A DNA stretch of 64,000 nt, taken from positions 2,394-66,393 of the forward strand of contig WRPG01000021.1 in the NCBI GenBank assembly GCA_009773355.1, in the 5' to 3' direction. Both the position numbers and the translations under genes were made by a program. Source of the stretch: Limisphaerales bacterium. Lineage in GTDB: Bacteria > Verrucomicrobiota > Verrucomicrobiia > Limisphaerales > SXTU01. This document shows, one piece after another, positions 1 through 64,000 of the stretch; within the stretch, counting starts at the first letter, position 1; each line of letters starts with the position of its first letter. The notes under the pieces were generated by a model. It saw only the letters and a program-made list of their open reading frames with translations, was not told the DNA's origin and made no database searches.

Positions 1-1
1 C

Positions 2-892
2 CGCGCCGTCTCCGTCAACCCGATAGACACCTACATCCGCGCCGGGATGGTGAAGATGAACCTGCCTTCGCCGTTCATCATCGGCTGCGATCTCGCGGGC
101 GTCGTTGAGGCCGTCGGCGCGGAGTGCAAGCGCTTCCAGGTTGGCGACCGCGTGTGGTGCTCGAACCAGGGACAGTTCGGCCGTCAGGGCAGCTTCGCCG
201 AGTTCGCGTGCGTCGAGGAGCGCTGGCTGAACGCAACCCCCGCCGGCGTGCGCGATGAGGACGCGGCCGCCATCGCGCTCGTGGGCATCACGGCGCATCT
301 TGGCTTGTTCGCGAAGGCTCGCTTGCAGGCGGGCGAGACGGTCTTCGTCAACGGAGGGGCGGGCGGGGTCGGCTCGATGGTGGTGCAACTCGCGAAGGCG
401 GCGGGCGCGCGCGTCGTCGCCACCGCCGGCAGCGACGAGCGCGTGGCCAAGGCGCGCTCCTTCGGCGCGGACCTCGCGTTGAACCACCGCACGCAGGACG
501 TGGCCGCCGCCGTGAAGGAGTTTGCGCCCGCCGGGGTGAACGTCTTCTGGGAGACGCAGCGCGAGCCGGACTTCGACCGCGCCGTGCCGCTGCTCGCGCC
601 GCGCGGACGCTTCGTGCTGATGGCGGGGCGCGAGGCGCGGCCGGTCTTCCCGGTCGGGCCGTTCTACGTGAAGGACTGCTCGCTGCACGGCTTCGCGATG
701 TTCAACGCCACGCCGGACGAGCAGCGCGTCTGCGCCGCCGACCTGAACCGCTGGCTGGCGGAAGGCAAGGTGCGCGCGAACATTGACCGCGTGCTGCCGC
801 TGGCCGAGGCGGCGCAGGCGCACCGGTTGCAGGAGGAAAGCACGCTCCAGAAATCCGGCGCACTGGCGGGCAAGCTCGTGCTCAAGCCGTGA
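2..892 (+). CDS. NADPH:quinone oxidoreductase-like medium-chain dehydrogenase/reductase; 5' end outside the window
   Basis: Frame is open from base 2 (RAVSVNPIDTYIRAG precedes the listed ATG at 47). Rossmann motif VNGGAGGVGSMVVQLAK. Zeta-crystallin/Qor-like layout ending GKLVLKP. Confidence 0.85.
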   Translation, partial: RAVSVNPIDTYIRAGMVKMNLPSPFIIGCDLAGVVEAVGAECKRFQVGDRVWCSNQGQFGRQGSFAEFACVEERWLNATPAGVRDEDAAAIALVGITAHLGLFAKARLQAGETVFVNGGAGGVGSMVVQLAKAAGARVVATAGSDERVAKARSFGADLALNHRTQDVAAAVKEFAPAGVNVFWETQREPDFDRAVPLLAPRGRFVLMAGREARPVFPVGPFYVKDCSLHGFAMFNATPDEQRVCAADLNRWLAEGKVRANIDRVLPLAEAAQAHRLQEESTLQKSGALAGKLVLKP

Positions 893-895
893 GCG

Positions 896-1038
896 TTTTG
901 GAGTGCGGTGGCAGAGCGCAGCGGCGACACCGCTTTCAATTCCTGCGGAGCGGCGAATGACTTCGGGCAACTTCCGCACGACTCCGCTTCGCGGGACGCC
1001 AAAGCGCCGTCGCGCTCCGCTTGCCGGCGCAGTCCAAG
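896..1038. repeat. Imperfect GC-rich inverted repeat (arms ~896-938 and ~998-1038) in the intergenic gap
   Basis: Left arm ttttggagtgcggtggcagagcgcagcggcgacaccgctttca. Reverse complement of the right arm is cttggactgcgccggcaagcggagcgcgacggcgctttgg. Roughly three quarters of positions pair by eye. Confidence 0.5.
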
Positions 1039-1099
1039 ACGCGCCCGGTCGCAGTTTGGCTTGGGCCGCGCGTCCGCTTGCCGTAGCTTCCGCGCCGAC

Positions 1100-1912
1100 A
1101 TGGCTGCCGTGAACCACCCCGCGCTCGCCGCGTTCTGCGCGGCCATTGGGTCCGAGCTGCTGCTCGCGCAAGTGCTCGTGCGGCGGCAGCCAACGGGCTT
1201 CGAGTTGCGTCATGCCAGCGACCGCGAGGCGGGGGCGGACACGTTGAGGCTCGTCTCGGCCAGCGAACTCCGCGCCCTGGCAAACCACACCGCCGCCGGC
1301 GAGTTCCGCCCCATCAAGGCCGCGCCGAACCTGCGCGCCGGCTGGCTCTGCCGCGTTGCCTCCGACGCGGAACTTGAACTCGCCCTGAACCAGCTTTACC
1401 CCGGCGCGCTCGCCGATTGGTTTGCCATCGCACAAGCGGAGCGCGGGTCAACATCCCGCGCCCCGGTCACGCACTACCGCGAGTTCACCATGCGGCAGAC
1501 CGGGATGTATCGCATCACGACGATGCTGACCGACGCGCAGGCCCAGCAGGTCATCCGCGCGTGCTGCGACGCGCGCTTCTGCCTCAAGCGCCGCCTGTGG
1601 ACGGTGGACGCCCTCGCGCCCGACACGGCGGCGGCCAAGAGCCTCATCCCCTGCCTCGAACCCTGCGCGGTGCTGCTGGAGTTCGCGCGCAAGGCAGTCC
1701 GGGTCGAGCAGGAGGAAGCCAAGGCCACGCTCACGCTCGCGCCGTCGGAAGTCGCGTCGCTGCTGGCGGCGCTGGAAACAGCCGTGGCGCGTCCCCGTGC
1801 CAGCCAGCGCGAGGCCGACTTGGCCGCCGCCGATAATCCGCGCCGCCTGCAACTGCTGCGCGAGAAACTTCAGGGTTTTGCCCCAGTTGCCGGGGCTGAC
1901 GCCAAGGAATAA
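1100..1912 (+). CDS. DR2241-family protein (putative Fe-S cluster domain protein)
   Basis: ATG at 1100 within ORF 908..1912; upstream part of the ORF is R/A/S-rich and overlaps the repeat. Cys cluster RACCDARFCLKRRLW...LIPCLEPCAVLLEF resembles the DR2241 4Fe-4S domain as I recall it. Confidence 0.55.
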   Translation: MAAVNHPALAAFCAAIGSELLLAQVLVRRQPTGFELRHASDREAGADTLRLVSASELRALANHTAAGEFRPIKAAPNLRAGWLCRVASDAELELALNQLYPGALADWFAIAQAERGSTSRAPVTHYREFTMRQTGMYRITTMLTDAQAQQVIRACCDARFCLKRRLWTVDALAPDTAAAKSLIPCLEPCAVLLEFARKAVRVEQEEAKATLTLAPSEVASLLAALETAVARPRASQREADLAAADNPRRLQLLREKLQGFAPVAGADAKE

Positions 1913-1938
1913 CTCTCTGCTCGACACGTCCAAGCCAC

Positions 1939-3011
1939 ATGAAACGAACCGTTCTCCGCGCCTTCGCCACCGCCTTGCTGCTCGCCGCCTTCGCCAGCGG
2001 GAGCGCGCGCGCCCAAGTGACACGCTGCTGGACAGGCTGCAAAAGGCCGCCGAACCGCCCGCCCCGCCCGCCGCGTGGCAGGGCCGCATCCCGACGCCCG
2101 AGGAGCTGGCCGCGTTCCGCGCGAAGCAGGCCGAGGCCGCCATCAAGGCGGCGGACCTCGCGGGCGAGTTTGCCATCCGCTTTCCCACGCACGCCAAGGC
2201 CGCCGAGGTGCGCGAGCAGCGGTATCAGTTGCTTGGCAACGCCGTGCGGCGCGGCGACAAGTCGCGGCTGGAGCAGTTGGAGAAGATCGAGGCCGAACTC
2301 ATCACCGACCCCAAGAAGACCGCGGAGGAGAAGTTCCGCCTGCGGATGCAGTCCGTGGACCGCAAGGCCGGCTTGAAGCAGGCCGAGGGCATGACGGCGA
2401 TGCTGGAGGAGTTCGAGAAGGGCGCGCGCGCCTTGCAGAAGGAGTTCCCCGACCGGAAGGAAGTCTTTGAGATGCTCTACGCCGTGGCGATGCGTTCCGA
2501 AGGGCCGAAGGCCGCCGCGCTGGCGAAGGAGATCGCCGCCAGCGGGGCGGAGCCGCAGGTGAAGGAGGCCGCCGCCGCGCTGCTGAAAAAGTCCGAACGC
2601 CTCGGCAAGGCGCTGGACATCAAATTCACCGCGCTGGACGGGCGCAAGGTCGAGCTGGCCAAGCTCAAGGGCAAGGTCGTGCTGATTGACTTCTGGGCGA
2701 CGTGGTGCGGGCCGTGCGTGGCGGAGATTCCCAACATGAAGGCCGCCTACACGAAGCTGAATCCGAAGGGCTTTGAGATCATCGGCATCAGCCTCGACGA
2801 CGACAAGGCCGCGCTTCAGGCGATGGTGAAGCAGAAGCAGCTTCCCTGGCCGCAGTTCTTCGAGGACCAGGCGGAGAACCGCTACGCCAAGCAGTTCGAC
2901 ATCTCCTCCATCCCGACGATGTGGCTCGTGGACAAGCGGGGCAACCTCGTGGACACCAACGCCCGCGACGGGCTGGAAAAGAAGGTGGAGAAGCTGCTGG
3001 CGGAAAAGTAG
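1939..3011 (+). pseudogene. TlpA/ResA-like periplasmic thiol:disulfide oxidoreductase, apparently frameshifted (or sequencing error) near 2003-2020
   Basis: Signal peptide MKRTVLRAFATALLLAAFASGSARAQ (ATG 1939) is in one frame. The protein-like body DTLLDRLQKAAEPP...VVLIDFWATWCGPCVAEIP...IPTMWLVDKRG continues to 3011 in another frame. That second frame has no ATG/GTG/TTG start upstream of the thioredoxin body. Confidence 0.6.
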
Positions 3012-3086
3012 CAGCCAACGAACCGCCTGGTGATCGTGGCGGACAAACCGACGCGCACGAATCACCCGCTTTCCGACTCGCGACCC

Positions 3087-3968
3087 ATGCACGACCCCAT
3101 CACCAAAGCCGCGACGCTGCTGGAGGCGTTGCCCTACATCCAGAAGTTCAGCCACGCCACGTTCGTCGTGAAATACGGCGGCAGCTTCATGGACTCGCCC
3201 GATTCCGCCGTGCGCAATGGCGTGGCGCGCGACGTGGTGTTCCTCGAAGCGGTGGAGATCAATCCCGTGGTCGTCCACGGCGGCGGCAAGGCCATCACCC
3301 GCGCGATGGACGCCGCCGGCTTGAAGGCGAACTTCATCCAGGGGATGCGCGTGACGGACGAGGCGACGGTCGCGGTCGTGGACCAGGTGCTCTCGCGCGA
3401 GATCAACCCGGAGATCGTCCGCACCATCGAGTCGCTCGGCGGCAAGGCGCGGGGCTTCGCCGGCACGGACATCTTCACCTGCCGCAAGCTGTGGCTCGAC
3501 GACAAGGACAAGCCGGACAGCAAGCTCGACATCGGCTACGTGGGCGAGGTCGTGGGCGTGAACACCGCGCCGTTGCTGGAGTGCATCGCGCAGGGCATCA
3601 CGCCGGTCATCAGCCCGACGGCGCGCGGCGAGGACGGGCAGATTTACAACTGCAACGCCGACGTGGCCGCCGCGCAGGCCGCCATTGCGCTCAAGGCCCG
3701 CCGTCTCGTCTTCATGTCCGACGTGCCCGGCCTCATGCGCGATCCCAAGGACCCGGCGACACTCATCACGCACCTGCGCATCGGCGACGTGCCCGCGCTG
3801 AAAGCAACGGGCGTGGTGGACAAGGGGATGATTCCCAAGGTGGACAGCGCCGTGGCGGCCATCCAGTCCGGCGTGGAGAAGGTGCAGTTTGTGGACGGCC
3901 GGCAGCAGCATTCCGTGCTGCTGGAGATTTTCACGGACGCGGGCGTGGGGACGGAAGTGGTGGCGTAG
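3087..3968 (+). CDS. argB: Acetylglutamate kinase
   Basis: MHDPITKAATLLEALPYIQKFSHATFVVKYGGS...VVVHGGG...YNCNADVAAAQAAIALKARRLVFMSDVPG, the typical ArgB/AAK fold motifs. GTG at 3030 is an alternative start. Confidence 0.9.
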   Translation: MHDPITKAATLLEALPYIQKFSHATFVVKYGGSFMDSPDSAVRNGVARDVVFLEAVEINPVVVHGGGKAITRAMDAAGLKANFIQGMRVTDEATVAVVDQVLSREINPEIVRTIESLGGKARGFAGTDIFTCRKLWLDDKDKPDSKLDIGYVGEVVGVNTAPLLECIAQGITPVISPTARGEDGQIYNCNADVAAAQAAIALKARRLVFMSDVPGLMRDPKDPATLITHLRIGDVPALKATGVVDKGMIPKVDSAVAAIQSGVEKVQFVDGRQQHSVLLEIFTDAGVGTEVVA

Positions 3969-3980
3969 CTGGTGCATTTC

Positions 3981-4015
3981 TTGACACCGCCGCCGTGTCA
4001 GACAATAAGTCAGAC
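3981..4015 (+). promoter_or_regulatory. Possible sigma70-like promoter and operator for the vapBC pair
   Basis: TTGACA (3981-3986), 17-nt spacer, AATAAG (4004-4009). Inverted repeat tgacac-N7-gtgtca (3982-4000). Direct repeat gtcagac at 3997 and 4009, immediately before the ATG at 4016 (leaderless or very short leader). Confidence 0.35.
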
Positions 4016-4264
4016 ATGCAGACGCTCACGGTTCGGGAACTCTCGCGCGAGACGGCGCGGGTGCTCAATACCTGCGACCACGAAGGCCAGGTGGTCATCC
4101 GTCACACGGATGGACGCGAATATGTGCTCGCCCCCACGCAGCCGCGCCGCAAGCGGGGCAAACGCCAGCTTCCCGACTTCGCGAAACGGCGCGAGGCCAT
4201 TTTGGGCAATCAGGTGTTCAGTGAAAAGTTCATCAACGGGATTCTCGACAAGGGCGAACATTGA
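4016..4264 (+). CDS. Type II antitoxin (Phd/YefM- or VapB-like)
   Basis: 82 aa, MQTLTVRELSRETARVLNTCDHEGQVVIRHTDGREYVLAP..., an antitoxin-like N-terminus. Stop overlaps the start of the PIN gene (TTGA at 4261-4264). Confidence 0.7.
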   Translation: MQTLTVRELSRETARVLNTCDHEGQVVIRHTDGREYVLAPTQPRRKRGKRQLPDFAKRREAILGNQVFSEKFINGILDKGEH

Positions 4265-4737
4265 GCGCCTACGCGGACACAAACTTTCTCATCAACCTCT
4301 ACCTGACGCGTCCCCATTCGATGGAAGCGCAGCGCGTGCTGGGGGATTTTTTGCGGCGGCACGATGAGGCGTTGCCGTTCACGCCGCTTCATCGGCTGGA
4401 GTTTCGGAATGCGATCCGCCTGGCGGTGTTTCGCCAGGCCGACCCGGGCGAACGATCACTCGATCGGGGTGCCGCCCGCAGGATACTGGCGGAGCATGAG
4501 GCTGACTTGAATGAGCGCGTATTCATCGAGCATACACCGATAGATTGGACCGAGGCTTTGCGGCAGGCTGAGGTTTTGAGCAAAGCAAGCACCGAGGAGA
4601 AGGGCTTCCGTTCGCTGGATCTGCTGCACGTCGGCACGGCTCTGAGCCTTGGGGCAAAGGAGTTTTTCACTTTTGACCGGGGAGCGGGACAGCTTGCGAA
4701 ACTGGCTGGATTGACAGTCAATCCCGCGCTCCGTTGA
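4261..4737 (+). CDS. vapC: PIN-domain ribonuclease toxin VapC
   Basis: Acidic PIN residues in context: YADTNFLINL, HRLEFRNA, SLDLLHVGTAL, FFTFD. 158 aa. 4-nt overlap with the upstream antitoxin gene. Confidence 0.8.
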   Translation: MSAYADTNFLINLYLTRPHSMEAQRVLGDFLRRHDEALPFTPLHRLEFRNAIRLAVFRQADPGERSLDRGAARRILAEHEADLNERVFIEHTPIDWTEALRQAEVLSKASTEEKGFRSLDLLHVGTALSLGAKEFFTFDRGAGQLAKLAGLTVNPALR

Positions 4738-4755
4738 CTTCACTGCACTTAGAGA

Positions 4756-6054
4756 ATGAAAGAAATCGTTCCGACACCGCCCGCCATCGTTCACAACGAG
4801 CAGCAAGCCGTCCTCGGCCTGTTCCAGAAATACGTCGTGCCCAGCTACGGGCGCTTCGAGCTGGTGCTCGCGCGCGGGCAAGGCAGCCACCTGTGGGACG
4901 TGAACGGCAAGCGCTACCTCGACCTCGGCGGCGGCATCGCGGTCTGCTCGCTCGGCCACGCGAACGCGGAGATCACCGACGCGCTCATCGAGCAGTCGCG
5001 CCGGATGGTCCACATCTCGAACCTCTACTATCACGAGCCGCAGGGCCGGCTGGCGCAACAGATTGTCCGGCACCTCGCGCCGGGCAAGGTGTTCTTCAGC
5101 AACTCCGGCGCAGAGGCGAACGAGGGACTCTACAAAGTCGCGCGCAAGTTCGGCCACGACGAGGGGCGCTTCGAGATCATCACGGCGTGGAACTCGTTCC
5201 ACGGGCGCACGCTGGCGGGCATCGCGGCCACGGGACAGGAGAAGGTGAAGAAGGGGTTCGAGCCGGCGGTGTCCGGCTTCAAGCACGTTCCCTACAACGA
5301 TCTGCAAGCGGTGCGCGATGCCATCTCGCCGGCAACTGCGGCAATTCTCATTGAAGGCGTGCAAGGCGAGGGCGGCATTGCCCCGGCGAGCGCGGACTAT
5401 TTACTTGGGCTGCGACAGCTTTGTGATGAGCGGAGGATGCTGCTGCTCATGGACGAAGTGCAGTGCGGGCATTTCCGCACGGGGCGCTTCCAGAGTTTTC
5501 AGCGGCTGCTCGAAGGCATTCCCGGCGCGGACAAGTTCCTGCCCGACGGCGTTTCCATGGCGAAGTCGCTCGGCGGCGGGTTTCCCATCGGCGCGTTCTG
5601 GGTGCGGGAAGAACATCACGGCGTGAAGCTGTGCGACTTGCTCGGCCCCGGCACCCACGCGACGACCTACGGCGGCACGCCGCTGGGCTGCGCGGTGGCG
5701 AACAAGGTCTTCGAGGTCATCGAGCGCGACCGGCTCGCTGACAATGCTCGTGAGACGGGCGCGTGGATGAAGGCGGAACTGGAGAAGCTCGCCGCGCAGT
5801 TCCCGCAGGTCATCAAAAGCGTGCGCGGCCTCGGCTTCATGCTCGGCATCGAGCTGGCGGAGAACATCCCGGCGTTCGCCAACACCGGCAAGGTCGCCTC
5901 GCTCAACTTCGTCAACCGGCTGCACGACGCGGGCGTGCTCACCGTGCCGAGCGGCACGCACGTCATTCGCTTCCTTCCGGCGCTGAACCTCACCCGGGCC
6001 GAGGCGGCGGAAGGCGTGGCGTTGATTGCTGGCGTGGTGAAGGCCATCGCGTAG
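4756..6054 (+). CDS. argD: Acetylornithine aminotransferase (class III PLP aminotransferase)
   Basis: YLDLGGGIAVCSLGHANAEI, FFSNSGAEANEG, LLMDEVQCGHFRTGRF, SMAKSLGGGFPIGA. Next arginine-pathway gene after argB. Confidence 0.88.
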   Translation: MKEIVPTPPAIVHNEQQAVLGLFQKYVVPSYGRFELVLARGQGSHLWDVNGKRYLDLGGGIAVCSLGHANAEITDALIEQSRRMVHISNLYYHEPQGRLAQQIVRHLAPGKVFFSNSGAEANEGLYKVARKFGHDEGRFEIITAWNSFHGRTLAGIAATGQEKVKKGFEPAVSGFKHVPYNDLQAVRDAISPATAAILIEGVQGEGGIAPASADYLLGLRQLCDERRMLLLMDEVQCGHFRTGRFQSFQRLLEGIPGADKFLPDGVSMAKSLGGGFPIGAFWVREEHHGVKLCDLLGPGTHATTYGGTPLGCAVANKVFEVIERDRLADNARETGAWMKAELEKLAAQFPQVIKSVRGLGFMLGIELAENIPAFANTGKVASLNFVNRLHDAGVLTVPSGTHVIRFLPALNLTRAEAAEGVALIAGVVKAIA

Positions 6055-6063
6055 GCTGCGGCC

Positions 6064-6681
6064 ATGCCTCTCCCGTGGCTCATCGCGGTGGTGCTCTCGG
6101 CTCAAGTGACGCTCGGCATCTCACCCAAGGCCGACCGCCTGACGTGGGCGCTGGAGAATTTCCCCGTGTGGGGCGGCCTGGCCGTGCTGGCCTGGTCGCA
6201 CCGCCGCTTTCCGCTGTCGTCGCTGTGCCTGCACCTGCTGGCCATTCACTCGCTCATCGTCGTGCTGGGCGGGCACTACACTTACGCGAAGGTCCCGCTC
6301 GGCGACTGGGTGCGGGACGCCTTCGGGCTGGCGCGCAACCACTACGACCGCCTCGGTCATTTCGCCCAGGGCTTCATCCCGGCCATCTTCGTGCGCGAGC
6401 TGCTGCTGCGGAAAACTCCGCTGCCGCGTGGCGGCTGGCTGAACTTCCTCGTGATCTGCGTCTGCCTCGCGTTCAGCGCGTGCTACGAGTTCATCGAGTG
6501 GTGGGCCGCCCTGCTGACGGGCGAGGCGGCCACGGACTTCCTCGGCACGCAGGGCGACCCGTGGGACACGCAATGGGACATGTTCCTGGCGACGGTGGGG
6601 GCGACGTGCGCCGTGCTCACCTTGAGCCGCTGGCATGATGCCTCGTTGAAGAAGGTTTACACGCCGCCAGCCGCCTCCTAA
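6064..6681 (+). CDS. DUF2238 (YjdF-like) inner-membrane protein
   Basis: Polytopic membrane protein of 205 aa. NHYDRLGHFAQGFIPA and CYEFIEWWAALL resemble the YjdF/DUF2238 family as I recall it. Confidence 0.55.
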   Translation: MPLPWLIAVVLSAQVTLGISPKADRLTWALENFPVWGGLAVLAWSHRRFPLSSLCLHLLAIHSLIVVLGGHYTYAKVPLGDWVRDAFGLARNHYDRLGHFAQGFIPAIFVRELLLRKTPLPRGGWLNFLVICVCLAFSACYEFIEWWAALLTGEAATDFLGTQGDPWDTQWDMFLATVGATCAVLTLSRWHDASLKKVYTPPAAS

Positions 6682-6690
6682 TTTCGGCGC

Positions 6691-7143
6691 ATGATTCAAG
6701 CGTTGCGGAAGCAAGTCGTTCGCGGAGTCGCGCTGGCGGCGCTGCTGGTTTTCAGCGGGTGCTCCACGTTCAACCGGGATTGGAAGGCGGCGGCGGCGAA
6801 TCCCAGCCCGGCCAGTTCCATCGAAGGCCGGTGGGAAGGCAAGTGGTTGAGCGACCACAACGGGCACAACGGTCGGCTCCGCGCGCTCATCCGCCGGCTC
6901 GACAACGGCCAGTATGAAACGCGCTTCCACGCCGAGTATGGCGGCATCCTCAGCTTCGGGATGCAGGTGAACCTCGATGTGAAGCCGGCGGGCGGGCTGT
7001 GGCAGTTCAGCGGCGAGGAGAACCTGGGAAAGTCCTATGGCATGTATCGCTACGAGGGCAAGGCCTCCGCGACGAATTTCTTCTCGACCTACAAGGCGTC
7101 GTTCGACCACGGCACGTTCCAGATGACGCGGCCCAAGCCGTGA
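6691..7143 (+). CDS. Hypothetical lipoprotein
   Basis: Signal peptide with lipobox LLVFSGC. 150 aa. No recognisable domain. Confidence 0.6.
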   Translation: MIQALRKQVVRGVALAALLVFSGCSTFNRDWKAAAANPSPASSIEGRWEGKWLSDHNGHNGRLRALIRRLDNGQYETRFHAEYGGILSFGMQVNLDVKPAGGLWQFSGEENLGKSYGMYRYEGKASATNFFSTYKASFDHGTFQMTRPKP

Positions 7144-7294
7144 GGCGTGGAGCGCGGCCTTCAGGCCGCAGCAGGCAGCATGGCCACAGCGCTTCCGACC
7201 ACGGGAGTCATCCGCGCGTTTCTGCGGCATGAACGCCGCGCTCCAAAGCCGGCGCTTGCCGCCCCTTGGCCGCTCCGCTACAGGTGAGCATCGT

Positions 7295-8536
7295 ATGAAA
7301 GCCCTCGTCGCAGCCCTGCTCCTGGGCGGCGTTTGCATCATTGTCACCGCCTCGTTCGTCGCCAGCAGGGAGGCCGCGCGGCACCAGACCTTGCTCGCCC
7401 GGCAGCAGGCGCAGTGGGCGGAGGAAAAACTACAGCTCGAAGCCGCGCTCAAGAAGGCGAGGGGCCGGACCGTCGTCCTCGAAACGCCTGCGCCCGGCAC
7501 TTCGGCTCCGTCGGTCGTCACCGTGGCGACGAAGCCCGACCCGGACGCCATCCTCGCGCGACTGCTCGGCTTCAAGTCCGCCGCGCCCGGCCAGAACCAG
7601 CCGCCCAACCGGCAGTTGAAGCGCCTGCTCCACGAGTTCGAGAGCCTCGTGGACGCCGGCGAAGCGGCGCTGCCGGCCATCCGAGCCTTCCTCGCGCGCA
7701 ACGAGGATTTCGAGTTCCAAGGCGGCGTGCTCAAAGGCTCGCGCGACGGCAACGTGCCGACGGACTTCCTCACGCCTCCGTCGCTGCGACTTGGGCTGTT
7801 CGACGCGTTGCGGCGCATCGGCGGCGCGCAGGCCGAGGCCATGCTCGCCGACGTGTTGAAGACCACCGCGCGCGGCGTCGAGGTCGCCTATCTTGCGCGG
7901 GTGCTGGAGGAAATCGCGCCGGGCAGGCACCGCGACACGGCGATTGCCGCCGCGAAGGACCTGCTCGCCAACCCCGTTGCCGAGGCCGCCGCGCTGGACA
8001 AGAACGACCGCAACTACCTCTACGGCGTGCTGGCGTTCTTCAACGACGCCTCGCAGGTCGCTGTCGCGCAGGGACAGTTGCTCGCCGCCAACGGCGGCCT
8101 GGACCGCGCCGCGCTCAAGTATCTCGAGCGCTCGCTCGGCGAGCAGGTCGTGCCGCTCGTCGCGCAGGCGTATCTGGACCCGCGCGTGACCGACCCCGCC
8201 GCGAAGGAGCCGCTGGTCCGTTCGGCGCTCGCGTTCGTCGGCGCGAACGACCAGGCGCTCCAAGTCTTCGGCCAGGCCGTGCGCGACCCGGCGCTGGCCG
8301 GCGAACCCATCCGCAACCTTGTCGAAGACCTGAATCAGGAAGGAATCCGCAACGAGAAGAAGCCAACACCCGAAGACTTGAAACTCATCGCCAACCGCTA
8401 CGCGCTGACGCAGCGGTTCCTCCAGCAGGACTTTGTGTTGAACAACCAAGCCCTCCTCGAAGGCTTCCGCGAGGCGGACAAAGACCTGCGCAACATGCTC
8501 CAAAAGGCCGCCGCCACCGCGCAGCCCAAGCCATGA
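7295..8536 (+). CDS. Hypothetical membrane-anchored protein, helical-repeat (HEAT-like) rich
   Basis: ATG at 7295 gives MKALVAALLLGGVCIIVTASFVA (signal anchor), then a short coiled coil and Leu/Ala-rich helical repeats. ATG at 7229 is less likely. Confidence 0.6.
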   Translation: MKALVAALLLGGVCIIVTASFVASREAARHQTLLARQQAQWAEEKLQLEAALKKARGRTVVLETPAPGTSAPSVVTVATKPDPDAILARLLGFKSAAPGQNQPPNRQLKRLLHEFESLVDAGEAALPAIRAFLARNEDFEFQGGVLKGSRDGNVPTDFLTPPSLRLGLFDALRRIGGAQAEAMLADVLKTTARGVEVAYLARVLEEIAPGRHRDTAIAAAKDLLANPVAEAAALDKNDRNYLYGVLAFFNDASQVAVAQGQLLAANGGLDRAALKYLERSLGEQVVPLVAQAYLDPRVTDPAAKEPLVRSALAFVGANDQALQVFGQAVRDPALAGEPIRNLVEDLNQEGIRNEKKPTPEDLKLIANRYALTQRFLQQDFVLNNQALLEGFREADKDLRNMLQKAAATAQPKP

Positions 8537-8550
8537 CTTCCCGCGCTTCC

Positions 8551-8617
8551 GTAGCCGCAGGCTTCAGCCTGCGCGTGAGGTAACGCTGTTGACGCGCAAC
8601 CTGAAGGTCGCGACTAC
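8551..8617. repeat. Double-hairpin repeat element, copy 1 of 2 (second copy at 39478-39542)
   Basis: gtagccgcaggcttcagcctgcg ... cgcaacctgaaggtcgcgactac. Each arm is itself a small hairpin (gcaggc-ttca-gcctgc and gcaacc-tgaa-ggt(c/t)gc). The same architecture recurs at 39478. Confidence 0.75.
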
Positions 8618-8639
8618 GATTGGAAGCCGAGCCGCAAGG

Positions 8640-11600
8640 TCACTTCGCCTCCGCCTTCTTCGTCGGCAGCAGCATCTCAATCGCCTTGTCGAGCTGCGGG
8701 TCGCGCTGGGTGAGCCAGTCCTCGGGAGTGAGCCAGAGGCGCACGTCGGGCTGCTCGCCCTGGTTCTCCATGTTCGTGCCGTCCATGCGGAAGACGCCGC
8801 CCTGCGGCATCCGCGCGCCGGTGCCGTCGGTCAGGCGCATGGACCACGTCCAGATGACGTAGCCGGGCGTGGGCATGCCGACGATTTTGGCGATGCCACG
8901 CTGGCGCATGGCGTAGGGGAACATCTCGCCGTTGGAGTAGCTGTGCTCGTTCATCAGCACGATGACGGGCTTCTCCCACGAGCGGTTCGGCGCGGCCTCG
9001 GGGCCTTCGTCGCGCGGGCGATACCAGCCGTGCTGCTTGCGCTCGAGCCAGTCAATGAGCGTGTCCGAGATGTTGCCGCCGCGGTTGAAGCGCACGTCAA
9101 TGATCATGCCCTGCTTGCCGCTCATGTATTCGTAGGCCTCGCGCTCGAAGCGCTGCTGGTTCTCGCCGCCCATCGCGCTGATGTGCAGGTAGCCCAGCTT
9201 GCCGCCGGTCTGCTTCTCCACGTAGTTGCGCAGGCGCTCGGTGCGGTTTTGGTAGTTGAGCGCGTCCCACTCAGCGGCGGTGAGGACTTTGTATTTCACC
9301 TTTCGCGCGCCGTCCTTCTTCGGCTCCTTGTTGACGAGGAACTCGAACTCGCGGTCCTGCCGGTCATTGATGAGCTGGTAGAGCTTCTCGTTGAGCGAAA
9401 CGTCCTTCCCGTTGATGGCCAACACATAATCGCCTGGCTTGATTTCGGTCTGCTTGTAGGAACCCGGCGCGCCAATCGGCACCTCGGCCACACGGATGCC
9501 CGGCCCGGTGTGCTTGTAGTCGAAGGTGAACCCCAGGTGCGGCGTAACCGGCTCCGGCGTGCTGCCGGCGGCGGGGGAAACCTCGCTGTGCGACGCCTCC
9601 AGTTCGCCAATCATCATGCCCAGCACGGTGGAGAAGTCGTCGTTCGTCTCGACCGCTTCAAGCAGCGGCTCGTAGCGCTTGCGGATGCCCTCCCAGTCGC
9701 GGCCGTGGAAGTTCGGGTCGTAGAAGTTGTGGTGGTAGCTGCGCCAGAACTGCGTGAAGGCCGCCTTGCGCTCGGCCTTCACATCGCGGTCGAAGTCGGC
9801 GCTGAACGTGACCTTCTCAGGCCCCTTCGAGTCACCGAGCTTGAACTTCCATGCCTCCGCGTTCTGCACATAGAGCGCGGCCTTGCTGTCCGGCAGCACA
9901 CGCAGGCCGCCCTTCCCGCCGCCAGTGGTCTGGCGCTTCGTCTCCTTGCCGTCGTAGCTCACCGTCCACACGTCGCCCTCGGACATGAAGGCAATCGTGC
10001 CGTCCGCCGTGACGAGCAAATCCGCCTGCGGGTTCTGCGACGACAGCTTGCGGATGCGCCGGTGGATGTCCGTGAAATCAATCTCCACCTTCACCTTGTC
10101 CTTGGGCTTCTCGAACTTCAGGTCCGTGTCGGTCGTGCGCGCGCTTTCCGGCTGGAGCGGCAGGACGTAGAGGCCGTTGCCGTCGCGGTCGCTCTGGAAG
10201 AAGATGTATCTGCCGTCCGGCGACCACGTCGGCTGCGTGTGCTGCGCGTTGAGTCGGGTCACGTTCTTCGGCTCGCCGCCCGCCGCCGGCACAATCCAGA
10301 TGTTCCAGCTCCGCGTCTCGCCCTTGCGGGTGTAGGCAATCCACTGCATGTCCGGCGACCACGCGAAGTCCCCGCCGCCCGACGTGCGCCAGTGCGTGCC
10401 GGGCACATGGACGACGCGCTTGGTCGCACCGTCCGCCAGCGCGAGCGTGAAGAGGCCGCCGTCCTTGCCCGCGACCCAGAACGCGAGGTGCTTGCCGTCC
10501 GGGCAGAGCGACAGGCGCGTGATTTCCTCCGGGCGCTGCCAGAGCGATTTCACGGCGAGCGTGGCCAGGTCCATCTCGTAGATGCGCGTGTTGAACTCGC
10601 GGTCGCTGGTGAAATAGAGCTTCTTGCCGTCGCGCGCCCAGATGAAATCCGAGTCGTCGCCGACCCACTCCGTCAGCCGCCGCGCGAACTCCTCGCTCCG
10701 GCCCGCGACGCCCTTGGCCTTCTCCATCGCCACCGTCCAGATGTCGCCGCGCAGGCCAAACGCCAGCGTCTTGCCGTCCGGCGACATCTCGGCCTCGGTC
10801 ACGCCGCTGTTCAGCTTCTCACGCCGCCGCGTGGTCTGCTTCTCGTCCGCGCTTACCACGAGTTTGATTTTCGCCGGCGTCTTGGAGCCGCTCTTGAGCA
10901 GGTAGAGGTCGGGGCCATACTCGAACGCGATGTCGCCGGCCTTGCCCGCGACGCTCGGCCAGCGCACTGCGCCGCCGGTGAACTGCGTGAGCGCCTTGCC
11001 CTTCCCGTCGAGGTCGTAGAGCCAGAGGTTCGGCGTGCGCGCGGGCGAGTCGGCCACCTTGGGAATCGGGTCGTTGAGCTTGCTCGCGGAGGGCGTGACC
11101 TCGCCGACGGTGACGGTGAGCAGGCGCTTGCCGTCCGGCAGGAACTGCGTCCAGAGATGCTGGCGTTCGTCGTTGGTGATGGGCTTGCGGCGGCCGTCGG
11201 CGACGTTGAGCGTCCAGATTTGCGCCGCCGCCGCGCCGGTGTAGCGCGGGCGCGTCCAGTGAAAGCCATAGCGGCCATACACGACGGATTTCCCGTCCGG
11301 CGCGAAGCTGGGGAAGTTCATCGCCGCGTAATCCTCGCAGAGCCGCTCGGTGGCGAGCGTCTTCAGGTCCACGGCGAAGAGCGCGAAGTTCGGCGTGTCG
11401 CGCTTGCTGGCGAAGAGGAGCTGCTTGCCGTCGGGACTCCAGCCGCCGGTCAGTTCCGCGCCGCTGTGCCAGGTGATTTGCTGCGCCGGTCCGCCGTCCG
11501 CCGGCACCACGAACAAGTCCCAGCCGCCGTTGCGCCGGCTGGCGAAGGCGACCCACTGGCCGTCCGGCGAAAAGACCGGATACGCATCCGACTCGACATG

Positions 11601-11813
11601 CGAGGTCAGCGCCGTCGCGCGCCCGCCCTCGCTCGGCGCGACCCAGACATCGCCGCGATAGACGAAGGCGAGGCGTTTGCCGTTGGGACTCAGCGCCGGC
11701 TGCCGCGCACCGATGACCGGCTGCGGCGTGGGCGGCGTGAGCTGGGCGGAGGCGGAGACGGCGGCGGCGAGCAGCGCGGTGAAGGCGCAGGCGGACGAGG
11801 CGCGAATTTTCAT
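8640..11813 (-). CDS. Tricorn-protease-like S41 peptidase with TolB-type beta-propellers and a PDZ domain
   Basis: Signal peptide MKIRASSACAFTALLAAAVSASA. Repeated SPDGK/SPNGK propeller motifs. PDZ-like GDYVLAINGKDV. C-terminal S41 core GMIIDVRFNRGGN...NEHSYSNGEMF. 1057 aa, the typical tricorn-homologue size. Confidence 0.85.
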   Translation of the reverse strand: MKIRASSACAFTALLAAAVSASAQLTPPTPQPVIGARQPALSPNGKRLAFVYRGDVWVAPSEGGRATALTSHVESDAYPVFSPDGQWVAFASRRNGGWDLFVVPADGGPAQQITWHSGAELTGGWSPDGKQLLFASKRDTPNFALFAVDLKTLATERLCEDYAAMNFPSFAPDGKSVVYGRYGFHWTRPRYTGAAAAQIWTLNVADGRRKPITNDERQHLWTQFLPDGKRLLTVTVGEVTPSASKLNDPIPKVADSPARTPNLWLYDLDGKGKALTQFTGGAVRWPSVAGKAGDIAFEYGPDLYLLKSGSKTPAKIKLVVSADEKQTTRRREKLNSGVTEAEMSPDGKTLAFGLRGDIWTVAMEKAKGVAGRSEEFARRLTEWVGDDSDFIWARDGKKLYFTSDREFNTRIYEMDLATLAVKSLWQRPEEITRLSLCPDGKHLAFWVAGKDGGLFTLALADGATKRVVHVPGTHWRTSGGGDFAWSPDMQWIAYTRKGETRSWNIWIVPAAGGEPKNVTRLNAQHTQPTWSPDGRYIFFQSDRDGNGLYVLPLQPESARTTDTDLKFEKPKDKVKVEIDFTDIHRRIRKLSSQNPQADLLVTADGTIAFMSEGDVWTVSYDGKETKRQTTGGGKGGLRVLPDSKAALYVQNAEAWKFKLGDSKGPEKVTFSADFDRDVKAERKAAFTQFWRSYHHNFYDPNFHGRDWEGIRKRYEPLLEAVETNDDFSTVLGMMIGELEASHSEVSPAAGSTPEPVTPHLGFTFDYKHTGPGIRVAEVPIGAPGSYKQTEIKPGDYVLAINGKDVSLNEKLYQLINDRQDREFEFLVNKEPKKDGARKVKYKVLTAAEWDALNYQNRTERLRNYVEKQTGGKLGYLHISAMGGENQQRFEREAYEYMSGKQGMIIDVRFNRGGNISDTLIDWLERKQHGWYRPRDEGPEAAPNRSWEKPVIVLMNEHSYSNGEMFPYAMRQRGIAKIVGMPTPGYVIWTWSMRLTDGTGARMPQGGVFRMDGTNMENQGEQPDVRLWLTPEDWLTQRDPQLDKAIEMLLPTKKAEAK

Positions 11814-11898
11814 GGGCAGCAGCAGATACGGCAGACATTAACCGGACGGCAGGGCGGGGGAAAGCTTCATGGTAGGGACGGACTGGAAGGGTGGACTG

Positions 11899-11939
11899 GC
11901 CTCGGGTGGCACCCGCCAGAGGCGGGTGCCACCCGAGGC
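11899..11939 (-). terminator. Perfect 19-bp stem, 3-nt loop hairpin downstream of the HupE-like gene; no U-tract
   Basis: gcctcgggtggcacccgcc aga ggcgggtgccacccgaggc, 19 nt after the TAA at 11958-11960. Lacks a T-run on either strand, so intrinsic-terminator function is uncertain. Confidence 0.35.
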
Positions 11940-11957
11940 ATTCGACACCGCCACGCT

Positions 11958-13292
11958 TTACGACGCCAGCAGGCGCTCCACCGTCCAGACCACGCCCGCC
12001 AGCGCGATGAGCACGCACGCAGGCCGGCGCACCCACGGACCATACCACGCGCGGTTCTCGCACCACTTCGTCGCGGCGAACGCGAGGGCGATGACGGCGA
12101 ACTGGCCAAGTTCGACACCCACGTTGAAGCAGAGCAGCGCCGTGCCGAGTTGCTCGCGGGGCAAGCCCACTTCACTGAGAACGCCCGCGAAGCCCATGCC
12201 GTGAATCATGCCGAAGCCGAACACCGCCGCCCAGCGCCACGGCGAGACTTCCGTGCGGAACAGGTTCTCAATCGCCACGACCGCGATGGACAGCGCGATG
12301 AGCGGTTCCACCACGCGTCCCGGCAGCGCGAAGATGCCCAGCACGGCGAGCGCGAGCGTGATGGAGTGCGCGAGCGTGAACGCCGTCACCTGCCACAGCA
12401 GCGGCTTGAGCTTCGGGCTGAGGAGGAAGAGGCCGAGGACGAACAGGATGTGGTCGAGGCCCTTGGGCAGGATGTGCGTGAAGCCGAGTTCGATGAACTG
12501 CCACGCCGTGTTCCCACGCACGGGCGCAGGAGTTGTCCCGCTTTTCCCCGGCGGACCGGCCGCAGCATCCGCGCCGCGCGTGTCCTCCTGAAACGCGTCG
12601 AGGTCTATCACCATCGCCTGCCGCGACTGCACGAGTTGCAGGACAGGTGGGACGCCTTGGCCGCGATGAAACAGCACTTCAAACAGCGCGGCGAAACCGA
12701 CGGTGTTGTAGAGCGAGAGGGACAGTTCCAGTTCCTTCGCCGTCGCTGGGATGTCCCAGCGCAGCGTGAGCGGCAACGGCGCGGGAATCACTTCGCCGGG
12801 CCGTTCCTCGCGGGTCAAAGTGAGCTGCGCGGGTGGCCAATTCGAGAGCACGCCGCGCACGGGCGCGTTGGTGTCGAGCGCGAATCGGACGCGCGTCTGG
12901 ACGTAGTCCGCGATGCGCGGCGCGAGCGTTCGCACCTCGGCCTCGGTCATCAGCACGACGGCGTCGTTCGTCCTCGCGTTGAGGAACTGAAGCAGGTCCG
13001 GCTGGTTGAGCTGGAAGGTGAGCGTGAGGGAATTCGTCGTGAGCTGCGCGTCCACGCGCGTGAGCGAGGCGGTGTGAGCGGAGGCGGAGGCCGAAAGAAT
13101 CGAAAAGAGCAGCAAGGCGAACAGCCTGTGCAGCCACCGGTCGGCCGATTTTTTGACTCCCTCTCCCTTTGCGAAGCAAGGGGAGAGGGCCGGGGTGAGG
13201 GGTTGGCTCCTTCGGCGCAAGAGGCCGCTCCCCTCATCCGGCCTTCGGCCACCTTCTCCCCTCGCTCCGCGAAGGGAGAAGGCTCGGATCAT
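11958..13292 (-). CDS. HupE/UreJ-family membrane protein (N-terminal periplasmic domain + HupE_UreJ_2 TM domain); start codon uncertain
   Basis: GFTHILPKGLDHILFVLGLFLL, FGFGMIHGMGFAGVL and CFNVGVELGQ match HupE/UreJ signatures. Likely signal sequence LHRLFALLLFSILSASASA has no ATG/GTG directly upstream. The nearest ATG (13292) lies inside the repeat cluster. Confidence 0.7.
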   Translation of the reverse strand: MIRAFSLRGARGEGGRRPDEGSGLLRRRSQPLTPALSPCFAKGEGVKKSADRWLHRLFALLLFSILSASASAHTASLTRVDAQLTTNSLTLTFQLNQPDLLQFLNARTNDAVVLMTEAEVRTLAPRIADYVQTRVRFALDTNAPVRGVLSNWPPAQLTLTREERPGEVIPAPLPLTLRWDIPATAKELELSLSLYNTVGFAALFEVLFHRGQGVPPVLQLVQSRQAMVIDLDAFQEDTRGADAAAGPPGKSGTTPAPVRGNTAWQFIELGFTHILPKGLDHILFVLGLFLLSPKLKPLLWQVTAFTLAHSITLALAVLGIFALPGRVVEPLIALSIAVVAIENLFRTEVSPWRWAAVFGFGMIHGMGFAGVLSEVGLPREQLGTALLCFNVGVELGQFAVIALAFAATKWCENRAWYGPWVRRPACVLIALAGVVWTVERLLAS

Positions 13293-13455
13293 TGCGCTGC
13301 CTGGACATCTGATGCGTTCTCCCTCACCCCGTCCCTCTCCCGCTGGGAGAGGGAGGATTACAGCCCGCTGCGGCGACAGGTCAGTGCGCTGCGTGAAGAC
13401 GAATGCGCTCGTGGCTGTTCCCTCTCCCGGCGGGAGAGGGTCAGGGTGAGGGGGA
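13159..13455. repeat. Cluster of four GGGAGAGGG-type hairpin repeats (REP-like)
   Basis: ccctctccctttgcgaagcaaggggagaggg+ccggggtgagggg (13159-13203); ccttctcccctcgctccgcgaagggagaagg (13252-13282); ccctcaccccgtccctctcccgctgggagaggga (13321-13354, opposite orientation); tccctctcccggcgggagagggtcagggtgaggggg (13419-13455). Confidence 0.8.
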
Positions 13456-13465
13456 AAGGCCGCGC

Positions 13466-13993
13466 TCATTCGGCTTCAGTTCGCCGAATTGTCTGGAGCG
13501 AATGCTTGGACGCAATGTCCAGAGACTTTTGGAACTGCGTCCGGTCGGACGTAAGCATCCAAACGAAATCCTCGTGCGAGGTTTGGAAGCAATGGCCCCG
13601 GAATGGTTGGGGATAGAAGTAGCCGTCCCAACCATAGTTCATCAACAGAGCCAGGAATCCCGTCAACACGTCCACCTCGTCGGCGAGGAACAAGTGTCCA
13701 CGAGCATCAATCAGGTGCCGGGTTTCTCCACTGGCCCGACGGATCGCTGAGAGAATCGCCATTTCCTCGGGCTTGTAGAATGGCCAATCATCCACCCAGC
13801 ACAGGAGCGACTCGTATGGCCCAAACCACTCCACCATCTCCCGGGCCAGAATCGATTGCATCCGGGCACGTTGCGGAGCGTGAACCATCAACTCGTATTC
13901 GCCGAAGAGATACGGGCTTTCGCCCGGCTTTAGGTCGATGATATTCCGGTCTCGCAGCCAGCCTGAACACTCTTCACCCGTGAAACAGCGCAT
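13466..13993 (-). CDS. Hypothetical protein (orphan, lower GC than its surroundings)
   Basis: 175-aa ORF with protein-like composition (MRCFTGEECSGWLRDRNIIDLKPGESPYLFGEYELMV...). Visibly AT-richer than flanks. 24 nt downstream of the 1028-aa gene on the same strand. Confidence 0.6.
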   Translation of the reverse strand: MRCFTGEECSGWLRDRNIIDLKPGESPYLFGEYELMVHAPQRARMQSILAREMVEWFGPYESLLCWVDDWPFYKPEEMAILSAIRRASGETRHLIDARGHLFLADEVDVLTGFLALLMNYGWDGYFYPQPFRGHCFQTSHEDFVWMLTSDRTQFQKSLDIASKHSLQTIRRTEAE

Positions 13994-14017
13994 CGGCCAA
14001 AGGTGTTCAGTCCATGC

Positions 14018-17000
14018 TCACTTCTTCCGGCTGCGGGCGGCGGAGTCGGAGAGGTTCTTGAGGTATTGCTCGACGAGCGGGCTGTATTCCTCGGGGGCGC
14101 GCTCGGTCTGGCTTTGGAGAATCGCGTTGCGGTCGCGGGCGGGCAGGCCGAGGAAGCCGCTCGCGCCCTTGGCCTGACGCGTCGGGCCGTCCGCGCCGCC
14201 TTCGCCGTTCCAGTTGCCCTGCTTGCCGTCGCCCTGGCCTTCCTTGCTGTTGGCCTGCGGGGTGTTCTGGCCGGGGCCTTGCGCCTGGCCCTTGCCCTGT
14301 TGCTGGCTCTGGCCCTGTCCCTTCTGTCCCTGACCCTGCTGCGCCATCTGCTGGCCGACGCCTTCCTGCGCGAGCGCGAGCGCGGCGGCGGCCTGCGCGA
14401 GCGCGGCCTGCGCGGCCTCGGCGTTGGCTTGCGCGGGCTGGGCCTTGCCGGCCTGCGCCTGCGCGGCGGCCTGCGTGAGCGCCTGCAACGCCTTGTCCAA
14501 GGACATCTGCGCCTGCTGCGGGAGCGGACCGGCCTCACCGGCGGCGATTGGGGCAATGTTCTGCGCGGCGGAGTCGAGCGGCTGCGCGGCCTGCTGCGCG
14601 GCCTGCGACGCGGCGAGCATCTCGGTGAGCGCCTTCACGTCGGCCTGCTGCTTGGCGAGCTGCGCGGGAGAAGGCGTCGGCTTCGCGGCCTGCGGTGAAC
14701 CTTCCGGCTTGCCCTCACCGGGCTGACCTTCGCCGGGTTTGCCCTCGCCCGGTTTTCCTTCTCCGGGCTTGCCTTCACCGGGTTTCGCATCGGCCGGCTT
14801 CGCGTCAGCGGGAGCGCCGTCGGGTTTCTCGCCAGCCGGTTTGCCTTCGGACTGCGCGGCTTCCTGCAAGCCCTTCTGCGCCTTCGCCATCTCACCGACA
14901 GCGGCCTTCAAATCATTCTTGCCGAGCTGCTCGGCGGCTTTCTCAGCAGCCTGCTTCGCTTCGGCGAGCGGCTTGGACTGCGGCTTGGCCTTCGCCTGCT
15001 CGCCGGCGGCGACGGCGATTTCCTGCTGCTTCTGCTTGAGCATCTCCTGCAAGCCGGCGGGCTGGTCGAGCTTCGCGAGCGCCTGATTCACCTGCTGCTG
15101 CGCGGCGGCGACGGCCTCGGAAGCCTTCGCGAGCTGCGGCGTGTTGTTGGGCGGCGGCTGGCCGAGTTCTTTGGCAAGCTCCTGCTTCTTCTGGTCCACG
15201 GCGTTCTTGGCGGCTTGAAGATTCGCCATCGCCTGCGCCTGGTCGGGCCGGGCTTTCGCGGCGTCGGGCTTGTCCAAGTTCGCCTTCGCGGCCTGCATGT
15301 TTTCCTTCGCGGCGTTCAGGTTGCTCGCGGCCTCGGGTGCGACTTCAGCGGCGTCGGCTTTGGCGGCGTCGGTCTGCTTGGCGAGGTCGCCTTGGTCCTT
15401 CGAAGTCTGCGGGGCGGCCTTGTTCTCCGGCTTCTCGGCGGCCTTGGCGGTGTCCATAGAAACCTTCTGCTGCTCCTGCATGATTTTGCCGATTTCCTTG
15501 CCGAGCTTGTCGAGCTTCGCGAGGTCTTCCTTGGCCTTCTCGAGCTTGGCGATTTGCGCGTCGAGCTGCTGCGCGGCCTTGTCGAGCGCGTCCTTCGCGG
15601 CCTGCTGGGCCATCGGCGCGTTGGCCTTGTTCTCCAACGCCTGCTGGGACTTCTCCTGCTGGCGCACGGCCTCGCCGAGGGTCTTGGCGGCGTCCGGCGC
15701 GTTCGCGGCGGCGTCCTGCTGGGTCTGCTGCGTCTCGGCCTTAACGGACTCCTGCTTCGCGGCCTGCTCGGCAAGCTTTTCCGGCTTCTTCTCGGCGGCG
15801 GCGGCTTTCTCGGCTGTCGCAGCGTTCTCCTTCACCTGCTCCTGCTTGGCGGCGAGTTCCTCGACCTTCTTCTTCAATTCCTTCAAATCGGCGAGCTTGT
15901 CCTTGGGCTTCTGCTGCTGGGCCTCGGCCTTCGCGATGAGCTGCTCAAGGGTCTTCTTCGCGTCCTCCATCTTGTTGAGCGCCTGCGCCTGCTTCTCGGT
16001 GGGAGCTGAATCCTTCGAGGTGCGGCGTTGGGCCTGTTCCTGCATCAACGCGCGGGCCTCCTGCTGCTTCTCAACGGCGGCCTTGAGTTCTTCGGCGGCC
16101 TTCGGTGCGGCCTTCTCCACGTCCTCGCGGATGCCGTCGGTCTTGTCCACGACCTCGGCCTGCTTCTTCTCGGCCTCGGTGGCGTCGTCCTTGTTCTTCG
16201 CGGCCTGCTTGGTCTCCTCGATGGCGGCCTTCTGCTCGGGAATGGTCTTCTCCAAATCCCGCAGCGCCTGCTTCATCACTTCGAGGTTGTCGCGCGCGGG
16301 GAGCAGGAGCTTCGCGAGGTCCGACAACACGTCGCGGGCGCGCTTCTCGTTGCCGGCGGCGGAAAGGAGATTCGAGGACTTCAAGTCGCCCGTCGCGGAG
16401 TCCAGCGTCGCGGTCAGGCGCGTGTCCTCGGCCTTCGTCAGCGCCGTGCGGGGACGCTCGGCGGCGGGGCCGTCCATCGAGGCGACGACCTTCGCCAGCT
16501 TCGCGAGGACGATTTTCGCCTCGTCGCCGATGGTGCTCTGCTCGGTCTCCTGCAACTGCAGCGCCACCATGTGCGCCGTCTCGCTGCGGCGGGCGTCGCG
16601 GCCCTTGGTGAGCGTGGCGAGGCCGACGACTTCCTTGAGGTTGTCACCCTGGCGGCGGGCCAGAGCGTTGAAGCGCGCGGCGATTTCCTGCAAGGCCTGC
16701 TGGCGCTGGTATTCGAGCAGCAACGCGCGGAGCTGCACCGTCACCGTCTTCTGGCCGGCGAAGGCGTCGAGCGCGTTGCGGCGGCCGGCGTCGGCGTCCG
16801 TGGTGGTGCGGGTCTGCTGGAGCAGCGTGACGACGCGGGCGATTTCCTTGTCGGTCAGCTTGTCGAGCACGCCGCGGATGGCCTTGAGCACGACCACGTC
16901 GTCGCCTTCGAGGCCGTTGCGCTCGTATTCCTCGATGACCGCGCCGAGCTGCACGCCGACGCGGCTGGTGGTGGCCTTGATTTGCTCCTGCCGCAACTCC

Positions 17001-17104
17001 TGCTGGAGCAGCTTGTCGCCGGCTTTGGCGAGGTCGGCGCGGGCGGGGGTGGTGAACAGGGCGACGGCGGCGACCGCCAGCGCGAGGAAGGATTTGCAGT
17101 TCAT
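14018..17104 (-). CDS. Secreted 1028-aa low-complexity coiled-coil protein (Ala/Lys/Gln/Glu-rich) with a (K/Q)PGEG repeat
   Basis: Signal peptide MNCKSFLALAVAAVALFTTPARA. More ordinary N-terminal ~250 aa. Long AKQE-rich helical region. C-terminus GFLGLPARDRNAILQSQTERAPEEYSPLVEQYLKNLS resembles tails of large PVC/DUF4175-like proteins (tentative). Confidence 0.7.
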   Translation of the reverse strand: MNCKSFLALAVAAVALFTTPARADLAKAGDKLLQQELRQEQIKATTSRVGVQLGAVIEEYERNGLEGDDVVVLKAIRGVLDKLTDKEIARVVTLLQQTRTTTDADAGRRNALDAFAGQKTVTVQLRALLLEYQRQQALQEIAARFNALARRQGDNLKEVVGLATLTKGRDARRSETAHMVALQLQETEQSTIGDEAKIVLAKLAKVVASMDGPAAERPRTALTKAEDTRLTATLDSATGDLKSSNLLSAAGNEKRARDVLSDLAKLLLPARDNLEVMKQALRDLEKTIPEQKAAIEETKQAAKNKDDATEAEKKQAEVVDKTDGIREDVEKAAPKAAEELKAAVEKQQEARALMQEQAQRRTSKDSAPTEKQAQALNKMEDAKKTLEQLIAKAEAQQQKPKDKLADLKELKKKVEELAAKQEQVKENAATAEKAAAAEKKPEKLAEQAAKQESVKAETQQTQQDAAANAPDAAKTLGEAVRQQEKSQQALENKANAPMAQQAAKDALDKAAQQLDAQIAKLEKAKEDLAKLDKLGKEIGKIMQEQQKVSMDTAKAAEKPENKAAPQTSKDQGDLAKQTDAAKADAAEVAPEAASNLNAAKENMQAAKANLDKPDAAKARPDQAQAMANLQAAKNAVDQKKQELAKELGQPPPNNTPQLAKASEAVAAAQQQVNQALAKLDQPAGLQEMLKQKQQEIAVAAGEQAKAKPQSKPLAEAKQAAEKAAEQLGKNDLKAAVGEMAKAQKGLQEAAQSEGKPAGEKPDGAPADAKPADAKPGEGKPGEGKPGEGKPGEGQPGEGKPEGSPQAAKPTPSPAQLAKQQADVKALTEMLAASQAAQQAAQPLDSAAQNIAPIAAGEAGPLPQQAQMSLDKALQALTQAAAQAQAGKAQPAQANAEAAQAALAQAAAALALAQEGVGQQMAQQGQGQKGQGQSQQQGKGQAQGPGQNTPQANSKEGQGDGKQGNWNGEGGADGPTRQAKGASGFLGLPARDRNAILQSQTERAPEEYSPLVEQYLKNLSDSAARSRKK
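14708..14812. repeat. Seven tandem 15-nt units inside the coiled-coil gene
   Basis: cttgccctcaccggg / ctgaccttcgccggg / tttgccctcgcccgg / ttttccttctccggg / cttgccttcaccggg / tttcgcatcggccgg / cttcgcgtcagcggg. Encodes PADAKPADAKPGEGKPGEGKPGEGKPGEGQPGEGK on the minus strand. Confidence 0.9.
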
Positions 17105-17263
17105 GGTTGGAACCCGTTCCGCGCCCGGCGGCTACAGCCACCCGGCGGGGACGGCGACACGGTAAGCAGACGCCGCCGGGAGGCAATGGGATTCAAGTTG
17201 TTGCGTGGGACGGTTGCGATAGGCACAATGCCGACTTGGACACCAATTGACATCCTACAAACC

Positions 17264-17815
17264 ATGAGACTGTCAGACCTTCAACTCCACCTTCGAAATG
17301 TCTCGATGCCTGTCACGTTCGCAATTGCCACGGACGAACGAGAGCGATGGCTTGAGAGCCGCCAGCCTGAACATCACTGCACGGGCTTTGGCGAATACCG
17401 CACACTCGACCACCACCACCTTTTTGTCAGCAGCGCGCACATTGTTGCCGCGCGGCTCTTAAACGACCAGGTTCTCGAAGTGCCGGATGACTACGATGAA
17501 GCGTGGAAGAAACGGGAACAGCCCAACTCTGAAACCATGGAGTTCATTCCAGAATCGTGGCGATTTCGGTTCTGGGTAAACGGTTGCGATGAACCATTCG
17601 AGGTCAGCGATTTGGACGAACATGACTTCGTTACAATCTCGTGTGCTCTGCTGAACTATGAGCACTCCGGAGAATCCTTCGTCACCGTCGTCGATGAGGA
17701 CGGTGAGCCGATTTCGCTACGGATTGCAGACGTGATGCTCGCCGACGGCTTCGATTGCCTAAACTACAAAGTCGAGGAATCTCAACCAGCTTTCGATATT
17801 CGGGTGGTTAAGTGA
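17264..17815 (+). CDS. Hypothetical acidic protein (orphan, lower GC); ATG 17186 is an alternative start
   Basis: Only the 3' part of ORF 16028..17815 is protein-like (MRLSDLQLHLRNVSMPVTFAIATDERERWLES...VVDEDGEPISLRIADVML). That part coincides with an AT-richer segment. The 5' part is antisense to the 1028-aa gene. Confidence 0.55.
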   Translation: MRLSDLQLHLRNVSMPVTFAIATDERERWLESRQPEHHCTGFGEYRTLDHHHLFVSSAHIVAARLLNDQVLEVPDDYDEAWKKREQPNSETMEFIPESWRFRFWVNGCDEPFEVSDLDEHDFVTISCALLNYEHSGESFVTVVDEDGEPISLRIADVMLADGFDCLNYKVEESQPAFDIRVVK

Positions 17816-17859
17816 ACATCACTTGCGGGCGGGCCGCCCGCTTCCCCACACTCCGCCGC

Positions 17860-19119
17860 ATGACTTCGAAGTGGAAGTTCCTCGGGCTGTCTGCCGTGCT
17901 GTGGCTGCTGCTGTTCCTCACCCTGCCGCATTGGCTCGGGGCGCAGACGAACACGAACACCGTCGCCGCCACGAACGCGCCCGCGCGGCCCGCGCCCGCC
18001 ACAAACCTGCTCACCCAGCTCGCCGGCGAACGCGCCGATGTGCTCACCTTCGGCCTCGACCGCTTCGAGCCGCTCCGCACGCCATTCCTCGGCAACCCGC
18101 TGTGGCAATACCTCGCCTCGCTCATCTACATCGTGCTGGCGTTCTACGTGGCGAAGTTCCTCGACTGGCTCACGCGTGTCTGGCTGCGCCAGTTCACCAG
18201 CAAGACGCAGACTTCCCTCGACGACCAGCTCCTTGAGCTGCTCAACGGCCCCATCAAGGTCGTCGCCTTCGTCGTGTTCCTGCACATCGGCCTGAGCATC
18301 TTCCACTGGCCGCCGGCGGCCGAGCTGTGGCTGCACAAGGCGTTCGTCGTCGTCCTCGCCGTCTCGCTCACCTACATGGTGCTCAAGGTCACGGACGTGC
18401 TGGTGGACCTCTGGCGCGAGCGCGGCGCGGACGTGGAGAAGGGCACGAACGACCAGCTCTTCATCGTCATCCGCAAAGGCATCAAGGCGTTCCTCCTCGT
18501 TATCGCCGTGCTGGTCACGATGCAGAACCTCGGCGTGAACGTGACCGCCGCCGTCGCGTCGCTGTCCATCGGCGGCCTCGCGCTCGGCCTCGCGGCGCAG
18601 GACACGCTGGCGAACCTGTTTGGCGCGGTGGCCATCTTCGCGGACAAGCCCTTCCGCGTCGGCGACCGCATCAAGCTCGACGCCGTGGACGGCACCGTCG
18701 AAGGCATCGGCCTGCGCAGCACGCGCGTGCGCAACCTCGACGGCCATCTCGTCACCATCCCGAACAAGACGATGGGCAACGCGACCATCACGAACGTCGC
18801 CGCGCGCCCGAACATCAAGACCGAGATGAACCTCGGCCTCACCTACGACACGCCGGTGGAAAAGGTGCGGCGCGCGACGGCCATCCTGGAAGAAGTCTAT
18901 CGCGCCCATCCGATGACTTCGGATGTGTGGGTGAGCTTCAACCGCTTCGACGCTTCCGCGCTGAATCTCAACGTGACGCACTGGTGGAACGGCGTGGAGC
19001 CAAAGGCGCACCTCGCGGGAATGCAGGAGTTGAACTTGGAAATCAAACGCCGCTTCGAGGCGGAGGGCATCGAGTTCGCGTTCCCAACGCAGACGGTGCA
19101 TGTGCGGACGAAGGGCTAG
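17860..19119 (+). CDS. Mechanosensitive ion channel, MscS family
   Basis: MTSKWKFLGLSAVLWLLLFL signal/TM, several TM helices, MscS core GLAAQDTLANLFGAVAIFADKPFRVGDRIKLDAVDGTVEGIGLRSTRVRNLDGHLVTIPN. Confidence 0.85.
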   Translation: MTSKWKFLGLSAVLWLLLFLTLPHWLGAQTNTNTVAATNAPARPAPATNLLTQLAGERADVLTFGLDRFEPLRTPFLGNPLWQYLASLIYIVLAFYVAKFLDWLTRVWLRQFTSKTQTSLDDQLLELLNGPIKVVAFVVFLHIGLSIFHWPPAAELWLHKAFVVVLAVSLTYMVLKVTDVLVDLWRERGADVEKGTNDQLFIVIRKGIKAFLLVIAVLVTMQNLGVNVTAAVASLSIGGLALGLAAQDTLANLFGAVAIFADKPFRVGDRIKLDAVDGTVEGIGLRSTRVRNLDGHLVTIPNKTMGNATITNVAARPNIKTEMNLGLTYDTPVEKVRRATAILEEVYRAHPMTSDVWVSFNRFDASALNLNVTHWWNGVEPKAHLAGMQELNLEIKRRFEAEGIEFAFPTQTVHVRTKG

Positions 19120-19240
19120 CCCGCCTGGGCGAGCCAGCCGGATCAAGGCCGGGGCGGCCGGTCACCGCACCTGCGCGGAGAGCCTGGAGCAGGCGGTTCC
19201 CGAGGGGACGGCCAAGGCGAGAGCCAACGAGCTGCCAAGG

Positions 19241-19407
19241 TCCGCGATTTCGGCCCTTGAACCTGCCCAGCGGATGGAGCGCGGGACTCCGGCCCGCAGC
19301 GGCCACCTCAACCCGGGGGGCGCTGCGGATATTCGCACGGTGGCTGGCGCAAGTTGCCGCTGCGGCCCGGAGGGCCGCGCTCCGGTTCAGGGGCCGAAAT
19401 CGCGGGA
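19241..19407. repeat. Long imperfect palindrome (~167 nt) in a 400-bp intergenic gap
   Basis: tccgcgatttcggcccttgaacc...gagcgcgggactccggcccgcagcggc pairs with gccgctgcggcccggagggccgcgctccggttcaggggccgaaatcgcggga. About 50 bp of potential stem. Confidence 0.65.
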
Positions 19408-19518
19408 GTTTGGGGATCGTGGATTCTCTCCCCAACCCCCTCCTCCCTCCGAGGGCGGAGCGGAAGTCCACCCGCTGGCGATGGGGCAGGATGCGCCCCG
19501 GTCGGACAGCCGCAACGG

Positions 19519-20382
19519 TCACGGCTTCCGCGCCGGCGCGGTCGCCAAAATCTTCCCGAGGATCTGCCCCATGTCCTCGTTGTGCTGCTTCGAGGCGAGG
19601 GCAAAGGCGCGCACGATGTCGAGGAGGAAGCCGGCGTTGGCGCGGTTGAAGTCGTAGAAGACGGTTTCCTTGGTCCTGGCCGGGCCGGGCGCGCGCGGTT
19701 TGCCATCGGCGGTGAGCGCCTGAGCCATTGGCAGGCAGACATAGACCATCGCCTGGTTGCCGACGCCGCGCTGGCGGGGCTTGAGCTGGATTTGAATCCA
19801 GCCGTGCTCGGTCTCGCGCAGGAACTGCGGCACCTTCTGCGTCCAGCGCGTGAAGCCGTCGGGCAGCGCGCCGCCCCTGGGGTCGAGCGGCGTCCGCTCG
19901 GTCGTGATGCCCTCGCGCTCCTCCAACGTCGCCTCGGCGAGCTTGGCCAGCCGGTCGCGCTCGCGGAGCAGGTCGTTGGTCGAGATGATGCCGAGGCGCA
20001 GCGCGTCCACGAGCAGCTTGCTCAACTCCGCGCCGAACTTCGGCTCGCCCCGGCGCGTGAACTGGATTTCCTTCACGACGTTCGGCGCGTCGGCCTCGCG
20101 GGTGTCGTAGCCGATCTGCCATTCGAGGTAGTGCGTTGCGCCGAGCGCGGTCTTGGTGGGGGCGAGCGGCTCGCCATAGCCGTCGGGCGTGCGCTGCTTG
20201 GGGCGGACCTTGCCGGTCACATCGGTGAGCGGGAGGCGGACCCGGACGGACTGGCCGGCCGGCTCAATGCGAACCAAGCGATACTCCGTGTCGGCGGCGA
20301 AGGCCGGGAGCAGGCCGGCCAGCCCGCAAACCAGCAGCCGGAACAGCGACAGGATGCCGGAGGCGCGCGGTTTGTCTTTCAT
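19519..20382 (-). CDS. Hypothetical secreted protein
   Basis: Signal peptide SGILSLFRLLVCGLAGLLPAFAA. 287 aa. ATGA overlap (20379-20382) with the upstream zinc-ribbon gene. Confidence 0.6.
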   Translation of the reverse strand: MKDKPRASGILSLFRLLVCGLAGLLPAFAADTEYRLVRIEPAGQSVRVRLPLTDVTGKVRPKQRTPDGYGEPLAPTKTALGATHYLEWQIGYDTREADAPNVVKEIQFTRRGEPKFGAELSKLLVDALRLGIISTNDLLRERDRLAKLAEATLEEREGITTERTPLDPRGGALPDGFTRWTQKVPQFLRETEHGWIQIQLKPRQRGVGNQAMVYVCLPMAQALTADGKPRAPGPARTKETVFYDFNRANAGFLLDIVRAFALASKQHNEDMGQILGKILATAPARKP

Positions 20383-21155
20383 TCCTTCTCTCCTTCCAGC
20401 CTGGCCAGCGTCGCGGCGGTGACGGGCGTGGTGCCGATGATGTTGACCTTGAAGGTCGAGCCGACGTTGGCCGGCAGGTTGCGCAAGGTGTCGGTGGCGG
20501 TGTCGCCCGTCCTGCCGCCCTGCCGCGTGAGGTCGAAGGTCAGCTTCACGTTGAAGTATTGCTTCGCCGCGTGGTTGGTCACAACGCCGACGATGTATTG
20601 GAGGTTGCCGTCCTTGGCCTTCTGCACCTCGAAGCCCAGGAGCTGCAAATCGTCGCCCGGCTGGCGCGCGGGCGGCGTGCCTTTCGCAAGGATCACCGAG
20701 GTCGCGGCGGCGACGGGCGCGGGCATCGGCGCGGGTTGGGGAGACTCCGAGGCTGGTTTGGGCTTATCGGGTTTGGGGTCGCCTTGCACAGCCTGGACGA
20801 CCTCCCCGGACCGCCGAAAGTATTTCCAAGCCTTGAGGCCGACGAGGCCGAGCACCAGCAGGCCCGCGAGCACGCTGCCGACGAGGCTGAGAATCTGTTT
20901 GGACTTCGAGCCGGCGGGGGCGGCCGCCACGGGAGCCTTGCTCGCCGAAACGGGGGCGGCCCCGGCGGGCAAGGCGACCGGCCTGGGTGGCGGAGGCGGA
21001 GGCGGGGACGGCGCGGACGTGCCAGCAGGCGCGAGGAGCGTGGTCTCGACACCGCAATGCGGGCAGGTGGTGGTGATGCCGGCGGCATGGGCGGGAAACT
21101 CGATGTGCCCCTGGCAATAGGAGCAGGCGCATTTGAGATAGCCGCTGTCGCTCAT
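20379..21155 (-). CDS. Zinc-ribbon / Pro-rich linker / single-TM protein with a C-terminal beta-rich domain
   Basis: N-terminal CxxC...CxxC ribbon (CSYCQGHIEFPAHAAGITTTCPHCG), PPPPPPP linker, TM ILSLVGSVLAGLLVLGLVGL, then a ~110-aa domain. Confidence 0.65.
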   Translation of the reverse strand: MSDSGYLKCACSYCQGHIEFPAHAAGITTTCPHCGVETTLLAPAGTSAPSPPPPPPPRPVALPAGAAPVSASKAPVAAAPAGSKSKQILSLVGSVLAGLLVLGLVGLKAWKYFRRSGEVVQAVQGDPKPDKPKPASESPQPAPMPAPVAAATSVILAKGTPPARQPGDDLQLLGFEVQKAKDGNLQYIVGVVTNHAAKQYFNVKLTFDLTRQGGRTGDTATDTLRNLPANVGSTFKVNIIGTTPVTAATLARLEGEKE

Positions 21156-21406
21156 GGCAATTGGGACGGGCGGATGATTCGGCCAAGCCGGGGGCGGAGG
21201 CGAGCCAAATGTGGTTCACCGGACGCCACCGGTGCTGCCGCCACGCCGCAGGTCCGCCCCGCCCTCGCGGTTGGTTCGCAAGTCAACGCTTGCCAAGGGC
21301 CGCACTGGCCGGGATTTTAGCGCCATCGTTCGCGCCGAACACAGCTTGAGCTTCGGCAGCCGGGAGGGTTCCCCGGCGCGGTGCTCCCCTGCCCTGCCCC
21401 GACTCC

Positions 21407-24400
21407 ATGAGTGATGCTGAAGCCACGCGGCTGGAGGCGCTCCAGCGTTACCACATCCTCGACACGCCGCCGGAGCCGGCCTTCGACGACCTCGTGCAGC
21501 TCGCGGCGCAGCTCTGCAACACGCCCATCGCGGCGGTCTGCCTGCTGGACGAGAACCGCGTGTGGTTCAAGGCGCGCACGGGCGTGCCGACCGTCGAGGT
21601 GCCGCGCGCGGCTTCGTTCGCGGCGCACACGGCGCAGCAGACCGGGACGCTCGTGGTGCGCGACACGCTGGCGGACGAGCGGTTTCGCGAGCACCCGCTG
21701 GTGAAGGATTCGCCGCCGGTGCGCTTCTACGCGGGCCATCCGCTCATCACCCCGGAGGGCCACGCGGTCGGCGCGCTGTGCGTGATGGACCGCGTGACGC
21801 GCGGGCTGACCGGGCAGCAGGCGCTGGCGCTGCAGCGGTTGAGCCGGCAGGTGCTGACGCAGCTCGAAGTGCGCCGGCACGTCGCGGACCTGGAGCGCGA
21901 AATCAAGAAGCATCAGGAGACGGAGGACGCGCTGCGCTTCACGGAGGCGATGTTCCGCGGCATCTACGAGAACGCGACGGACGGCATCTTCCAGACGACG
22001 CCGGAGGGCAAATTCCTGTCCGCGAACCCGATGCTGGCGAAGATTTACGGCTTCGCCACGCCGGAGGAGCTGGTCACGGCGTTGAGCGACGTGTCGCGGC
22101 AGCTCTACGTGGACCCGGCGCGGCGCGAGGAGTTCGTGCGGCTGATGCGGGAAAAGGAGATCATCCAGAACTTTGAGTCGCAGGTCTTCAACGCGCGCGG
22201 CGAGATCATCTGGATTGCCGAGAACGCGCGGGCCGTGCGGGACGCGGAGGGGCAACTGCGCTATTACGAGGGCACGGTCGAGAACATCACCGAGCGCAAG
22301 CGTGCGGAGATCGCCGTGCGCGAGGCGGAGCGGCGCTTCCGCTCCATCTGGGAGAAATCCGCCGACGGGATGCGGCTCACGGACAAGGACGGCATCCTCC
22401 GCGCGGTCAACCCGGCCTATTGCCGCATCGTGGGCATGAGCGAGGCCGAGGTGATTGGCCAGTGCTACACCGTCAGCTACCAGGACTGCGAGGAGGTGCG
22501 CCGGCTGCACGAGCTTTACAAGGAGAGCTACCGCAGCCGCAGCATCCCGGAGCACCTCGACCGCAACATTCTCTTCCGCAACGGCCGGCGCGCGATTCTT
22601 GAGCTGTCGAACTCGCTGGTCGAAATCGAGGGCCAGGATCCGCTGATCCTGAGCATCCTGCACGACGTGACGGAGAACCGGCGCGCGGAGGAGATGCTGC
22701 GCAACTCCGAGGGCCGCTTCCGCTCGATCTGGGAAAAGTCCGTGGACGGGATGCGGCTCATTGACAAGGACGGCATCACGCGCGCGGTGAACCCCGCCTT
22801 CTGCCGGCTCGTCGGCCTCACGGAGACGGAGCTGCTGGGCCGGCCCTACACCGACCATTACGACCAGGGCGAGGACGCCCAGGCGCGGCTGGAACGCTTC
22901 CGTGCGGGCTATCGCGACCGCAGCATCGCTGAACACATGGAGCGGCGGCTGGCGTTGCGCGATGGCCGGTCAGTCCACGTCGAGCTGTCCATTTCGTTCG
23001 TCGAGGTCGCGGGCGAAGACCCGCTGGTGCTCACGGTTTTCCATGACCTCACCGCGCGCAAGCAGGTCGAGGCCGCGTTGCGCGAGTCGGAGTTCCTCTA
23101 CCACTCGCTCGTGGACAATCTGCCGCAGAACATGTTCCGCAAGGACATCGCCGGCCGGGTCACGTTCGTGAACAACCGCTACTGCCAGGAGATGGGCAAG
23201 CCGCGCGAGGAAATCATCGGCAAGACCGACTTCGACCTCTTCCCCGCCAATCTCGCCGAGAAATACCAGCGCGACGACCAGCGCATCATCGAGTCCCGCA
23301 AGCCCTTCGAGGCGGTCGAGGCGCACTTCACGCCCGAACGCGGCAAGACCTACGTGCAGGTCGTCAAGACGCCGCTCTACGACCGCGACGGCAACGCGCT
23401 GGGCATCCAGGGGATTTTCTGGGACGTGACCGAGCGCAAGCGCATGGAGGAGCAGCTCGCCTTCGAGCGCGACCTGCTGCGCGCGCTGCTCGACAACGTG
23501 CCCGACCGCATCTACTTCAAGGACACGGAGTCGCGCTTCCTCCAGGCGAGCCTCGCGATGGCGAAGCGCCTCGGCCTCAAGGACCCCGCCGAGGTCGTGG
23601 GCAAGACGGACTTCGACTTCCACCCGCCCGAGCTGGCGCGCGAGTTCTTCGCGGATGAGCAGAAAATCCTCCTCACCGGCACGCCCATCATCAACAAGAT
23701 CGAGCGGCAGCTCGCCATTGACGGTTCGGAAATCTGGGCCTCCGTCACGAAGGTTCCATTGCGCAACCGGGCGGGCTTCATCACCGGCATCATCGGCATC
23801 TCGCGCGACATCACCGAAATGAAACGCGTCGAGCGCGAGCTGCAACAGGCGCGCGACACCGCGCTCGAATCCACCCGGCTCAAGTCACAGTTCCTCGCGG
23901 CCATGAGCCACGAGATTCGCACGCCCATGAACGGCGTGGTGGGCATGATTGAACTGCTGCTGGACACGGACCTCGCGCCGCAGCAGCGCGAGTTCGCCGA
24001 GACCGTCCACTCCAGCGCCTACGCGCTCCTGCACATCATCAACGACATCCTCGACTTCTCCAAAATCGAGGCCGGCAAGCTGACGCTGGAGACGACAGAC
24101 TTCGACCTGCGCGAAACCGTCGAGCGCAGCGCCGAGTTGCTCGCACACCGCGCGCAGGCCAAGAACCTGGAAATCGTCTCGTGGATGGCCCCCGACGTGA
24201 CGCCGCACCTGCGCGGCGACCCGGTGCGCATCCAGCAAATCCTCGTCAACCTCATCGGCAACGCGGTGAAGTTCACCGAGCGCGGCGAGGTGGTGCTGCG
24301 CGTGCTCAAGGAGTCCGAGACCGACACGCATGTTACCGCGAAGTTCTCCGTCGAGGACACCGGCATCGGCATCGCCACCGAGGCGCAGGGGAAGATCTTT

Positions 24401-25852
24401 CAAGCGTTCACTCAGGCCGACGGCTCGACGACGCGCAAATACGGCGGCACGGGCCTCGGCTTGTCCATCTCGCGCCAGCTCGTCGAGCTGATGGGCGGCC
24501 GGCTGGAATTGCGCAGCACGCTGGGTGAAGGCTCGACGTTCTGGTTCAGCGTCACGCTGGAGAAGCAGCCGGGCCGCCCGCCGCGCGAGGCCAGCTCCCG
24601 CCTCGCGGGCGCGCGATTGCTCGTGGTCACCGAGAACGCCCACCTGCGCCACGCCTTCGCCAGCATGGCGAACTACCTCGGCATGAGCTGCGCCGGCGTG
24701 CGCAACGGCGACGAGGCGCTCCACGCGCTCCGCGACGCCGCCGCGAGCGTCACGCCGTTCGATGCCGCCGTCCTCGACATCAAGCTCGCCGGCGCGGACG
24801 GACTCACCCTCGCGCAGAACATCAAAGCCGAATCCGACATCGCCGGGACGAAGCTGATTCTCCTCACGCCCCTGGGGCAGAGGCTGGACGTGGAAATCAT
24901 GCGGCTGGCGGGGCTTTCTGGAAGCTTGCTCAAGCCGGTCCGTTTGTCGCGCCTGGAGGAATGTCTGCTCCGCGTGCTCACGCACGACGACCGCTCGCTC
25001 TCGCTGCCCAGCCCGTCGGAAACCGCCTTCCTTCATCGCAGCAAGGTGCCGCCCGGCGAGACCCGCCCGCTCCGCATCCTGCTGGTCGAGGACAACTCGG
25101 TGAACCAGCGCGTCGCGCTGCTCCAGCTCAGGAAACTGGGTTACGAGCCGGACACCGCGCTCAACGGCGAGCAGGCCGTCGCCGCCGTGCAGGCCAACGC
25201 CTACGACGTGGTGCTCATGGACTGCCACATGCCCGTGATGGACGGCTACACCGCCACGCAGCGCATCCGCGAATGGGAGCAGCAGCACAACCGCCCGCGC
25301 GTGCGCATCCTCGCGATGACCGCCGATGCCGGGCGCGGCGACGCGGAGCATTGTTACGCCGCCGGCATGGACGACTTCATCACCAAACCCGTGCATCTTC
25401 CTGAATTGAACGCCGCCCTCGAACGCGTGAACACCGTCGCCAACGCGGTTGAAGCCGGTTCGCCGCCGCCGGCTGAACCGCCCGCCACCCCGTCCGCAGA
25501 CGAGGCCACGCTTGACTTCTCCGTGCTCGCCACGCTGCGCGACCTGAGCGAGCCGGGCCAGCCCGACCCGGTGGTGGAGTTGATTGACCTCTTCATGGAG
25601 GACGCGCCCGACCGCTTGCAGGCCATGCAGACCTCCCTGGACCGCCGCGACACGGAGGCGTTGAAGATCGCCGCGCACTCGCTCAAGGGCAGCGCAAAGA
25701 ACCTCGGCGCGAAGCCGCTGGCGCGCATCTGCGCCGAGTTGGAGCAGCAGGCGCTCGCCACCGACTGGGACAACGCCCTGCTCACGCTGAAAGCCATCGG
25801 CCAGGAGTTCGAGAAGCTCCGCGCCGTCCTCGCGGCGGAGAAACAGCGGTAG
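21407..25852 (+). CDS. Multi-sensor hybrid histidine kinase (GAF, multiple PAS/PAC, HisKA, HATPase_c, two REC, HPt)
   Basis: GAF-like N-terminus. Repeated PAS blocks (RFRSIWEKSADGMRLTDKDG, RFRSIWEKSVDGMRLIDKDG, etc.). H-box FLAAMSHEIRTPMNGV. G-boxes DTGIGI and GGTGLGLSISRQL. REC LRILLVEDNSVNQRV...VLMDCHMPVMDG. HPt HSLKGSAKNLGA. Confidence 0.9.
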   Translation: MSDAEATRLEALQRYHILDTPPEPAFDDLVQLAAQLCNTPIAAVCLLDENRVWFKARTGVPTVEVPRAASFAAHTAQQTGTLVVRDTLADERFREHPLVKDSPPVRFYAGHPLITPEGHAVGALCVMDRVTRGLTGQQALALQRLSRQVLTQLEVRRHVADLEREIKKHQETEDALRFTEAMFRGIYENATDGIFQTTPEGKFLSANPMLAKIYGFATPEELVTALSDVSRQLYVDPARREEFVRLMREKEIIQNFESQVFNARGEIIWIAENARAVRDAEGQLRYYEGTVENITERKRAEIAVREAERRFRSIWEKSADGMRLTDKDGILRAVNPAYCRIVGMSEAEVIGQCYTVSYQDCEEVRRLHELYKESYRSRSIPEHLDRNILFRNGRRAILELSNSLVEIEGQDPLILSILHDVTENRRAEEMLRNSEGRFRSIWEKSVDGMRLIDKDGITRAVNPAFCRLVGLTETELLGRPYTDHYDQGEDAQARLERFRAGYRDRSIAEHMERRLALRDGRSVHVELSISFVEVAGEDPLVLTVFHDLTARKQVEAALRESEFLYHSLVDNLPQNMFRKDIAGRVTFVNNRYCQEMGKPREEIIGKTDFDLFPANLAEKYQRDDQRIIESRKPFEAVEAHFTPERGKTYVQVVKTPLYDRDGNALGIQGIFWDVTERKRMEEQLAFERDLLRALLDNVPDRIYFKDTESRFLQASLAMAKRLGLKDPAEVVGKTDFDFHPPELAREFFADEQKILLTGTPIINKIERQLAIDGSEIWASVTKVPLRNRAGFITGIIGISRDITEMKRVERELQQARDTALESTRLKSQFLAAMSHEIRTPMNGVVGMIELLLDTDLAPQQREFAETVHSSAYALLHIINDILDFSKIEAGKLTLETTDFDLRETVERSAELLAHRAQAKNLEIVSWMAPDVTPHLRGDPVRIQQILVNLIGNAVKFTERGEVVLRVLKESETDTHVTAKFSVEDTGIGIATEAQGKIFQAFTQADGSTTRKYGGTGLGLSISRQLVELMGGRLELRSTLGEGSTFWFSVTLEKQPGRPPREASSRLAGARLLVVTENAHLRHAFASMANYLGMSCAGVRNGDEALHALRDAAASVTPFDAAVLDIKLAGADGLTLAQNIKAESDIAGTKLILLTPLGQRLDVEIMRLAGLSGSLLKPVRLSRLEECLLRVLTHDDRSLSLPSPSETAFLHRSKVPPGETRPLRILLVEDNSVNQRVALLQLRKLGYEPDTALNGEQAVAAVQANAYDVVLMDCHMPVMDGYTATQRIREWEQQHNRPRVRILAMTADAGRGDAEHCYAAGMDDFITKPVHLPELNAALERVNTVANAVEAGSPPPAEPPATPSADEATLDFSVLATLRDLSEPGQPDPVVELIDLFMEDAPDRLQAMQTSLDRRDTEALKIAAHSLKGSAKNLGAKPLARICAELEQQALATDWDNALLTLKAIGQEFEKLRAVLAAEKQR

Positions 25853-25959
25853 CCCAGGAGCCGCCGCTCCATTCTCATGGGCACGCGGCTGAAGCCGGTG
25901 GAAACAGCGGGCTGCAAGGCTGCGCCACGGGCCTGGCAGCTCAGGTTTGGAGTTCGGAC

Positions 25960-27300
25960 TCAACCCCGCTTTGCCGCCTGCCACTCGTTCAAGCCCCGCT
26001 CTCCCGCCGCCGCGTCCAGGCCGAGCAGCTCCATCGCCTCGCCGATGAGGTAGAGCGAGCCTGCAACCAGCGCCCGCGGCTCGTCCGTCAAGGCCGCGAG
26101 CGCGTCCCGGGCCGACTCATGCGCCGTGACCCGCGCCGCCGGATTTGCCCGGCGGCAAAACTCCGCCAGCGCCGCCGGCTCCAGCGACCGGTTGCTGCCC
26201 ACCCGCACCGCCGCGATGCGCCGCGCCAGCGGGGCCAGTTCCCGGCACATGAGTTCGCAGTCCTTGTCCGCCAGCATCCCCACGAGGAGGGCGAAGGGCT
26301 GGCCGCCAAACTCGCCCTTCAGCGCCGTCACCAGTGCGCGAACGCCGTCGGAGTTGTGCGCGCCGTCGAGGAGAAACTCCCTCCCGCCCACCTTCGCCAC
26401 CTGCAAGCGCCCGGCCCACTGAACCGCTTCCAGCCCGCGCCAAAGCGCCGGCTCGCTCACCGGCAGCGTGGCCTGCAACGCCCGCACCACTGCCACCGCG
26501 AGCGCCGCGTTCCGGCGCTGGTGCGCCCCGCGCAACGGCAGCGCGACCGGAGCGCCGGTTTCCAAACCGGCTTTGCGTTCCTCCGCGACGAGCGTGAAGG
26601 GCGCTCCACACCGCTCCGCGGCGTCACGGATCACCGCCACCGCCTCCGGCGCGTCCGTCGCCGTGAGCACCGGCACGCGCGGCTTGATGATGCCCGCCTT
26701 CTCCGCCGCGATCTTCGCCAGCGTGTCCCCGAGCCACTGTTGATGGTCGAAGGCGATGTTCGTGATGACGCTCGCCAGCGGCGTCACGATGTTTGTCGCA
26801 TCCAGCCGCCCACCCAGCCCGGTCTCCCAAATCACCAGATCGCACTTCTGCTCCGCGAAATACTTCAGCGCCATGACCGTGATGAACTCGAAGAGTGTCG
26901 GTGGAGAGTTGGGGGAGTGATTAGTAATTAGTGATTGAGTGTTTGGTGGGGCGGCGGCGGCTGGCTGACTATTTACCAAACACTGATTACTAATTACTTC
27001 TTCCACCAACCGCGCCACGTCCGCCTCGCTGATCAACTCCCGATCCACCTGTATCCGCTCGCGGAACGAAACCAGATGCGGCGATGTGAACAGCCCCACG
27101 CGCAAACCCGCCGTCCGGTAAATGCTCTCCAGCATCGCGCAGGTGGAGCCTTTCCCATTTGTTCCTGCCAAATGGATGAACCGCAGCCGGTCCTGCGGAT
27201 TGCCCAGTGCCGCCGCCAGCCGCCGCGTCGTCTCCAGGCCGAACTGCGCGCCAAAGACGGCCAGCCCGTGCAGGTAATCCAGCGCTTCCGCGTAAGTCAT
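25960..27300 (-). CDS. folC: Bifunctional folylpolyglutamate synthase / dihydrofolate synthase
   Basis: P-loop HLAGTNGKGST, FTSPHLVSFRERI, WETGLGGRLDATNIV, NIAFDHQQWLG. ATG at 27300 (TTG at 27309 is an alternative). Confidence 0.88.
   Translation of the reverse strand: MTYAEALDYLHGLAVFGAQFGLETTRRLAAALGNPQDRLRFIHLAGTNGKGSTCAMLESIYRTAGLRVGLFTSPHLVSFRERIQVDRELISEADVARLVEEVISNQCLVNSQPAAAAPPNTQSLITNHSPNSPPTLFEFITVMALKYFAEQKCDLVIWETGLGGRLDATNIVTPLASVITNIAFDHQQWLGDTLAKIAAEKAGIIKPRVPVLTATDAPEAVAVIRDAAERCGAPFTLVAEERKAGLETGAPVALPLRGAHQRRNAALAVAVVRALQATLPVSEPALWRGLEAVQWAGRLQVAKVGGREFLLDGAHNSDGVRALVTALKGEFGGQPFALLVGMLADKDCELMCRELAPLARRIAAVRVGSNRSLEPAALAEFCRRANPAARVTAHESARDALAALTDEPRALVAGSLYLIGEAMELLGLDAAAGERGLNEWQAAKRG
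26917..26997. repeat. 81-nt AT-rich heptamer-based palindrome embedded in frame in folC
   Basis: gtgattagtaattagtgattgagtgtttggt ... accaaacactgattactaattac (arms differ at about 3 of 24 positions). Encodes ISNQCLVNSQPAAAAPPNTQSLITNHS between conserved FolC blocks. Confidence 0.8.
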
Positions 27301-27321
27301 CGTGCGCAAACCGTGCCCTCC

Positions 27322-28101
27322 TCAAACCCGCTCCAGCAACACCAGAAACTCCTTGTTCCCCGCCGGCCCCAGCAATGGCGATTCCGTCACGCCGCGCCAC
27401 GCGGTGCCCGGCAGGTCGGACTTCACAAACGCTTCCAGCTCCGCCAGCACGCGCGCATGAACCACCGGGTCCGTGATCACGCCCTCGCCCTTGTCCGCCT
27501 CCGCCTTGCCCGCCTCGAACTGCGGCTTCACAAGCGCCACGATGCGCCCGTCGGGAGCCAGCAGCGCCACCGCCGCCGGCAGAATCTTGCGCAGGGAAAT
27601 GAACGAGCAATCCACCACCACCAGCGGGACTGCGAACACGCCTTCATTCCGCATTCCACATTCTGCACTCCGCATTTGACCGAGCCGCTCCGCCGTCAGC
27701 TCCCGGGCATTCGTCTTCTCCAGCACCACCACGCGCGGGTCGTTGCGCAGCTTCCACGCGAGCTGCCCCTGCCCCACGTCCACCGCGAAGACCCGCGCCG
27801 CGCCGCGTTGCAGCAGGCAATCGGTGAAGCCGCCCGTGCTCGCGCCGAGGTCCACCGCCGTCAGCCCGCGCACGTCGAGAGCGAAGTGCTCCAGCGCGTG
27901 CTCCAGCTTGTGCCCGCCCCGGCTCACGAACTTCTCCGTCGCCTCGAGCGCGAGCGTGTCGGCCTCGCGCACGAGATCGCTGGCCTTGCGGGCGACCTGG
28001 CCGTTCACGCGCACCAGTCCGGCCATCACGGCGCGCTTGGCCTTCTCGCGGCTTTCGCAAAGCCCGCGCGCCACCAACGCCTGATCCAGCCGCGAATTCA
28101 T
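27322..28101 (-). CDS. tlyA: TlyA-family rRNA 2'-O-methyltransferase (S4 domain + FtsJ-like MTase)
   Basis: MNSRLDQALVARGLCESREKAKRAVMAGLVRVNG (S4), FVSRGGHKLEHAL, AVDLGASTGGFTDCLLQRGA, DCSFISLRKILP, LVKPQFEAG. Confidence 0.88.
   Translation of the reverse strand: MNSRLDQALVARGLCESREKAKRAVMAGLVRVNGQVARKASDLVREADTLALEATEKFVSRGGHKLEHALEHFALDVRGLTAVDLGASTGGFTDCLLQRGAARVFAVDVGQGQLAWKLRNDPRVVVLEKTNARELTAERLGQMRSAECGMRNEGVFAVPLVVVDCSFISLRKILPAAVALLAPDGRIVALVKPQFEAGKAEADKGEGVITDPVVHARVLAELEAFVKSDLPGTAWRGVTESPLLGPAGNKEFLVLLERV
27645..27679. repeat. Five tandem heptamers (cattccg cattcca cattctg cactccg catttga) inside tlyA
   Basis: 7-nt periodicity read directly from the sequence. Encodes QMRSAECGMRNEG, in a loop that is much shorter in TlyA proteins I recall. 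Confidence 0.7.
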
Positions 28102-28133
28102 AGCCGCGAGCCTGCCGCGAACGCCCGCCCTGA

Positions 28134-28167
28134 CAAAGCCAAAAGCCGCGGGCGATGGCTCGCGGCT
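28134..28167 (-). terminator. Possible intrinsic terminator after the 28217..28972 gene
   Basis: On the minus strand: agccgcg-agccatcgcc-cgcggct followed by tttggctttg. 7-bp GC stem with a partial T-tract. Confidence 0.35.
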
Positions 28168-28216
28168 GCTGCTGCCGTTTGAGTGAAAAGTGCCGGGGCG
28201 CAACCGCGTTGCTCCA

Positions 28217-28972
28217 CTACTTCCCCTGCCCCGTCGGCGGTTTCGCGGCCGGCAGCAAGGTGATGCTCACCTCCACGACCGTGTCCAGCGGCGGCACGTC
28301 CTGTTTGCGCACAACCCAAGTATCGTCCGCATCGCGGTTCGGGCGCGAGTGGTTGAAGACCGCGTCGAGGTCCGTGATGAGCGCGATGACTGAGCCTTCC
28401 GTCTGCGCGATGAATTTGCCCTGCCAGACGCGCGAACCGGTGAAGGTGAACGGCCCCTTGCTCATCGGCTCCTTCGCCCGCTTGTTGAAGACGAGTTCCT
28501 CGATCCGCCGGCGCTGCGGCTTGCCGTCCTGCGTCCACGTCACCTCAACCAACACCGGCTCGCCGGGCAGCGGCGGGTTGCGCTCGCCGGCCGGTGATTG
28601 CGTGATGGGGCCGCCCGCGGGCGCGTTGGTGAGCGGAGCGGCCTGCATCCCCTTCGCGCCGAGGAGGAGCATCGCGACCTGCAAGTGATGCGGCGCGATG
28701 TCCGTCTTGAGCACGCTTTCGTGGAGTTTGCCCTGGCCGGTGACGAGCAGGTATTCGAGCGGGCCGTCGGTCATGTTGAGCTTGGCCGGCAGGGACACGC
28801 GGCGCGCGGCCTTCTCCAGCTTCACGCCGCCGACTTGGAAGACGCCGGGCGAAACTTCGCGGATGCTCGGCGGGGTGGGCGGCTTCTCCGCCGGCAAACC
28901 CGGGGGCTGTTGAGCCGACAGGGAAATCACCAGCGCGCACAACAGCGGCAAGAAGGAGTGCAAGTTCATCAT
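28217..28972 (-). CDS. Secreted protein, YdjY-domain-like (tentative)
   Basis: Signal peptide MMNLHSFLPLLCALVISLSAQ. Block LPAKLNMTDGPLEYLLVTGQGKLHESVL...LQVAMLLLGAKG resembles PVC proteins annotated as YdjY domain-containing (from memory). Confidence 0.5.
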   Translation of the reverse strand: MMNLHSFLPLLCALVISLSAQQPPGLPAEKPPTPPSIREVSPGVFQVGGVKLEKAARRVSLPAKLNMTDGPLEYLLVTGQGKLHESVLKTDIAPHHLQVAMLLLGAKGMQAAPLTNAPAGGPITQSPAGERNPPLPGEPVLVEVTWTQDGKPQRRRIEELVFNKRAKEPMSKGPFTFTGSRVWQGKFIAQTEGSVIALITDLDAVFNHSRPNRDADDTWVVRKQDVPPLDTVVEVSITLLPAAKPPTGQGK

Positions 28973-29029
28973 CGGCCGGACGCCGCCAAGCTACGCAGCC
29001 CGCCGCCGAACGCGAGCGTTTCCTCCGTT

Positions 29030-29106
29030 GGTAGCAGCCGACGTGAGGAGGCTCTGATTCACTGGAGAATCGGATTGAAGTGAGCCTCCTCACGTCGGCT
29101 GCTACC
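29030..29106. repeat. Perfect 25-bp-arm palindrome (family shared with 41622-41692)
   Basis: ggtagcagccgacgtgaggaggctc - 27-nt loop - gagcctcctcacgtcggctgctacc, in the divergent intergenic region. Confidence 0.9.
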
Positions 29107-29178
29107 CGGAAATGCGCGCGCTTGCCCGGCGCGGATTTGCCCTCCACGATTCCGCCAGTTCAAACGTCCATCTCTGCC

Positions 29179-32100
29179 ATGAGCCAACGTCTCTGCCTGT
29201 TCCTCGCCGCGCTTGCCACCGCGCTTCAGCCGCTGCGCGCGCAAGACGCCGCCAAGGAAGCCCAGTTCCTCACCAACACGCGCCAACTCATCTTCGAAGG
29301 CCGGCGCAGCGGCGAAAGCTACTTCTCGGCCGACGGCAAGTTCATGGTCTTTCAGAGCGAGCGCGAGGCGGACAATCCCTTCTACCAGATTTACCTGCTG
29401 AACCTGGAGACCGGCGACGTGAACCGCGTCTCACCCGGCACCGGCAAGACCACCTGCGCCTTCCTCCGCCCCGGCAGCGACGACGTGCTCTTCGCGAGCA
29501 CCCACACCGATCCTGAGGCGAAGACCAAGCAGAAGGCCGAGTTCGAAATCCGCGCTTCCGGCAAGTCCCGCCGCTACGCGTGGGACTACGACGACCGCAT
29601 GGAAATCTTCGTGTCCAAACGCGACGGCTCGAACATCCGCCGGCTCACCGACGCTCCCGGCTACGATGCCGAGGGCAGCTACTCGCCGGACGGCAAGCTC
29701 ATCGTCTTCTGCTCGCTGCGCCATGCCTACACCGGCACGCTCTCGCCCGAGGACAAGAAGAAGCTCGAAGTGGACACCGCCTACTTCGGCGACATCTACC
29801 TGATGAACGCCGACGGCTCGAACGTCCGCCGCCTCACCAGCACCCCCGGCTACGATGGCGGGCCGTTCTTCTCCCCCGACGGCCAGCGTGTCATCTGGCG
29901 GCGATTCAACGAGAAGGGCGACACGGCGGACGTCTACACGATGAAACTCGACGGCTCCGACGTGCGCCGCCTCACCGACTTCGGCGCGATGTCCTGGGCG
30001 CCCTACTTCCACCCGTCCGGCCAATACGTCATCTACACGGCGAACAAGCACGGCTTTGGCAACTTCGAGCTGTTCCTCGTGGACGCTCTCGGCGCGAAGG
30101 AACCCGTGCGCGTGACCCACACCGACGGCTTCGACGGCCTGCCGGTCTTCTCCCCCGACGGCAAGAAACTGGCGTGGACCAGCGGCCGCACGCCGGAGAA
30201 AAACTCGCAGGTCTTCATGGCGGACTGGAACCACACGGCGGCGCTGGCGGCACTGGCACAAGCGCCGAAGCGGAGCGGAACCACGCCGGAGCTGTCACTG
30301 CAGAGAATCAAGGCTCAGGGTTTGATCAGCGTTGGGGCCCTTACCGCAGAGAGTCTTCTTCAACTCCAAAGTTATAATCCGGAAATACGTGAAGCGGATT
30401 TGCGTGGCCATGTTGGGTTTCTCGCCAGCGAGTCACTCCAAGGTCGGCTCACGGGCTCGCTCGGCGCACTAAAAGCCGCTAACTACATAGCCGAAAACTT
30501 CAAGCTCTCCGGCCTTGCTCCACTCCCGTCCGTCAGCGACTTCTTCCAACCCTTCGAGTTCAGCTCCGGCGTCCGAGTGCTGACGAATCAGAATACCGCC
30601 TCGCTCCGTGCCAGCGCTAATGCCACGCCCGCCACGCTTGCACTCGACAAGGACTTCCGCCCCCTTGCCTTCACGGCGAACGGCACCGTGGAGGGGGAAG
30701 TCGTCTTCGCCGGCTACGGCCTCTCCGTGCCTGGCAAGCTCGGGGAAGGCTATGACTCTTACAACGGCCTCGACGTGTCGAACAAGGTCGTGCTCGTGCT
30801 GCGTTACGTGCCGGAGGAAGCCGACGCCAAGCGCCGCCAGGAGCTGAACCGCTACGCCGGCCTGCGCTACAAGGCCCTCATTGCGCGCAATCGCGGCGCG
30901 AAAGCCCTGCTCGTCGTCACCGGCCCCACGTCCCCGAACGCGGGCGAACTGGCGCGGCTGACCTTCGAGACCGGTGCGAGCCACAGCGGCATCGTCTGCG
31001 CCAGCATCGGCGGCGACGTGGCGGCGAAGATGTTCACTGCCGCGGGCAAGGATTTGAAGAAGACGCAGGCCGCGCTCGACAAGGAAGACCCGCACGCGGA
31101 AGGAGCTTTCGCGCTGAAGAACGTCGCCGTGAAGCTCACCGCCGCCGTCGAGCATGTGAAGAAGGCGGACCGTAACGTCCTCGCGCACATCCCGCCTGTC
31201 GGCACCAAGGAGTATGTCATCGTCGGCGCGCATTACGACCACCTCGGCCACGGCGAGACCGGCGGCTTCGCGCGCAAGGACGAGGAAGGCAAGGTCCACC
31301 CCGGCGCGGATGACAACGCCAGCGGCACCGCCGCGCTGCTCGAACTCGCTGGAGCGCTAGCCGAAGAATTTCGGAGCGCAGGTGTCCAACCTGCGTCCGG
31401 TTCCAGCGCGCCGAAAGCCGTGGCAAACGCAGGTTGGACACTTGCGCTCCGGCGCGGCGTGCTCTTCGCCGCCTGGTCTGGCGAGGAAGTCGGCTTGATC
31501 GGCTCCTCGCACTTCGCCGAGAAGCCGCCGCTCCCGCTCTCGAACGTCGTCGCCTACGTGAACTTCGACATGGTCGGCCGCCTGCGCGACAACAAGCTGA
31601 GTCTCCAGGGCATCGGCTCCTCCCCTACGTGGCGGAAGCTGATCGAGAAGCGCAACGTCGCCGCCGGCTTCAATCTGGCCTTGCAGGAAGACCCGTATCT
31701 GCCCACCGACACCACGCCCTTCTATCCGAAGAACGTGCCGGTCATCGCCTTCTTCACCGGCAGTCACGAGGAGTATCACCGGCCCGCCGACAAGCCCGAC
31801 ACGCTGAACTACGACGGCCTCGAACGCATCGCCAAGTTCGCCCGCGCCCTCATCACCGACCTCGCCTCGGGTGCCGAGCGCCCGGCCTACGCGAAGGTCG
31901 AGAAGAAGGACGGCGGCGGCGGCCGCGAGCAGCTCCGCGCCTACCTCGGCACCATCCCCGACTACGCTCAGGAAGTAGCCGGCGTGAAGCTGAGCGGCAC
32001 CCGCGGCGGCAGCCCCGCCGACAAGGCCGGGCTGAAGGGTGGCGACGTCATCGTCGAATTCGCCGGCCAGAAGATTGCCAACATCTACGACTACACCTAT

Positions 32101-32199
32101 GCCATCGAGGCCGTGAAAATCGGCCAACCGGTGAAAATCATCGTCCTCCGCGACGGCAAACGCGTGGAACTCACCGTGACGCCAGAGGTGCGGAAGTGA
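29179..32199 (+). CDS. Secreted TolB-like beta-propeller / M28 aminopeptidase / PDZ fusion protein
   Basis: Signal peptide MSQRLCLFLAALATALQPLRAQ. PD40-type repeats (YFSADGKFMVF, SYSPDGKLIVF, FFSPDGQRVIW, VFSPDGKKLAW). M28 motifs VGAHYDHLGHG, HPGADDNASGTAALLELA, SGEEVGLIGS. C-terminal PDZ GSPADKAGLKGGDVIVEFAG. Confidence 0.85.
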   Translation: MSQRLCLFLAALATALQPLRAQDAAKEAQFLTNTRQLIFEGRRSGESYFSADGKFMVFQSEREADNPFYQIYLLNLETGDVNRVSPGTGKTTCAFLRPGSDDVLFASTHTDPEAKTKQKAEFEIRASGKSRRYAWDYDDRMEIFVSKRDGSNIRRLTDAPGYDAEGSYSPDGKLIVFCSLRHAYTGTLSPEDKKKLEVDTAYFGDIYLMNADGSNVRRLTSTPGYDGGPFFSPDGQRVIWRRFNEKGDTADVYTMKLDGSDVRRLTDFGAMSWAPYFHPSGQYVIYTANKHGFGNFELFLVDALGAKEPVRVTHTDGFDGLPVFSPDGKKLAWTSGRTPEKNSQVFMADWNHTAALAALAQAPKRSGTTPELSLQRIKAQGLISVGALTAESLLQLQSYNPEIREADLRGHVGFLASESLQGRLTGSLGALKAANYIAENFKLSGLAPLPSVSDFFQPFEFSSGVRVLTNQNTASLRASANATPATLALDKDFRPLAFTANGTVEGEVVFAGYGLSVPGKLGEGYDSYNGLDVSNKVVLVLRYVPEEADAKRRQELNRYAGLRYKALIARNRGAKALLVVTGPTSPNAGELARLTFETGASHSGIVCASIGGDVAAKMFTAAGKDLKKTQAALDKEDPHAEGAFALKNVAVKLTAAVEHVKKADRNVLAHIPPVGTKEYVIVGAHYDHLGHGETGGFARKDEEGKVHPGADDNASGTAALLELAGALAEEFRSAGVQPASGSSAPKAVANAGWTLALRRGVLFAAWSGEEVGLIGSSHFAEKPPLPLSNVVAYVNFDMVGRLRDNKLSLQGIGSSPTWRKLIEKRNVAAGFNLALQEDPYLPTDTTPFYPKNVPVIAFFTGSHEEYHRPADKPDTLNYDGLERIAKFARALITDLASGAERPAYAKVEKKDGGGGREQLRAYLGTIPDYAQEVAGVKLSGTRGGSPADKAGLKGGDVIVEFAGQKIANIYDYTYAIEAVKIGQPVKIIVLRDGKRVELTVTPEVRK
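31373..31450. repeat. 78-nt palindrome embedded in frame in the M28 peptidase gene (family shared with 45382-45448)
   Basis: ggagcgcaggtgtccaacctgcgt - loop - acgcaggttggacacttgcgctcc (1 mismatch in 24). Encodes RSAGVQPASGSSAPKAVANAGWTLAL between the conserved ADDNASGTAALLELA and FAAWSGEEVG blocks. Confidence 0.85.
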
Positions 32200-32238
32200 T
32201 TTGACCCGGCACCGGGCTGAACCGCCCTGCCGCGCCGG

Positions 32239-33024
32239 CTACAGCAAGCCCGCTTCCTTCATCGCCGCTTCCAGCCCGTCCGCCACGCCGTGGCCCCAGA
32301 GGCGGTCGCTCACGTAGCCGCCTTCGCGCCAGACGGCCTCCTGCACCTGCGGGATGGCGTTCGCGGGCGCGACCAGCCAGCACGCGTGCTCGTCGCACAG
32401 CATCGGCAGGTCGTTGAAATGGTCGCCCGCCGCGAAGACGCACTCGCGCGTCAGGCCGAGCTGCCGCGTGATCTCCGCGAGCGCCGTGCCCTTGCTGTAG
32501 GCCGTGTGGCTGAAGCGCGCATACACGTCGTTGCGCACCACCGTCAGGTTCGGCACGGACTCGCAGTAATCCTTGAGGTGCGCCTCGATGTCGTCCGCGT
32601 CCGCGTTGGTCCCGGCGATGAGGCAGAAGGGGGAATACACGTCGGAGTAGACCGAGGCGCGGAATTTGCCGTTGACCCACTTGAACAGGCGCGGCAAGTC
32701 CTTCTCCACCGCCTTGAACAGCTCGCGGTGCGCGCGCTCGCAGTCGCCGTTCCACGGTTGCAGCGGGAAGAAGCGCGGCCCCTCGCGGAAATAAATCTCC
32801 CGCTCCACCGTCACCAGCCAGTCCGGCTGCACGCTCAGGTGCGCGCGGCCCAGACCTTCCATCAGGCTCGACAGGTCGCGCCCGGTGTTGATGACCCACT
32901 TCGCGCCGCGCCGCTGCAAGTCGCCGATCAGCTCCTGCAAGCGCTCCGGCACGGGCGGGTTCTCGTGGTCCGCGTGCAGTGTGCCGTCGAAGTCGGTCGA
33001 GATGATTTTGATGGGCAGGTCCAT
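32239..33024 (-). CDS. HAD-superfamily (Cof/IIB-type) phosphatase
   Basis: MDLPIKIISTDFDGTL (DxD motif), VINTGRD, FAAGDHFNDLPML. Confidence 0.75.
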   Translation of the reverse strand: MDLPIKIISTDFDGTLHADHENPPVPERLQELIGDLQRRGAKWVINTGRDLSSLMEGLGRAHLSVQPDWLVTVEREIYFREGPRFFPLQPWNGDCERAHRELFKAVEKDLPRLFKWVNGKFRASVYSDVYSPFCLIAGTNADADDIEAHLKDYCESVPNLTVVRNDVYARFSHTAYSKGTALAEITRQLGLTRECVFAAGDHFNDLPMLCDEHACWLVAPANAIPQVQEAVWREGGYVSDRLWGHGVADGLEAAMKEAGLL

Positions 33025-33034
33025 CGGCGGGGGC

Positions 33035-33129
33035 AGTATTCAGTAATCAGCGTTCAGTTTCCAGTAGGCAGTTTCCTGAGGTCGCACGGCTTGCCGCCAC
33101 TGAACACTGAAAACTGCTTGCTGAATACT
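33035..33129. repeat. Heptamer-periodic hairpin in a divergent promoter region
   Basis: Left arm tattcag taatcag cgttcag tttccag taggcag (NNNNcag x5). Right arm tgaacac tgaaaac tgcttgc tgaatac (tgNNNNc x4; with the preceding c each unit reads ctgNNNN). The arms are imperfectly complementary. Confidence 0.75.
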
Positions 33130-33186
33130 TCCTTGCTGGCCGCTGATTGCTAACCGCTCCCTCCCCGCCTACTCTGCTCACCAGCG

Positions 33187-33645
33187 ATGCCCGACGACCT
33201 CCAGGCCCAATACGACGACGCCATGTTCGCCTTCAGCCAGGGCGACTACGACACCGCCATCGCCGGCCTGCGCGCCGTGCTGGCCGCCGACCCCGCGCAC
33301 TTCGACGCCCAGCTCGCGCTCGGCATGGCCTGGTGTCGCAAGGGCGACTTCGCCACCGCCATCGCCGAGGGCCACAAGGCCGAGCAGATGCGCCCGCACG
33401 AGCAGCTCGTCCACACCAACCTCTCCCTCTTCTACATGAGGGCCGGCGACAAAAAGACCGCCGAGCACCACGGCCTCCAGGCCCGCATCGCCTCGTGGAA
33501 AGACAACCTGGCCGCCCCCGGCGCGACGCCCGCCACCCCCGGCGACCCCGACCTCGAACTCGCCAAGCCCGCCCCGCAGTCCTTCAAGCTCCCCGAGAAA
33601 TTCCCCGACCAGCCGTGGAAGAAGAACAAGCGGGTCGATGGCTAG
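33187..33645 (+). CDS. TPR-repeat protein
   Basis: Two or three TPR-like units (FSQGDYDTAIAGLRAVLAADPAHFDAQLALGMAWCRKGDFATAIAEGHKA) followed by a Pro-rich tail. Confidence 0.7.
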   Translation: MPDDLQAQYDDAMFAFSQGDYDTAIAGLRAVLAADPAHFDAQLALGMAWCRKGDFATAIAEGHKAEQMRPHEQLVHTNLSLFYMRAGDKKTAEHHGLQARIASWKDNLAAPGATPATPGDPDLELAKPAPQSFKLPEKFPDQPWKKNKRVDG

Positions 33646-33762
33646 CCCGTGAAGTATCCCGCCCACAAAACCGAGCCGATGCAGTTGCTTGAGCTTTTCC
33701 CGGAGCGGTGAGCCGCCGGCTGAGACGTGAGCCGGTTGGGATGGGCACGTCCACGCCACGGC

Positions 33763-35838
33763 TTATTTTTCACCACGCAGGTGCCGGTCGAGGAATTCGT
33801 AGGCCACCTTGCGGGCGTCGTCGGGGAAGGCGTGCGGGCCTTTGGGATAGTAGCCGACGAGGTTTCCGGCCTGGCCGTGGAGTTCATACACCTTGCGCGC
33901 GGCGGCGAGCACGTCGCGGACGCCGGACACGTCGAAGTCGGTGTCGCCTTCCGCCGAGCAGGTGAGGAAGGGGCGCGGGGCGAAGGCGGCGACAATTTCC
34001 GGGAAGTCGAAGGGCACGCGCGCGGCGGCGTTGGCGAACTCGGTCTTGATGCGCGGCATATAGACCTTGCCAGTCCAACTCGGCATATCGTCCTTGCGGA
34101 AGGTGGTGAAGCCGCAGCTCGACACTATGACGCGCAGGCGCGGCTCGAAGACGGCGGTGAACATCGCGTTGTGCCCGCCGAGCGAGTGGCCGATGACGCC
34201 GAGGCGCGCGGCGTCCACCTCGGGGAGTGATTCGAGGAGGTCCACGGCGCGGACGTTGTCCCAGATGGCTTTCATGGTGCCGCTGGCGTAGCCGTGGCGC
34301 GGGTCGAAGTCGTATTTGGAATCGCCGAAGCTCGGGTAATCGGGCGCGAAGGTGACGTAGCCGCGCTGCGCGAGGTGGAGGGCGTATTGCTTGGGGTTGT
34401 CCACGAGGCCGGCGGACTCGGCCTTGCCGAGCTTGGTGGTCTGGTGGAGGCAGAGGACGGTGGGGAGCTTCGCCTTCGCGCTGGACTCGGGTAGGAAGAG
34501 ATAGGCGGCGACGCGGTCAGTCGCGTCGCTTTGATAAGTCAATTTTCGCCGGAGCAAGCCGCCTTCGAGCTTCACCTCCTCGAGCACCTTCACGTCGAGG
34601 GCGGCGCGCTTGGCGGGATTGGGAAACGGCCCCATTACACGCTCCAACGCGGCAGCGATGTGCCGGCAGCGCGGCTCCCACTCGGCGGGTGTCTGAGCGT
34701 TCCTGGCTATTCCGCTGGCAGAGGCAACGCGCAGCACGTCGAAGCGGTCAGGATAACCAGGCGACGGCAACGCTGGCTCGAAGCGGCCAACGGGAAAGCC
34801 TTGCGCGTAGGAGATGACATAGACGCCGTCGGTCGTGACGTAGCGGATGTCCTCGCGCCGCTCGAAGTCGGTGGGCGTTTTGCGGTCGAGGGCGTCGGGG
34901 CTGTCGGCGCGGAGGAACTTCCCGGCGACGTGGCCGGGGATGAGCGTGCGGTTGCCGAGCGCGTGGCCGGTGGTGCTGAAGATTTTGCCGTCCACCATCT
35001 CCTTCGTGACCCAGACGGGCGTGATGTCGAGGCCGGCGCGCGTCATGTTGGCGACCATCTCCTGGCCGTCGGCGAGGCAGGTCTTGTCGTCGAGACCGTG
35101 GACGGAAAAAACCTTGGCGGTGGTGCCGAGGCGCTTCATCTCGGCGAGATGCGCGGGGTGGCCGACGAAGCGTATCTCCTGCGCGCCGGGTGAGAGGAAG
35201 TTCGGGCTGGCGGAGTCGCGGCTCCAGCGGGCGTTGAGTCCACCGGCGGCGGGGAGGTTGTAGGCAAGCGCGTCACTGAGCTTCTTCATGCCGCACATGT
35301 CCACGACGGCGGTGAACGTGCGCGGGGCGAGCTTGTTCGCCATGAGCGTCACGTTGCCGCCGCCTGAGCCACCGGTGGCGAAGAGGCGGCCACGGGCGAA
35401 GGGCGTCTTGGTCGTGTCCAGCTCGTTGAACACGAGCCAAAGCGCGCGCAAGGCATCCAGCCCTTGCAGCCAACCGAAGTCATACGGCTCCGGGCCTTCG
35501 ATGGAATCCTTCGGGCCGCTCTGGAGATAGTTCACGCAGAGGGCGACGCAGTTGAACTCGCGGGCGAGGGCTGCAGGGTTCGCGGTGCCCGCGCAGTCGG
35601 TGCCGCCCCAGTTGTGGAGCGTGAGGAAGATGCCCGTGCGCGGCCCGATGCTGGCGCGCGTGCCACCGGGGTAATGCACGAGCACGCGCACCTCGCGCGG
35701 GCCGGGACGGAGCGGCCACTCTTGGGCGGGGATGACAATCGGGCCGTCGCGCTCGGGGAGCTTGGGCCACGGGACTTCGGCGGCGGACAACGCAAGGGCC
35801 GTCAAGGCCAGGGCCACAGCGGCAAGCAGTCGGTGCAT
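33763..35838 (-). CDS. Secreted two-domain alpha/beta-hydrolase (dienelactone hydrolase/esterase-like)
   Basis: Signal peptide MHRLLAAVALALTALALSAA. First half has LFATGGSGGGNV. Second half has nucleophile elbow GVIGHSLGGHNA and the dienelactone-hydrolase-like context VLCLHQTT...GYVTFAPDYP. Confidence 0.7.
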   Translation of the reverse strand: MHRLLAAVALALTALALSAAEVPWPKLPERDGPIVIPAQEWPLRPGPREVRVLVHYPGGTRASIGPRTGIFLTLHNWGGTDCAGTANPAALAREFNCVALCVNYLQSGPKDSIEGPEPYDFGWLQGLDALRALWLVFNELDTTKTPFARGRLFATGGSGGGNVTLMANKLAPRTFTAVVDMCGMKKLSDALAYNLPAAGGLNARWSRDSASPNFLSPGAQEIRFVGHPAHLAEMKRLGTTAKVFSVHGLDDKTCLADGQEMVANMTRAGLDITPVWVTKEMVDGKIFSTTGHALGNRTLIPGHVAGKFLRADSPDALDRKTPTDFERREDIRYVTTDGVYVISYAQGFPVGRFEPALPSPGYPDRFDVLRVASASGIARNAQTPAEWEPRCRHIAAALERVMGPFPNPAKRAALDVKVLEEVKLEGGLLRRKLTYQSDATDRVAAYLFLPESSAKAKLPTVLCLHQTTKLGKAESAGLVDNPKQYALHLAQRGYVTFAPDYPSFGDSKYDFDPRHGYASGTMKAIWDNVRAVDLLESLPEVDAARLGVIGHSLGGHNAMFTAVFEPRLRVIVSSCGFTTFRKDDMPSWTGKVYMPRIKTEFANAAARVPFDFPEIVAAFAPRPFLTCSAEGDTDFDVSGVRDVLAAARKVYELHGQAGNLVGYYPKGPHAFPDDARKVAYEFLDRHLRGEK

Positions 35839-35990
35839 GGCGAGAGATTGAGCCGACTCTCAGCCGTAGGCAAACCGACAGTCAGAGACTCCTCACGTCG
35901 TCTCCTGCGGGGTCGTCACCCGTTCGTAACAAAGTCGTCACCGGCTTGTCGTTGTTTCGTTGGTGGCCGCGTGTTACCCAAGACTCGAAC

Positions 35991-36671
35991 ATGGCAAAGA
36001 TATTGGTCGTGGATGACGAACCGGATGCCGTTGAACTGGTCGAGTTCAACTTGAAGAACGCCGGCTTCGAGGTGGTCACGGCGGCGGATGGCGCAGAGGC
36101 GCTCAAGAAGGCGCGCGCGGCGCTGCCCGATCTCATCGTGCTGGACCTGATGATTCCCGAGGTGGACGGCTTGGAGGTGTGCAAGCTGCTGCGGCGCGAC
36201 GCGGCCACGGCGGGTATCCCCATTCTCATGCTCACGGCGAAGGCGGCGGAGATTGACCGTGTGCTGGGCCTCGAACTCGGCGCGGACGATTACGTGACCA
36301 AGCCGTTCAGCCCGCGCGAGCTGATGCTGCGCATCAAGGGCCTGCTGCGTCGCCGCGAGACGACCGAGGCCAAGGCGGAGCGGATGCAGTTCGGCGACCT
36401 TGTGCTCGACGTGCCCGCGCACAGCCTCACGGTGAACAACAAGCGCGTGGAGCTGACCGCCACGGAGTTCAAGCTGCTCACCATCCTCGCGCAGCGGCGC
36501 GGCCGGGTGCAATCGCGCGACCAGTTGCTCAAGGACGTGTGGGAATACGACAACGTCATAGACACGCGCACCGTGGACACGCACATGCGGCGGCTGCGGG
36601 AGAAGCTGGGCAAGGCGGCGAAGCACTTGGATACCGTGCGAGGGGTCGGCTATCGCTTTGTGGCGGGGTGA
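35991..36671 (+). CDS. OmpR/PhoB-family response regulator
   Basis: MAKILVVDDEPD...DLIVLDLMIPEVDG...LTAK (REC) and winged-helix output LTATEFKLLTILAQRRGRVQSRDQLL...VDTHMRRLREKL...VRGVGYRF. Confidence 0.9.
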   Translation: MAKILVVDDEPDAVELVEFNLKNAGFEVVTAADGAEALKKARAALPDLIVLDLMIPEVDGLEVCKLLRRDAATAGIPILMLTAKAAEIDRVLGLELGADDYVTKPFSPRELMLRIKGLLRRRETTEAKAERMQFGDLVLDVPAHSLTVNNKRVELTATEFKLLTILAQRRGRVQSRDQLLKDVWEYDNVIDTRTVDTHMRRLREKLGKAAKHLDTVRGVGYRFVAG

Positions 36672-36749
36672 GACGTAATGCGTAATGCGTAAAACGTAAG
36701 GGCCACCGGCGCTCGACGCCCTGCTTGGTTACGTTTTACGTTTTACGTC
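36672..36749. repeat. cgtaaNN/NNttacg heptamer hairpin between response regulator and kinase genes
   Basis: cgtaatg cgtaatg cgtaaaa cgtaagg - 25-nt spacer - ggttacg ttttacg ttttacg. Starts 1 nt after the regulator stop codon. Confidence 0.85.
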
Positions 36750-36778
36750 TCCCCTCCTTCCCAGCCATTCTCCACCCG

Positions 36779-37960
36779 ATGTGGCCGACGCTAACCATCC
36801 TTGCCCTGCTGGCGGCAGGCGTTTGCTTCGTCGCGATGCGGCGATGCCGGGAGGAGACGGATGCGGAACGCGAGCGGCAGCAACGGGAGTTCGAATCGCT
36901 CCGTCAGCAGCACGAGCAGGCGCGGGCGCGTGAGCTGGCGCAGCAGCAGGCGCTCTTCAACAGCATGAGCGAGGGCGTGCTGGTGCTCGACGCCGAGGGG
37001 CGCGTGCGGCTCGTCAATCAGGCGCTCGAACGGCTCTTCGGCGTCACGGGCGACATCCGAGGGCGCACGGTGATGGAGGCGCTTCGGCTGCACCAGGTTC
37101 AGGAACTCGTCAACCAGACGCTCGTCAGGGGGCAGGTCGAGGACTTCGAGCTGGAGCTGCCCGGCCTCGATGGCAACCGCAGCCTGCAGGTGAACTCCGC
37201 CGTCGTGCTTGGCTCGGATGGCCGGCAACAGGGCCTGATCCTCGTCTGCCACGATCTCACGCGGCTCAAGCAGTTGGAGAACACCCGCCGCGAGTTCGTC
37301 GCCAACGTCAGCCACGAGCTGCGCACGCCGCTCTCGATGATCAAGGGCTACGTCGAGACGCTCATTGACGGCGCGAAGGACAAGCCCGAGGTCGCGATGA
37401 AGTTCCTTCAGACCATCGAGAAGCACGCGGATCGGCTGACCTACCTCATCGAGGACCTGCTCACCATCTCGCGGCTGGAGTCCGGGCAGATCGTGATGAA
37501 CCTCCAGCGCGCCGAGTTGCGCGGCGTCGCCGAGCACGTCCGCACCGACCTCGAATCCCGCGCCGCTGCCAAGCAGGTAAAGCTGCTCAACGAAATTCCC
37601 GCTGACACCGCCGCGAACGCCGACGCCGAGCGCCTCCAGCAAGTGCTCTTCAACCTCGTGGACAACGCCATCAAGTATGGCCGCGCCGGGGGCTGCGTGA
37701 TCATCGGCGCGCGTGGGAACGACAAGAAGCAGGTGGAACTCTGGGTGCGCGACGACGGCCCCGGCATCCCGCCCGAGGCGCAGACACGCGTCTTCGAGCG
37801 GTTCTACCGCGTGGACAAGGCGCGCTCGCGCGACGCGGGCGGCACCGGCCTCGGCCTCGCCATCGTGAAGCACATCGTGCAGTCGCACGGCGGCGAGGTG
37901 TGGGTGGAGAGCGAGCCGGGCCAGGGAGCGGCTTTCTACTTCACCCTGCCGGCGGCGTGA
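36779..37960 (+). CDS. PhoR-like sensor histidine kinase (TM, PAS, HisKA, HATPase_c)
   Basis: TM MWPTLTILALLAAGVCFVAM. PAS-like SMSEGVLVLDAEGRVRLVNQA. H-box EFVANVSHELRTPLSMIKGY. N/G boxes NLVDNAIKY, DDGPGI, GGTGLGLAIVKHIV. Confidence 0.88.
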   Translation: MWPTLTILALLAAGVCFVAMRRCREETDAERERQQREFESLRQQHEQARARELAQQQALFNSMSEGVLVLDAEGRVRLVNQALERLFGVTGDIRGRTVMEALRLHQVQELVNQTLVRGQVEDFELELPGLDGNRSLQVNSAVVLGSDGRQQGLILVCHDLTRLKQLENTRREFVANVSHELRTPLSMIKGYVETLIDGAKDKPEVAMKFLQTIEKHADRLTYLIEDLLTISRLESGQIVMNLQRAELRGVAEHVRTDLESRAAAKQVKLLNEIPADTAANADAERLQQVLFNLVDNAIKYGRAGGCVIIGARGNDKKQVELWVRDDGPGIPPEAQTRVFERFYRVDKARSRDAGGTGLGLAIVKHIVQSHGGEVWVESEPGQGAAFYFTLPAA

Positions 37961-38039
37961 GGAGCGGCGACTTAAGCCCGCGCCCCGACTTCACCCCGGA
38001 CCTTGCTCAACCCAGCGGCGACACCTCACAAGTTGAGCG

Positions 38040-39377
38040 TCACCTGTTCACCGCCACCTTCCCCGGCTGCCCCGTCTTCGCGTCGAAGAATTGCAGCGTG
38101 CCGTCCAGGCGGCCCACGACGAAGCGGGTGTTGCCGGCGGTGAAGGCCACGGCGGGGGCGAGGTCGGGCTGCGGGTCCAGGTGGCCGCGCTCGACGAGCT
38201 TGGCGGCGTCCCACCACTTCACCGTGCGGTCCTCGGCGCTGGAGAGCAGCGTCGCGCCGTCGCTGGCGAAGACGATGCGCAGCACCGCGCCCTCGTGCGC
38301 GAACTTGGATTCGAGCAACTGGTTCGTGCCCTCCACCGCGCCCGCACTCACGGCGTAGAGGCGGATGCGGTTGTCCACACCGCCCGCCACGAGCCGCCGC
38401 CCATCCGGGCTGAACGCGACGGTGTATTGCTCCTTCGTCGGCTGCGAGAAGGTGTCGAGGCGTTTGCCGGTGGCGACTTCCCAGAGCTTCACCGTGCGGT
38501 CGCCGCTGGCGCTGGCGAGCACCCTGCCATCGGGCCGGAAGGCGAGGCCATAGACCGCGCCGTTGTGGCCGGTAAGCGTGCGGACTTCCTTGCCGGTGGC
38601 GGTGTCCCAGAGCTTGATTTTCTGGTCGTAACTGCCGGTCGCCAGCAGCTTGCCGTCGGGCGAGAGCGCCACGGAGTAGAGCGCGTCGAAGTGCCCCTCG
38701 AACTTCCGCACCAGCCCGCCGTCTGTGACACGCCAGATGGCCGCCTGTCCCTGCAAGCCCGGCTCGCCGCCCGCCGCCGCGACCCACCGGCCGTCAGTGG
38801 AGAAGGCGACGGAGTTCACGTTGCCGCGAATGCCCGTGAGCGTGTGCCGCAACGCGCCGGTCTCGGCGTCGCGCAGCTCGACCTCGCGGTAGCGCGCGAC
38901 GGCGATGACGTTCGGCTGCGCGGCGAACGCGATGGCCTGGATGGATTTCCGGGGCGTGACGCGCGGGGCAATCTTCGGCGTGACCAACTCGCGAACCGGC
39001 TCGGTGGCGATGGCCGGCGGCTTGGCCCCGCCGTCAATCCACGCCTTGATGACGGCAAGTTCGGACGCATCCAGTTTCTTCTTCTTGCCCGGCGGCATGA
39101 TTTTGACTTTGTCGCGCCCTTCGAGGGACTTCATCAGGAGGCTGTCGGCGCTCTTGCCCGGTAACACCGGCACGCCGCCGTCGCCGCCCTTCATGAGCGA
39201 GGCGAAGTTTTCGAGGATGAGATTGTTCTCCGCGTCCGTGACCGAGTGGCACTCGACGCAATGCTTCTTGAAGAGCGCCTGCACCAGCGTGAAGTCCGGC
39301 GCGGCGGACGCGGCGGTGGCCGGGCGCGAGAACGACAAGGCCAGAACCAGCGTGGCGAGGAACGAAACGAGTCTCAT
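38040..39377 (-). CDS. Planctomycete-type cytochrome c (PSCyt1) domain fused to a WD40 beta-propeller
   Basis: Signal peptide MRLVSFLATLVLALSFSRPATA. Heme motif CVECHS with downstream MPPGKKK. WD40 repeats (GHFDALYSVALSPDGKLLATGSYDQKIKLWD, GHNGAVYGLAFRPDGRVLASASGDRTVKLWE). Confidence 0.85.
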   Translation of the reverse strand: MRLVSFLATLVLALSFSRPATAASAAPDFTLVQALFKKHCVECHSVTDAENNLILENFASLMKGGDGGVPVLPGKSADSLLMKSLEGRDKVKIMPPGKKKKLDASELAVIKAWIDGGAKPPAIATEPVRELVTPKIAPRVTPRKSIQAIAFAAQPNVIAVARYREVELRDAETGALRHTLTGIRGNVNSVAFSTDGRWVAAAGGEPGLQGQAAIWRVTDGGLVRKFEGHFDALYSVALSPDGKLLATGSYDQKIKLWDTATGKEVRTLTGHNGAVYGLAFRPDGRVLASASGDRTVKLWEVATGKRLDTFSQPTKEQYTVAFSPDGRRLVAGGVDNRIRLYAVSAGAVEGTNQLLESKFAHEGAVLRIVFASDGATLLSSAEDRTVKWWDAAKLVERGHLDPQPDLAPAVAFTAGNTRFVVGRLDGTLQFFDAKTGQPGKVAVNR

Positions 39378-39477
39378 GCGGTGCGCGACAAAGCTTTGCT
39401 TAAACGTGGTGGAAGCTAGCCCAACCGGCAGGCGACGCGAATGCAAAATACACGCCGGGCCATGCAGGATTCTGCCC

Positions 39478-39542
39478 GCAGTCGCAGGCTTCAGCCTGCG
39501 CTTCCGGAGCGGAGCGATTCGCAACCTGAAGGTTGCGACTAC
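39478..39542. repeat. Double-hairpin repeat element, copy 2 of 2
   Basis: gcagtcgcaggcttcagcctgcg ... cgcaacctgaaggttgcgactac. The TAG stop of the DUF1501 gene (39539-39541) lies inside the terminal gactac. Confidence 0.75.
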
Positions 39543-40978
39543 GCCAATATCCCCTTCACCACTTGGCACGGCTCGACGCCGGTGAGCTTCAAGTCCAAGC
39601 CCTGGAAGCGGACGGAGAGCCGCTCGTGGTCGAGGCCGAGCTGGTGGAGGATGGTCGCTTGCAGGTCGCGGACATGGACGGGGTTTTCGACGATGTGGAA
39701 GCCCAGTTCATCCGTCTGGCCGTAGGTGAGGCCGGGCTTCACGCCGCCGCCGGCCAGCCACATCGAGAAGGCCTGCGGATGGTGGTCGCGCCCGAGGCTG
39801 CGGCCCAGCGCGGCGTTGGATTCCACCATCGGGGTGCGGCCGAACTCGCCGCCCCAGATGACCAGGGTGTCGTCGAGCAGGCCGCGTTGCTTGAGGTCCA
39901 TCACGAGCGCGGCGCTGGCCTGGTCGGTGGTCTTGCAGTTGTTGCGGACGTTGCCCTCGACGTTCGAGTGCGCGTCCCAGCCTTCGTTGTAGATGTTGAT
40001 GAAGCGCACGCCGCGCTCGACCATCCGCCGCGCCAGCAGGCACGAGCGGGCGAAGGAGGGTTTGGCGGGGTCGCAGCCGTAGAGGTCGAGCGTGGCCTTG
40101 CTCTCGCCGCGCAAGTCCATCAAGTCCGGCGCGCTGGTCTGGAGGCGGAAGGCCATTTCGTAGGCAGCAATGCGCGTGGCGATTTCCGGGTCGCCGTCCA
40201 GCGCGAGGCGGCGCTGGTTCAGGCTGCCAATCAAGTCCAACGAGTCGCGCTGAAGCCGCGCGTCCGCGCCCGGCGGGCTGGAGACGTTGAGAATGGGGTC
40301 GCCTTGGTTGCGGAAGCGCACGCCGGTGTAGACGCCCGGCAACGCGCCGCTGCCCCAGCACGCCGAGCCGCCACTGATGCCGCTGCCCGTGCTCATCACG
40401 ACAAACGCCGGCAGGTCGCTCGTCTCCGCGCCGAGGCCGTAGAGCACCCACGAGCCCATGCTGGGCCGCCCCGGCTGGCCGAAGCCGGTGTTGAAGAAAA
40501 TCTGCGCGGGCGCGTGGTTGAACTGGTCCGTCCGCATGGACTTCACGATCGCGATGTCGTCCACAATCTTCGCGAGGTATGGCAGCGTTTCGCCCAGCTC
40601 CGCGCCGCACTGACCGTGTTTGGCGAATTTGAAGCGCGGCCCGAGCACCGCCGCGTCCGACCGGATGAACGCGTAGCGCTGCCCGCCGATGACCTCGGGC
40701 GGGATGGGCTTGCCTTCCAGCTCGGCGAGCTTGGGCTTGTAGTCGAACAGCTCCAACTGGCTCGGCGCGCCGGCCATGAACATGTGAATGACGCGCCTGG
40801 CCTTCGGCGCGAAGTGCGGCGGTTTGATGGGGAAGGGGTTCGCCGGCGCGGCACTGGCGCGGCGAGCGAAGGAGTCAGTCAGCAGGCCCGCGAGGGCGAC
40901 TTTGCCGAGGCCGACGCCGCAGTTGCGGAAGAAGTGGCGCCGCGTGACGGCGAGGCAGTGTTCTTGAAGAGGTGTCAT
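39539..40978 (-). CDS. DUF1501 domain protein (sulfatase-fold, Tat-signal type)
   Basis: N-terminal TRRHFFRNCGVGLGKVALAGLL. NEGWDAHSN and GGEFGRTP blocks typical of DUF1501. 3-nt gap after the upstream DUF1553 gene. Confidence 0.85.
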   Translation of the reverse strand: MTPLQEHCLAVTRRHFFRNCGVGLGKVALAGLLTDSFARRASAAPANPFPIKPPHFAPKARRVIHMFMAGAPSQLELFDYKPKLAELEGKPIPPEVIGGQRYAFIRSDAAVLGPRFKFAKHGQCGAELGETLPYLAKIVDDIAIVKSMRTDQFNHAPAQIFFNTGFGQPGRPSMGSWVLYGLGAETSDLPAFVVMSTGSGISGGSACWGSGALPGVYTGVRFRNQGDPILNVSSPPGADARLQRDSLDLIGSLNQRRLALDGDPEIATRIAAYEMAFRLQTSAPDLMDLRGESKATLDLYGCDPAKPSFARSCLLARRMVERGVRFINIYNEGWDAHSNVEGNVRNNCKTTDQASAALVMDLKQRGLLDDTLVIWGGEFGRTPMVESNAALGRSLGRDHHPQAFSMWLAGGGVKPGLTYGQTDELGFHIVENPVHVRDLQATILHQLGLDHERLSVRFQGLDLKLTGVEPCQVVKGILA

Positions 40979-40981
40979 GGT

Positions 40982-43900
40982 TCAGCCTTTTGCAATCATC
41001 TCGTCGAGGTTCAAAAGCGCGCGGGCGAGGGCGGTCCAGGCGGCGCGGTCGTTGGCGTCGCCATCGCCTTTGCCGGCGAAGTCGGCGGCCTTGAGTTCGC
41101 CGCTGGCGAAGCGGGCGCGTTGGGTCTCGAAGAACTTCACGAGTTGGGCGCGTTCGTTGGCAGTGGGCGGGCGGGTGAGGCAGCGGCGGAAGAGGGTTTC
41201 CACACGGGTCTCGATGCTGCCGGGCTGCGCGGCGAGCTGGCGGCCGAGGGCTTGGGCGGCTTCGAGGATGACGGTGTCATTGAGCAGGGTGAGCGCTTGG
41301 AGCGGCGTGTTCGAGACGTCGCGGCGGGCGACGCAGGCTTCGCCGCTGGGGCCGTCGAAGGTGTTGAACATCGCGTAGGGCGCGGAGCGTTTGGCGAAGG
41401 TGTAGAGGCCGCGGCGGTAGCGGTCTTCGCCCTTGCTCTCGTCCCATGACTTGCCGCCATACACGCCTTCCTGCGTGACGCTCGCGGGCTGCGGCGGGAA
41501 GACGCTCGGCCCGCCAATCTTCGGCGAAAGCAGCCCGCTCGCGCGCAGGACGGAATCGCGGATGAGTTCGGCGTCGAGGCGTGAGCGGGGGAAGCGGGAG
41601 AGCAGGCGGTTGTCGGGGTCGGTAGCCGCCGAGGTGAGGAGGCGGATTGGTGGCGTGGAAGGTTCAGTCCGCCTCCTGACCTCGGCGGCTACAGCGCTGC
41701 TCTGCTGGTAAGTGGCGCTGGTCACGATGAGCTTGTGCAACAGCTTCAGCGACCAGTCATGCTTCATGAACTCCACCGCCAGCCAGTCGAGCAGCTCCGG
41801 GTGCGTCGGCGCGTCGCCTTGCAGACCGAAGTCCTCGGTGGTGCGCACGAGGCCGCGCCCGAAGAACGCGGCCCACTGGCGGTTCACGGTGACGCGCGCA
41901 GTGAGCGGGTTCTCGGGCGAGACGAGCCATTGCGCGAAGCCGAGGCGGTTCTTTGGGGCGGCGGCTGGCAATGGGTTCAAGACGCCGAGCACGGTGGGCG
42001 CGACGGCTTCCTTCGGCGACAGAAACTCGCCGCGATGATGGCGGTGCGTGGGGCGCGGGTTCTCCAGCGGGCGCTCGCGCAAGACGAGGGTGGTCTGGTG
42101 GACGGGCGGTTTGCGCAAGCGCTCGATTTCAGCCCGCGCGGATTTCAGCTCGGGCGCGACGAGGAGGAATTGTTCGCGGAGCTTGGCGCGTTGGGCGGTG
42201 GTGAGTTGCGCCTCGGGCACGCGGAGCAACGCCTCGGCCTCCTCGGTCAACTCACTGGCGGCGGCCTGCGCTTCGGTCGTGGCGGAGAGGCGGAACCGGC
42301 CCAGCGAACAGGCGTAATGGCGGCCAAACTGAAGCAGCACTTCAAGGTCGCCAGTCGCTGCGAGCGGTTGGTCGAAGTGGAAAACCGCGACGTGTCGTTC
42401 GCCAAAGCGCTCGAAGACACCCCAACCCGTTTCGGGGTTGCCATCAATCGCCAGCGCTGCGGACGACCTGTCACCGCCGAGCCAGAGCTTCGCATAGGTC
42501 TGTGATGCCCGGGCGAGCTTCACGGGCTGGCTGGCTGCCTTCACGCGGAATTCACCGAGGAAGAAATCGCCTTTGGGACCTTCGTAATACGCCATGCCTG
42601 GCCCGTGCGCGGGCAGGCGGTCGTCGGGCAAGGCTTCGAGGCGAAGCGCGGCGGTTCCGGCTAGAACGCTCTTGAAGCGAAGTGTGTAAGTGTCGTTCTT
42701 GCTGATGTCTCCGCTCGCGAAGATGGAGCTGTCTGGCTGCACCGTGAGGAGCGGGAGGTTGGACTTGGCTTCGTCGGGGCGGAGTGTCGTCCACGTCACG
42801 ACGCGGGCGCGCTCGGCTTTGAGCCATGTGGCAAATCTCCTTTCCAGATGCTTGGCTCCCGGCACCGGCGGAGTGGAGTTTGTGTCCGCCGGAAACTGTC
42901 TCGGCAGCCCGGCCAGCAGGGTGGCGGCGCGCTCCAGATTCTTGCGGTGCAGTTCATCCAGCGCCGCGTCGGGCAGGTCCTGGTCCGGCTCGTCGGCGTT
43001 GTTGAGGAAGGCCATCACGCCGTAATACTCCGTCTGGGGAATGGGATCGAACTTGTGCGTGTGGCACTGCGCGCACATCAGTGTCAGGCCCAGCCAGGTT
43101 GTGCCGGTGGTGGCCACGCGGTCGGCCATCGCGTAGAAGCGGAACTCCAGCGGGTCAATGCCGCCTTCCTCATTCAGCATCGTGTTTCGGTGGAAGCCCG
43201 TCGCGACGAGCGGGTCCAAACCTTGAACCTTGAACCTTGAACCTTGAACTGCTGGCAAGAGGTCGCCGGCGAGCTGCTGGATGGTGAACTGGTCGAAGGG
43301 AAGGCCCTCGTTCAGCGCGCGGATGACCCAGTCGCGCCAAGGCCAAATGTTGCGCGGGCGGTCTTTCTCGTAGCCGTTGGTGTCGGCGTAGCGGGCGAGG
43401 TCGAGCCACTTGCGCGCCCAGCGTTCGCCGTAGTGCGGGGAGGCGAGCAGTTTGTCCACGAGCGCGGCGATGACCTTCAGCTCACTTTCCCGCCTTCTCA
43501 CCTGCCCACTTTCGCCGGCAGCCGGTGAGAAAGTGGGAGAGCGGGAAAGTGAGAGCTGGCGCACGAAGTCATCGGCTTCCTCCGGCGTCGGCGGCAGGCC
43601 GATGAGGTCGAGGTAAAGGCGGCGGACGAGCGTGTAGTCGTCGGCGGGTGGCGACGGCTTCAAGCCTTCCTTCTCCAGCCGCGCGAGGATGAAGTGGTCA
43701 ATGGCGTTCTGCGGCCAGCCGGCTTGCTTCACCTTCGGCAATGCAGCCTGCTTCGGTTTGATGAACGCCCAGTGCGGCTGGTAATCCGCTCCGGAGGCGA
43801 CCCAGCGGCGGAACGTGTCCATCTCGGCGGGCGTGAGGTGCTTCTTCGTCTCCGGCGGCGGCATGACCTTGTTGTGGTCGGTGCTGGTGATGCGGCGGAC

Positions 43901-44158
43901 GAGTTCGCTCTGGTCGGGCTTGCCGGGGACGAGGGCGCGCTTGCCGGACTTGGCCGGCTTGAGCGCGGCCTCGCGGAGGTCGAGGCGGAGGCCGGCCTTG
44001 CGCGCGTGTTCATCCGGCCCGTGGCAGGCGAAACACTGGCGAGAGAGAATGGGGCGGACATCGCGCTGAAAATCCGGCGCGGGCGCGGCGGCGAAGATTG
44101 GTAGCGCGCCCAGCAGGGCGGCGAAAGCGGTGGCAAATGGTTTCACGCGGCGAATCAC
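40982..44158 (-). CDS. PSCyt1-DUF1549-DUF1553 (PSD1) protein
   Basis: GTG start at 44158 gives MIRRVKPFATAFAALLGALPIFAAAPAP. Heme-like CFACHGPDEH. DUF1549 block LVRRLYLDLIGLPPTPEE. DUF1553 block CAQCHTHKFDPI. The longer ORF to 45046 overlaps the ApbE gene and is R/A/P-rich. Confidence 0.85.
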   Translation of the reverse strand: MIRRVKPFATAFAALLGALPIFAAAPAPDFQRDVRPILSRQCFACHGPDEHARKAGLRLDLREAALKPAKSGKRALVPGKPDQSELVRRITSTDHNKVMPPPETKKHLTPAEMDTFRRWVASGADYQPHWAFIKPKQAALPKVKQAGWPQNAIDHFILARLEKEGLKPSPPADDYTLVRRLYLDLIGLPPTPEEADDFVRQLSLSRSPTFSPAAGESGQVRRRESELKVIAALVDKLLASPHYGERWARKWLDLARYADTNGYEKDRPRNIWPWRDWVIRALNEGLPFDQFTIQQLAGDLLPAVQGSRFKVQGLDPLVATGFHRNTMLNEEGGIDPLEFRFYAMADRVATTGTTWLGLTLMCAQCHTHKFDPIPQTEYYGVMAFLNNADEPDQDLPDAALDELHRKNLERAATLLAGLPRQFPADTNSTPPVPGAKHLERRFATWLKAERARVVTWTTLRPDEAKSNLPLLTVQPDSSIFASGDISKNDTYTLRFKSVLAGTAALRLEALPDDRLPAHGPGMAYYEGPKGDFFLGEFRVKAASQPVKLARASQTYAKLWLGGDRSSAALAIDGNPETGWGVFERFGERHVAVFHFDQPLAATGDLEVLLQFGRHYACSLGRFRLSATTEAQAAASELTEEAEALLRVPEAQLTTAQRAKLREQFLLVAPELKSARAEIERLRKPPVHQTTLVLRERPLENPRPTHRHHRGEFLSPKEAVAPTVLGVLNPLPAAAPKNRLGFAQWLVSPENPLTARVTVNRQWAAFFGRGLVRTTEDFGLQGDAPTHPELLDWLAVEFMKHDWSLKLLHKLIVTSATYQQSSAVAAEVRRRTEPSTPPIRLLTSAATDPDNRLLSRFPRSRLDAELIRDSVLRASGLLSPKIGGPSVFPPQPASVTQEGVYGGKSWDESKGEDRYRRGLYTFAKRSAPYAMFNTFDGPSGEACVARRDVSNTPLQALTLLNDTVILEAAQALGRQLAAQPGSIETRVETLFRRCLTRPPTANERAQLVKFFETQRARFASGELKAADFAGKGDGDANDRAAWTALARALLNLDEMIAKG
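41622..41692. repeat. 25-bp-arm palindrome inside the DUF1553 coding region (same family as 29030-29106)
   Basis: gtagccgccgaggtgaggaggcgga - loop - tccgcctcctgacctcggcggctac (1 mismatch). Translated as AAEVRRRTEPSTPPIRLLTSAAT. Confidence 0.85.
43221..43248. repeat. Four tandem ccttgaa heptamers inside the DUF1549 region
   Basis: ccttgaa x4 read directly. Translated as VQGSRFKVQG just before the conserved ATGFHRN block. Confidence 0.85.
43478..43558. repeat. 81-nt imperfect palindrome inside the DUF1549/DUF1553 gene
   Basis: cagctcactttcccgccttctcacctgcccactttc ... gagaaagtgggagagcgggaaagtgagagctg. ctcactttcccgc pairs with gcgggaaagtgag. Translated as QLSLSRSPTFSPAAGESGQVRRRESEL. Confidence 0.7.
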
Positions 44159-44201
44159 GACGGGAGAATAGACGAGTGGAAGGCGCGAGGGAATGCGTGA
44201 A

Positions 44202-44297
44202 AGTAGGACAGCGCGCCCCGCCTGTCTGTCTGACTGAAAGCTTCCGCTTGAGCGGGCGAAACTAGATGGTAGGTCAGGCGGGACGCGCTGACCTACT
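44202..44297. repeat. ~95-nt palindrome-ended element, copy A of 3
   Basis: agtaggacagcgcgccccgcctgtc...ccgcttgagcgg...gtcaggcgggacgcgctgacctact. The TAG stop of the ApbE gene (44293-44295) lies in the terminal arm. Confidence 0.85.
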
Positions 44298-45372
44298 TGT
44301 CGTAGAAGCGTGCGAAGCTCGGCGACTCCGAGACTTCGACGCGTTCGCCGGGCTTGCGGACGACGCGGGCGGATGCACCGGGCGTGCCGTTCACTAATGC
44401 CAACCCGCGCTCTGGGCCGACTACGCACGTCGTCGTGGAGAGGCTGTTCGCCGTCACGCAATCGCGCGCGATGACCGTCACGAGGCTGTGGTCGGTCATG
44501 CCCAGGCCCGTGTGCGGGTCCACGATGTGGGAGTAGCGCTTGCCGCCCAGCTCGACGTGCTGGAACAAATCGCCGGAGGTCGCGAAGCCGCAGTTGCGGA
44601 GCGAAAGGAACTGCGTGGGCGGGGCACCGGGCGCGTCGAGCGGCGCGAGCTCGATGCGCCAGCCGGTGCGACCCGGCGGCGGGTCGCCGAGAGCCATGTC
44701 GCCGCTGCCGGTGACGAGCGCGCGGGGGATGCCGTGACTGCGTAACTCGCGAAGCGCTTCGTCGAGCGCACGTCCCTTGGCGATGGAGCCGAGGTCGAGG
44801 CGCATTCCTGACACGAGCAGCTTCGCGGTGTGCGCGCGCGGGTCGAGGACAACCTTCTGCCAGCCGACACGGGACTTGGCCTCCGCGATGACTTCGGGCG
44901 TGGGCAGTTCGCGCTGTCGCCGCGCGCGTCGCCAAACTTGCACGAGGGGACCGACGGTGATGTCGAACGCGCCGTCCGACCGTCGCGACATGGTTTCCGC
45001 TATGTTCAGCAGGCGCCATAACTCGTCGCTCACGGGCACAGCGCAACCGCTGCCGGAGCTGCGGGACAGCAGGGTCAACTCGCTGTCATCCTCGTAGTCG
45101 CTGAAGACTTGGTTCAGCTCCGCGACGCGGGCGAAGGCGGCGCGGGCAGCGGCTTCAGCGAGGCTCGGACTCTCCGCATACAACACGATGCGGAAGGGCA
45201 GGCCCATCTGCGGCTGCTCGAACTCGAAGCGTTGGAGTGCCGATGGCGATGTGGTGCGGCAGGCATTCGCGCCAAGCAACGCGAAGGGGAGCAGGAGCAG
45301 GCTGGCGCGGCGTGATTGAAGGTGTGCGTCGGCGTGCGTCTCGGTCCGTCCCCTCACCCCGGCCCTTTCCAT
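44293..45372 (-). CDS. apbE: FAD:protein FMN transferase (ApbE family)
   Basis: AFDITVGPLV, LDLGSIAKGRALD and YSHIVDPHTGLG are ApbE signatures. ATG at 45372 (MERAGVRG...LLLLPFALLGANAC). Confidence 0.85.
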   Translation of the reverse strand: MERAGVRGRTETHADAHLQSRRASLLLLPFALLGANACRTTSPSALQRFEFEQPQMGLPFRIVLYAESPSLAEAAARAAFARVAELNQVFSDYEDDSELTLLSRSSGSGCAVPVSDELWRLLNIAETMSRRSDGAFDITVGPLVQVWRRARRQRELPTPEVIAEAKSRVGWQKVVLDPRAHTAKLLVSGMRLDLGSIAKGRALDEALRELRSHGIPRALVTGSGDMALGDPPPGRTGWRIELAPLDAPGAPPTQFLSLRNCGFATSGDLFQHVELGGKRYSHIVDPHTGLGMTDHSLVTVIARDCVTANSLSTTTCVVGPERGLALVNGTPGASARVVRKPGERVEVSESPSFARFYDK

Positions 45373-45381
45373 GAACCGGAT

Positions 45382-45448
45382 GGAGCGCAGGTGTCCAACC
45401 TGCGCGAGGTAACCGGACACGAACGCGCAGGATGGACTCCTGCGCTCC
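45382..45448. repeat. Palindrome of the ggagcgcagg-gtcca-cctgcg family (intergenic copy)
   Basis: ggagcgcaggtgtccaacctgcgcg - loop - cgcgcaggatggactcctgcgctcc. The first 22 nt are identical to the left arm of the copy inside the M28 peptidase gene (31373). Confidence 0.85.
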
Positions 45449-45594
45449 GGCTCAGGGGCCGAACTCGCGGCCAGCGGCGGGCCGTTGGTTCTCCCCCCCG
45501 GTGGGGGCGAGGGGGAAGAGGCCGGGGGCCGCACAGGGCCGTTTTCCGGCTGGCCGCAAGGCGCGGTGCGGCTATGCTGCCGGGAGGAATTCAT

Positions 45595-46461
45595 ATGAGA
45601 CACTTCACGTTCGCGGTGATTGATACCGAGTTGCTCAACAAAATCACAGAGCAAGGCGTCGCCTTCCTGTTCGACTACGGTCCGAAGCTGCTCGGCGCGG
45701 CCATCATCCTGATTGTCGGCCTGCTGGTCGCCATGCAGGTGGGCAAGGTGTTGCAACGCTGGCTGGGCAAGAAGGATTTGGAGCCGCCCGTCCGCATCCT
45801 TATCGTGCGCGTGGCGCGGCTGATGGTGATGGGGCTGACGTTGATGCTCGTGCTGGAGAAGGTCGGCGTGGCCATCGCGCCCATCATCGCCGGCCTTGGC
45901 GTGGCGGGCGTGGGCGTGGGACTCGCGTTGCAAGGCGTGCTCGGCAACCTCATGGCCGGCCTGCTCATCATTTTCACGAAGCCGTTCCGCGTCGGCGAAT
46001 ACATCGAGATTCACGGCGTTCACGGGCAGGTCCATGCCATCGAGCTGTTCTCGGTCATCCTGGTCCACGCGGACCGGTCGCGCGTGGTCATCCCGAACCG
46101 CAAGGTCATCGGCGAGATTCTGCACAACTACGGCTCCATCCGGCAGCTCGACCTGAGCGTGGGCGTGGCCTACTCGACGGACTTGAACAAGGCGCTCAAC
46201 GCGGTCAACGCCGTGCTGGCGCGGACTCCGACCGTGCTGAAGGAACCGGCTCCGGTCGTGGGCGTCGCGTCGTTCGGTGATTCCGCCGTGAACATTGCTG
46301 TCAAGCCGTGGACGAAAGTCGGGGACTTCGGTCCGGCGGCGGCGGAAGTGAACAAGGCGCTGGCCGAGGAGTTCCGCAAGCAGGGCATCGAGATTCCGTT
46401 CCCACAGAGGGAAATCCGCGTGCTCAACGCGGGCGAGCCGCCGGCCATCCGGGCCGCTTGA
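45595..46461 (+). CDS. Small-conductance mechanosensitive channel (MscS family)
   Basis: Three TM helices, then GVGLALQGVLGNLMAGLLIIFTKPFRVGEYIEIHGVHGQVHAIELFSVILVHADRSRVVIPN. ATG at 45574 is an alternative start. Confidence 0.85.
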   Translation: MRHFTFAVIDTELLNKITEQGVAFLFDYGPKLLGAAIILIVGLLVAMQVGKVLQRWLGKKDLEPPVRILIVRVARLMVMGLTLMLVLEKVGVAIAPIIAGLGVAGVGVGLALQGVLGNLMAGLLIIFTKPFRVGEYIEIHGVHGQVHAIELFSVILVHADRSRVVIPNRKVIGEILHNYGSIRQLDLSVGVAYSTDLNKALNAVNAVLARTPTVLKEPAPVVGVASFGDSAVNIAVKPWTKVGDFGPAAAEVNKALAEEFRKQGIEIPFPQREIRVLNAGEPPAIRAA

Positions 46462-46494
46462 CACAGGAAAGGAACCGCAATGTCGGCACTTTGA

Positions 46495-46588
46495 AGTAGG
46501 ACAGTGCGTCCCGCCTGTCTTTCTGATTTCAGATCCCGCTCAAGCGGTTTCCTTCAAATGGTAGGCAGGCTGGAAGCACTGTCCTACT
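46495..46588. repeat. ~95-nt palindrome-ended element, copy B of 3
   Basis: agtaggacagtgcgtcccgcctgtc...ccgctcaagcgg...ggcaggctggaagcactgtcctact. The TAG stop of the 46584..48002 gene lies in the terminal arm. Confidence 0.85.
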
Positions 46589-48002
46589 TAACGAACGCGT
46601 AGAGTGCCGTGAGCGTGCGGACGTATATCACGTTTTCCACCAGCGCGGGCGAGGCGGAGATGCGTTCGCTGAATTCCGCCTGGTGCAGAATCTTCGGCGC
46701 GTCGCCGCCGGCATCGAGGACCGTGACCTTGCCGTTCAGCGACGCCACGTAGATGCGCCCGTCCGCCGCGACGGGCGACGCGTAGTAGCTGCCGATGGCG
46801 TTGAGCCGCTCCTGCTGGTAGTGGACCTTGCCCGTCTTCGCGTCGAAGCTCGACGCCAGCCCGCCGTCCTTCACAAGGAAGACGCGGCCGCGATAGTGCA
46901 GCGCCGACGGCACGTAGGGCAGGCCGCGCGTCTGCTTCCACGCCAAGGCGTCCTCGCTCAACTCGCCCTTGCCGCCGGGCTTCACGGCCACCAGCACGTT
47001 CTCGCCCTTGGCCATGTTGGCCGCCAGGGCATCCATGTCTTCTTTGGTGATTTTGCCGTCGCGGTTCACGTCCAGCGAGCGGAAGAACGATTCCATCTCC
47101 GTGCCCTTCATCTCGTCCGGCGTGAGCGCGCCGTCCTTGTTTTTGTCCATCTGCGACATCCCGGCCCACGTCGGCATCGTGTTGGCCTCCTTGCCCGGTG
47201 CCCAGCCGGCGAAGAAGAGCAGGCCGTCGCCGACCACCGGAGTTGTGCAGGTGAAGGACGGCAAGCCCGCCAGCGACCACCGTTCCGCGCCGGTCTTGAG
47301 GTCATAGGCCTTGAGCTTGATGGAGCCGGACATGACGACCTCGTCCACGCCCGCGCTCTTCCAGAGAATCGGCGTGCCGAAGCCGGGACCGACATCTGTG
47401 CGCGGGGCTTCCCATGCTTTCTTGCCGGTCTTCAAGTCCACCGCCAGCAGCGAGCAAGGCCCGGCCTGGTCGCGGTTCACGAGCACCACGCCGCCCGCGA
47501 GCACGGGCGAACCGCCGGAGCCGAAGCTGCCGGGCGACTGGATGGTCGGGAGCTTGTGCTGCCAGAGTTCCTTGCCGCTGAAGTCGTGGGCCACCAGCCC
47601 GGACGAGCCGAAGTAACTGATGACGGTCTTGCCATCGGTTGCGGGAGTGGATGCGGCGGGGCTGCCCTCGGTGGCGTGGAATTCTTCAAGCTGCCCGGCG
47701 GGCGCGGGGCGCTTCCAGAGCAGCTTGCCATCGCGCCGCGCGTAGCAGTGCGTCTCCAGCTTCTTGCCGTCGAAGGTCGTGAGGAAAATCCGGTCGCCCC
47801 ACACGCACGGCGAGGACGCGCCCGAGGGCACGATGTTTTTCCAAAGCTGATTCTTGCCAGGGCCGAACTCGACGGGCGGCTTGGCGGTGTCGGAGACGCC
47901 GGACGCGTTTGGCCCGCGGAACTGCGGCCACCAGGTTTCGGCGGCGAAGAGCGCGGTGTGGACAACGAAGCAGAGGGTGAGGAACAGGGTTTTCACTTTC
48001 AT
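46584..48002 (-). CDS. PQQ-like (BamB-type) beta-propeller protein with an inserted EF-hand pair
   Basis: Signal peptide MKVKTLFLTLCFVVHTALFAA. Repeated propeller strands (SSPCVWGDRIFL, GSPVLAGGVVLV, TTPVVGDGLLFF, ASPVAADGRIYV). Canonical Ca-binding loops DKNKDGALTPDE and DVNRDGKITKED. Confidence 0.8.
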   Translation of the reverse strand: MKVKTLFLTLCFVVHTALFAAETWWPQFRGPNASGVSDTAKPPVEFGPGKNQLWKNIVPSGASSPCVWGDRIFLTTFDGKKLETHCYARRDGKLLWKRPAPAGQLEEFHATEGSPAASTPATDGKTVISYFGSSGLVAHDFSGKELWQHKLPTIQSPGSFGSGGSPVLAGGVVLVNRDQAGPCSLLAVDLKTGKKAWEAPRTDVGPGFGTPILWKSAGVDEVVMSGSIKLKAYDLKTGAERWSLAGLPSFTCTTPVVGDGLLFFAGWAPGKEANTMPTWAGMSQMDKNKDGALTPDEMKGTEMESFFRSLDVNRDGKITKEDMDALAANMAKGENVLVAVKPGGKGELSEDALAWKQTRGLPYVPSALHYRGRVFLVKDGGLASSFDAKTGKVHYQQERLNAIGSYYASPVAADGRIYVASLNGKVTVLDAGGDAPKILHQAEFSERISASPALVENVIYVRTLTALYAFVK

Positions 48003-48079
48003 GGCGGCGGGATTATGCGGAAGGACGCGCGGGAGGCAAGTGTGCGGCGGTGGCATGATGGCACTTTTCGAGTTGCTCA

Positions 48080-48174
48080 AGTAGGACAGCACGTCTCGCC
48101 TGTCCCTCTGACTTTCTGTTTCCGCTCAAGCGGGGCGTTTCAAATGGAGGACAGGCTGGAAGCACTGTCCTACT
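48080..48174. repeat. ~95-nt palindrome-ended element, copy C of 3
   Basis: agtaggacagcacgtctcgcctgtc...ccgctcaagcgg...gacaggctggaagcactgtcctact. Ends 1 nt before the TGA stop of the PfkB kinase gene. Confidence 0.85.
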
Positions 48175-48175
48175 T

Positions 48176-49195
48176 TCACGGCAGCAGCAGCTCGCGGATT
48201 TGCGCCACGCTGGCGGTGCCGGTGGTGCCGAGCTGGTGGACGACGACGGATGCGGCGGCGTTCGCCAACTCGATGGCCTCGCGCAGCGTCGCGCCGGCGG
48301 CGAGCGCGGCGGTGAGGTTGGCGGTGACGGAATCGCCCGCGCCGACGATGTCAATCGGCCCACGCAAGGGATGGCAGGGGACGTGTTCCACCTCACCGCT
48401 TGGAGCCGCGCCGAGGATGCCACGCTCGGAGAGGGTGACGAAGACTTCGCGGCCGTTTTGCTTGGCCAGCGCGAGCGTGGATTCGCTGAGGCGACGCAAA
48501 TCCGCGTCGCCGGGCAATCCCGCCAGGCCGCACAACTCGGCGGCGTTCATCTTGAAAGTAACGGGCGGATACCCCCGCAGGCCGCGCCGGCAGTCCGCCA
48601 CGACCGGCGTGCCCGGGTTGCCGTGCGGGAAACCTCCCAACAGAGGCAGGATGCGCGCCGTGATGACGCCGGTGTTCGGCACGTCCACCTGGTCCATCAC
48701 GGCCACGCCGTCCACTTGCAGCCGGAGTTCTTCGATGGACTGCCAGACGCGTCCCTCGACCAACGCAGGCGTCGGTTCCCAGTTCTTGGAATCCAGCCGG
48801 CTGAGTTCCTCCGGTGGCTGGCCGGGGTGCATGAGCAGCGGCTTGCAGTAAGTGAACGTGCGTCGGAGCGGCGTCTGGCGGAAGTGCTCCAAGTCCACTC
48901 CGGGCAAAGCCGCGAGCGCGCGGTGCAGTTCGAAGCCCTCGCCGTCCACGCCGTGGAAACCCACGGGCCAAAGCTTGCCAACGCCCAGCGCGACGAGGTT
49001 GTTCAGGATGGTGCCAGCCGCGCCCGGCTGCGAGCGCACGCGAACGACGTTGTGGACGGGCAGGCCGGTCTCGATGGAGATCTCAGCCCGCGCCGGGTCA
49101 ATCTCCAGATAGCGGTCGAGGCAGAAGTCGCCGACGAGCGCGAGGCGTAACGAGGCGTAGCGGCCGGTAATTTCAGCGAAGCGGGCCGGGGTCAT
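48176..49195 (-). CDS. PfkB-family carbohydrate kinase (RfaE domain I / ribokinase-like)
   Basis: LALVGDFCLDRY, GAAGTILNNLVALG, C-terminal DIVGAGDSVTANLTAAL anion-hole motif. Confidence 0.8.
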   Translation of the reverse strand: MTPARFAEITGRYASLRLALVGDFCLDRYLEIDPARAEISIETGLPVHNVVRVRSQPGAAGTILNNLVALGVGKLWPVGFHGVDGEGFELHRALAALPGVDLEHFRQTPLRRTFTYCKPLLMHPGQPPEELSRLDSKNWEPTPALVEGRVWQSIEELRLQVDGVAVMDQVDVPNTGVITARILPLLGGFPHGNPGTPVVADCRRGLRGYPPVTFKMNAAELCGLAGLPGDADLRRLSESTLALAKQNGREVFVTLSERGILGAAPSGEVEHVPCHPLRGPIDIVGAGDSVTANLTAALAAGATLREAIELANAAASVVVHQLGTTGTASVAQIRELLLP

Positions 49196-49197
49196 GA

Positions 49198-49298
49198 GAC
49201 GGAATGCGTAATGGGTAATGCGTAAAACGTAAGGCGGGCGTTTGAACCCGTGACGCGCGTGGTGACTGGGTTACGCATTACGTTTTACGTTTTACTCC
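49198..49298. repeat. cgtaaNN/NNttacg heptamer hairpin
   Basis: cggaatg cgtaatg ggtaatg cgtaaaa cgtaagg - spacer - ggttacg cattacg ttttacg ttttact. Fills the whole gap between two co-oriented genes. Confidence 0.85.
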
Positions 49299-49299
49299 T

Positions 49300-50478
49300 T
49301 CACCACTTGTAGCGCGGTTCGGGGTTCGGGTCGCCGATGTCGGGGATGTCCTTCGTCGCGGTGCGGCCGTGCAGCGTTTCCAGCTTGTGGAAGAGGTGAT
49401 GGAGGAAGGCCACGTTGTCACACTGCGCGTAGTGCATCGCGCCGCCCATGCGCGAGAAGCTCTTGCAGAAGCGGAGGTAGTAGGCCGGGTTGTCGCGTGG
49501 CGGCTCGCCCTGGGTCCAGTCCCAGTTGCCGCCGTCCTGCAAGTCCACGACGTAGATGCTGTGGCCGCTGACGATGGGGCGGCCCGCTTGCAGGCGGAGG
49601 TTGTTCACGCAACTGATGCTCTTCTCGAATACCTGCGGCCCCATGATGGCCGAGCCGACGCTCAGCACCACGCCGCCATCGAGCTTCTCCACCGAGCCGC
49701 CGAACAGCGCGAAGTCCACGCCCGCCGCGCGACCGATGACGCCGCCGTTGAACCAAGGGTGGTTCGAGATGATGTCGTAGCCGATGCCGGGGTGGACGGT
49801 GAAGGGCACTTCGTGCCGCGCGGCTTGAGCAAGCACGCTGCTGTTGCGGTGCGGGTGCGCGACGATCTGTGGGCCTGGCTTGAGTCCGAAGCGCTGGATG
49901 GCTTGCAGCAAGTCCGCGCGCGCGGGCGTGAGCGGGTGGCCCGGCTCGGCTTGAATTTGCTTTGTCAGCTCGGCCTCGGTCGGGATGAAGCCGCCGTCCT
50001 CGTAGATGAACTTGCCGAGCGATTTGCCGTAGCCGAAGCCGCGCACGCCGCCGAGCAGCAGCGCGAGGTGGATGTAGCGCCCCGTCTCGTCCCAGGTGCC
50101 GAAGCTGCCGGTGGCGACGTTGTCACGCACGCTCTCGGTGGAGCGGCCCAGCCAAGAGAACTCCCAGTCGTGAATCGTTCCGGCACCGTTCGTTGCGAGG
50201 TGAGTGAGGAATCCGCGGTCGAGCATCTGGCCGAGCAGGAGTTGCCCACCGTTCTTCACGAGATGCGCGCCGTAGATGAACATGACCGCCGCGCCACGCT
50301 CGAGCGCGGCCTTGATGTCGCGGGCGCAGCGCTCGATGAGCGCGGCGTTGAAGTCGCTGACGGGCGGTGGCGTGTTCGTCGGCTCGATGAGCACCTCGTC
50401 CACCGTGCTCAGGCTTTTGCGCTGCGCGAGCGGGAACACGCGGACTTTGGAGAGGTCGAGAGGGTCGGGAGATTGCAT
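49300..50478 (-). CDS. Deoxyhypusine-synthase-like family protein (distant, tentative)
   Basis: ATG at 50478 (MQSPDPLDLSKV...). AAVMFIYGAHLVKNGGQLLLGQMLDRGFLTHLATNGAGTIHDWE parallels the DHS block FLGYTSNLISSG...VDVLVTTAGGVEED. VPFTVHPGIGYDII and GVVLSVGSAIMGPQVFE parallel later DHS blocks (from memory). Confidence 0.45.
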   Translation of the reverse strand: MQSPDPLDLSKVRVFPLAQRKSLSTVDEVLIEPTNTPPPVSDFNAALIERCARDIKAALERGAAVMFIYGAHLVKNGGQLLLGQMLDRGFLTHLATNGAGTIHDWEFSWLGRSTESVRDNVATGSFGTWDETGRYIHLALLLGGVRGFGYGKSLGKFIYEDGGFIPTEAELTKQIQAEPGHPLTPARADLLQAIQRFGLKPGPQIVAHPHRNSSVLAQAARHEVPFTVHPGIGYDIISNHPWFNGGVIGRAAGVDFALFGGSVEKLDGGVVLSVGSAIMGPQVFEKSISCVNNLRLQAGRPIVSGHSIYVVDLQDGGNWDWTQGEPPRDNPAYYLRFCKSFSRMGGAMHYAQCDNVAFLHHLFHKLETLHGRTATKDIPDIGDPNPEPRYKW

Positions 50479-50619
50479 TGAGATTAGAAACCTGATCGTT
50501 GCCAACGCCCAAGTTCGGCGAACATCGCCGTCGGCGCGCAGCGGTTGCAAGGGGCGGTCAGGAAGTTCCAGTAGCCATCTACTTGCCAATCGGTGCGGCG
50601 TTTGGTTGTAGCACGCTCG

Positions 50620-50937
50620 TTAGCTCTCATCGTGTGAACAAGCTAAAGCCTCGGCAGCGAGGCCACGAGCAGTATTGATGCTGTCCGTGTGACTGTTGCT
50701 GCCATACTCATGCCAAAATGCTCCTTGCCCGGCTTCCCAGTCAGTGGTGTCCCACCGTTGAGCGTAAACCCGATACAGGTCACTTTGGTCAACCGTTATG
50801 ATGACGCGCTCTCGCTTGGACTCTGAGTAAATCGTCTCGACGATGCGCTCGCTAGGGAACGAAGGCTGGTCTGCCACATCTGGTGGCGGTGTTGGCCCAA
50901 AGTCAGAAAGGAAAAAACGACGAAAGAAGCCGCTCAT
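50620..50937 (-). CDS. Hypothetical small protein (orphan, lower GC), translationally coupled to the upstream HAD gene
   Basis: ATGA overlap at 50934-50937. MSGFFRRFFLSDFGPTPPPDVADQPSFPSERIVETIYSE... has protein-like composition in an AT-richer stretch. Confidence 0.5.
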   Translation of the reverse strand: MSGFFRRFFLSDFGPTPPPDVADQPSFPSERIVETIYSESKRERVIITVDQSDLYRVYAQRWDTTDWEAGQGAFWHEYGSNSHTDSINTARGLAAEALACSHDES

Positions 50938-51767
50938 ACACTGGCACCTAGCAACAAGGGAACCAACTGCTCGTGACACTCATAATCAGGAATCACCAAG
51001 TCCGCCCCCGCCGCGATGAGCTGCGCGCGCTTCAACTCATGCACGCGACCCGAGCCGATCTCCGTCTCGTCGCTCGCCACGGCGACGGCGAGGCCGCCGA
51101 GTTCCTTCGTGTGGTGCAACTCCACTGGGCCGTCGCCGAAGGAGAGCAGTTGCGCGCCGGGGATCCCTTCCTCGCGCAGGATGCGGTCGAAAACCATCTG
51201 CTTCGAGAAGCGCGTGGGATCCTCATGCCCGCCGTGGATGCGGTCGTCGAAGAAGCGCGCAAGCTCAAGCAACGCGGCTTCCTGCCGCACATACGGCTCC
51301 AACGTGCCGCTGAGGATGTAGAGCTTGAGGCCGCGCCCATGCAGCCGTTCCAGCAACGCGCGCGCGCCGGGCACCACGAAGCTGTCCGGTCCGGCTCCCT
51401 CGCGGATGCGCTGCGAGCGGGCGCGGATGGCGCGTTCGAGGCGCAGCGTGTATTCGGCGAGGTAGAACTGCGGCTCGCGGAGCTGCCCGCCACGCTCGGT
51501 CACGCGTTCCGCGAAGCGCACCATCTGGTGGATGGTCTGCCGGCCGTTGTAGGCCAGGACTTCATGGTGCAACTCCGCGTGCAGGGCGGCCTCGTCCTCG
51601 GCCGTGCGGCGGGGGAGAATCTCCAGAAACATCCCGAGCATGATGTCCGGCCAGCCGTGGCGGAGCAGGGAGAGCGTGCCGTCGAAGTCGAAGACCACAT
51701 GCGTGATGCCGGGACGAGGGTCGAATCCGGGGCAAATCTCAATCGGCGTGGCGGCGGTGACAGTCAT
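50934..51767 (-). CDS. HAD-superfamily hydrolase (phosphatase-like)
   Basis: VVFDFDGTLSLLRHGW (DxD motif), LYILSGT, SFGDGPVE. ATG at 51767 (GTG at 51773 is an alternative). Confidence 0.75.
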   Translation of the reverse strand: MTVTAATPIEICPGFDPRPGITHVVFDFDGTLSLLRHGWPDIMLGMFLEILPRRTAEDEAALHAELHHEVLAYNGRQTIHQMVRFAERVTERGGQLREPQFYLAEYTLRLERAIRARSQRIREGAGPDSFVVPGARALLERLHGRGLKLYILSGTLEPYVRQEAALLELARFFDDRIHGGHEDPTRFSKQMVFDRILREEGIPGAQLLSFGDGPVELHHTKELGGLAVAVASDETEIGSGRVHELKRAQLIAAGADLVIPDYECHEQLVPLLLGASV

Positions 51768-51840
51768 CGGCACGGCGGCGAGTTAAAGGCAGCAGACCCA
51801 AGTTGGCAACCCGCGTGAGGCTGGCTGTCCCCGCAAACCG

Positions 51841-51920
51841 CCACACAGATTCAGGCCGGAACACAGATTAAGAAATCGTTCCGCAACGATGAATCGGTGT
51901 TCCGCCCTGAATCTGTGTGG
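51841..51920. repeat. 24-bp-arm palindrome at the 5' end of the MotA-like gene
   Basis: ccacacagattcaggccggaacac - 32-nt loop - gtgttccgccctgaatctgtgtgg (1 mismatch). The listed ATG at 51889 sits in the loop. Confidence 0.85.
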
Positions 51921-53778
51921 GCCTCTGAATTTCGTCTCGCAGCGGCCAGTCAGTCGGAGCACGCTGAAATTGTGGCGCGGGAGCGGAACGGAGTTTTCGG
52001 TCGCGCAGCCCGTCCAATGCCCATTCGTGAACGGCGACGAACATCCCTTCGACCCGACCCGCTGGCGCGCGGTGCGCGCGGCGCGACCGCAGCCGGACGA
52101 GGAGCCGGCGCTGGCAGGGTTGCCGCCGGACTTCCAACGAGTGGCCTTCTTCGCGGTGCTTTCCGGCGTTCTCCTCCTGCTCGGAACTTTGGTGCCGGCG
52201 AACTGGAAGTCGGTTCACCCCGCATTGCTCGAACGCGCGGGTCAGGGGACGCCGACTGCCGCCAGTCTTGGCCTCGCCGCTGTGAATGCACAACGACCGG
52301 GTGTCGCGAACCTCGCGCTCTCGGCGGCGATGACGGTGAAGGATGAGCAGGTCGCGAAGCTGACGGCGGAACTCGCGGCGCTCGAAGCCCAACGCGGCTG
52401 GACGACCTGGGGCGGGCGCGACCCGTTCGTCGAGTCAGTCTTCAAGGACAAGTCGGTCGCCCGGCCCGCAAGCGAAGTCATCCTGCCGTTCTTGCTCACC
52501 GAGACGAACCGTGCGGTATTGCGCGGGTATCTTGCTACATCGCGTTCCCCCGGCGTGCAGGCGATTCTCCAGACTCGTGAGCTGTCCAGCACCACGCAGT
52601 TCGTGCCAGTGAGCCGACCCGGCGGCCAGCCGTTCGAGGCGACGATTCTGCTGACGGCGCTGCTCTATCAGGGGGAACGCTTCTCCGCATTGCTGGCACA
52701 GGACATCCGCGCAGTGGCCGAGAAGGCGAATGAGACGCGGCTCGCGGGCGAGTGGGAAAGCGTCTGCATGGACGTGCTCACGCTGGCCCGGCGGATGGAC
52801 TGGATGCAGCTCTCTGAACTGCTGCGGCAGGTGCCGAGCGCGAAGTCGCTGAATGACTTCGCCCAACTCGCCAAGACCGCCCCGGACAATTTCGCGGTGC
52901 TCTACACTTCATCGTTGCTCACGAAAGCGCCCGACAAAGTCGCCGGCTACCTGCTGCGCTTCGGGAAGACCGGAGCGGACGATTTGACGAAGGCGCTCGC
53001 ACACGGCGAGGGCGCGGTGCGGTTGCTGGTGGAGCGGTCGCTGCCGCTCGGCCCGGCGCGGACGGTGCCGGGCTTCCTCGCGGGCTGGACGCTGGCGGCT
53101 CCGCGCGGGATGCTCACGGCGAAGGTGATTTGCTTTTTGCTGGCGGGATTTGGATTCTTTTTGGTGTGGCGCGAATTGTCACCCGTCCAAACCGGCAGCC
53201 GCTCGACGGCGGGCGCGCGGATGATTCACGGCCAGCGCGCCGTCGTGGCGCTGGCGCTGGGCTTGATGCTGCTGGCGGCGGGTGAACCGTTCCTGCTCAA
53301 GCCGCTTGGCTCGCCGGAATTCCGCCTGCGCTTGAAATTGCCGGTGCTGACCAATTCGCCTGTTCCGACTGACAAAACCGAGACTGCAACTAAAATAAAA
53401 CCGCGTATGGACCTCTCCACCATCCTGAGCGTCGTGCTCTTCGCCGCGCTGCAAGTGGCCGTGTATGCCATCTGCATCATGAAGATCCGCGAGATCGAAA
53501 TGTCCACCGCCTCGCCGCAGCTCAAGATGCGGCTGATGGAGAACGAGGAGAACCTCTTCGACTCCGGCCTCTACGTCGGCATCGCCGGCACCGCCACCGC
53601 GCTCGTGCTGCAAGTGCTGCAAGTCATCGAGGCCAATCTGCTCGCGGCCTACGCCTCGAACCTGTTTGGCATCGTGACGGTGGCGTTCGTGAAGATTCAC
53701 CACGTCCGTGCCGCCAAGCGCCGGCTCATCTTGGAAAGCCAGGCGGAGGCGAACGAGCGGGAGATGGTGGCGGCCTGA
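51889..53778 (+). CDS. Polytopic membrane protein with a MotA/TolQ/ExbB-like C-terminal TM bundle (tentative); start uncertain
   Basis: TM helices at VAFFAVLSGVLLLLGTLV, VICFLLAGFGFFLVW, AVVALALGLMLLAAG. C-terminal trio LSTILSVVLFAALQVAVYAICIM / GLYVGIAGTATALVLQVLQVI / LLAAYASNLFGIVTVAFVKI has spacing and G-x-x-G-T pattern recalling the ExbB/TolQ channel core. ATG 51889 lies inside a palindrome; GTG/TTG starts downstream are possible. Confidence 0.55.
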   Translation: MNRCSALNLCGPLNFVSQRPVSRSTLKLWRGSGTEFSVAQPVQCPFVNGDEHPFDPTRWRAVRAARPQPDEEPALAGLPPDFQRVAFFAVLSGVLLLLGTLVPANWKSVHPALLERAGQGTPTAASLGLAAVNAQRPGVANLALSAAMTVKDEQVAKLTAELAALEAQRGWTTWGGRDPFVESVFKDKSVARPASEVILPFLLTETNRAVLRGYLATSRSPGVQAILQTRELSSTTQFVPVSRPGGQPFEATILLTALLYQGERFSALLAQDIRAVAEKANETRLAGEWESVCMDVLTLARRMDWMQLSELLRQVPSAKSLNDFAQLAKTAPDNFAVLYTSSLLTKAPDKVAGYLLRFGKTGADDLTKALAHGEGAVRLLVERSLPLGPARTVPGFLAGWTLAAPRGMLTAKVICFLLAGFGFFLVWRELSPVQTGSRSTAGARMIHGQRAVVALALGLMLLAAGEPFLLKPLGSPEFRLRLKLPVLTNSPVPTDKTETATKIKPRMDLSTILSVVLFAALQVAVYAICIMKIREIEMSTASPQLKMRLMENEENLFDSGLYVGIAGTATALVLQVLQVIEANLLAAYASNLFGIVTVAFVKIHHVRAAKRRLILESQAEANEREMVAA

Positions 53779-53794
53779 GCCAAATTTCGGAGCC

Positions 53795-55396
53795 ATGAAC
53801 AAGACGCTGCTCCTCATCATCTGCGACTTCCTGTTGCTCAACCTGCTGGCGCTCACGCGCTGGGACAAGGTCGAGCCGGCGGCGACCCGCAAGCCGCCGG
53901 TGCCCGAGGTCAGCGCCAACGCCGCGCGCCAGAACCAGGACCTCGTGGACATGATGAAGCTCGCGTTGGAGCAGGAGCAGGCCACGCGCAACCAGCTTCA
54001 GCAGCGGCTCCAGTTCGCCGAGTCCGACTCGCAGAGCCGGGCGCAGACGCTCGTGCAATTGCAGGCACAGAAGAGCCAGTTGGAGACGAACCTCAAGCAG
54101 TCGCAGACGGCGGCGCAGGACTTGTCCCAGCGCTACGCGGCCGTCGCGAAGCAGGCGGCGGACGCCAAGCAGCAGCAGGACGCGCTCACCGCCGCCATCA
54201 AGAATGTCGAGGCGGAGAAGGCGCAAATGCAGCAGACCGTCGCGGCCAAGCAGGCGGAAATCCAGAAGCAGCAGGTGGCCATCGCGGACTTGGGCAAGCA
54301 ACAGGCCGCCACCGCCCAGCAGGCTTCGAACCTGGCGACCACGGTGCGGGTCGTGCAGGCCGAGAAGGATTTGGTTCGGGAGCAGTTGGAGAAGCAGATG
54401 CAGGCCGCGCTGGCCGCGAAACAGGTGGAGCTGGAGAAGCAGCAGAAGGCGCTCGTCGAGCTGGAGAAGCAGCGGCAGGCCGTGGCCGCGCAGGCCGCGC
54501 AGTTCGCCACCGCCGCGAAGGTCGCCGAGAGCGAGCGCAACCTGCTGCGCGAGAACCTGACCGACTTGAAGAAGGAAGTGGCCGTGGTGCGGCAGGAGAA
54601 AGAGATGCTCCAGTCGCAGACCGCGCGCCTGAGCGAGGGCGTCGGGCAGCTCGCCGCCAAGTCCGGCGAGCTGGCCAAGGAAATCCGCGAGAACACGCCC
54701 ATCAACATGAACCTCATGTTCAGCGAGTTTCTCAGCAACCGCGTGGACGTGGCCGTCTCCGCGCAGCAAAACGTCCTCCTCGGCTCCGGCAACCGGCTCA
54801 AGGAGGTCAAGAGCGTCCTGGTCCACGACGGGCGCACGGTCATGGCCATCGTGCATGTCACCGACACGCCGTTCTCGCTCACCACGCCGCTGGGCATGGA
54901 CCGCGTCATCGCGCGCGTGGCCAAGCCGCCGCAGGTGCTGGGCAGCGGCGCGCTGACCTTCATCACCGCCGACCCGCGCCTCGCCGTCATTCCCGTCAAC
55001 GCGCAGCAGGCGTTGGGGATGGGCGTGAAAATGTATCCGGTGGCGAAGAACCCGTTCAAGTTCACCGAGGCCGTGCTCGTGAACCGCGGCGGCAGGCACT
55101 ACGGCGAGGTCGAGTTCAAGCTCAACGCGGCCACGCCCGGCTACGTGAAGATGCGCAACCGCATCCTCAGCCGCGTGCTGCAAGGCGAGTTCTCCCCCTC
55201 GACCGGCGACATCGTCCTGAGCAAGACCGGCGAGTTCCTCGGCGTGATGGTGAACCCCGATTACTGCGCCGTGCTGCAAACCTTCGAGACGTTGCCCGGC
55301 TACACCTTCGATGAGAAGACCACGACCGACATGGTGCGCAACCGGTTGGTGGAGCTGCAAACACGGGTGGGCCGGCTGCCGTTTTCGCTGCAATGA
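53795..55396 (+). CDS. Single-pass membrane protein with an Asp in the TM helix, ~270-aa coiled coil and beta-rich C-terminal domain
   Basis: MNKTLLLIICDFLLLNLLAL (Asp codon at 53825-53827). Gln/Ala/Lys/Glu-rich heptad region (QRLQFAESDSQSRAQTLVQLQAQKSQLETNLKQ...). C-terminal ~220 aa beta-rich (GDIVLSKTGEFLGVMVNPDYCAVL). Starts 16 nt after the upstream gene. Confidence 0.65.
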   Translation: MNKTLLLIICDFLLLNLLALTRWDKVEPAATRKPPVPEVSANAARQNQDLVDMMKLALEQEQATRNQLQQRLQFAESDSQSRAQTLVQLQAQKSQLETNLKQSQTAAQDLSQRYAAVAKQAADAKQQQDALTAAIKNVEAEKAQMQQTVAAKQAEIQKQQVAIADLGKQQAATAQQASNLATTVRVVQAEKDLVREQLEKQMQAALAAKQVELEKQQKALVELEKQRQAVAAQAAQFATAAKVAESERNLLRENLTDLKKEVAVVRQEKEMLQSQTARLSEGVGQLAAKSGELAKEIRENTPINMNLMFSEFLSNRVDVAVSAQQNVLLGSGNRLKEVKSVLVHDGRTVMAIVHVTDTPFSLTTPLGMDRVIARVAKPPQVLGSGALTFITADPRLAVIPVNAQQALGMGVKMYPVAKNPFKFTEAVLVNRGGRHYGEVEFKLNAATPGYVKMRNRILSRVLQGEFSPSTGDIVLSKTGEFLGVMVNPDYCAVLQTFETLPGYTFDEKTTTDMVRNRLVELQTRVGRLPFSLQ

Positions 55397-55507
55397 CCAG
55401 GCGGCCGGCATCGGGCCGGACCCGCTTGCAAGGCGGTCAATTTATCCCGCGCGTTGGGCAAGCCTTGGGGAGCGGTTCATCGCCGGGCGGGTTAGCCATC
55501 CGTTGGT

Positions 55508-57115
55508 ATGAGCGCAAATGCCAGCTCCGCCGTCGTTTCGCAGGAGCAGTTGCTCCCGTTCCTGCTGGACCCGGACTCGTATCCGCACCGTCCGCGCGCG
55601 GTGCAACTGGTCCAGACCCATGCCTCGCTCGTCTTCATCGCGCCGCCCTACGTGTTCAAGGTCAAGCAGCCGGTCAACTTCGGCTTCCTCGACTTCTCCA
55701 CGCTGGCGCAGCGCCGCCACTTCTGCGAGCGCGAGGTCGCGCTGAACCGCCGGCTGTGTCCGCGCGTGTATCTCGGCGTGGTGCCCATCACGCGGCGGGA
55801 TGGCCGCTTCGCTTTCGGCGGTGACGGCGAGGTGGTGGAATACGCCGTGTGGATGCGCCGGCTGGCGGAGCGCGGCTTTCTCCTGCACCGGCTGCGGCGC
55901 GGGCGGTTGGGGCGCGCGGTGCTGGACCGGCTGGTGACGGTGCTCAAGGCGTTTTACGAGGCGCAGCATCCCACGGCGGAGATCGAGGAGTGGGGGCGCG
56001 TCGTGCGGTTGAAGATCAGCACCGACGAGAACTTCCGGCAGACGCGCAGCTATGTTGGAAAAACCATTTCTCCAGCGGCCTTCAACGCCATCCGCGCGTT
56101 CACGAACGGCTTCTTTCAGACGCGACGGGAGCTGTTCGCGCGGCGCATCCGGGAGCGGTGGATTCGCGACTGCCACGGCGACCTGCACCTCGACCACATC
56201 CACGCCGGCCCGAAGGCGCTTCATGTCTATGACTGCATCGAGTTCAACGACCGGTTCCGTTACGTGGACGTGGCGAGCGACGTGGCGTTCCTGGCGATGG
56301 ACCTCGACTTCCATCACCGGCCCGACCTCGCCGCGCATTTCGCCGAGCGCATCGCCCGCGCGCTCAAGGACCGCGACCAGCCGCGTCTGCTGGACTTCTA
56401 CAAGTGCTACCGCGCCTGTGTGCGCGGCAAGGTGGAAAGCTTCCGCACCAGCGCCGAGGCGGCACCCGGGGCCGGGCGCCGCGAGGCGGCGGAACGCGCC
56501 CGGCGTTACTTCCAGCTCGCGCTGCGCTACGCGGTGGCCGGCTCGCGTCCGCTGGTGTTGCTGGTGATGGGGCGCATCGCCTCGGGCAAGAGCACCTTGG
56601 CGGCGGCGCTGGGTGGGGAGTTGGGCTGGCCGGTGGTGTCGTCCGACCAAGTGCGCAAGGAACTGGCGGGTCTCCCGCTGCACGAGCGGGGTGATGCGGC
56701 GGAGCGGGCGCGGCTCTACTCGCCGGCCATGACACGACGGACTTACGCCACGCTGCTGGCGGCGGCGGCCCGGCACGCGGCGGCGGGCGAGAGCTGCGTG
56801 CTCGATGCCACGTTCGGAAGCGTGGAACTGCGGCGGCAGGCCATCCGTCGGCTGCGGCGGCGCGGCGTCCGGTTTGTGTTTGTGGAATCCTTGGCGACCG
56901 CCGCCTCGCAGCGTCGCCGGCTGGCGGCCCGCGACCGCGCGCCGGGCGGGGTTTCCGATGCGCGACTCGAGGATCGCCGCCGGCTGAATGCCGCCTACAC
57001 GGCTCCGCGCGAACTGCCCGCGGCAGAGCGGATGATGGTGTGCAACGACGGAGCCGTCGGCGGCGCGGTGAGCGACTGCCTCGCCAAGCTGGTGCGCCAG
57101 CGGATGCTGCTTTGA
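55508..57115 (+). CDS. Fusion of an aminoglycoside-phosphotransferase-like kinase domain and a P-loop kinase/AAA domain
   Basis: APH-like catalytic loop IRDCHGDLHLDHI, followed by DCIEFNDRFRYVDVASDVAFL. C-terminal Walker A LVMGRIASGKSTLA. Confidence 0.75.
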   Translation: MSANASSAVVSQEQLLPFLLDPDSYPHRPRAVQLVQTHASLVFIAPPYVFKVKQPVNFGFLDFSTLAQRRHFCEREVALNRRLCPRVYLGVVPITRRDGRFAFGGDGEVVEYAVWMRRLAERGFLLHRLRRGRLGRAVLDRLVTVLKAFYEAQHPTAEIEEWGRVVRLKISTDENFRQTRSYVGKTISPAAFNAIRAFTNGFFQTRRELFARRIRERWIRDCHGDLHLDHIHAGPKALHVYDCIEFNDRFRYVDVASDVAFLAMDLDFHHRPDLAAHFAERIARALKDRDQPRLLDFYKCYRACVRGKVESFRTSAEAAPGAGRREAAERARRYFQLALRYAVAGSRPLVLLVMGRIASGKSTLAAALGGELGWPVVSSDQVRKELAGLPLHERGDAAERARLYSPAMTRRTYATLLAAAARHAAAGESCVLDATFGSVELRRQAIRRLRRRGVRFVFVESLATAASQRRRLAARDRAPGGVSDARLEDRRRLNAAYTAPRELPAAERMMVCNDGAVGGAVSDCLAKLVRQRMLL

Positions 57116-57196
57116 ACCCAAACGCTGGAGTTGAACGGGGTGGCACGGGCCACGAGGGGAGGCAGAAGGCGGAGCGGGGACGCCCGCCCCACCGGT

Positions 57197-58168
57197 TCAA
57201 AGGCGAAACAGCTTCTTCGAGTTCTCGAAGAGAATCTTCCGCTCGACGGTCTTGTTCGCCGCGTATTTGCGGATGGCGGCGATGGTGCCGGCTCCCTGGC
57301 AGCCGGGGCCGCGGCCAATCGTGTCGGCGCAGTCGCTGCCATAGAGGATCTTGTCCTGATGCTTCTCCAGAAACCAGCGGGTGTGCTCCTCGTCGCGGAG
57401 CAGGGAGTTGAGGCCGGAGCCGGCGCTCATGTCGGCGAAGCAGTTCGGATAGTCGGCGAGGTATTGGCTGGTGAGGCCGCCCTTGGCGACGGGGCCGGTG
57501 GGGTAGAGATTTTTCCACTCGTAGTTTGCGTCAATGTTCGCCCACGTCGTCTGCGCGTGCATGATGAAGATGGTCTTGGGGAACTTCTTCAGCATGGCGG
57601 GCAGGCGCTTGAAGCCGGAGTTGTAGGTGCCTTCCTGAAAGTGCAGGAGCATCGGCACGCCGTAATCGGCGGCAAGGCGGTAGAGGACTTGCGATTCCTC
57701 GGAGTCGCACTGCACGCCGAACTTCTGCTCGGCGATGATCTTCGCGCCGAGCTTGAGATACTTTTCGATCTCCCCCTTCGCCTCCGGGAGGTCGGTCACT
57801 TCGTTTGCGCCGAAGAGGAATTCGCCGGGGTGGTTCCTGGCGTATTCCACCACGGCCTCGTTGCCGGTGCAGTTGGCGGCGAGGCCGTTCGAGCGGCCGC
57901 CGTGCGTGGCGGGGCGGACGGTGGGGCGGCCGGCGGGCAGCAGGATCGTGGTGGTCACGCCCATCGCGCGCTGGTGCGCGAGCATCTGCTGGTCGCTGCG
58001 CCCGTGGTAGTGCGTGTGCTGGTGGATGTCTATGATCGGGTCCGGCGGCGGGTTCGGCCTGGAGGTCTCTGCCGCTCCAAGGCCGGCGCACGTTCCGCAT
58101 AGCGCGGCACCGGCGGCGAGGAAGTGGCGACGGGTGAGTGGGGCAGGAGTAAGTTTGCGCGGAGCCAT
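57197..58168 (-). CDS. Tat-secreted metal-dependent amidohydrolase (TIM-barrel, PF04909-like)
   Basis: Twin-arginine signal LTRRHFLAAGAALCG. HxH motif IIDIHQHTH. Later MLLHFQEG and YGSDCAD blocks. Confidence 0.75.
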   Translation of the reverse strand: MAPRKLTPAPLTRRHFLAAGAALCGTCAGLGAAETSRPNPPPDPIIDIHQHTHYHGRSDQQMLAHQRAMGVTTTILLPAGRPTVRPATHGGRSNGLAANCTGNEAVVEYARNHPGEFLFGANEVTDLPEAKGEIEKYLKLGAKIIAEQKFGVQCDSEESQVLYRLAADYGVPMLLHFQEGTYNSGFKRLPAMLKKFPKTIFIMHAQTTWANIDANYEWKNLYPTGPVAKGGLTSQYLADYPNCFADMSAGSGLNSLLRDEEHTRWFLEKHQDKILYGSDCADTIGRGPGCQGAGTIAAIRKYAANKTVERKILFENSKKLFRL

Positions 58169-58425
58169 GTGATGAACGGAGTTGAGACTGGCTTGCGGCG
58201 GAGGGCAATTCATTTTCACCGACGCGCAACGCCCGCTCACCGCCTTATGAATCTTGCTCCGCACTGTATCCATACGATCCGAGCGTCCGTCTCTGTTGGC
58301 CGATGCGTTCGTATGCCTTGCTGCTCAACGACCGGCCCAACAGGTCGGACTCCCCCAGCCGGCCGGCAAGACCTGGCCGGCTTCTGAATAGCCTTCCCGA
58401 GACCTCCGTCAGCCACCCATCCGTT

Positions 58426-61161
58426 ATGCGCCACGCGGCCCTGCTTCTGTTCGGTTCCCTCGTTCTCACCACCACCATCCAGGCGAAGGACGCCCCGCTC
58501 CGCACGCCGGAGCAGCGCTTCGCCAACCTCGCGAAGGCCGAGGAGCCGAGCTTCCGCCGCCACGTCGTGCCGCTCATCAGCCGCGCGGGCTGCAATGGCC
58601 GCGAGTGCCACGGCTCCTTTCAGGGGCGCGGCGGTTTCCAGCTTTCGCTCTTTGGCTACGACTTCGACAAGGACTTGAAGCAGATGACGGTCAACGCGGA
58701 CGGCGACGAGAAGGAGGTCCGCATCAACCGCGAGCAGCCGGAGAAGAGCCTCCTCCTCACCAAGGGCACCAACGAGGAGCCGCACAAGGGCAAGGAGCGC
58801 TACAAGAAAGGCTCTTGGGAATACAACTTGGTGTTGAAGTGGATTCAGGCCGGCGCGAAGGGGGACGTGGAGGCCACCGGTGACTTTGACCGGCTGGAGG
58901 TCAGCCCCCAGGAGATCGTCTTCAGGAAGGCCGGTGACAAGGTGCAGCTCCGCGTGCTGGCGCATTGGAAGGACGGCATCGTCGAGGACGTGACGCAGCT
59001 CACGCGCTTCCGCTCGAACGACGACTCCGTCTCCACCATCTCGCCGGCCGGCGTGGTCGAGGCGAAGGACAAGGGCGACACCCACATCGTTGCCTTCTAT
59101 GACAACGGCGTTCATCCCATCTCCGTGATGCTCCCGGTGTCGGACAAAGTCGGCCCCAAGTATCCCAAGCTCGCGACCGCCTCGAAAGTGGACGAGCACG
59201 TCGTCAGCAAGCTGGCCAAGCTCGGAGTCATCCCCAGCGAGGTTTGCACGGACACCGAGTTTCTGCGCCGCGTCTCGCTGGACCTGACCGGCACGCTGCC
59301 GACGCCGGACCAAATCACCTCCTTCCTGGGCGACAAGTCCGCCGGCAAGCGCGCGGCCAAGGTGGACGAGCTGCTCAAGACGCCGGCTTACGCCGCGTGG
59401 TGGGCCACGAAGTTGAGCGATTTCCTCGGCAACAACCCGCGCGTGCTGCGCGGCAACGGGCAGAACAACTACGGCGATAAGTTCAGCCGCCAGTGGTATG
59501 ACTGGATGAAGGAGCGCATCGCGAAGAACGAGCCTTACGACCAGATGATGGCGGGCATCATCCTCGCGACGGGGCGCACCAAGCCCGGCCAGACTTACGA
59601 GGAGTTTTCCCGCGAGATGTCCGGCTATTTCCGGGCGGAAAACCCGTTGAACTTCGTCGAGCGTCCGAACATGCCTTACTTCTGGCAGCGGCAGAACCTC
59701 CAGAAGGCGGAGGAGAAGGCGCTGGCGTTTTCACACAGCTTCCTCGGCGTCCGCATCGAGTGCGCGCAGTGTCACAAGCACCCGTTCGACCAGTGGACCC
59801 AGAATGACTTCAAGTCGTTCCAGGCGTTCTTCGAGGGCGTGAGCTACAACGGCAACCGGGGCGGCGGTGGAGGCAAGGGCGCTCCGGAGGTTCCGGGCGA
59901 GACCGTGACTTACGCCAGCCTCACGAAGGAAATCCGCGCCGCCGTCCCGCCCGACCCCAAGGGCGGCAACAACCAGAAGGCGCTCGGCGCGGAGTTCGAG
60001 AAGCGCGTGAAGGCGGGCGAGCCGGCCCCGTGGCAGGAGGTTTATGCGACGGTCCGTGACTCGCGGAAGCTCTCCGAGCGCGAGCTTGAGCAGATGAAGA
60101 AGCGCAACCCGAACTTCGACGGGCGCGTGCTCACCCCCCGCGTCCTCGGCGGCGAGGAAGTGATGCTCAAGGAGTATCCCGACCCGCGCGCGCCGTTGAT
60201 GGAGTGGCTGCGCAGCCCGAAGAATCCCTACTTCGCGAAAGCCTGGGTCAACCGCGTCTGGGCGACTTACTTCCACCGCGGCCTCGTCGAGCCGGCGGAC
60301 GACATGAACCTCGCCAACCCGCCGGTGAACGAGGGCTTGATGGACTATCTCGCCGACGGCTTTGTGAAGAGCGGCTACAACCTGGCCTGGCTGCACAAGG
60401 AGGTTCTGAACAGCGCCACCTACCAGCGCTCTTGGAAGCCGAACGACACGAACAAGAACGACGAGAAGAATTTCAGCCGCTTCGTCATCCGCCGGCTGCC
60501 GGCCGAGGTGGTGGTGGACGGCATCACGCAGGCCACGCTCGGCACTGAACGCATCGCCAGTTTCCGCGACGACATCGAAAGCCGCGCCATCGGCCCGAAC
60601 GCCAATGCCGGTCGCGGCGGCAAGGGCGCGTCGAACTACTCGCTGAACATCTTCGGCAAGCCCGTGCGCGAGACCAACTGCGACTGCGAGCGCACCACCG
60701 ACCCGACGCTCCTCCAGACGCTCTTCACGCGCAACGACCCGGAGTTGCTCAACGCGCTGGAGCAGGCCAAGGGCGGGGCCTTCATCGAGGAAATTCGCAA
60801 GGCGACCGGCGGTTCGTCAGGCCGAAACAAAGGCGACGTGGCCCAGATGGAGCAGCTCGTCCGCAAGCTCGAGTCCAAGCTCAAGGCGAATCCCGACCGC
60901 AAGGAGCTTGCCGCCGAACTGAAGCAGGCGAAGGAGAAGCTAGCGAAGCTGCAGCCGAGTCCTGCCACCGAGAAGAGCACCCCGGCCAAGGCTGACGATT
61001 ACATCACCCAGGTCTTCCTCCGCACCGTCAGCCGGCCGCCGACCGCCTCGGAAATCGAAAAGGCCCGCGCCGACCTCGCCGCCGCGAACTCTCCCGCCGA
61101 GGGCGTCCGCGAGCTGCTCTGGGCCATGCTGAACACCCGCGAGTTCATGGTGAACCACTAG
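58426..61161 (+). CDS. DUF1549 / Ig-like / DUF1553 protein (second copy of the family in the window)
   Basis: Signal peptide MRHAALLLFGSLVLTTTIQA. CNGRECHGS. DUF1549 block FLRRVSLDLTGTLPTPDQI. DUF1553 block CAQCHKHPFDQW. C-terminal LWAMLNTREFMVNH. Confidence 0.88.
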   Translation: MRHAALLLFGSLVLTTTIQAKDAPLRTPEQRFANLAKAEEPSFRRHVVPLISRAGCNGRECHGSFQGRGGFQLSLFGYDFDKDLKQMTVNADGDEKEVRINREQPEKSLLLTKGTNEEPHKGKERYKKGSWEYNLVLKWIQAGAKGDVEATGDFDRLEVSPQEIVFRKAGDKVQLRVLAHWKDGIVEDVTQLTRFRSNDDSVSTISPAGVVEAKDKGDTHIVAFYDNGVHPISVMLPVSDKVGPKYPKLATASKVDEHVVSKLAKLGVIPSEVCTDTEFLRRVSLDLTGTLPTPDQITSFLGDKSAGKRAAKVDELLKTPAYAAWWATKLSDFLGNNPRVLRGNGQNNYGDKFSRQWYDWMKERIAKNEPYDQMMAGIILATGRTKPGQTYEEFSREMSGYFRAENPLNFVERPNMPYFWQRQNLQKAEEKALAFSHSFLGVRIECAQCHKHPFDQWTQNDFKSFQAFFEGVSYNGNRGGGGGKGAPEVPGETVTYASLTKEIRAAVPPDPKGGNNQKALGAEFEKRVKAGEPAPWQEVYATVRDSRKLSERELEQMKKRNPNFDGRVLTPRVLGGEEVMLKEYPDPRAPLMEWLRSPKNPYFAKAWVNRVWATYFHRGLVEPADDMNLANPPVNEGLMDYLADGFVKSGYNLAWLHKEVLNSATYQRSWKPNDTNKNDEKNFSRFVIRRLPAEVVVDGITQATLGTERIASFRDDIESRAIGPNANAGRGGKGASNYSLNIFGKPVRETNCDCERTTDPTLLQTLFTRNDPELLNALEQAKGGAFIEEIRKATGGSSGRNKGDVAQMEQLVRKLESKLKANPDRKELAAELKQAKEKLAKLQPSPATEKSTPAKADDYITQVFLRTVSRPPTASEIEKARADLAAANSPAEGVRELLWAMLNTREFMVNH

Positions 61162-61162
61162 G

Positions 61163-61190
61163 CCTTACGTTTTACGCATTACGGATTACC
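61163..61190. repeat. Single arm of the NNttacg heptamer repeat
   Basis: ccttacg ttttacg cattacg gattacc, starting 2 nt after the TAG stop. No complementary arm nearby. Confidence 0.75.
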
Positions 61191-61221
61191 AGTCAGTCGA
61201 AACCACAAACCCGAAATACAC

Positions 61222-62520
61222 ATGTCCACCCACATCACCTGTGACGGAGTCGCCCGCCGCGACTTCCTGCGTGTCGGTGCCCTCGCCGGCGTCGGCCTGA
61301 GCCTCAGTGACTATTTCGCCTTGAGCAGCCGGGGCGCGATCGGTGAAGCCAAAGGTAAGGCCGCCATCTTCGTGCGCCTCGGCGGCGGCCCCAGCCACAT
61401 GGACACCTTCGACCTCAAGCCTGACGCGCCCGAGACACACCGCGGCGAGTTCAAGCCCATCAAGACCAACGCCGACGGCGTGATGATCTCCGAGCACCTG
61501 CCCAAGCTCGCCAAGTGCGCCGACAAGTTCGCGATCCTGCGCGGCGTCAGCCACACGCTGGCCGCCCATGAGCTGGGCTCGCGTTACATGAACACCGGCA
61601 ACCGCCCGTTGCCCTCGCTCAACTACCCGCACTATGGCGCGGTGGTGTCGAAGGAGCTGCGCGGCACCGAGTATCTGCCCAGCTTCGTCGCCGTGCCGAA
61701 CCTCGGCGAGAGCGCCACCGGCTACCTCGGCGTGGAATACGGCCCGTTCGAGACCGGCAGTGCCCCGCAGCCCGGCAAGGCCGTCGAAGTCCGCGGCCTC
61801 GCCCTGCGCAACGGCGTGACCCTCGAGGACGTGGACCGCCGCCAGAACCTCGTGCAGCGCTACGACAACGCCTTCGGCGAATTCGCCAAGGAGGACAAGC
61901 TTCTCGCCGGCATGGACCAGTTCGGCCAGAAGGCTTACGCGATGATGCGTTCCACCAAGGCGCGCGACGCGTTCGACACCAGCAAGGAGTCCGAGAGCAT
62001 CGTGAGCCTGTTCGGCAAGGACCAGTTCTCGCAGAGCTGCCTGCTCGCCACGCGCCTCATCGAGAGCGGCGTGCGCTTCACCAGCGTCAGCCTCGGCGGC
62101 TGGGACACCCACAGCGACAACTTCAACGCGCTCAAGAACCGCAACCTCCCGACGCTCGACGCCGGCCTGAGCGGCCTGTTCAACGCGCTGGCCGCGAAGG
62201 GCCTGCTCGAAACCACCGCCGTCTTTGTGACCGGCGAGTTCGGCCGGACGCCCAAGGTCAACCAGCGCGGCGGTCGCGACCACTATCCGCGCGCCATGTT
62301 CTGCCTCCTCGGCGGCGGCGGCATCCAGGGCGGCCAGGTCGTCGGCGAGTCCGACGCCAAGGGCGAAGGCCCGAAGGACAAGGCCATCACGCCCGATGAC
62401 GTGGCGGCGACGTTCTACCGCGCGCTGGGCATTGACTCGCGCAAGGAATACAACACCCGCACCGGCCGCCCGATCATGATCGTCCGCAACGGCTCGCCGT
62501 TGAAGGAACTGGTTTCCTGA
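61222..62520 (+). CDS. DUF1501 domain protein (Tat signal)
   Basis: ARRDFLRVGALAGVGLSL; LGGWDTHSDNF; TGEFGRTPKVN. Confidence 0.88.
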   Translation: MSTHITCDGVARRDFLRVGALAGVGLSLSDYFALSSRGAIGEAKGKAAIFVRLGGGPSHMDTFDLKPDAPETHRGEFKPIKTNADGVMISEHLPKLAKCADKFAILRGVSHTLAAHELGSRYMNTGNRPLPSLNYPHYGAVVSKELRGTEYLPSFVAVPNLGESATGYLGVEYGPFETGSAPQPGKAVEVRGLALRNGVTLEDVDRRQNLVQRYDNAFGEFAKEDKLLAGMDQFGQKAYAMMRSTKARDAFDTSKESESIVSLFGKDQFSQSCLLATRLIESGVRFTSVSLGGWDTHSDNFNALKNRNLPTLDAGLSGLFNALAAKGLLETTAVFVTGEFGRTPKVNQRGGRDHYPRAMFCLLGGGGIQGGQVVGESDAKGEGPKDKAITPDDVAATFYRALGIDSRKEYNTRTGRPIMIVRNGSPLKELVS

Positions 62521-62543
62521 CCGGACGGGAAAGATTCTCACGC

Positions 62544-62578
62544 AAAAGCCGCGCGGTTCGCTGCGCGGCTTTTCTTTT
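62544..62578 (+). terminator. Canonical rho-independent terminator
   Basis: aaaagccgcgc - ggttcgct - gcgcggctttt followed by cttttg, 24 nt after the DUF1501 stop. Confidence 0.8.
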
Positions 62579-62640
62579 GCTTCGGGTGGCAACCGCCTCC
62601 GGCGGACCGCGTCGTGGCGTCCCGACCGACGCGAGGTGAA

Positions 62641-62719
62641 CGCGTGATGCGTAAGACGTGAAACGTAAAACGTATGGGTGTTGGGCGTCCGCTTACGTTT
62701 TACGCATTACGCATTACGC
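62641..62719. repeat. cgtaaNN/NNttacg heptamer hairpin
   Basis: cgtgatg cgtaaga cgtgaaa cgtaaaa cgtatgg - spacer - gcttacg ttttacg cattacg cattacg. Confidence 0.85.
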
Positions 62720-62771
62720 TCGCCTGCGCTTTCACCTGTCCGCTCCGCGCGCTAGCTGCTTCACTTCCCCC

Positions 62772-64000
62772 ATGCTTTCGCTGAACGAATTGCTCGGCTC
62801 CGAGCGCATCTACCAAATCCGCTCCAAGGCCCCCGGCCCGGCGGGCAAGCTGCCGCTCGACGCGGACATGCTTTTGCACCAGCCCAGCGGCAATCTCTTC
62901 GGCTGGACGCAGAACGCCGGCATGGGTTGGAACCCCGCCGAGCTGGACCGCAAGCAGTTCCTCATCCTCAGCACCGAGGGCGGCCGCCGCGCGCCGGACG
63001 GCTCGCCCATCGCGCTCGGCTATCACACGGGCCATTGGGAAATCGGCCTGCTCGTCGAGGCGGCGGCGAAGGAGTTCAAGCGCCTGCAAGCCATCCCCTT
63101 CGCCGGCTGCGTCTCCGACCCGTGCGACGGACGCACGCAGGGAACCACCGGCATGTTCGACTCACTGCCGTATCGCAACGACGCCGCCATCGTCTTCCGT
63201 CGCCTCATCCGCTCACTGCCCACGCGCAGCGGAGTGCTTGGTGTCGCGACGTGCGACAAGGGCCTGCCCGCGATGATGATGGCGCTCGCCGGAATGCCCG
63301 ATCTCCCCAGCGTGCTCGTTCCCGGCGGCGTCACGCTGCCTCCGAGCAATGGCGAGGATGCGGGCGCGGTGCAGACGCTCGGGGCGCGCTTCTCGCACGG
63401 ACTCGTCTCGCTCGAAGAAGCGGCGGAACTCGGCTGTCGCGCCTGCGGCACGCCGGGCGGCGGCTGCCAGTTCCTCGGCACAGCAGCCACATCGCAAGTC
63501 GTCGGCGAAGCTCTCGGTCTCTCGCTGCCGCACAGCGCGCTCGCGCCCTCCGGCGAGCCGGTCTGGACGGAACTCGCTGTCAGTTCCGCGCGCGCGCTGG
63601 TCGAACTGGAGCAGCGCGGCCTCAAGTCCCGCGACATCCTCACCGACGCCGCGATTCGCAACGCGATGGTTGTCCATGCGGCCTTCGGCGGCTCGACGAA
63701 CTTGCTTCTCCACATCCCCGCCATCGCGCACGCGGCGGGGCTGCGGCGTCCGACCGTCGAGGACTGGATTGCCGTGAACCGCCAGGTGCCGCGCCTCGTG
63801 AGCGTGCTGCCCAACGGCCCGGTTCACCATCCGACCGTCCGCGTGTTCCTCGCGGGCGGCGTGCCCGAGGTCATGCTGCACCTGCGCCGCCTCGGCCTGC
63901 TCGACACCCGCGTGCTCACCGCCAGCGGCGCGACGCTCGACGAGGTGTTGAACTGGTGGGAAACCAGCGAACGCCGCGCGAAGTTCCGCGAACTCCTCCG
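62772..64000 (+). CDS. IlvD/Edd-family dehydratase of the YjhG/YagF (D-xylonate dehydratase) type; 3' end outside the window
   Basis: Absent from the ORF track because no stop is reached. My translation from ATG 62772 gives [55 protein letters not shown]...[25 protein letters not shown]...[13 protein letters not shown]...[15 protein letters not shown]...[17 protein letters not shown]. This closely tracks E. coli YjhG as I remember it. Confidence 0.85.

Follow-up and report, generated by a model that had tools for sequence, protein, structure and literature searches.

A heptamer hairpin within folC

The minus strand of the window (by which we mean the whole 64-kb stretch of DNA analyzed) carries a folC gene, and within its coding sequence lies a stem-loop built from 7-nt units (Table 1). 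The product is 100% identical to a FolC database protein from a Limisphaerales metagenome-assembled genome (MAG), with the Pfam domains Mur_ligase_M/C and FOL3_C, and PDB structures of FolC/FPGS match it with E-values down to 7e-72. Because FolC orthologues begin MTYAEAL, the likely start codon is the ATG at 27300, slightly inside the open reading frame.

The initial annotation of this DNA had described an AT-rich palindrome, in frame within folC, whose arms are near-perfect inverted repeats of 7-nt words and which leaves the frame intact and free of stop codons. Our analysis bears this out: sequence and coordinates are as described, and the 449-aa folC ORF runs through the segment. On the plus strand, a repeat search returns inverted arms at 26916-26937/26977-26998 (22 nt, 86% complementary) and at 26938-26947/26975-26984 (10 nt, 100% complementary), and Tandem Repeats Finder reports a period of 7 with 3.6 copies of the unit AGTGATT at 26916-26941. 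The arm heptamer consensus is AGTRATY. The 81 nt from 26917 to 26997 indeed make up 27 codons, V through H, although the peptide originally quoted for them is one codon off, a trivial discrepancy.

Table 1. Positions of folC and of the parts of its stem-loop in the window
Feature	Position	Strand	Sequence or product	Basis
folC ORF	25960..27309	-	Bifunctional folylpolyglutamate/dihydrofolate synthase, 449 aa	ORF list
Whole stem-loop, including outer G-rich/C-rich clamp	26908..27010	-		RNA fold
Clamp of the stem-loop			GUUGGUGGAAGAAG (codes LVEE) paired with CUCCCCCAAC (codes SPN)	
5' arm, mRNA sense	26975..26998	-	AGTAATT AGTAATC AGTGTTT GGT; codes (V)ISNQCLV	
GC-rich loop between arms	26948..26974	-	Codes NSQPAAAAP	
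3' arm, mRNA sense	26916..26947	-	ACC AAACACT CAATCACT AATTACT AATCACT; codes PNTQSLITNH	

The element spans ~100 nt in total, and its GC content is 0.47-0.50, versus 0.66 across the window. Although the hairpin is imperfect, its predicted RNA fold has an energy of -33.7 kcal/mol, versus -15.0 +/- 2.8 for shuffled sequences (z = -6.8), and none of 200 shuffles folds as well. Rfam returned nothing meaningful, either for the whole window at the gathering threshold or for 26700-27200 at a permissive one. A promoter and terminator scan was empty at the element, so that an internal promoter or an intrinsic terminator is unsupported there.

Reading frame and protein context

The folC copy avoids stops in the frame in which it is translated. 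Perfect arrays of AGTGATT, AGTAATT or AGTAATC contain stops in all six frames, but the folC element is open in one of the six, namely that of folC. The third heptamer of the 5' arm is a variant whose TGT codon replaces the TAA that another AGTAATY would give in this frame. Each arm contains just two stop-bearing heptamers, with their stops in the two unused frames, together with stop-free variant heptamers. The absence of stops in the folC frame may be what allowed this copy to survive. An intein, an intron and a programmed frameshift were also considered and rejected, since the segment is short, its frame is continuous and the corresponding motifs are absent.

In the AlphaFold2 prediction the insert lies in the N-terminal domain of FolC, in a surface loop modelled with low confidence (pLDDT 47-66 at residues 111-130) between helix 95-113 and helix 139-153; the initial annotation had asked whether the insertion maps to a surface loop. 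In this model the peptide lengthens the preceding helix and then enters the loop, which is probably disordered. Across the clade, the peptide keeps two conserved motifs, VISxQCLVIS and TQSLITNHS.

Inheritance among orthologues

Fixation of a single copy in the FolC loop dates back to the ancestor of a Limisphaerales subclade, and inheritance has been vertical from then on, with decay or deletion of the copy in several nested lineages. An insert at the same site is found in about 40 FolC orthologues, at 72-84% identity, and a neighbor-joining (NJ) tree of the orthologues gives the insert a deep origin, with losses nested within its distribution. Distant FolC orthologues lack the 27-aa block. 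At this site the window's protein has 33 residues, whereas 10 or 14 is the usual number among verrucomicrobial orthologues (58 of the 89 loci, taken as the basal loop length), and alignments to the FolC/FPGS of T. maritima (1o5z) and L. casei (1fgs) show a gap there. The nested losses include the loci L211 and L212, which indicates that the element is dispensable. The nested orthologues with short loops resemble decay products.

No target duplication is recognizable around the insert, and none of the loci compared offers a closely related empty site. Among the orthologues that retain it, each arm holds three to five heptamer units, which vary in number and sequence. The 5' arm has turned into three copies of GTGTTCA in L082 and L086, and L002 has four copies of GGTTTCA. 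The AAACACT unit, which produces the perfect 10-bp inner stem, is peculiar to the window and is missing from most orthologues.

Conservation of the arms at the nucleotide level

Unlike the loop, the arms are conserved as nucleotide sequence. The loop is hypervariable in sequence and length, with a nucleotide identity of 0.50 versus 0.80 for the remaining gene; the 3' arm, at 0.87, is the best-conserved part of the insert. Plain third-position identity is uninformative here, because the GC3 bias of the gene leaves most third positions identical, and we therefore used tests of A/T retention instead. Against a GC3 of ~0.85, the arms hold on to rare A/T-ending codons. Such codons are kept in 92% of same-amino-acid orthologue cells in the 3' arm and in 85% across both arms, versus 42% in the remaining gene. 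Likewise, when columns are taken as independent and phylogeny is ignored, A/T makes up 70% or more of codon position 3 in 15 of 19 arm columns, versus 21 of 416 elsewhere (Fisher p = 8e-15).

The complementarity of the arms has also been restored through double substitutions. The helix formed by alignment columns 37-55/93-111 is 85% paired, versus 22-50% in slid controls, and three of its pairs have changed on both sides, a number equalled by just 4 of 500 shuffles; the covariation consists of three double changes, each in a single lineage, among 10 related sequences. An outer register, at alignment columns 23-32/95-104, is 93% paired and has no covariation. The stem is not the sole thing conserved, however, since the 3' arm is kept at the nucleotide level in L088 and L089, where the 5' arm is lost. 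The same arm is also conserved in the deep-branching L210.

Copies elsewhere

The initial annotation had expected the arms to recur. They do so in related genomes and not within the 64-kb window, where a search with the 24-nt arm at up to three mismatches found no match beyond the folC element itself. The same arm sequences occur outside folC at L087:1520-1592 (a copy that overlaps a stop codon), at L089:236-270 and in L147, L157 and L160, L147 coming from the same MAG as L084 but from a different contig. The GGGG...CCCC clamp architecture is also present in the intergenic copies of L087, L147, L157 and L160.

The window contains intergenic hairpins of the same architecture at 33036-33140, 36671-36751, 49200-49295 and 62640-62721; the arrays at 36727, 49200 and 62693 are counted as intergenic, lying just upstream of true starts. 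The window has nine period-7 arrays where shuffles give 0.55; the corresponding counts for periods 5, 8 and 10 are one, zero and zero. Across 244 kb of DNA from the clade there are 38 period-7 arrays, and periods 5, 8, 10 and 11 give 8, 3, 4 and 1. More widely, a scan of genome contigs for AGTRATTAGTRATYAGTG yielded at least 120 loci in many phyla, with phyla other than that of the host predominating. The matches listed include Bacteroidota, Gemmatimonadota, Chloroflexota, Planctomycetota, Verrucomicrobiota, Firmicutes, Cyanobacteria and others, and among them heptamers of the AGTGATT/AGTAATT type appear in many phyla both as arrays and as hairpin pairs. Members of the heptamer-hairpin family normally lie between genes, and the folC copy is the exception. 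In-frame heptamer arrays were also seen in tlyA, uvrC and a PSCyt gene; those of the tlyA loop have a unit that differs by lineage.

Exactly the same FolC loop has received other palindromes. In L022 and L030, which belong to other Verrucomicrobia, it contains a REPIN-like, GTAGG-headed perfect inverted repeat of 25 bp. Across lineages, at least three unrelated palindromic repeat families occupy the loop, comprising the AGTRATY heptamer hairpins, the GTAGG-headed REPIN-like repeats, and the types encoding TGFQPVS...DRQDACP and SEFRLQA...AGTPN.

Discussion

The reading that best accommodates these observations, to which we assign a probability of about three in four, is that folC carries, in frame and translated, one copy of a dispersed hairpin repeat made of heptamer arrays. 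Members of such a family would have inverted arms in which AT-rich heptamers (AGTRATY or its complement) follow one another in tandem, a GC-rich loop, and a clamp of a G-run and a C-run. What is conserved would then be the stem, as DNA or RNA, or else the heptamer sequence, and not the peptide.

Two possibilities seem most relevant to why the arms have been retained. First, the stem-loop could have a function in cis, in the tlyA-folC transcript or in the DNA, for example as a binding, processing or pause site. Second, slippage of the heptamers together with template switching within the hairpin could repeatedly re-homogenize the arms. Neither reaches an even chance in our estimate; we consider the function in cis the likelier, re-homogenization comes after it, and peptide-level selection or other causes take up the remainder.

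Several other accounts of the segment itself can be weighed against a dispersed hairpin. In the first, nothing was inserted at all. Heptamers would have expanded by slippage in a tolerant loop, and template switching would then have produced the inverted duplication. The conversion of the arm to other tandem units in L082, L086 and L002, the lineage-specific units of the tlyA loop, and the AAACACT unit that perfects the inner stem in the window are all consistent with such local growth, and the passages cited here mention a proposal that slippage gives rise to bacterial heptamer repeats (PMC4679880, PMC4692102, citing Mrazek 2007). But the combination of arm and clamp, GGGGAAAGTAATTAGTGATTAGT...ACTAATTACTAATCACTTTCC, recurs at unrelated intergenic loci in several genomes, which independent local slippage would be hard pressed to produce, and slippage leaves unexplained the presence of stop-rich AT heptamers in a GC-rich coding sequence. 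We therefore regard growth in situ as unlikely.

The initial annotation had favored a different origin, pointing to the pattern of Rickettsia palindromic elements (RPEs). A palindrome of this sort, or one resembling a MITE, would have its own consensus, would be mobilized by a transposase and would have jumped into folC recently and in frame. Part of that comparison stands: the segment is an extra, translated palindrome lying in frame in the surface loop of an essential enzyme, its arms recur at further loci of related genomes, and in-frame RPE fusions are documented (PMC10969869). Identity with an RPE does not stand. The host is a member of the Limisphaerales, in the Verrucomicrobiota, the element measures ~100 nt rather than about 150, and in place of a family-specific conserved core it has tandem heptamers that vary in number and sequence between orthologues. 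Nor was the colonization recent, as the insertion is ancient, is inherited vertically across the clade with arms conserved in nucleotide sequence, and has been lost secondarily several times. Defined termini, like a target-site duplication, are not recognizable. Moreover, the same heptamers occur as plain tandem arrays in many phyla, which is more in keeping with a simple-sequence-repeat process than with a single transposon family. For these reasons a transposase-mobilized element appears distinctly improbable.

More doubtful still is a protein-level adaptation, in which the 27-33 extra residues would be a functional FolC insertion and the palindrome incidental. The clade-wide conservation of VISxQCLVIS and TQSLITNHS, and the modelling of the former as an extension of helix 95-113, speak for such an adaptation. 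Against it, synonymous sites and rare A/T-ending codons are conserved as well, the middle of the insert is hypervariable with low pLDDT, several nested lineages have lost the insert, and quite different palindromes occupy the same site in other lineages. Finally, an assembly or annotation artefact or a pseudogene, which might be suspected of a metagenome-assembled genome, has next to no probability, given the same-site insert in dozens of independent assemblies (NCBI, ENA, JGI, Logan), an intact ORF and normal codon statistics outside the insert.

A dispersed heptamer-array hairpin translated within FolC remains our preferred reading. We also advance, tentatively and at well below even odds, a broader proposal, in which heptamer-array hairpins are actively maintained nucleic-acid elements, very long-lived in essential genes of Verrucomicrobia, and a hairpin already present in a tolerant loop serves as a landing pad for others. 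Maintenance could be due to a protein or process that works in a 7-nt register, or to self-homogenization. A landing pad would explain why several unrelated palindrome families are found in one FolC loop. If this is true, one hairpin would give rise to the next, and the insertions would not simply be those that a protein-level filter lets through.

In general, a heptamer copy inside a conserved essential gene serves as a natural experiment: what selection on the protein would allow is set by the reading frame, so that the retention of A/T-ending codons and the compensatory changes can be attributed to constraint on the DNA or RNA. The case extends RPE-style translated repeats in housekeeping proteins to free-living Verrucomicrobia, identifies the FolC loop as a recurrent insertion site, and bears on how palindromic repeats shape proteins. 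It is also of practical relevance, both to annotation, in regard to spurious low-complexity inserts, and to FolC protein engineering, as a permissive loop.

Relation to known systems

RPEs are about 150 bp long and form ten Rickettsia-specific families, each coding a conserved peptide; in general terms they are dispersed palindromes that surface loops of proteins tolerate (PMC10969869). The folC element shares with them that it is a dispersed palindrome translated in frame within a housekeeping gene, where the fold tolerates it (PMC10969869). It differs in its smaller size, its heptamer construction, the hypervariability of its central third and the phylum of its host. No sequence relationship to RPEs is shown, and composition and the published RPE description set the two apart.

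REP/REPIN sequences are likewise short, imperfect palindromes that are dispersed and mostly extragenic. The folC arms, however, are AT-rich and heptameric and start with GTAATTAGT or AGTGATT rather than with a GTAG head, and no RAYT partner is known for the element. Quasipalindrome correction by template switching is a general mutational mechanism, a process rather than an element family. It is a candidate for restoring the complementarity of the arms and the perfect inner stem, and would need no selection to do so.

The closest resemblance is to the heptameric long simple-sequence repeats (LSSRs, or STRRs), described in the passages cited as the commonest long simple-sequence repeat of bacteria, with origin and function unexplained (PMC4692102, PMC4679880). 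Their kin there include the cyanobacterial STRR heptamers, TAACTGA of Beggiatoaceae, Cyanobacteria and Bacteroidetes, and GGGAATC of Xanthomonas (PMC4679880, PMC4692102). According to those passages, such repeats consist of tandem 7-nt units that are AT-rich relative to the genome, lie mostly between genes and near gene ends, occasionally form inverted pairs, occasionally fall within ORFs, have stops in all frames of one orientation and are scattered across phyla (PMC4679880, PMC4692102). The peptides given there are of the type LSVISYQ, comparable with VISNQCLVIS in FolC. Repeats of the folC element's type have the 7-nt period, the excess of period-7 arrays, the mostly intergenic placement and the recurrence in unrelated genomes. 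The folC copy differs from the repeats those passages describe, in which its host phylum, Verrucomicrobiota, does not figure. Its two arrays face each other as inverted repeats across a GC-rich loop and are closed by a G/C clamp; it sits in the middle of an essential enzyme, whereas the described ones lie at the periphery of hypothetical proteins; and it is inherited across a clade with arms conserved at the nucleotide level. Heptamer repeats of this kind occur in many bacterial phyla and form a poorly understood class, of which the folC hairpin is a member.

Results

A database protein named FolC, from a Limisphaerales (Verrucomicrobiota) MAG, matches the window's folC product at 100% identity, and the PDB contains clear FolC/FPGS homologues of it. 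The AT-rich palindrome that the initial annotation placed in this gene is there as quoted, inside 26700-27200. RNA folding predicts a single long stem-loop at about 26908-27010 in the mRNA-sense strand, with an energy of -33.7 kcal/mol versus -15.0 +/- 2.8 in dinucleotide shuffles (z = -6.8). GC content is 0.47-0.50 at the element versus a window mean of 0.66, and the arm has a 7-nt period by Tandem Repeats Finder (unit AGTGATT, 3.6 copies). Searches of the element for an Rfam family, a promoter signature and a terminator signature found none.

Positions of the folC element and of related arrays and hairpins (L handles denote loci of relatives or other genomes; all other positions are in the window)
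Feature	Position	Strand	Description
folC ORF	25960..27309	minus	449 aa; contains the hairpin element
Outer inverted arms, AGTGATTAGTAATTAGTGATTG	26916-26937 vs 26977-26998	plus	86% complementary
Inner inverted arms, AGTGTTTGGT	26938-26947 vs 26975-26984	plus	perfect complementarity
Array in tlyA-like S4+FtsJ gene (27322..28203)	27645-27676	minus	in frame; CGGAATG-type units, coding QMRSAECGMRNEG
Heptamer hairpin	33036-33140		divergent intergenic region; CAGTAAT, CAGCGTT, CAGTTTC units and complements; z -2.1
Heptamer hairpin	36671-36751		intergenic, right after stop codon; z -5.7
Array in PSCyt/DUF1553-type gene (ORF 40982..45046)	43217-43251	minus	perfect AACCTTG x4.4; in-frame translation AVQGSRFKVQGLDPL
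Heptamer hairpin	49200-49295		intergenic; z -3.0
Heptamer hairpin	62640-62721		intergenic; z -4.1
Array in uvrC of a clade member, CGATTCGACATTCGACATTCGACATTCGCAATT	L087:4847-4879		in frame; translated STFDIRHSQFE
One-armed array	L089:236-270		between genes
Verrucomicrobial arm copy	L147		another contig of the MAG that gave L084
Verrucomicrobial arm copy	L157		Limisphaerales genome; 3' arm CACCAAACACTCC-CTCACTAATTACTAATTACT similar to the window's
Verrucomicrobial arm copy	L160		Pedosphaera genome
Perfect 25-bp inverted repeat GTAGGACAGGCGTCGCGCCTGTCTC...GAGACAGGCGCGACGCCTGTCCT	L022:973-1059, L030:2417-2503		exact same FolC loop; z about -11
REP-like sequence of L022/L030 type	L034:1079, L050:6658-6727, L061:1403, L063:3269		second folC position, ~650 nt into the gene

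Perfect arrays of AGTGATT, AGTAATT or AGTAATC carry stops in all three frames of both strands. In the folC element exactly one of the six frames, that of folC, is free of stops: only two heptamers per arm bear TAA or TAG, these lie in the two frames not used, and the stop-free variants AGTGTTT and ACTCAAT adjoin them. We infer that the open frame is the footprint of a filter, whereby a version lacking it could not last in an essential gene. The remaining in-frame arrays seen consist of heptamers without stops in the coding orientation (CGGAATG, CAAGGTT, CAGCGGT, CAACTTT).

In HMMER alignments to T. maritima 1o5z and L. casei 1fgs, the insert meets a gap that separates one helix from the TxFE helix. 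An AlphaFold2 model built from 56 homologues (mean pLDDT 85) has a helix at 95-113 that takes in VISNQCLVN of the insert, coil at 114-138 (block pLDDT 66 and 47), and a further helix at 139-153, a predicted picture of a tolerated surface loop. Residues 245-254 are the other internal low-pLDDT segment of the model.

Across an alignment of 120 FolC homologues, the RLVEE-TLFEF site holds 33 residues in the window protein; most Verrucomicrobia have 10 or 14 there (58 of 89 loci). All close relatives (72-84% identity) carry an insert at the identical site, as VISxQCLVIS, 8-12 variable residues and TQSLITNHS. Comparison of its DNA across 13 clade members gives, in mRNA sense, the 5' consensus GAA GTAATTA GTAATCA GTGTTTA GTGATTA GTG, then a GC-rich variable loop and the 3' consensus CACTCAAT CACTAAT TACTAAT CACT CTCCC. 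In an NJ tree computed without the insert columns, insert-bearing FolC is present from the deepest branch onwards, and P0049, the protein of locus L210, retains the arms at the nucleotide level. Decayed or lost inserts are nested within the clade: the 5' arm is gone in L088 and L089, only 5'-type heptamers remain in L002, L003 and L004, and the arms are absent in L211 and L212. Most simply, a single old insertion would have been passed on vertically and decayed several times, and we rank a recent transposition of RPE (Rickettsia palindromic element) or MITE type into folC lower.

Immediately 3' of the insert, two clade loci (L081/L082) read CACTCTCCC CACTCTCCC ACTCTCTTC, which resembles a 9-nt direct repeat bridging the C-rich end of the element and the native TLFE codons. 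The PNSPP/PHSP/PPPPP tail differs in length among orthologues. The repeat and the variable tail may be traces of slippage or of a junction.

The folC arms have no second copy within the 64-kb window. They do recur in relatives' genomes, so the possibility weighed in the initial annotation, that they occur nowhere else, does not hold. A scan of a genome collection with AGTRATTAGTRATYAGTG matched at least 120 loci, and the matches listed include more Verrucomicrobial copies (L147, L157 and L160). Among the matches listed, AGTGATT-type plain arrays or hairpin pairs come from Bacteroidota, Gemmatimonadota, Chloroflexota, Planctomycetota, Firmicutes, Cyanobacteria, Aminicenantes and others. This breadth of phyla points to a heptamer-repeat phenomenon rather than one lineage-specific transposon. 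Purely local growth of the folC hairpin is also ranked lower. AGTGATT arrays in the matches listed (L090-L209) often share an intergenic region with GGGATTG, GTTTGAA, AGTTGAA or GGTGAAT arrays. In high-GC genomes, AGTGATT hairpin pairs lie directly after stops (Gemmatimonadaceae L125/L168/L187; L108, L189, L194, L207).

Tandem Repeats Finder lists more period-7 arrays in the window. A count by period gives nine of period 7 in the window versus 0.55 in shuffles, and periods 5, 8 and 10 give 1, 0 and 0. In 244 kb of clade DNA there are 38, and periods 5, 8, 10 and 11 give 8, 3, 4 and 1. The enrichment is specific to period 7 in both. A recurrent layout runs from AT-rich heptamers through a GC-rich loop to complementary heptamers, often with a G-run/C-run clamp. 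Four window hairpins are intergenic on a GC3-based gene map. Three of these fold much better than shuffled sequence does (z -3.0 to -5.7) and have arms of tandem ACGTAAT, GCGTAAT and ACGTAAA units around GC-rich loops; they look like members of a second, more abundant family of heptamer hairpins in this genome. The fourth folds less well (z -2.1 over 33030-33150); its first unit, GTAATCA, is also found in the folC 5' arm.

The FolC loop site is a hot spot: in other Verrucomicrobial lineages (57-63% identity), different palindromes occupy it. The repeat of L022 and L030 is in frame, codes for RTGVAPVS...GDRRDACP, and is REPIN-like with a GTAGG head. L010 has a long GC-rich structure there (z -5.8), and many proteins carry TGFQPVS...DRQDACP or SEFRLQA...AGTPN inserts. 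The position ~650 nt into folC may be a second permissive insertion site.

Other genes of this clade contain in-frame heptamer arrays as well. The tlyA array is in a loop that separates the EKTNAR motif from VVDCSFISL. An array is present at this site in most clade members, with a unit that varies by lineage (CAGCGGT in L081/82/84/85, CAACTTT in L086/L088), and the window and L087 versions are 6 residues longer. The L083 relative of the PSCyt/DUF1553-type gene has two arrays (562-598 and 2297-2320).

Mean pairwise nucleotide identity is 0.87 in the 3' arm, 0.70 in the 5' arm and 0.50 in the loop of the insert, and 0.80 in the rest of folC. The arms are composed of A/T-ending codons despite a genome GC3 of ~0.85. 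Where an orthologue shares the window's amino acid, the window's A/T-ending codons remain A/T-ending in 85% of cells for the arms together, 92% for the 3' arm and 42% for the rest of folC. At codon position 3, at least 70% A/T is reached in 15 of 19 arm columns versus 21 of 416 columns elsewhere (Fisher p = 8e-15, treating columns as independent). In an alignment of 10 sequences, pairing of the helix at columns 37-55/93-111 reaches 85% versus 22-50% in slid controls. Both sides of three pairs have changed, in L084 and L085, a result that only 4 of 500 shuffles reached. An alternative outer register is well paired yet invariant.

Discussion

The best-supported reading makes the folC element one copy, old and in frame, of a dispersed heptamer-array hairpin. 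It would be tolerated in a surface loop of FolC and have passed a filter for an open frame, with its arms held at the level of the nucleic acid. A functional peptide in FolC is ranked lower; selection on the peptide alone would not maintain the A/T-ending arm codons. Rather, a constraint or a homogenising process works on the nucleic acid. Two causes of arm maintenance could be considered. First, the stem-loop, or the heptamer sequence, may have a function in cis. Second, the arms may homogenise themselves through slippage and intra-hairpin template switching. Because the 3' arm outlasts loss of the 5' arm, the stem cannot explain everything. An artefact is likewise ranked lower.

Among known classes, heptameric long simple-sequence repeats (SSRs) come closest. 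The class takes in STRR, TAACTGA repeats (translated LSVISYQ) and GGGAATC repeats; heptameric repeats are reported to outnumber all other long SSRs and to be mostly intergenic, at times inverted, seldom within ORFs and with no established function (PMC4679880, PMC4692102). The likeness to RPEs suggested in the initial annotation holds in part: the folC case is functionally RPE-like, but the element differs from RPEs in host and size and in being without a family-wide conserved sequence (PMC10969869).

Follow-up and report, generated by a model that had tools for sequence, protein, structure and literature searches.

GTAG- and CGTC-tagged REP superfamilies were defined by Di Nocera, De Gregorio and Rocco in 2013, in work that also describes the folding of REP dimers into larger structures and the flanking of RAYT genes by REPs (PMC3733652). 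The REPIN concept, together with the association of REPINs with RAYTs, comes from Bertels and Rainey (PMC3116915). In Opitutus terrae, GTAG REP doublets lie in frame in known genes, where they encode 20-30 residues and sometimes occur more than once per gene (PMC3733652). A search of the REPIN/RAYT literature from 2017 onward found no paper that mentions Verrucomicrobia.

Against this background, two palindromes in the window, that is, the whole 64-kb stretch of DNA analysed here, are in all likelihood REPINs of a verrucomicrobial GTAG-REP/RAYT system, one of which is tolerated in frame within a protein linker. The two elements, referred to as copies A and B, and the genes around them are as follows.

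28217-28972, minus strand: gene to the left of copy A, directed away from it; YdjY-like in syntenic orthologous loci
29030-29106, no strand assigned: REPIN copy A, with left REP arm 29030-29054, spacer 29055-29081 and inverted right arm 29082-29106
29179-32199, plus strand: gene for a PD40/M28 peptidase/PDZ protein, to the right of copy A and directed away from it
40982-44158, minus strand: host gene of copy B, PSCyt1-PSCyt2(DUF1549)-PSD1(DUF1553), intact, 1058 aa as called in public assemblies
41622-41692, minus strand: REPIN copy B, in frame as VAAEVRRRTEPSTPPIRLLTSAAT

The original prediction placed one palindrome family at both sites, and both its coordinates and its main measurements hold. 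The arms of copy A, predicted to be perfect over 25 bp, are indeed 25 bp long and 100% complementary, with 27 nt between them, and those of copy B extend to 28 bp at 93% complementarity, with 15 nt between. Between the two left arms, identity is 21/25 (84%, where about 85% had been estimated by eye) and 20/22 in the core, by our own count from the sequences. The 22-nt arm core common to both copies, GTAGCNGCCGASGTGAGGAGGC, has exactly four matches in the window at up to three mismatches, namely the arms of copies A and B, whereas 0.01 matches are expected from shuffled sequence; all four arms begin with GTAG. On the plus strand, copies A and B fold at -64 and -62 kcal/mol, respectively, and comparison with shuffled sequence gives z = -10.9 and -11.9 for copy A and z = -9.2 and -8.8 for copy B. 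The spacers of the two copies are unrelated, and the arms represent the two prominent subtypes of the family: GTAGCAGCC...GGCTC in copy A and GTAGCCGCC...GGCGGA in copy B, the latter with a G/G mismatch as its loop-closing pair. Since the copies belong to different arm subtypes, one common mobilising enzyme is not required.

The anatomy of the arm emerges from 112 distinct sequences, in which conservation reaches 90% or more in each of columns 1-4, the GTAG head. A GTNA loop (GTGA, GTAA or GTCA) caps a stem of seven positions, formed by 6-12 with 17-23, that reads N-GCC-GA-C ... G-GA-GGC-N'. All seven stem pairs show changes on both sides across the 112 arms; pair 6-23, for example, is C-G in 51 arms, A-U in 37, U-G in 9, G-C in 3 and G-U in 2, and pair 12-17 is C-G in 69 arms and G-C in 26. 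The resulting covariation score of 0.276 compares with 0.078 in column shuffles (0/500 reach 0.276) and with at most 0.064 when the partners are slid. Tandem G.A/A.G mismatches occupy the inner stem positions 10-19 and 11-18 in the family of the window arms, whereas G-C and A-T pairs stand there in a sister family, GCCGAC-GTGA-GTCGGC, which adjoins related transposase genes. The GTAG head and the covarying hairpin together identify each arm as a GTAG-headed REP, and two inverted REP arms with a variable spacer constitute a REPIN, which is what copies A and B both are. Such inverted doublets make up 96 of 161 elements in the window and the 118 loci listed of at least 118, with a median gap of 29 nt between the 22-nt arm cores in these 96 doublets. 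Spacers differ among most copies of the window-arm family, and in two loci of one MAG (L037 and L044) spacers and flanks are near-identical. Classic Pseudomonas REPINs have more uniform spacers than the verrucomicrobial copies described here.

A search for the arm across genomes, proposed with the original prediction as a check, found the exact arm GTAGCNGCCGANGTSAGGAGGC in at least 118 stretches (exact matches, one genome per GTDB species), and nearly all matches listed are MAGs labelled Verrucomicrobiota, Limisphaerales or Pedosphaera. Several loci may fall within one MAG, for example five in JACRJZ01 and five in SXTU01 among the matches listed, and the source itself holds two REPIN copies in 64 kb. 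A few arm-bearing MAGs are labelled Bifidobacterium, Klebsiella or Akkermansia (L004, L013, L014, L024, L042 and others); these labels are probably wrong or the bins contaminated, and CAZOCL01 (L014, L166), labelled 'uncultured Klebsiella sp.', encodes a 79%-identical orthologue of the window PSD1 protein. The exact arm also occurs in 11 virus-labelled IMG/VR contigs (L174-L184), mostly as single arms and in two cases with doublets; so small a number of viral stretches, most of them with single arms, does not indicate phage carriage. Altogether, the REP family is widespread in Verrucomicrobiota, in Limisphaerales/Pedosphaera-like lineages. This dispersal, the coexistence of coding and intergenic copies, and empty orthologous sites all back the claim that the shared arms mark a mobile or copy-spread element and not independent hairpins.

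The empty sites concern copy A, which sits in a 206-bp intergenic region between the divergent genes 28217-28972 (minus strand) and 29179-32199 (plus strand), and around which a scan for promoters and terminators found nothing. In two related loci (L171 and L172), whose peptidases are about 87% identical to that of the window, the flanking intergenic sequence is kept and the REPIN is absent. In a third (L170), where peptidase identity is 91%, the first base of the contig already falls within the right arm of the REPIN and the sequence is identical downstream, so that the site is filled. Copy A shows presence/absence polymorphism at an orthologous site, and the start of the L170 contig inside the right arm suggests that REP repeats break short-read assemblies.

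These observations also bear on the rival that survives best, although it is improbable: that the palindromes serve a function as hairpins in RNA or DNA, for instance in stabilising mRNA, terminating transcription or binding a protein, and owe their persistence to selection in place, not to transposition. In its favour, many species share a strikingly conserved arm sequence, the hairpins have very high stability, and RNA-level roles have been proposed for REPs (PMC3733652). Yet copy A lies between divergent genes without a terminator- or promoter-like site, and its orthologous site is empty in two related lineages. The spacer of one copy bears no relation to that of another, unrelated genes translate the same DNA in one or the other of two frames, and the arms flank a transposase gene. 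Rfam likewise has no match at gathering score in the window; all that it lists at the E-value threshold are generic miRNA-precursor hairpins, which score far short of their cut-offs.

Transposition of REPINs, the preferred reading, calls attention to the following gene, which belongs to one of the arm-bearing loci of other genomes; the 64 kb of the window hold no RAYT gene.

L011 935-1561: RAYT-like ORF of 208 aa between subtype-A arms, with HUH motif PDHIHLVW and tyrosine motif GYVLMNPV / GYVLMNPVKDGL

The L011 protein matches NCBIfam REP_Tyr_transpos (NF047646) at E = 7e-12 and 45.4 bits, where the curated cut-off is 80, and Pfam, including Y1_Tnp, returned no match at E <= 0.01, which makes it a distant RAYT relative and not an equivalog. 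A homologue at L112, 57% identical to it, has subtype-C doublets on both sides. A profile built from the L011 and L112 proteins has a sole match in the PDB, 4ER8_A, which is E. coli TnpA-REP (E = 2.9e-9), and the alignment takes in both motifs. Rhodopirellula baltica has a similar RAYT, RB11751, in a published supplementary alignment (PMC3733652). For 43 metagenome loci, peptide patterns of the RAYT were the sole basis of choice; with arms scored at up to three mismatches, arms adjoin the RAYT gene on one or both sides in 34, nearly all within about 350 bp, and by our own count they stand on both sides in about 24; among the remaining nine, several contigs end at or near the gene, or the flanks are more divergent. 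RAYT proteins in a neighbour-joining tree group by the subtype of the flanking arms. RAYT genes and REPs are associated, and RAYT clades and arm subtypes cluster together.

This association points to the RAYT as the enzyme that moves the REP elements. The cognate RAYT, a Y1 HUH transposase homologous to E. coli TnpA-REP whose own gene is flanked by REPs, is the likely mobilising enzyme. If it acts like enzymes of the IS200/IS605 type, it would cut and rejoin hairpins in single-stranded DNA and leave no target-site duplication. Copy A would have landed in the divergent intergenic region in this way, and copy B would persist as translated filler of about 24 aa because it is stop-free in its frame and the reading frame is kept. 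We know of no published in vivo demonstration of RAYT-driven REPIN transposition.

Less probable still is that the elements are MITEs, whose arms would be the terminal inverted repeats of a DDE-type IS and whose cut-and-paste movement would duplicate the target site. At 60-95 bp, with inverted arms and a short variable core between them, the elements do have a MITE-like shape; however, direct repeats at offsets 0-2, as expected of a target-site duplication, are not above the shuffled-partner control in 94 doublets, the arms are themselves covarying hairpins with a GTAG head, and the sole gene repeatedly flanked by arms is the HUH/Tyr enzyme.

Copy B shows how a REPIN is accommodated inside a gene. 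It lies within a continuous reading frame in which VAAEVRRRTEPSTPPIRLLTSAAT directly precedes DPDNRLL; the Pfam matches of the host protein have E-values from 5e-20 to 2e-98, and its orthologues are 77-83% identical across the full length. For PSD1, 273 residues of the protein correspond to 243 profile positions, consistent with about 30 extra residues. A near-identical orthologue without copy B was sought, and the closest public orthologues are about 82-83% identical. The AlphaFold2 model of the host protein, with a mean pLDDT of 53.7 and values below 50 in the PSD1 domain, is too poor to place the insert. Across 28 aligned orthologues, the linker between IVTSATYQQSS and DPDNRLLSRFPR varies in length and shrinks to 7 residues in distant ones, which show RV-TPELT-AKDP there, in agreement with the expectation that DUF1553 proteins usually have a short linker before DPxNRLL. 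Comparison of the linker DNA in seven orthologues and the window shows that every element starts at the V codon of YQQSS.V, with the following contents.

Window gene: REPIN
P0016: single decayed REP arm of the same family (GTAGAAGCCGACGTGAGGAGGCTC), then CAATCGG x4, with no right arm
P0002: decayed doublet of the same REP family
P0019 and P0004: palindromes of GTCGAAG/GTCGAGA units
P0010: palindrome of TGTTCAG units
P0012: palindrome of GGTTGAA units
P0003: CCCCAGA units

Because the linker contents differ among orthologues, the DUF1553 segment is not conserved as protein; the orthologue alignment thus finds neither a conserved segment nor, given the copies elsewhere, an isolated palindrome. 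Copy B occupies a length-tolerant linker, in which the inserted peptide of about 24 aa is presumably translated and presumably neutral.

Copies inside genes extend well beyond this example. A conservative coding test, under which the frame had to stay open across the element plus 80 codons to either side and GC3 had to lie well above GC2 in both flanks, places 24/141 testable elements (17%) in frame inside genes, and 117/141 did not pass; both intergenic and coding copies, between which the original prediction had proposed to distinguish, therefore occur. Translation of the left arm gives VAADVRR in 7 copies and SSRREEA in 17; that of the right arm gives LLTSAAT in 13, PPHVGGY in 7 and SSPRRL in 2. 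Testing for a frame bias, as the original prediction had proposed, revealed a single effect, in that the TAG-giving frame of the left arm is never used; the other two are both in use. In our own tally, the length from GTAG to CTAC in coding copies falls in all three classes modulo 3. Such frame use fits a simple filter, by which stop-free, frame-preserving copies survive in tolerant loops, and does not fit selection on the peptide. Least credible of all is that selection maintains the peptide of the coding copy, a functional linker module that recombination would have carried between proteins, and that the DNA palindrome is incidental: VAADVRR...LLTSAAT-type peptides do recur in several proteins, but the same DNA is read as different peptides on left and right arms, non-coding copies are in the majority, decay is under way in the orthologous copies of P0016 and P0002, and other orthologues hold unrelated palindromes at the same site.

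With this reading of copies A and B, REPIN-RAYT systems, mainly studied in Proteobacteria, are extended to a large, mostly uncultured group of Verrucomicrobiota, and a sizeable share of their copies is tolerated in frame in ordinary genes, where protein linkers are inflated and diversified. In-frame REPs create spurious low-complexity peptides in databases, and the repeats probably break metagenome assemblies; recognising VAADVRR...LLTSAAT-type signatures as REP-derived would help annotation to avoid over-interpretation.

The linker comparison also raises the speculative and rather unlikely prospect that protein linkers in these Verrucomicrobiota are recurrent landing sites, with unrelated hairpin elements replacing each other at one and the same codon. 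At the V codon of YQQSS.V, at least three families of palindromes or arrays of 7-nt units alternate with REPs in doublet, single-arm or decayed form, and four more in-frame insertions lie in four window genes. Either insertion would be targeted to hairpins, an existing hairpin drawing the next, or the heptamer-repeat palindromes would represent a second, undescribed self-expanding or mobile class that reshapes protein loops. If true, targeting at the linker codon would bear on site choice by single-strand transposases.

Other palindromes and repeats share the window with the two REPINs, and beyond copy B there are further in-frame insertions in four window genes, the PSD1 gene among them. In the PSD1 gene, an unrelated palindrome at 43481-43553 (minus strand), CTCACTTTCCCGC...GCGGGAAAGTGAG, is in frame as QLSLSRSPTFSPAAGESGQVRRRESELK inside the PSCyt2 domain; versions of it occur at the same site in P0013, P0016, P0002 and P0027, and most other orthologues are without it. 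The same gene carries a perfect 7-nt array at 43219-43249, AACCTTG x4.4, in frame as QGSRFKVQG at a site that is length-variable among orthologues. In the M28 peptidase gene 29179-32199, a palindrome of another family, GGAGCGCAGGTGTCCAACCTGCG, is in frame inside the M28 domain at 31372-31451; it is present in P0122, takes a longer form in P0123 and is absent in P0128 and P0125, and its head GGAGCGC recurs at 45382-45448, 19276-19383 and 7148-7245. Two further genes, named from their translations, hold an AGTGATT/AGTAATT palindrome at 26916-26998, in frame as VISNQCLVNSQ...NTQSLITNHS (FolC-like), and a CATTCCG x4.6 array at 27645-27676, in frame as GQMRSAECGMRNEG (TlyA-like). The longest inverted repeat of the window, at 13317-13456, has 38-nt arms, TTCTCCCTCACCCC...GGGAGAGGGA, and stands at the 5' edge of an ORF; sequence related to it is read as SPSPPSGERAGVRGQ in the PSD1 orthologues P0010, P0012, P0014, P0016, P0023 and P0024. 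Another GTAG-headed palindrome family, AAGTAGGACAGTGCGTCCCGCCTGTC, with GTAG followed by a GACAG...CTGTC stem, is found at 46494-46589 and 48079-48175 and could be a further REP family of this genome.

Heptamers are prominent among the tandem repeats of the window: for periods that are not multiples of three, our count of the Tandem Repeats Finder output gives 14 rows of period 7 and two each for periods 5 and 8. Arrays of 7 nt lie at 36661-36767, 49203-49305, 62649-62719 and 33032-33132, often palindromic with their own reverse complement (CGTAATG/CGTAAAA family). Tandem arrays also occur in seven of the 96 REPIN spacers, all of period 7 (L014, L025, L050, L056, L075, L087 and L111).

Among known systems, the cyanobacterial STRR heptanucleotide repeats consist of tandem 7-nt units such as CCCCAGT. 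They resemble the 7-nt arrays in the spacers and palindromes described here, for example CCCCAGA, CAATCGG and CGTAATG; unlike STRRs, many of the present arrays are paired with their own reverse complement as palindromes, and several are in frame in genes. TnpA of IS200/IS605 shares the presumed chemistry, acting on subterminal hairpins in single-stranded DNA without target-site duplication (PMC6006769), but the verrucomicrobial enzyme gene stands outside the repeated unit, and the units are non-autonomous hairpin doublets. Rickettsia palindromic elements are similar in being in-frame palindromic repeats in genes that are still functional (PMC3733652), although their host is an obligate intracellular alphaproteobacterium; RPE-4 and RPE-6 are CGTC-type (PMC3733652), whereas the present elements are GTAG-headed, and the window family, which has no known sequence relation to RPEs and shares with them only the in-frame insertion, is set apart by head type and phylum.

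The E. coli REP/BIME-TnpA-REP and Pseudomonas REPIN-RAYT systems correspond in the GTAG head, the short imperfect hairpin and the inverted doublets, as well as in the HUH/Tyr gene between its own REPs, the co-variation of subtypes and the lack of target-site duplication (PMC3733652, PMC3116915). In contrast to these systems, the verrucomicrobial arm differs in sequence and has a stem with tandem G.A/A.G mismatches; the spacers vary widely and in some cases contain tandem arrays of 7 nt; and the host belongs to the Verrucomicrobiota, the RAYT is distant, and the in-frame intragenic share, at about 17%, is high. The intragenic GTAG REPs of O. terrae match in both phylum and the occurrence of in-frame doublets (PMC3733652). 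The GTAG-18 and GTAG-19 families of that species, however, encode VGPALAAG, GTGVPPV and HGRHARAT (PMC3733652), and the peptides of the window family are absent from the available portion of Additional file 3 of the same study; since the O. terrae families encode other peptides, their sequences differ from that of the window family. The elements described here thus form a new REP family whose behaviour is as already described for Verrucomicrobiota.

Follow-up and report, generated by a model that had tools for sequence, protein, structure and literature searches.

A REPIN read in frame within the M28 domain of a Limisphaerales peptidase gene

How does a metallopeptidase gene come to carry, in frame and within its catalytic domain, a 78-nt palindrome with a twin in an intergenic region of the same DNA? 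The question arises at positions 31373-31450 of a 64-kb stretch of a Limisphaerales contig, hereafter the window, the twin being located at 45382-45448. The host gene (29179..32199, + strand), recognised from its ORF, translation and Pfam matches, encodes a 1006-aa protein combining a PD40 beta-propeller, an M28 metallopeptidase and a PDZ domain (P0001, annotated in a Limisphaerales MAG). Pfam identifies PD40, Peptidase_M28 and PDZ in ORF 29080..32199, with M28 at ORF residues 699-924 (PF04389, 136 bits), and a 100%-identical 1006-aa protein from a Limisphaerales MAG in the public data places the start at 29179. The palindrome is in frame within this ORF and is translated into 26 residues, RSAGVQPASGSSAPKAVANAGWTLAL; it is G+C-rich and has a stop codon in none of its reading frames. 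That a 78-nt palindrome lies in frame inside the M28 domain, as claimed in the original prediction, was borne out by re-reading of the sequence, by the pairing of its arms at 24/25 positions, by Pfam and by the translation.

The element at 31373..31450 (78 nt, i.e. 26 codons) has the structure of a REPIN core, a REPIN being a REP doublet that forms a hairpin (PMC3116915), with the REP heads facing outward. In the left REP unit (31373..31396, + strand), the head GGA (31373-75) is followed by the stem half GCGCAGGT (31376-83), the loop GTCCA (31384-88) and the stem half ACCTGCGT (31389-96). The right unit (31427..31450, - strand) is an inverted copy with one mismatch, T31442, and the two are separated by a 30-nt spacer (31397..31426) that varies across family members. 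Base pairing continues by one more base on each side (31372/31451), giving an inverted repeat (31372-31396/31427-31451) with arms of 25 nt that are complementary at 24/25 positions (96%). T31442, the sole arm mismatch, produces the codon CTT (Leu); a close relative, L003, has C there, which makes the palindrome perfect and the residue Pro. The intergenic REPIN at 45382..45448 is of the same subfamily and measures 67 nt, with arms of 25 nt (45382-45406 and 45424-45448) that are 92% complementary and a spacer of 17 nt. The identity of its left arm with that of the coding copy had been noticed before, and extends over 23 nt rather than 22 nt. Sequence and gene positions likewise agree with the earlier placement of the twin between the apbE and MscS genes, 9 nt upstream of the apbE ATG (minus strand) and also upstream of the MscS gene. 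When up to three mismatches are allowed, the shared 23-mer, GGAGCGCAGGTGTCCAACCTGCG, matches the window at four places and no others, the four arms of these two palindromes, with a chance expectation of 0.01 and four matches reached in 0/100 shuffles. Both elements are predicted to fold into hairpins, of -58.5 kcal/mol (z -6.0) at 31373-31450 and -49.7 kcal/mol (z -7.2) at 45382-45448. A known structured RNA was considered and rejected: no Rfam family reached its gathering score anywhere in the window, and the search gave just generic hairpin matches to miRNA precursors, far under threshold.

The REP family of which the palindrome is a member abounds in Limisphaerales and elsewhere in the Verrucomicrobiota. 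Its unit is 23-25 nt long and consists of the head GGA and an 8-bp stem, GCGCAGGT/ACCTGCGC, around the loop GTCCA; units with the same head and 8-bp hairpin also occur elsewhere as singlets. A hairpin of at least 6 bp follows the heptamer GGAGCGC in 23% of its occurrences, versus 2% for control heptamers, and 39 different stem/loop combinations after GGAGCGC keep the pairing, many of them retaining GTCCA while both halves of the stem covary. Two further GGAGCGC...GCGCTCC REPINs are found in the window, one intergenic with another inner stem, GGAGCGCGGCCTTCAGGCCGC (7149..7244), and one with the stem GCGGGACTCCGGCCCGC between convergent genes (19276..19383), nested in a larger palindrome (19216-19431), so that three of the four REPINs of this type in the window are intergenic. 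Copies of the arm are many beyond the window, a point on which the original prediction had made its reading depend. A scan with a degenerate arm pattern, taking in one genome per species, yielded at least 76 loci, almost all in Verrucomicrobiota MAGs, with 41 full palindromes and many single units among those listed. Among metagenome contigs, 63 contain the exact 23-mer, in 65 elements altogether: 41 are inverted doublets, 62-120 nt long with a mode of 67, and the other 24 are singlets. Of the 65, 63 lie outside confidently coding sequence. The head of the family reads [A/C]GGAG rather than the GTAG terminus (GYAG/GTRG/GTGG) that defines the GTAG-REP superfamily; other repeat families in the window do begin with GTAG. 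This GGAG head, in place of the canonical GTAG/GTRG, is a point against the REPIN reading.

The polarity of the event is evident from an alignment of 120 homologues (63-100% identity). The spacing between the motifs DDNASG and SGEE is 37 aa in approximately 105 of them (63-88% identity) and 38-40 aa in a few more, whereas a spacing of 56 aa is found solely in the protein of the window and in one relative, to which it is 91% identical. In the empty homologues a native loop, for example SQRTNPVAF, occupies the site, and since the empty state is found out to the most distant homologues, it is ancestral. The 26 element-encoded residues therefore replace about seven native ones, with a net gain of 19 aa. 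It had been proposed that the palindrome is a frame-preserving insertion which adds 26 codons. The insertion is supported by the ancestral 37-aa spacing, and the 26 residues are indeed element-derived, but the net gain relative to orthologues is 19 rather than 26; the same 26 residues were also sought in distant M28 proteins, and none in the homologue alignment carries them. With about seven native residues gone, the outcome is not a clean 78-nt addition and is not matched by simple cut-and-paste into an intact loop. In a protein tree, the insert-bearing proteins are monophyletic in 0/100 bootstraps; the clade is star-like, the native loop alleles are likewise scattered over it, and recombination is evident, which limits what the tree can say about one insertion as against several.

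The gene is intact despite the insert. M28 peptidases hold their co-catalytic metals by His, Asp, Glu, Asp and His ligands and use a Glu as general base. Residues H685, D687, D711/D712, E769/E770, D797 and H867, which we take to be these metal ligands and the general-base Glu, are invariant in 82 sequences, the window protein included. An AlphaFold model of the full protein, built from an 82-sequence alignment (mean pLDDT 80), has a helix (710-733) starting from DDNASG, a coil (734-759) and a strand (760-766) leading to E769-E770. The insert corresponds to residues 732-757, with pLDDT below 50 at 740-753 and values of about 89-95 in the adjacent helix and strand. The modelling thus agrees with the suggestion that the 26 residues form a loop, albeit one of low confidence. 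In the M28 fold the helix after DDNASG presumably runs off from the di-metal site and the strand returns to it, which would put the insert loop on the far side from the metals; from this topology and the pLDDT values, the loop is probably solvent-exposed. Pairs of insert-bearing genes have dN/dS values of 0.14-0.24, against 0.15 for a pair of empty orthologues, and the overall range for the host gene is 0.12-0.24. Judged from the ligands and these substitution patterns, the gene looks functional with its insert and under purifying selection, and its product would be an active peptidase. Our preferred reading, which we hold to be very probable, is that a REPIN inserted in frame into a loop that tolerates it, in an M28 peptidase that is still functional.

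Insertion at this loop is not unique to the lineage of the window, as three REP subfamilies are found there in related lineages. Allele W (the window and L003) has a core of 78 nt and the arm GGAGC-GCAGGT-GTCCA-ACCTGC; allele B (L004, L006 and L008) has a core of 99 nt and the arm GGAGC-GCGGGT-GTCCC-ACCCGC; and allele C (L007) has a core of 123 nt and the arm GGAGC-GCAGGC-GGCC-GCCTGC. In every allele the palindrome is near-perfect and the reading frame is the same, the junctions vary by 1-3 codons, and each allele represents a REP subfamily that is multi-copy elsewhere. The three B inserts are orthologous, with junctions and spacer in common, and the genes that carry them are separated by pairwise dS values of 0.41-0.45. 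Their arms nevertheless differ at only 0-2 of 50 positions, where approximately 16 differences would be expected at the synonymous rate (P <= 6e-7), while the spacers differ at 5-11 of 49 (arms vs spacer for L004 and L008, Fisher P = 2e-4). Between W and B there are three differences per arm, each matched in the other arm. With arms this stable, such paired differences cannot be the product of gradual drift, and they imply either that the alleles inserted independently at one site or that one was replaced wholesale by another. Similarity of the spacers was rejected as a sign of common origin of the alleles, the motifs GGAAYT and CCAAAA being family-wide. The occurrence of three subfamilies at one site, together with the strongly kept arms of the B trio, is unlike what one would expect of passive junk and hints at targeting, replacement or selection. 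One could speculate, tentatively and with considerable doubt, that a few permissive loops repeatedly receive or exchange REPINs of several subfamilies, and that once within a gene these keep near-invariant arms, through selection on the hairpin or through continued interaction with RAYT and the REP pool, while the spacer drifts.

Another way to account for the kept arms would be that the REPIN arrived as a mobile element and is now retained for a function, be it as an mRNA hairpin providing stability or a translational pause between folding units, as a binding site for RAYT or another protein, or as a useful peptide loop. The near-absence of arm differences in the B trio (0-2/50 rather than the ~16 predicted, with up to 11/49 in the spacer) and the high stability of the hairpin, at -58 kcal/mol, are what such exaptation would lead one to expect, and the insert has persisted in several lineages. 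We nevertheless regard it as unlikely, because most orthologues do without the insert, and because the spacer is free to evolve, as is the encoded loop peptide. Moreover, no terminator-like or promoter-like signal was found at the 31373-31450 site, nor did any Rfam family match, and the conservation of the arms could also reflect homogenisation against the REP pool of the genome.

Recombination or gene conversion with another REPIN locus, rather than transposition, could also have brought in the copy, or the copy could have taken the place of an older insert, with the GGAGCGC ends or microhomology serving in either case. The loss of about seven native residues at the junctions would be understandable on this route, and the native gene has a GGAGCGC 17 nt upstream. 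Alleles W, B and C share GGAGCGC ends and frame while differing in the spacer and at three positions per arm, all of them paired; given the very slow drift of the arms, wholesale replacement fits this better than change in situ. In addition, the gene is a mosaic between close relatives and its loop alleles are scattered on the tree. However, a donor locus sharing the spacer turned up neither in the window nor among the loci retrieved, and the route concerns entry only, a REPIN family still being required. On balance we consider it quite improbable.

What, then, would have mobilised the family? A tblastn search with an E. coli RayT sequence, which served purely as a probe, gave one match, to an ORF located between two GGAGCGC palindromes in the related contig L060. 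This ORF is recognised by the NCBIfam equivalog NF047646, 'REP-associated tyrosine transposase' (81.8 bits, cutoff 80), and by Pfam Y1_Tnp (PF01797; 32 bits, cutoff 23). It has REPINs on both sides, the arms of which are the 23-mer of the window and the variant present at 45426-45448. Verrucomicrobiota have many homologues of this RAYT. One that is 75% identical to it (P0241) is flanked by the exact window 23-mer (L090), and another, from a Limisphaerales MAG (P0257, L088), is flanked by GGAGCGCAGGCGGCTCGCCTGCG, which agrees at 21/22 positions with the arm of the M28 insert of L007. The association of RAYT genes with matching REPs is thus seen in related contigs and not on the window's own 64 kb, where tblastn found no RAYT gene. 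From these flanking repeats we infer that a RAYT moved the copy at 31373-31450. In all likelihood a RAYT (Y1/HUH) transposase mobilises the REP family in trans, in the form of single-stranded DNA, and one REPIN copy would have entered the M28 gene at the loop that joins the helix after the metal-bridging Asp (DDNASG) to the strand running towards the catalytic Glu-Glu (SGEE). Because the element is stop-free and the frame was maintained across its junctions, the gene now encodes 26 element residues in place of about seven native ones. These would make up a flexible loop where the helix ends, far from the metal site, and purifying selection still acts on the enzyme.

A short, non-coding element with long terminal inverted repeats could in principle be an IS-derived MITE, dependent on a DDE transposase, rather than a REP/RAYT element. 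Bacterial MITEs, among them ERIC, Correia/NEMIS, Nezha and others, are known to occur in frame (reviewed in PMC10969869), and the resemblance extends to their being small, non-autonomous, palindromic repeats that are at times intragenic. Yet MITEs are marked by terminal repeats like those of an IS and by target duplications, features not seen here, and no target-site duplication or target consensus was found in the flanks of 57 elements. Each arm is itself a REP with head and hairpin that is also found as a singlet, the stems covary, and copies of this REP flank RAYT genes, all of which makes a MITE origin highly improbable. A palindrome that arose in place by hairpin-templated duplication, or an assembly artefact, has a negligible probability: template switching can make palindromes and metagenome assemblies can be chimeric, but the identical peptidase protein is present on six contigs from independent assemblies (ENA, Logan and NCBI), so that the insert is not artefactual, and the same arm recurs at many unrelated loci.

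The M28 gene is not an isolated case, in-frame REP insertion being general in these genomes. On the minus strand of the window, a GTAG-headed REP dimer (41622-41692) is in frame in a DUF1553 protein, which reads SS-AVAAEVRRRTEPSTPPIRLLTSAAT-DPDN and has a spacing of 31 aa where 77 of 78 homologues have 17 aa. An orthologue of this protein (P0123, L156) has at the same site a palindrome of another family, which is also present in an intergenic region of the window (~33031-33130). Arms of the GGAGCGC family are translated in a PSCyt/DUF1549/DUF1553 protein (L018), a DUF7133 cytochrome c protein (L032, L040 and L064), a PhoPQ-related protein, past its signal peptide (L039), and a sulfatase (L122). 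For the candidate intragenic copy in L107, no Pfam family matched the protein. Two other seemingly intragenic copies, in L027 and L060, were rejected, the true start codons being located downstream of both. The idea that coding copies have lengths divisible by three holds for the three M28 alleles (78, 99 and 123 nt) and fails for other in-frame copies, of 67 and 71 nt, and was dropped as a rule; intergenic dimers have no length bias (15 of 41 divisible by three).

The Rickettsia palindromic elements (RPEs; Ogata et al. 2000, cited in PMC3733652) are reportedly the classic instance of an in-frame palindromic insert in functional protein genes, the added peptide being compatible with the fold. 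The likeness to the present case is functional, an in-frame palindromic insert in both; they presumably belong to an unrelated sequence family, and differ in their host, an AT-rich obligate intracellular alphaproteobacterium, and in their greater size of ~100-150 bp, and we know of no RAYT link established for most of them. The closer likeness is to RAYT-associated REPINs, with which the present family shares two inverted REPs with a variable spacer, a long hairpin, multi-copy and mainly extragenic occurrence as singlets and doublets, compensatory stem changes, and the presence of its own REP on either side of a RAYT gene (L060, L090). It differs from them in its head, GGAG(C) instead of GTAG, in its Limisphaerales (Verrucomicrobiota) host, and in that the copy studied here is intragenic and within the coding frame. 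REPs located wholly within ORFs have been described by Di Nocera et al. (2013), over half of them as dimers or groups encoding 20-30 aa; the verrucomicrobium Opitutus terrae had the highest GTAG count, and in Xanthomonas recB different REPs were found at about one place (PMC3733652). As for those GTAG/CGTC repeats (PMC3733652), we are dealing with ORF-internal dimers recognised by alignment to shorter homologues, and the phylum is that of O. terrae. The genes concerned were there DNA repair and RNA genes and here encode a periplasmic-type peptidase; the REP family and its head are different, and here three subfamilies occur in one loop and the conservation of the arms has been measured. In-frame REP insertion is therefore an already published kind of event in bacteria, Verrucomicrobia included, and the M28 locus does not constitute a new class of system.

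For the reading of Verrucomicrobiota proteins, it follows that the extra 19-26 residues of the M28 peptidase are repeat-derived and not a new functional motif, and that peptides such as 'RSAGV(P/Q)PA', 'AGWTPAL' and 'GAQVSNLR' are REP translations. A REP family with a GGAG head, and the RAYTs that go with it, can also be added to what is known of Limisphaerales. With empty and filled orthologues, three subfamilies at one loop and arms kept at a dS of ~0.4, the locus offers a natural test case that bears on whether REPINs target specific sites and persist after entering a gene. If permissive loops are recurrent landing sites and the arms are kept within genes, coding REPINs would be live members of the REPIN population and would bring about cassette-like variation of loops in exported enzymes.

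A second palindrome read in frame in the window lies at 41622-41692, within a minus-strand ORF (40982..45046). It is a GTAG-headed REP dimer of 71 nt (GTAGCCGCCGAGGTCAGGAGGCGG...CCGCCTCCTCACCTCGGCGGCTAC), and its translation is the peptide VAAEVRRRTEPSTPPIRLLTSAAT of a DUF1553/PSD1 protein, in which the TYQQSS and DPxN motifs are 31 aa apart; in 77 of 78 homologues the distance is 17 aa. In the orthologue P0123, encoded at L156, the identical DUF1553 loop carries in frame a member of a third palindromic family (CAGTATTCAGTAATCAGCGTTCAGT...ACTGAACACTGAAAACTG), the insert reading QYPVFSGQSSV...TENWKLKTEN. This family, coding in L156, is intergenic in the window, where its palindrome is found at about 33031-33130 (-41.7 kcal/mol). 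The DUF1553 protein of a Pedosphaera MAG (L018) has a REP arm in a linker and, in addition, a long insertion between TYxxSS and DPxN (about 50 aa vs 17), that is, at the site of the insert in the window protein; the Pfam PSD1 match of the L018 protein is broken into two.

Sequence is also shared beyond the REPIN core in the GGAGCGC family, to which the in-frame M28 copy (31373-31450) belongs. The REPIN at 19276-19383 is enclosed by a bigger palindrome (19216-19431) with outer arms of 48 nt, and the sequence flanking it on the right, GGTTCAGGGGCCGAAATCGCGG, recurs almost unchanged as GGCTCAGGGGCCGAACTCGCGG directly after the intergenic twin of the M28 copy, at 45449 (45449-45470). This shared nested and flanking sequence shows that some REPIN copies belong to a larger composite repeat. 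In the M28 copy the REPIN core stands alone, without the outer composite sequence. Within the family, a class of 105-107 nt combines two unlike REP arms with a conserved spacer, its members among the matches listed including L013, L015, L022, L025, L041, L067, L078, L086 and L087. The sequence outside the ends of this class is conserved as well (CCCAAATGGAAC ... GTCTCCAAA, over several species-level MAGs), and the class is a piece of a larger conserved unit; Rfam gave no match. Among the matches listed, L013 has three arm matches in direct orientation at 3384-4038, 211 and 422 nt apart, and a fourth at 6822, which suggests a tandem cluster of REP units.

Further palindromic repeats are present in the window. 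Two that belong to another GTAG-like family (AAGTAGGACAG...CTGTCCTACTT; 46494-46589 and 48079-48175) flank the gene at 46584..48092, and inverted repeats made of ACGTAAA/ACGCATT-type heptamers occur at 36661-36767, 49207-49305 and 62649-62719. The palindromes and motifs at 13181-13456, and also at 45340-45360 and 45490-45530, are of the CCCTCACCCC / GGGGTGAGGG type, with GGGAGAGGG, and apparently form one more repeat family.

The contigs L020, L024, L032, L040, L044, L075 and L079 are labelled as Klebsiella, Akkermansia muciniphila, Bifidobacteriaceae or Prevotellaceae MAGs. They carry the Verrucomicrobiota GGAGCGC-family REP together with typical PVC genes, and have probably been binned or labelled wrongly.

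A GTAG-family palindrome with perfect 25-nt arms (29030-29106; GGTAGCAGCCGACGTGAGGAGGCTC...) lies a short way upstream of position 29179, where the M28 gene starts, and the N-terminal extension 'MSLLTSAAT' of the mechanical M28 ORF is spurious, being made by this palindrome. The M28 gene is a mosaic among close relatives: compared with L003 from 29079 on, the first 1.16 kb show 94% identity, 30242-30539 is unaligned, and after 30539 identity is 98%. Because of this mosaic identity, and because native loop alleles of the M28 protein are dispersed across the protein tree, the sequence comparisons suggest that recombination has occurred inside the M28 gene.
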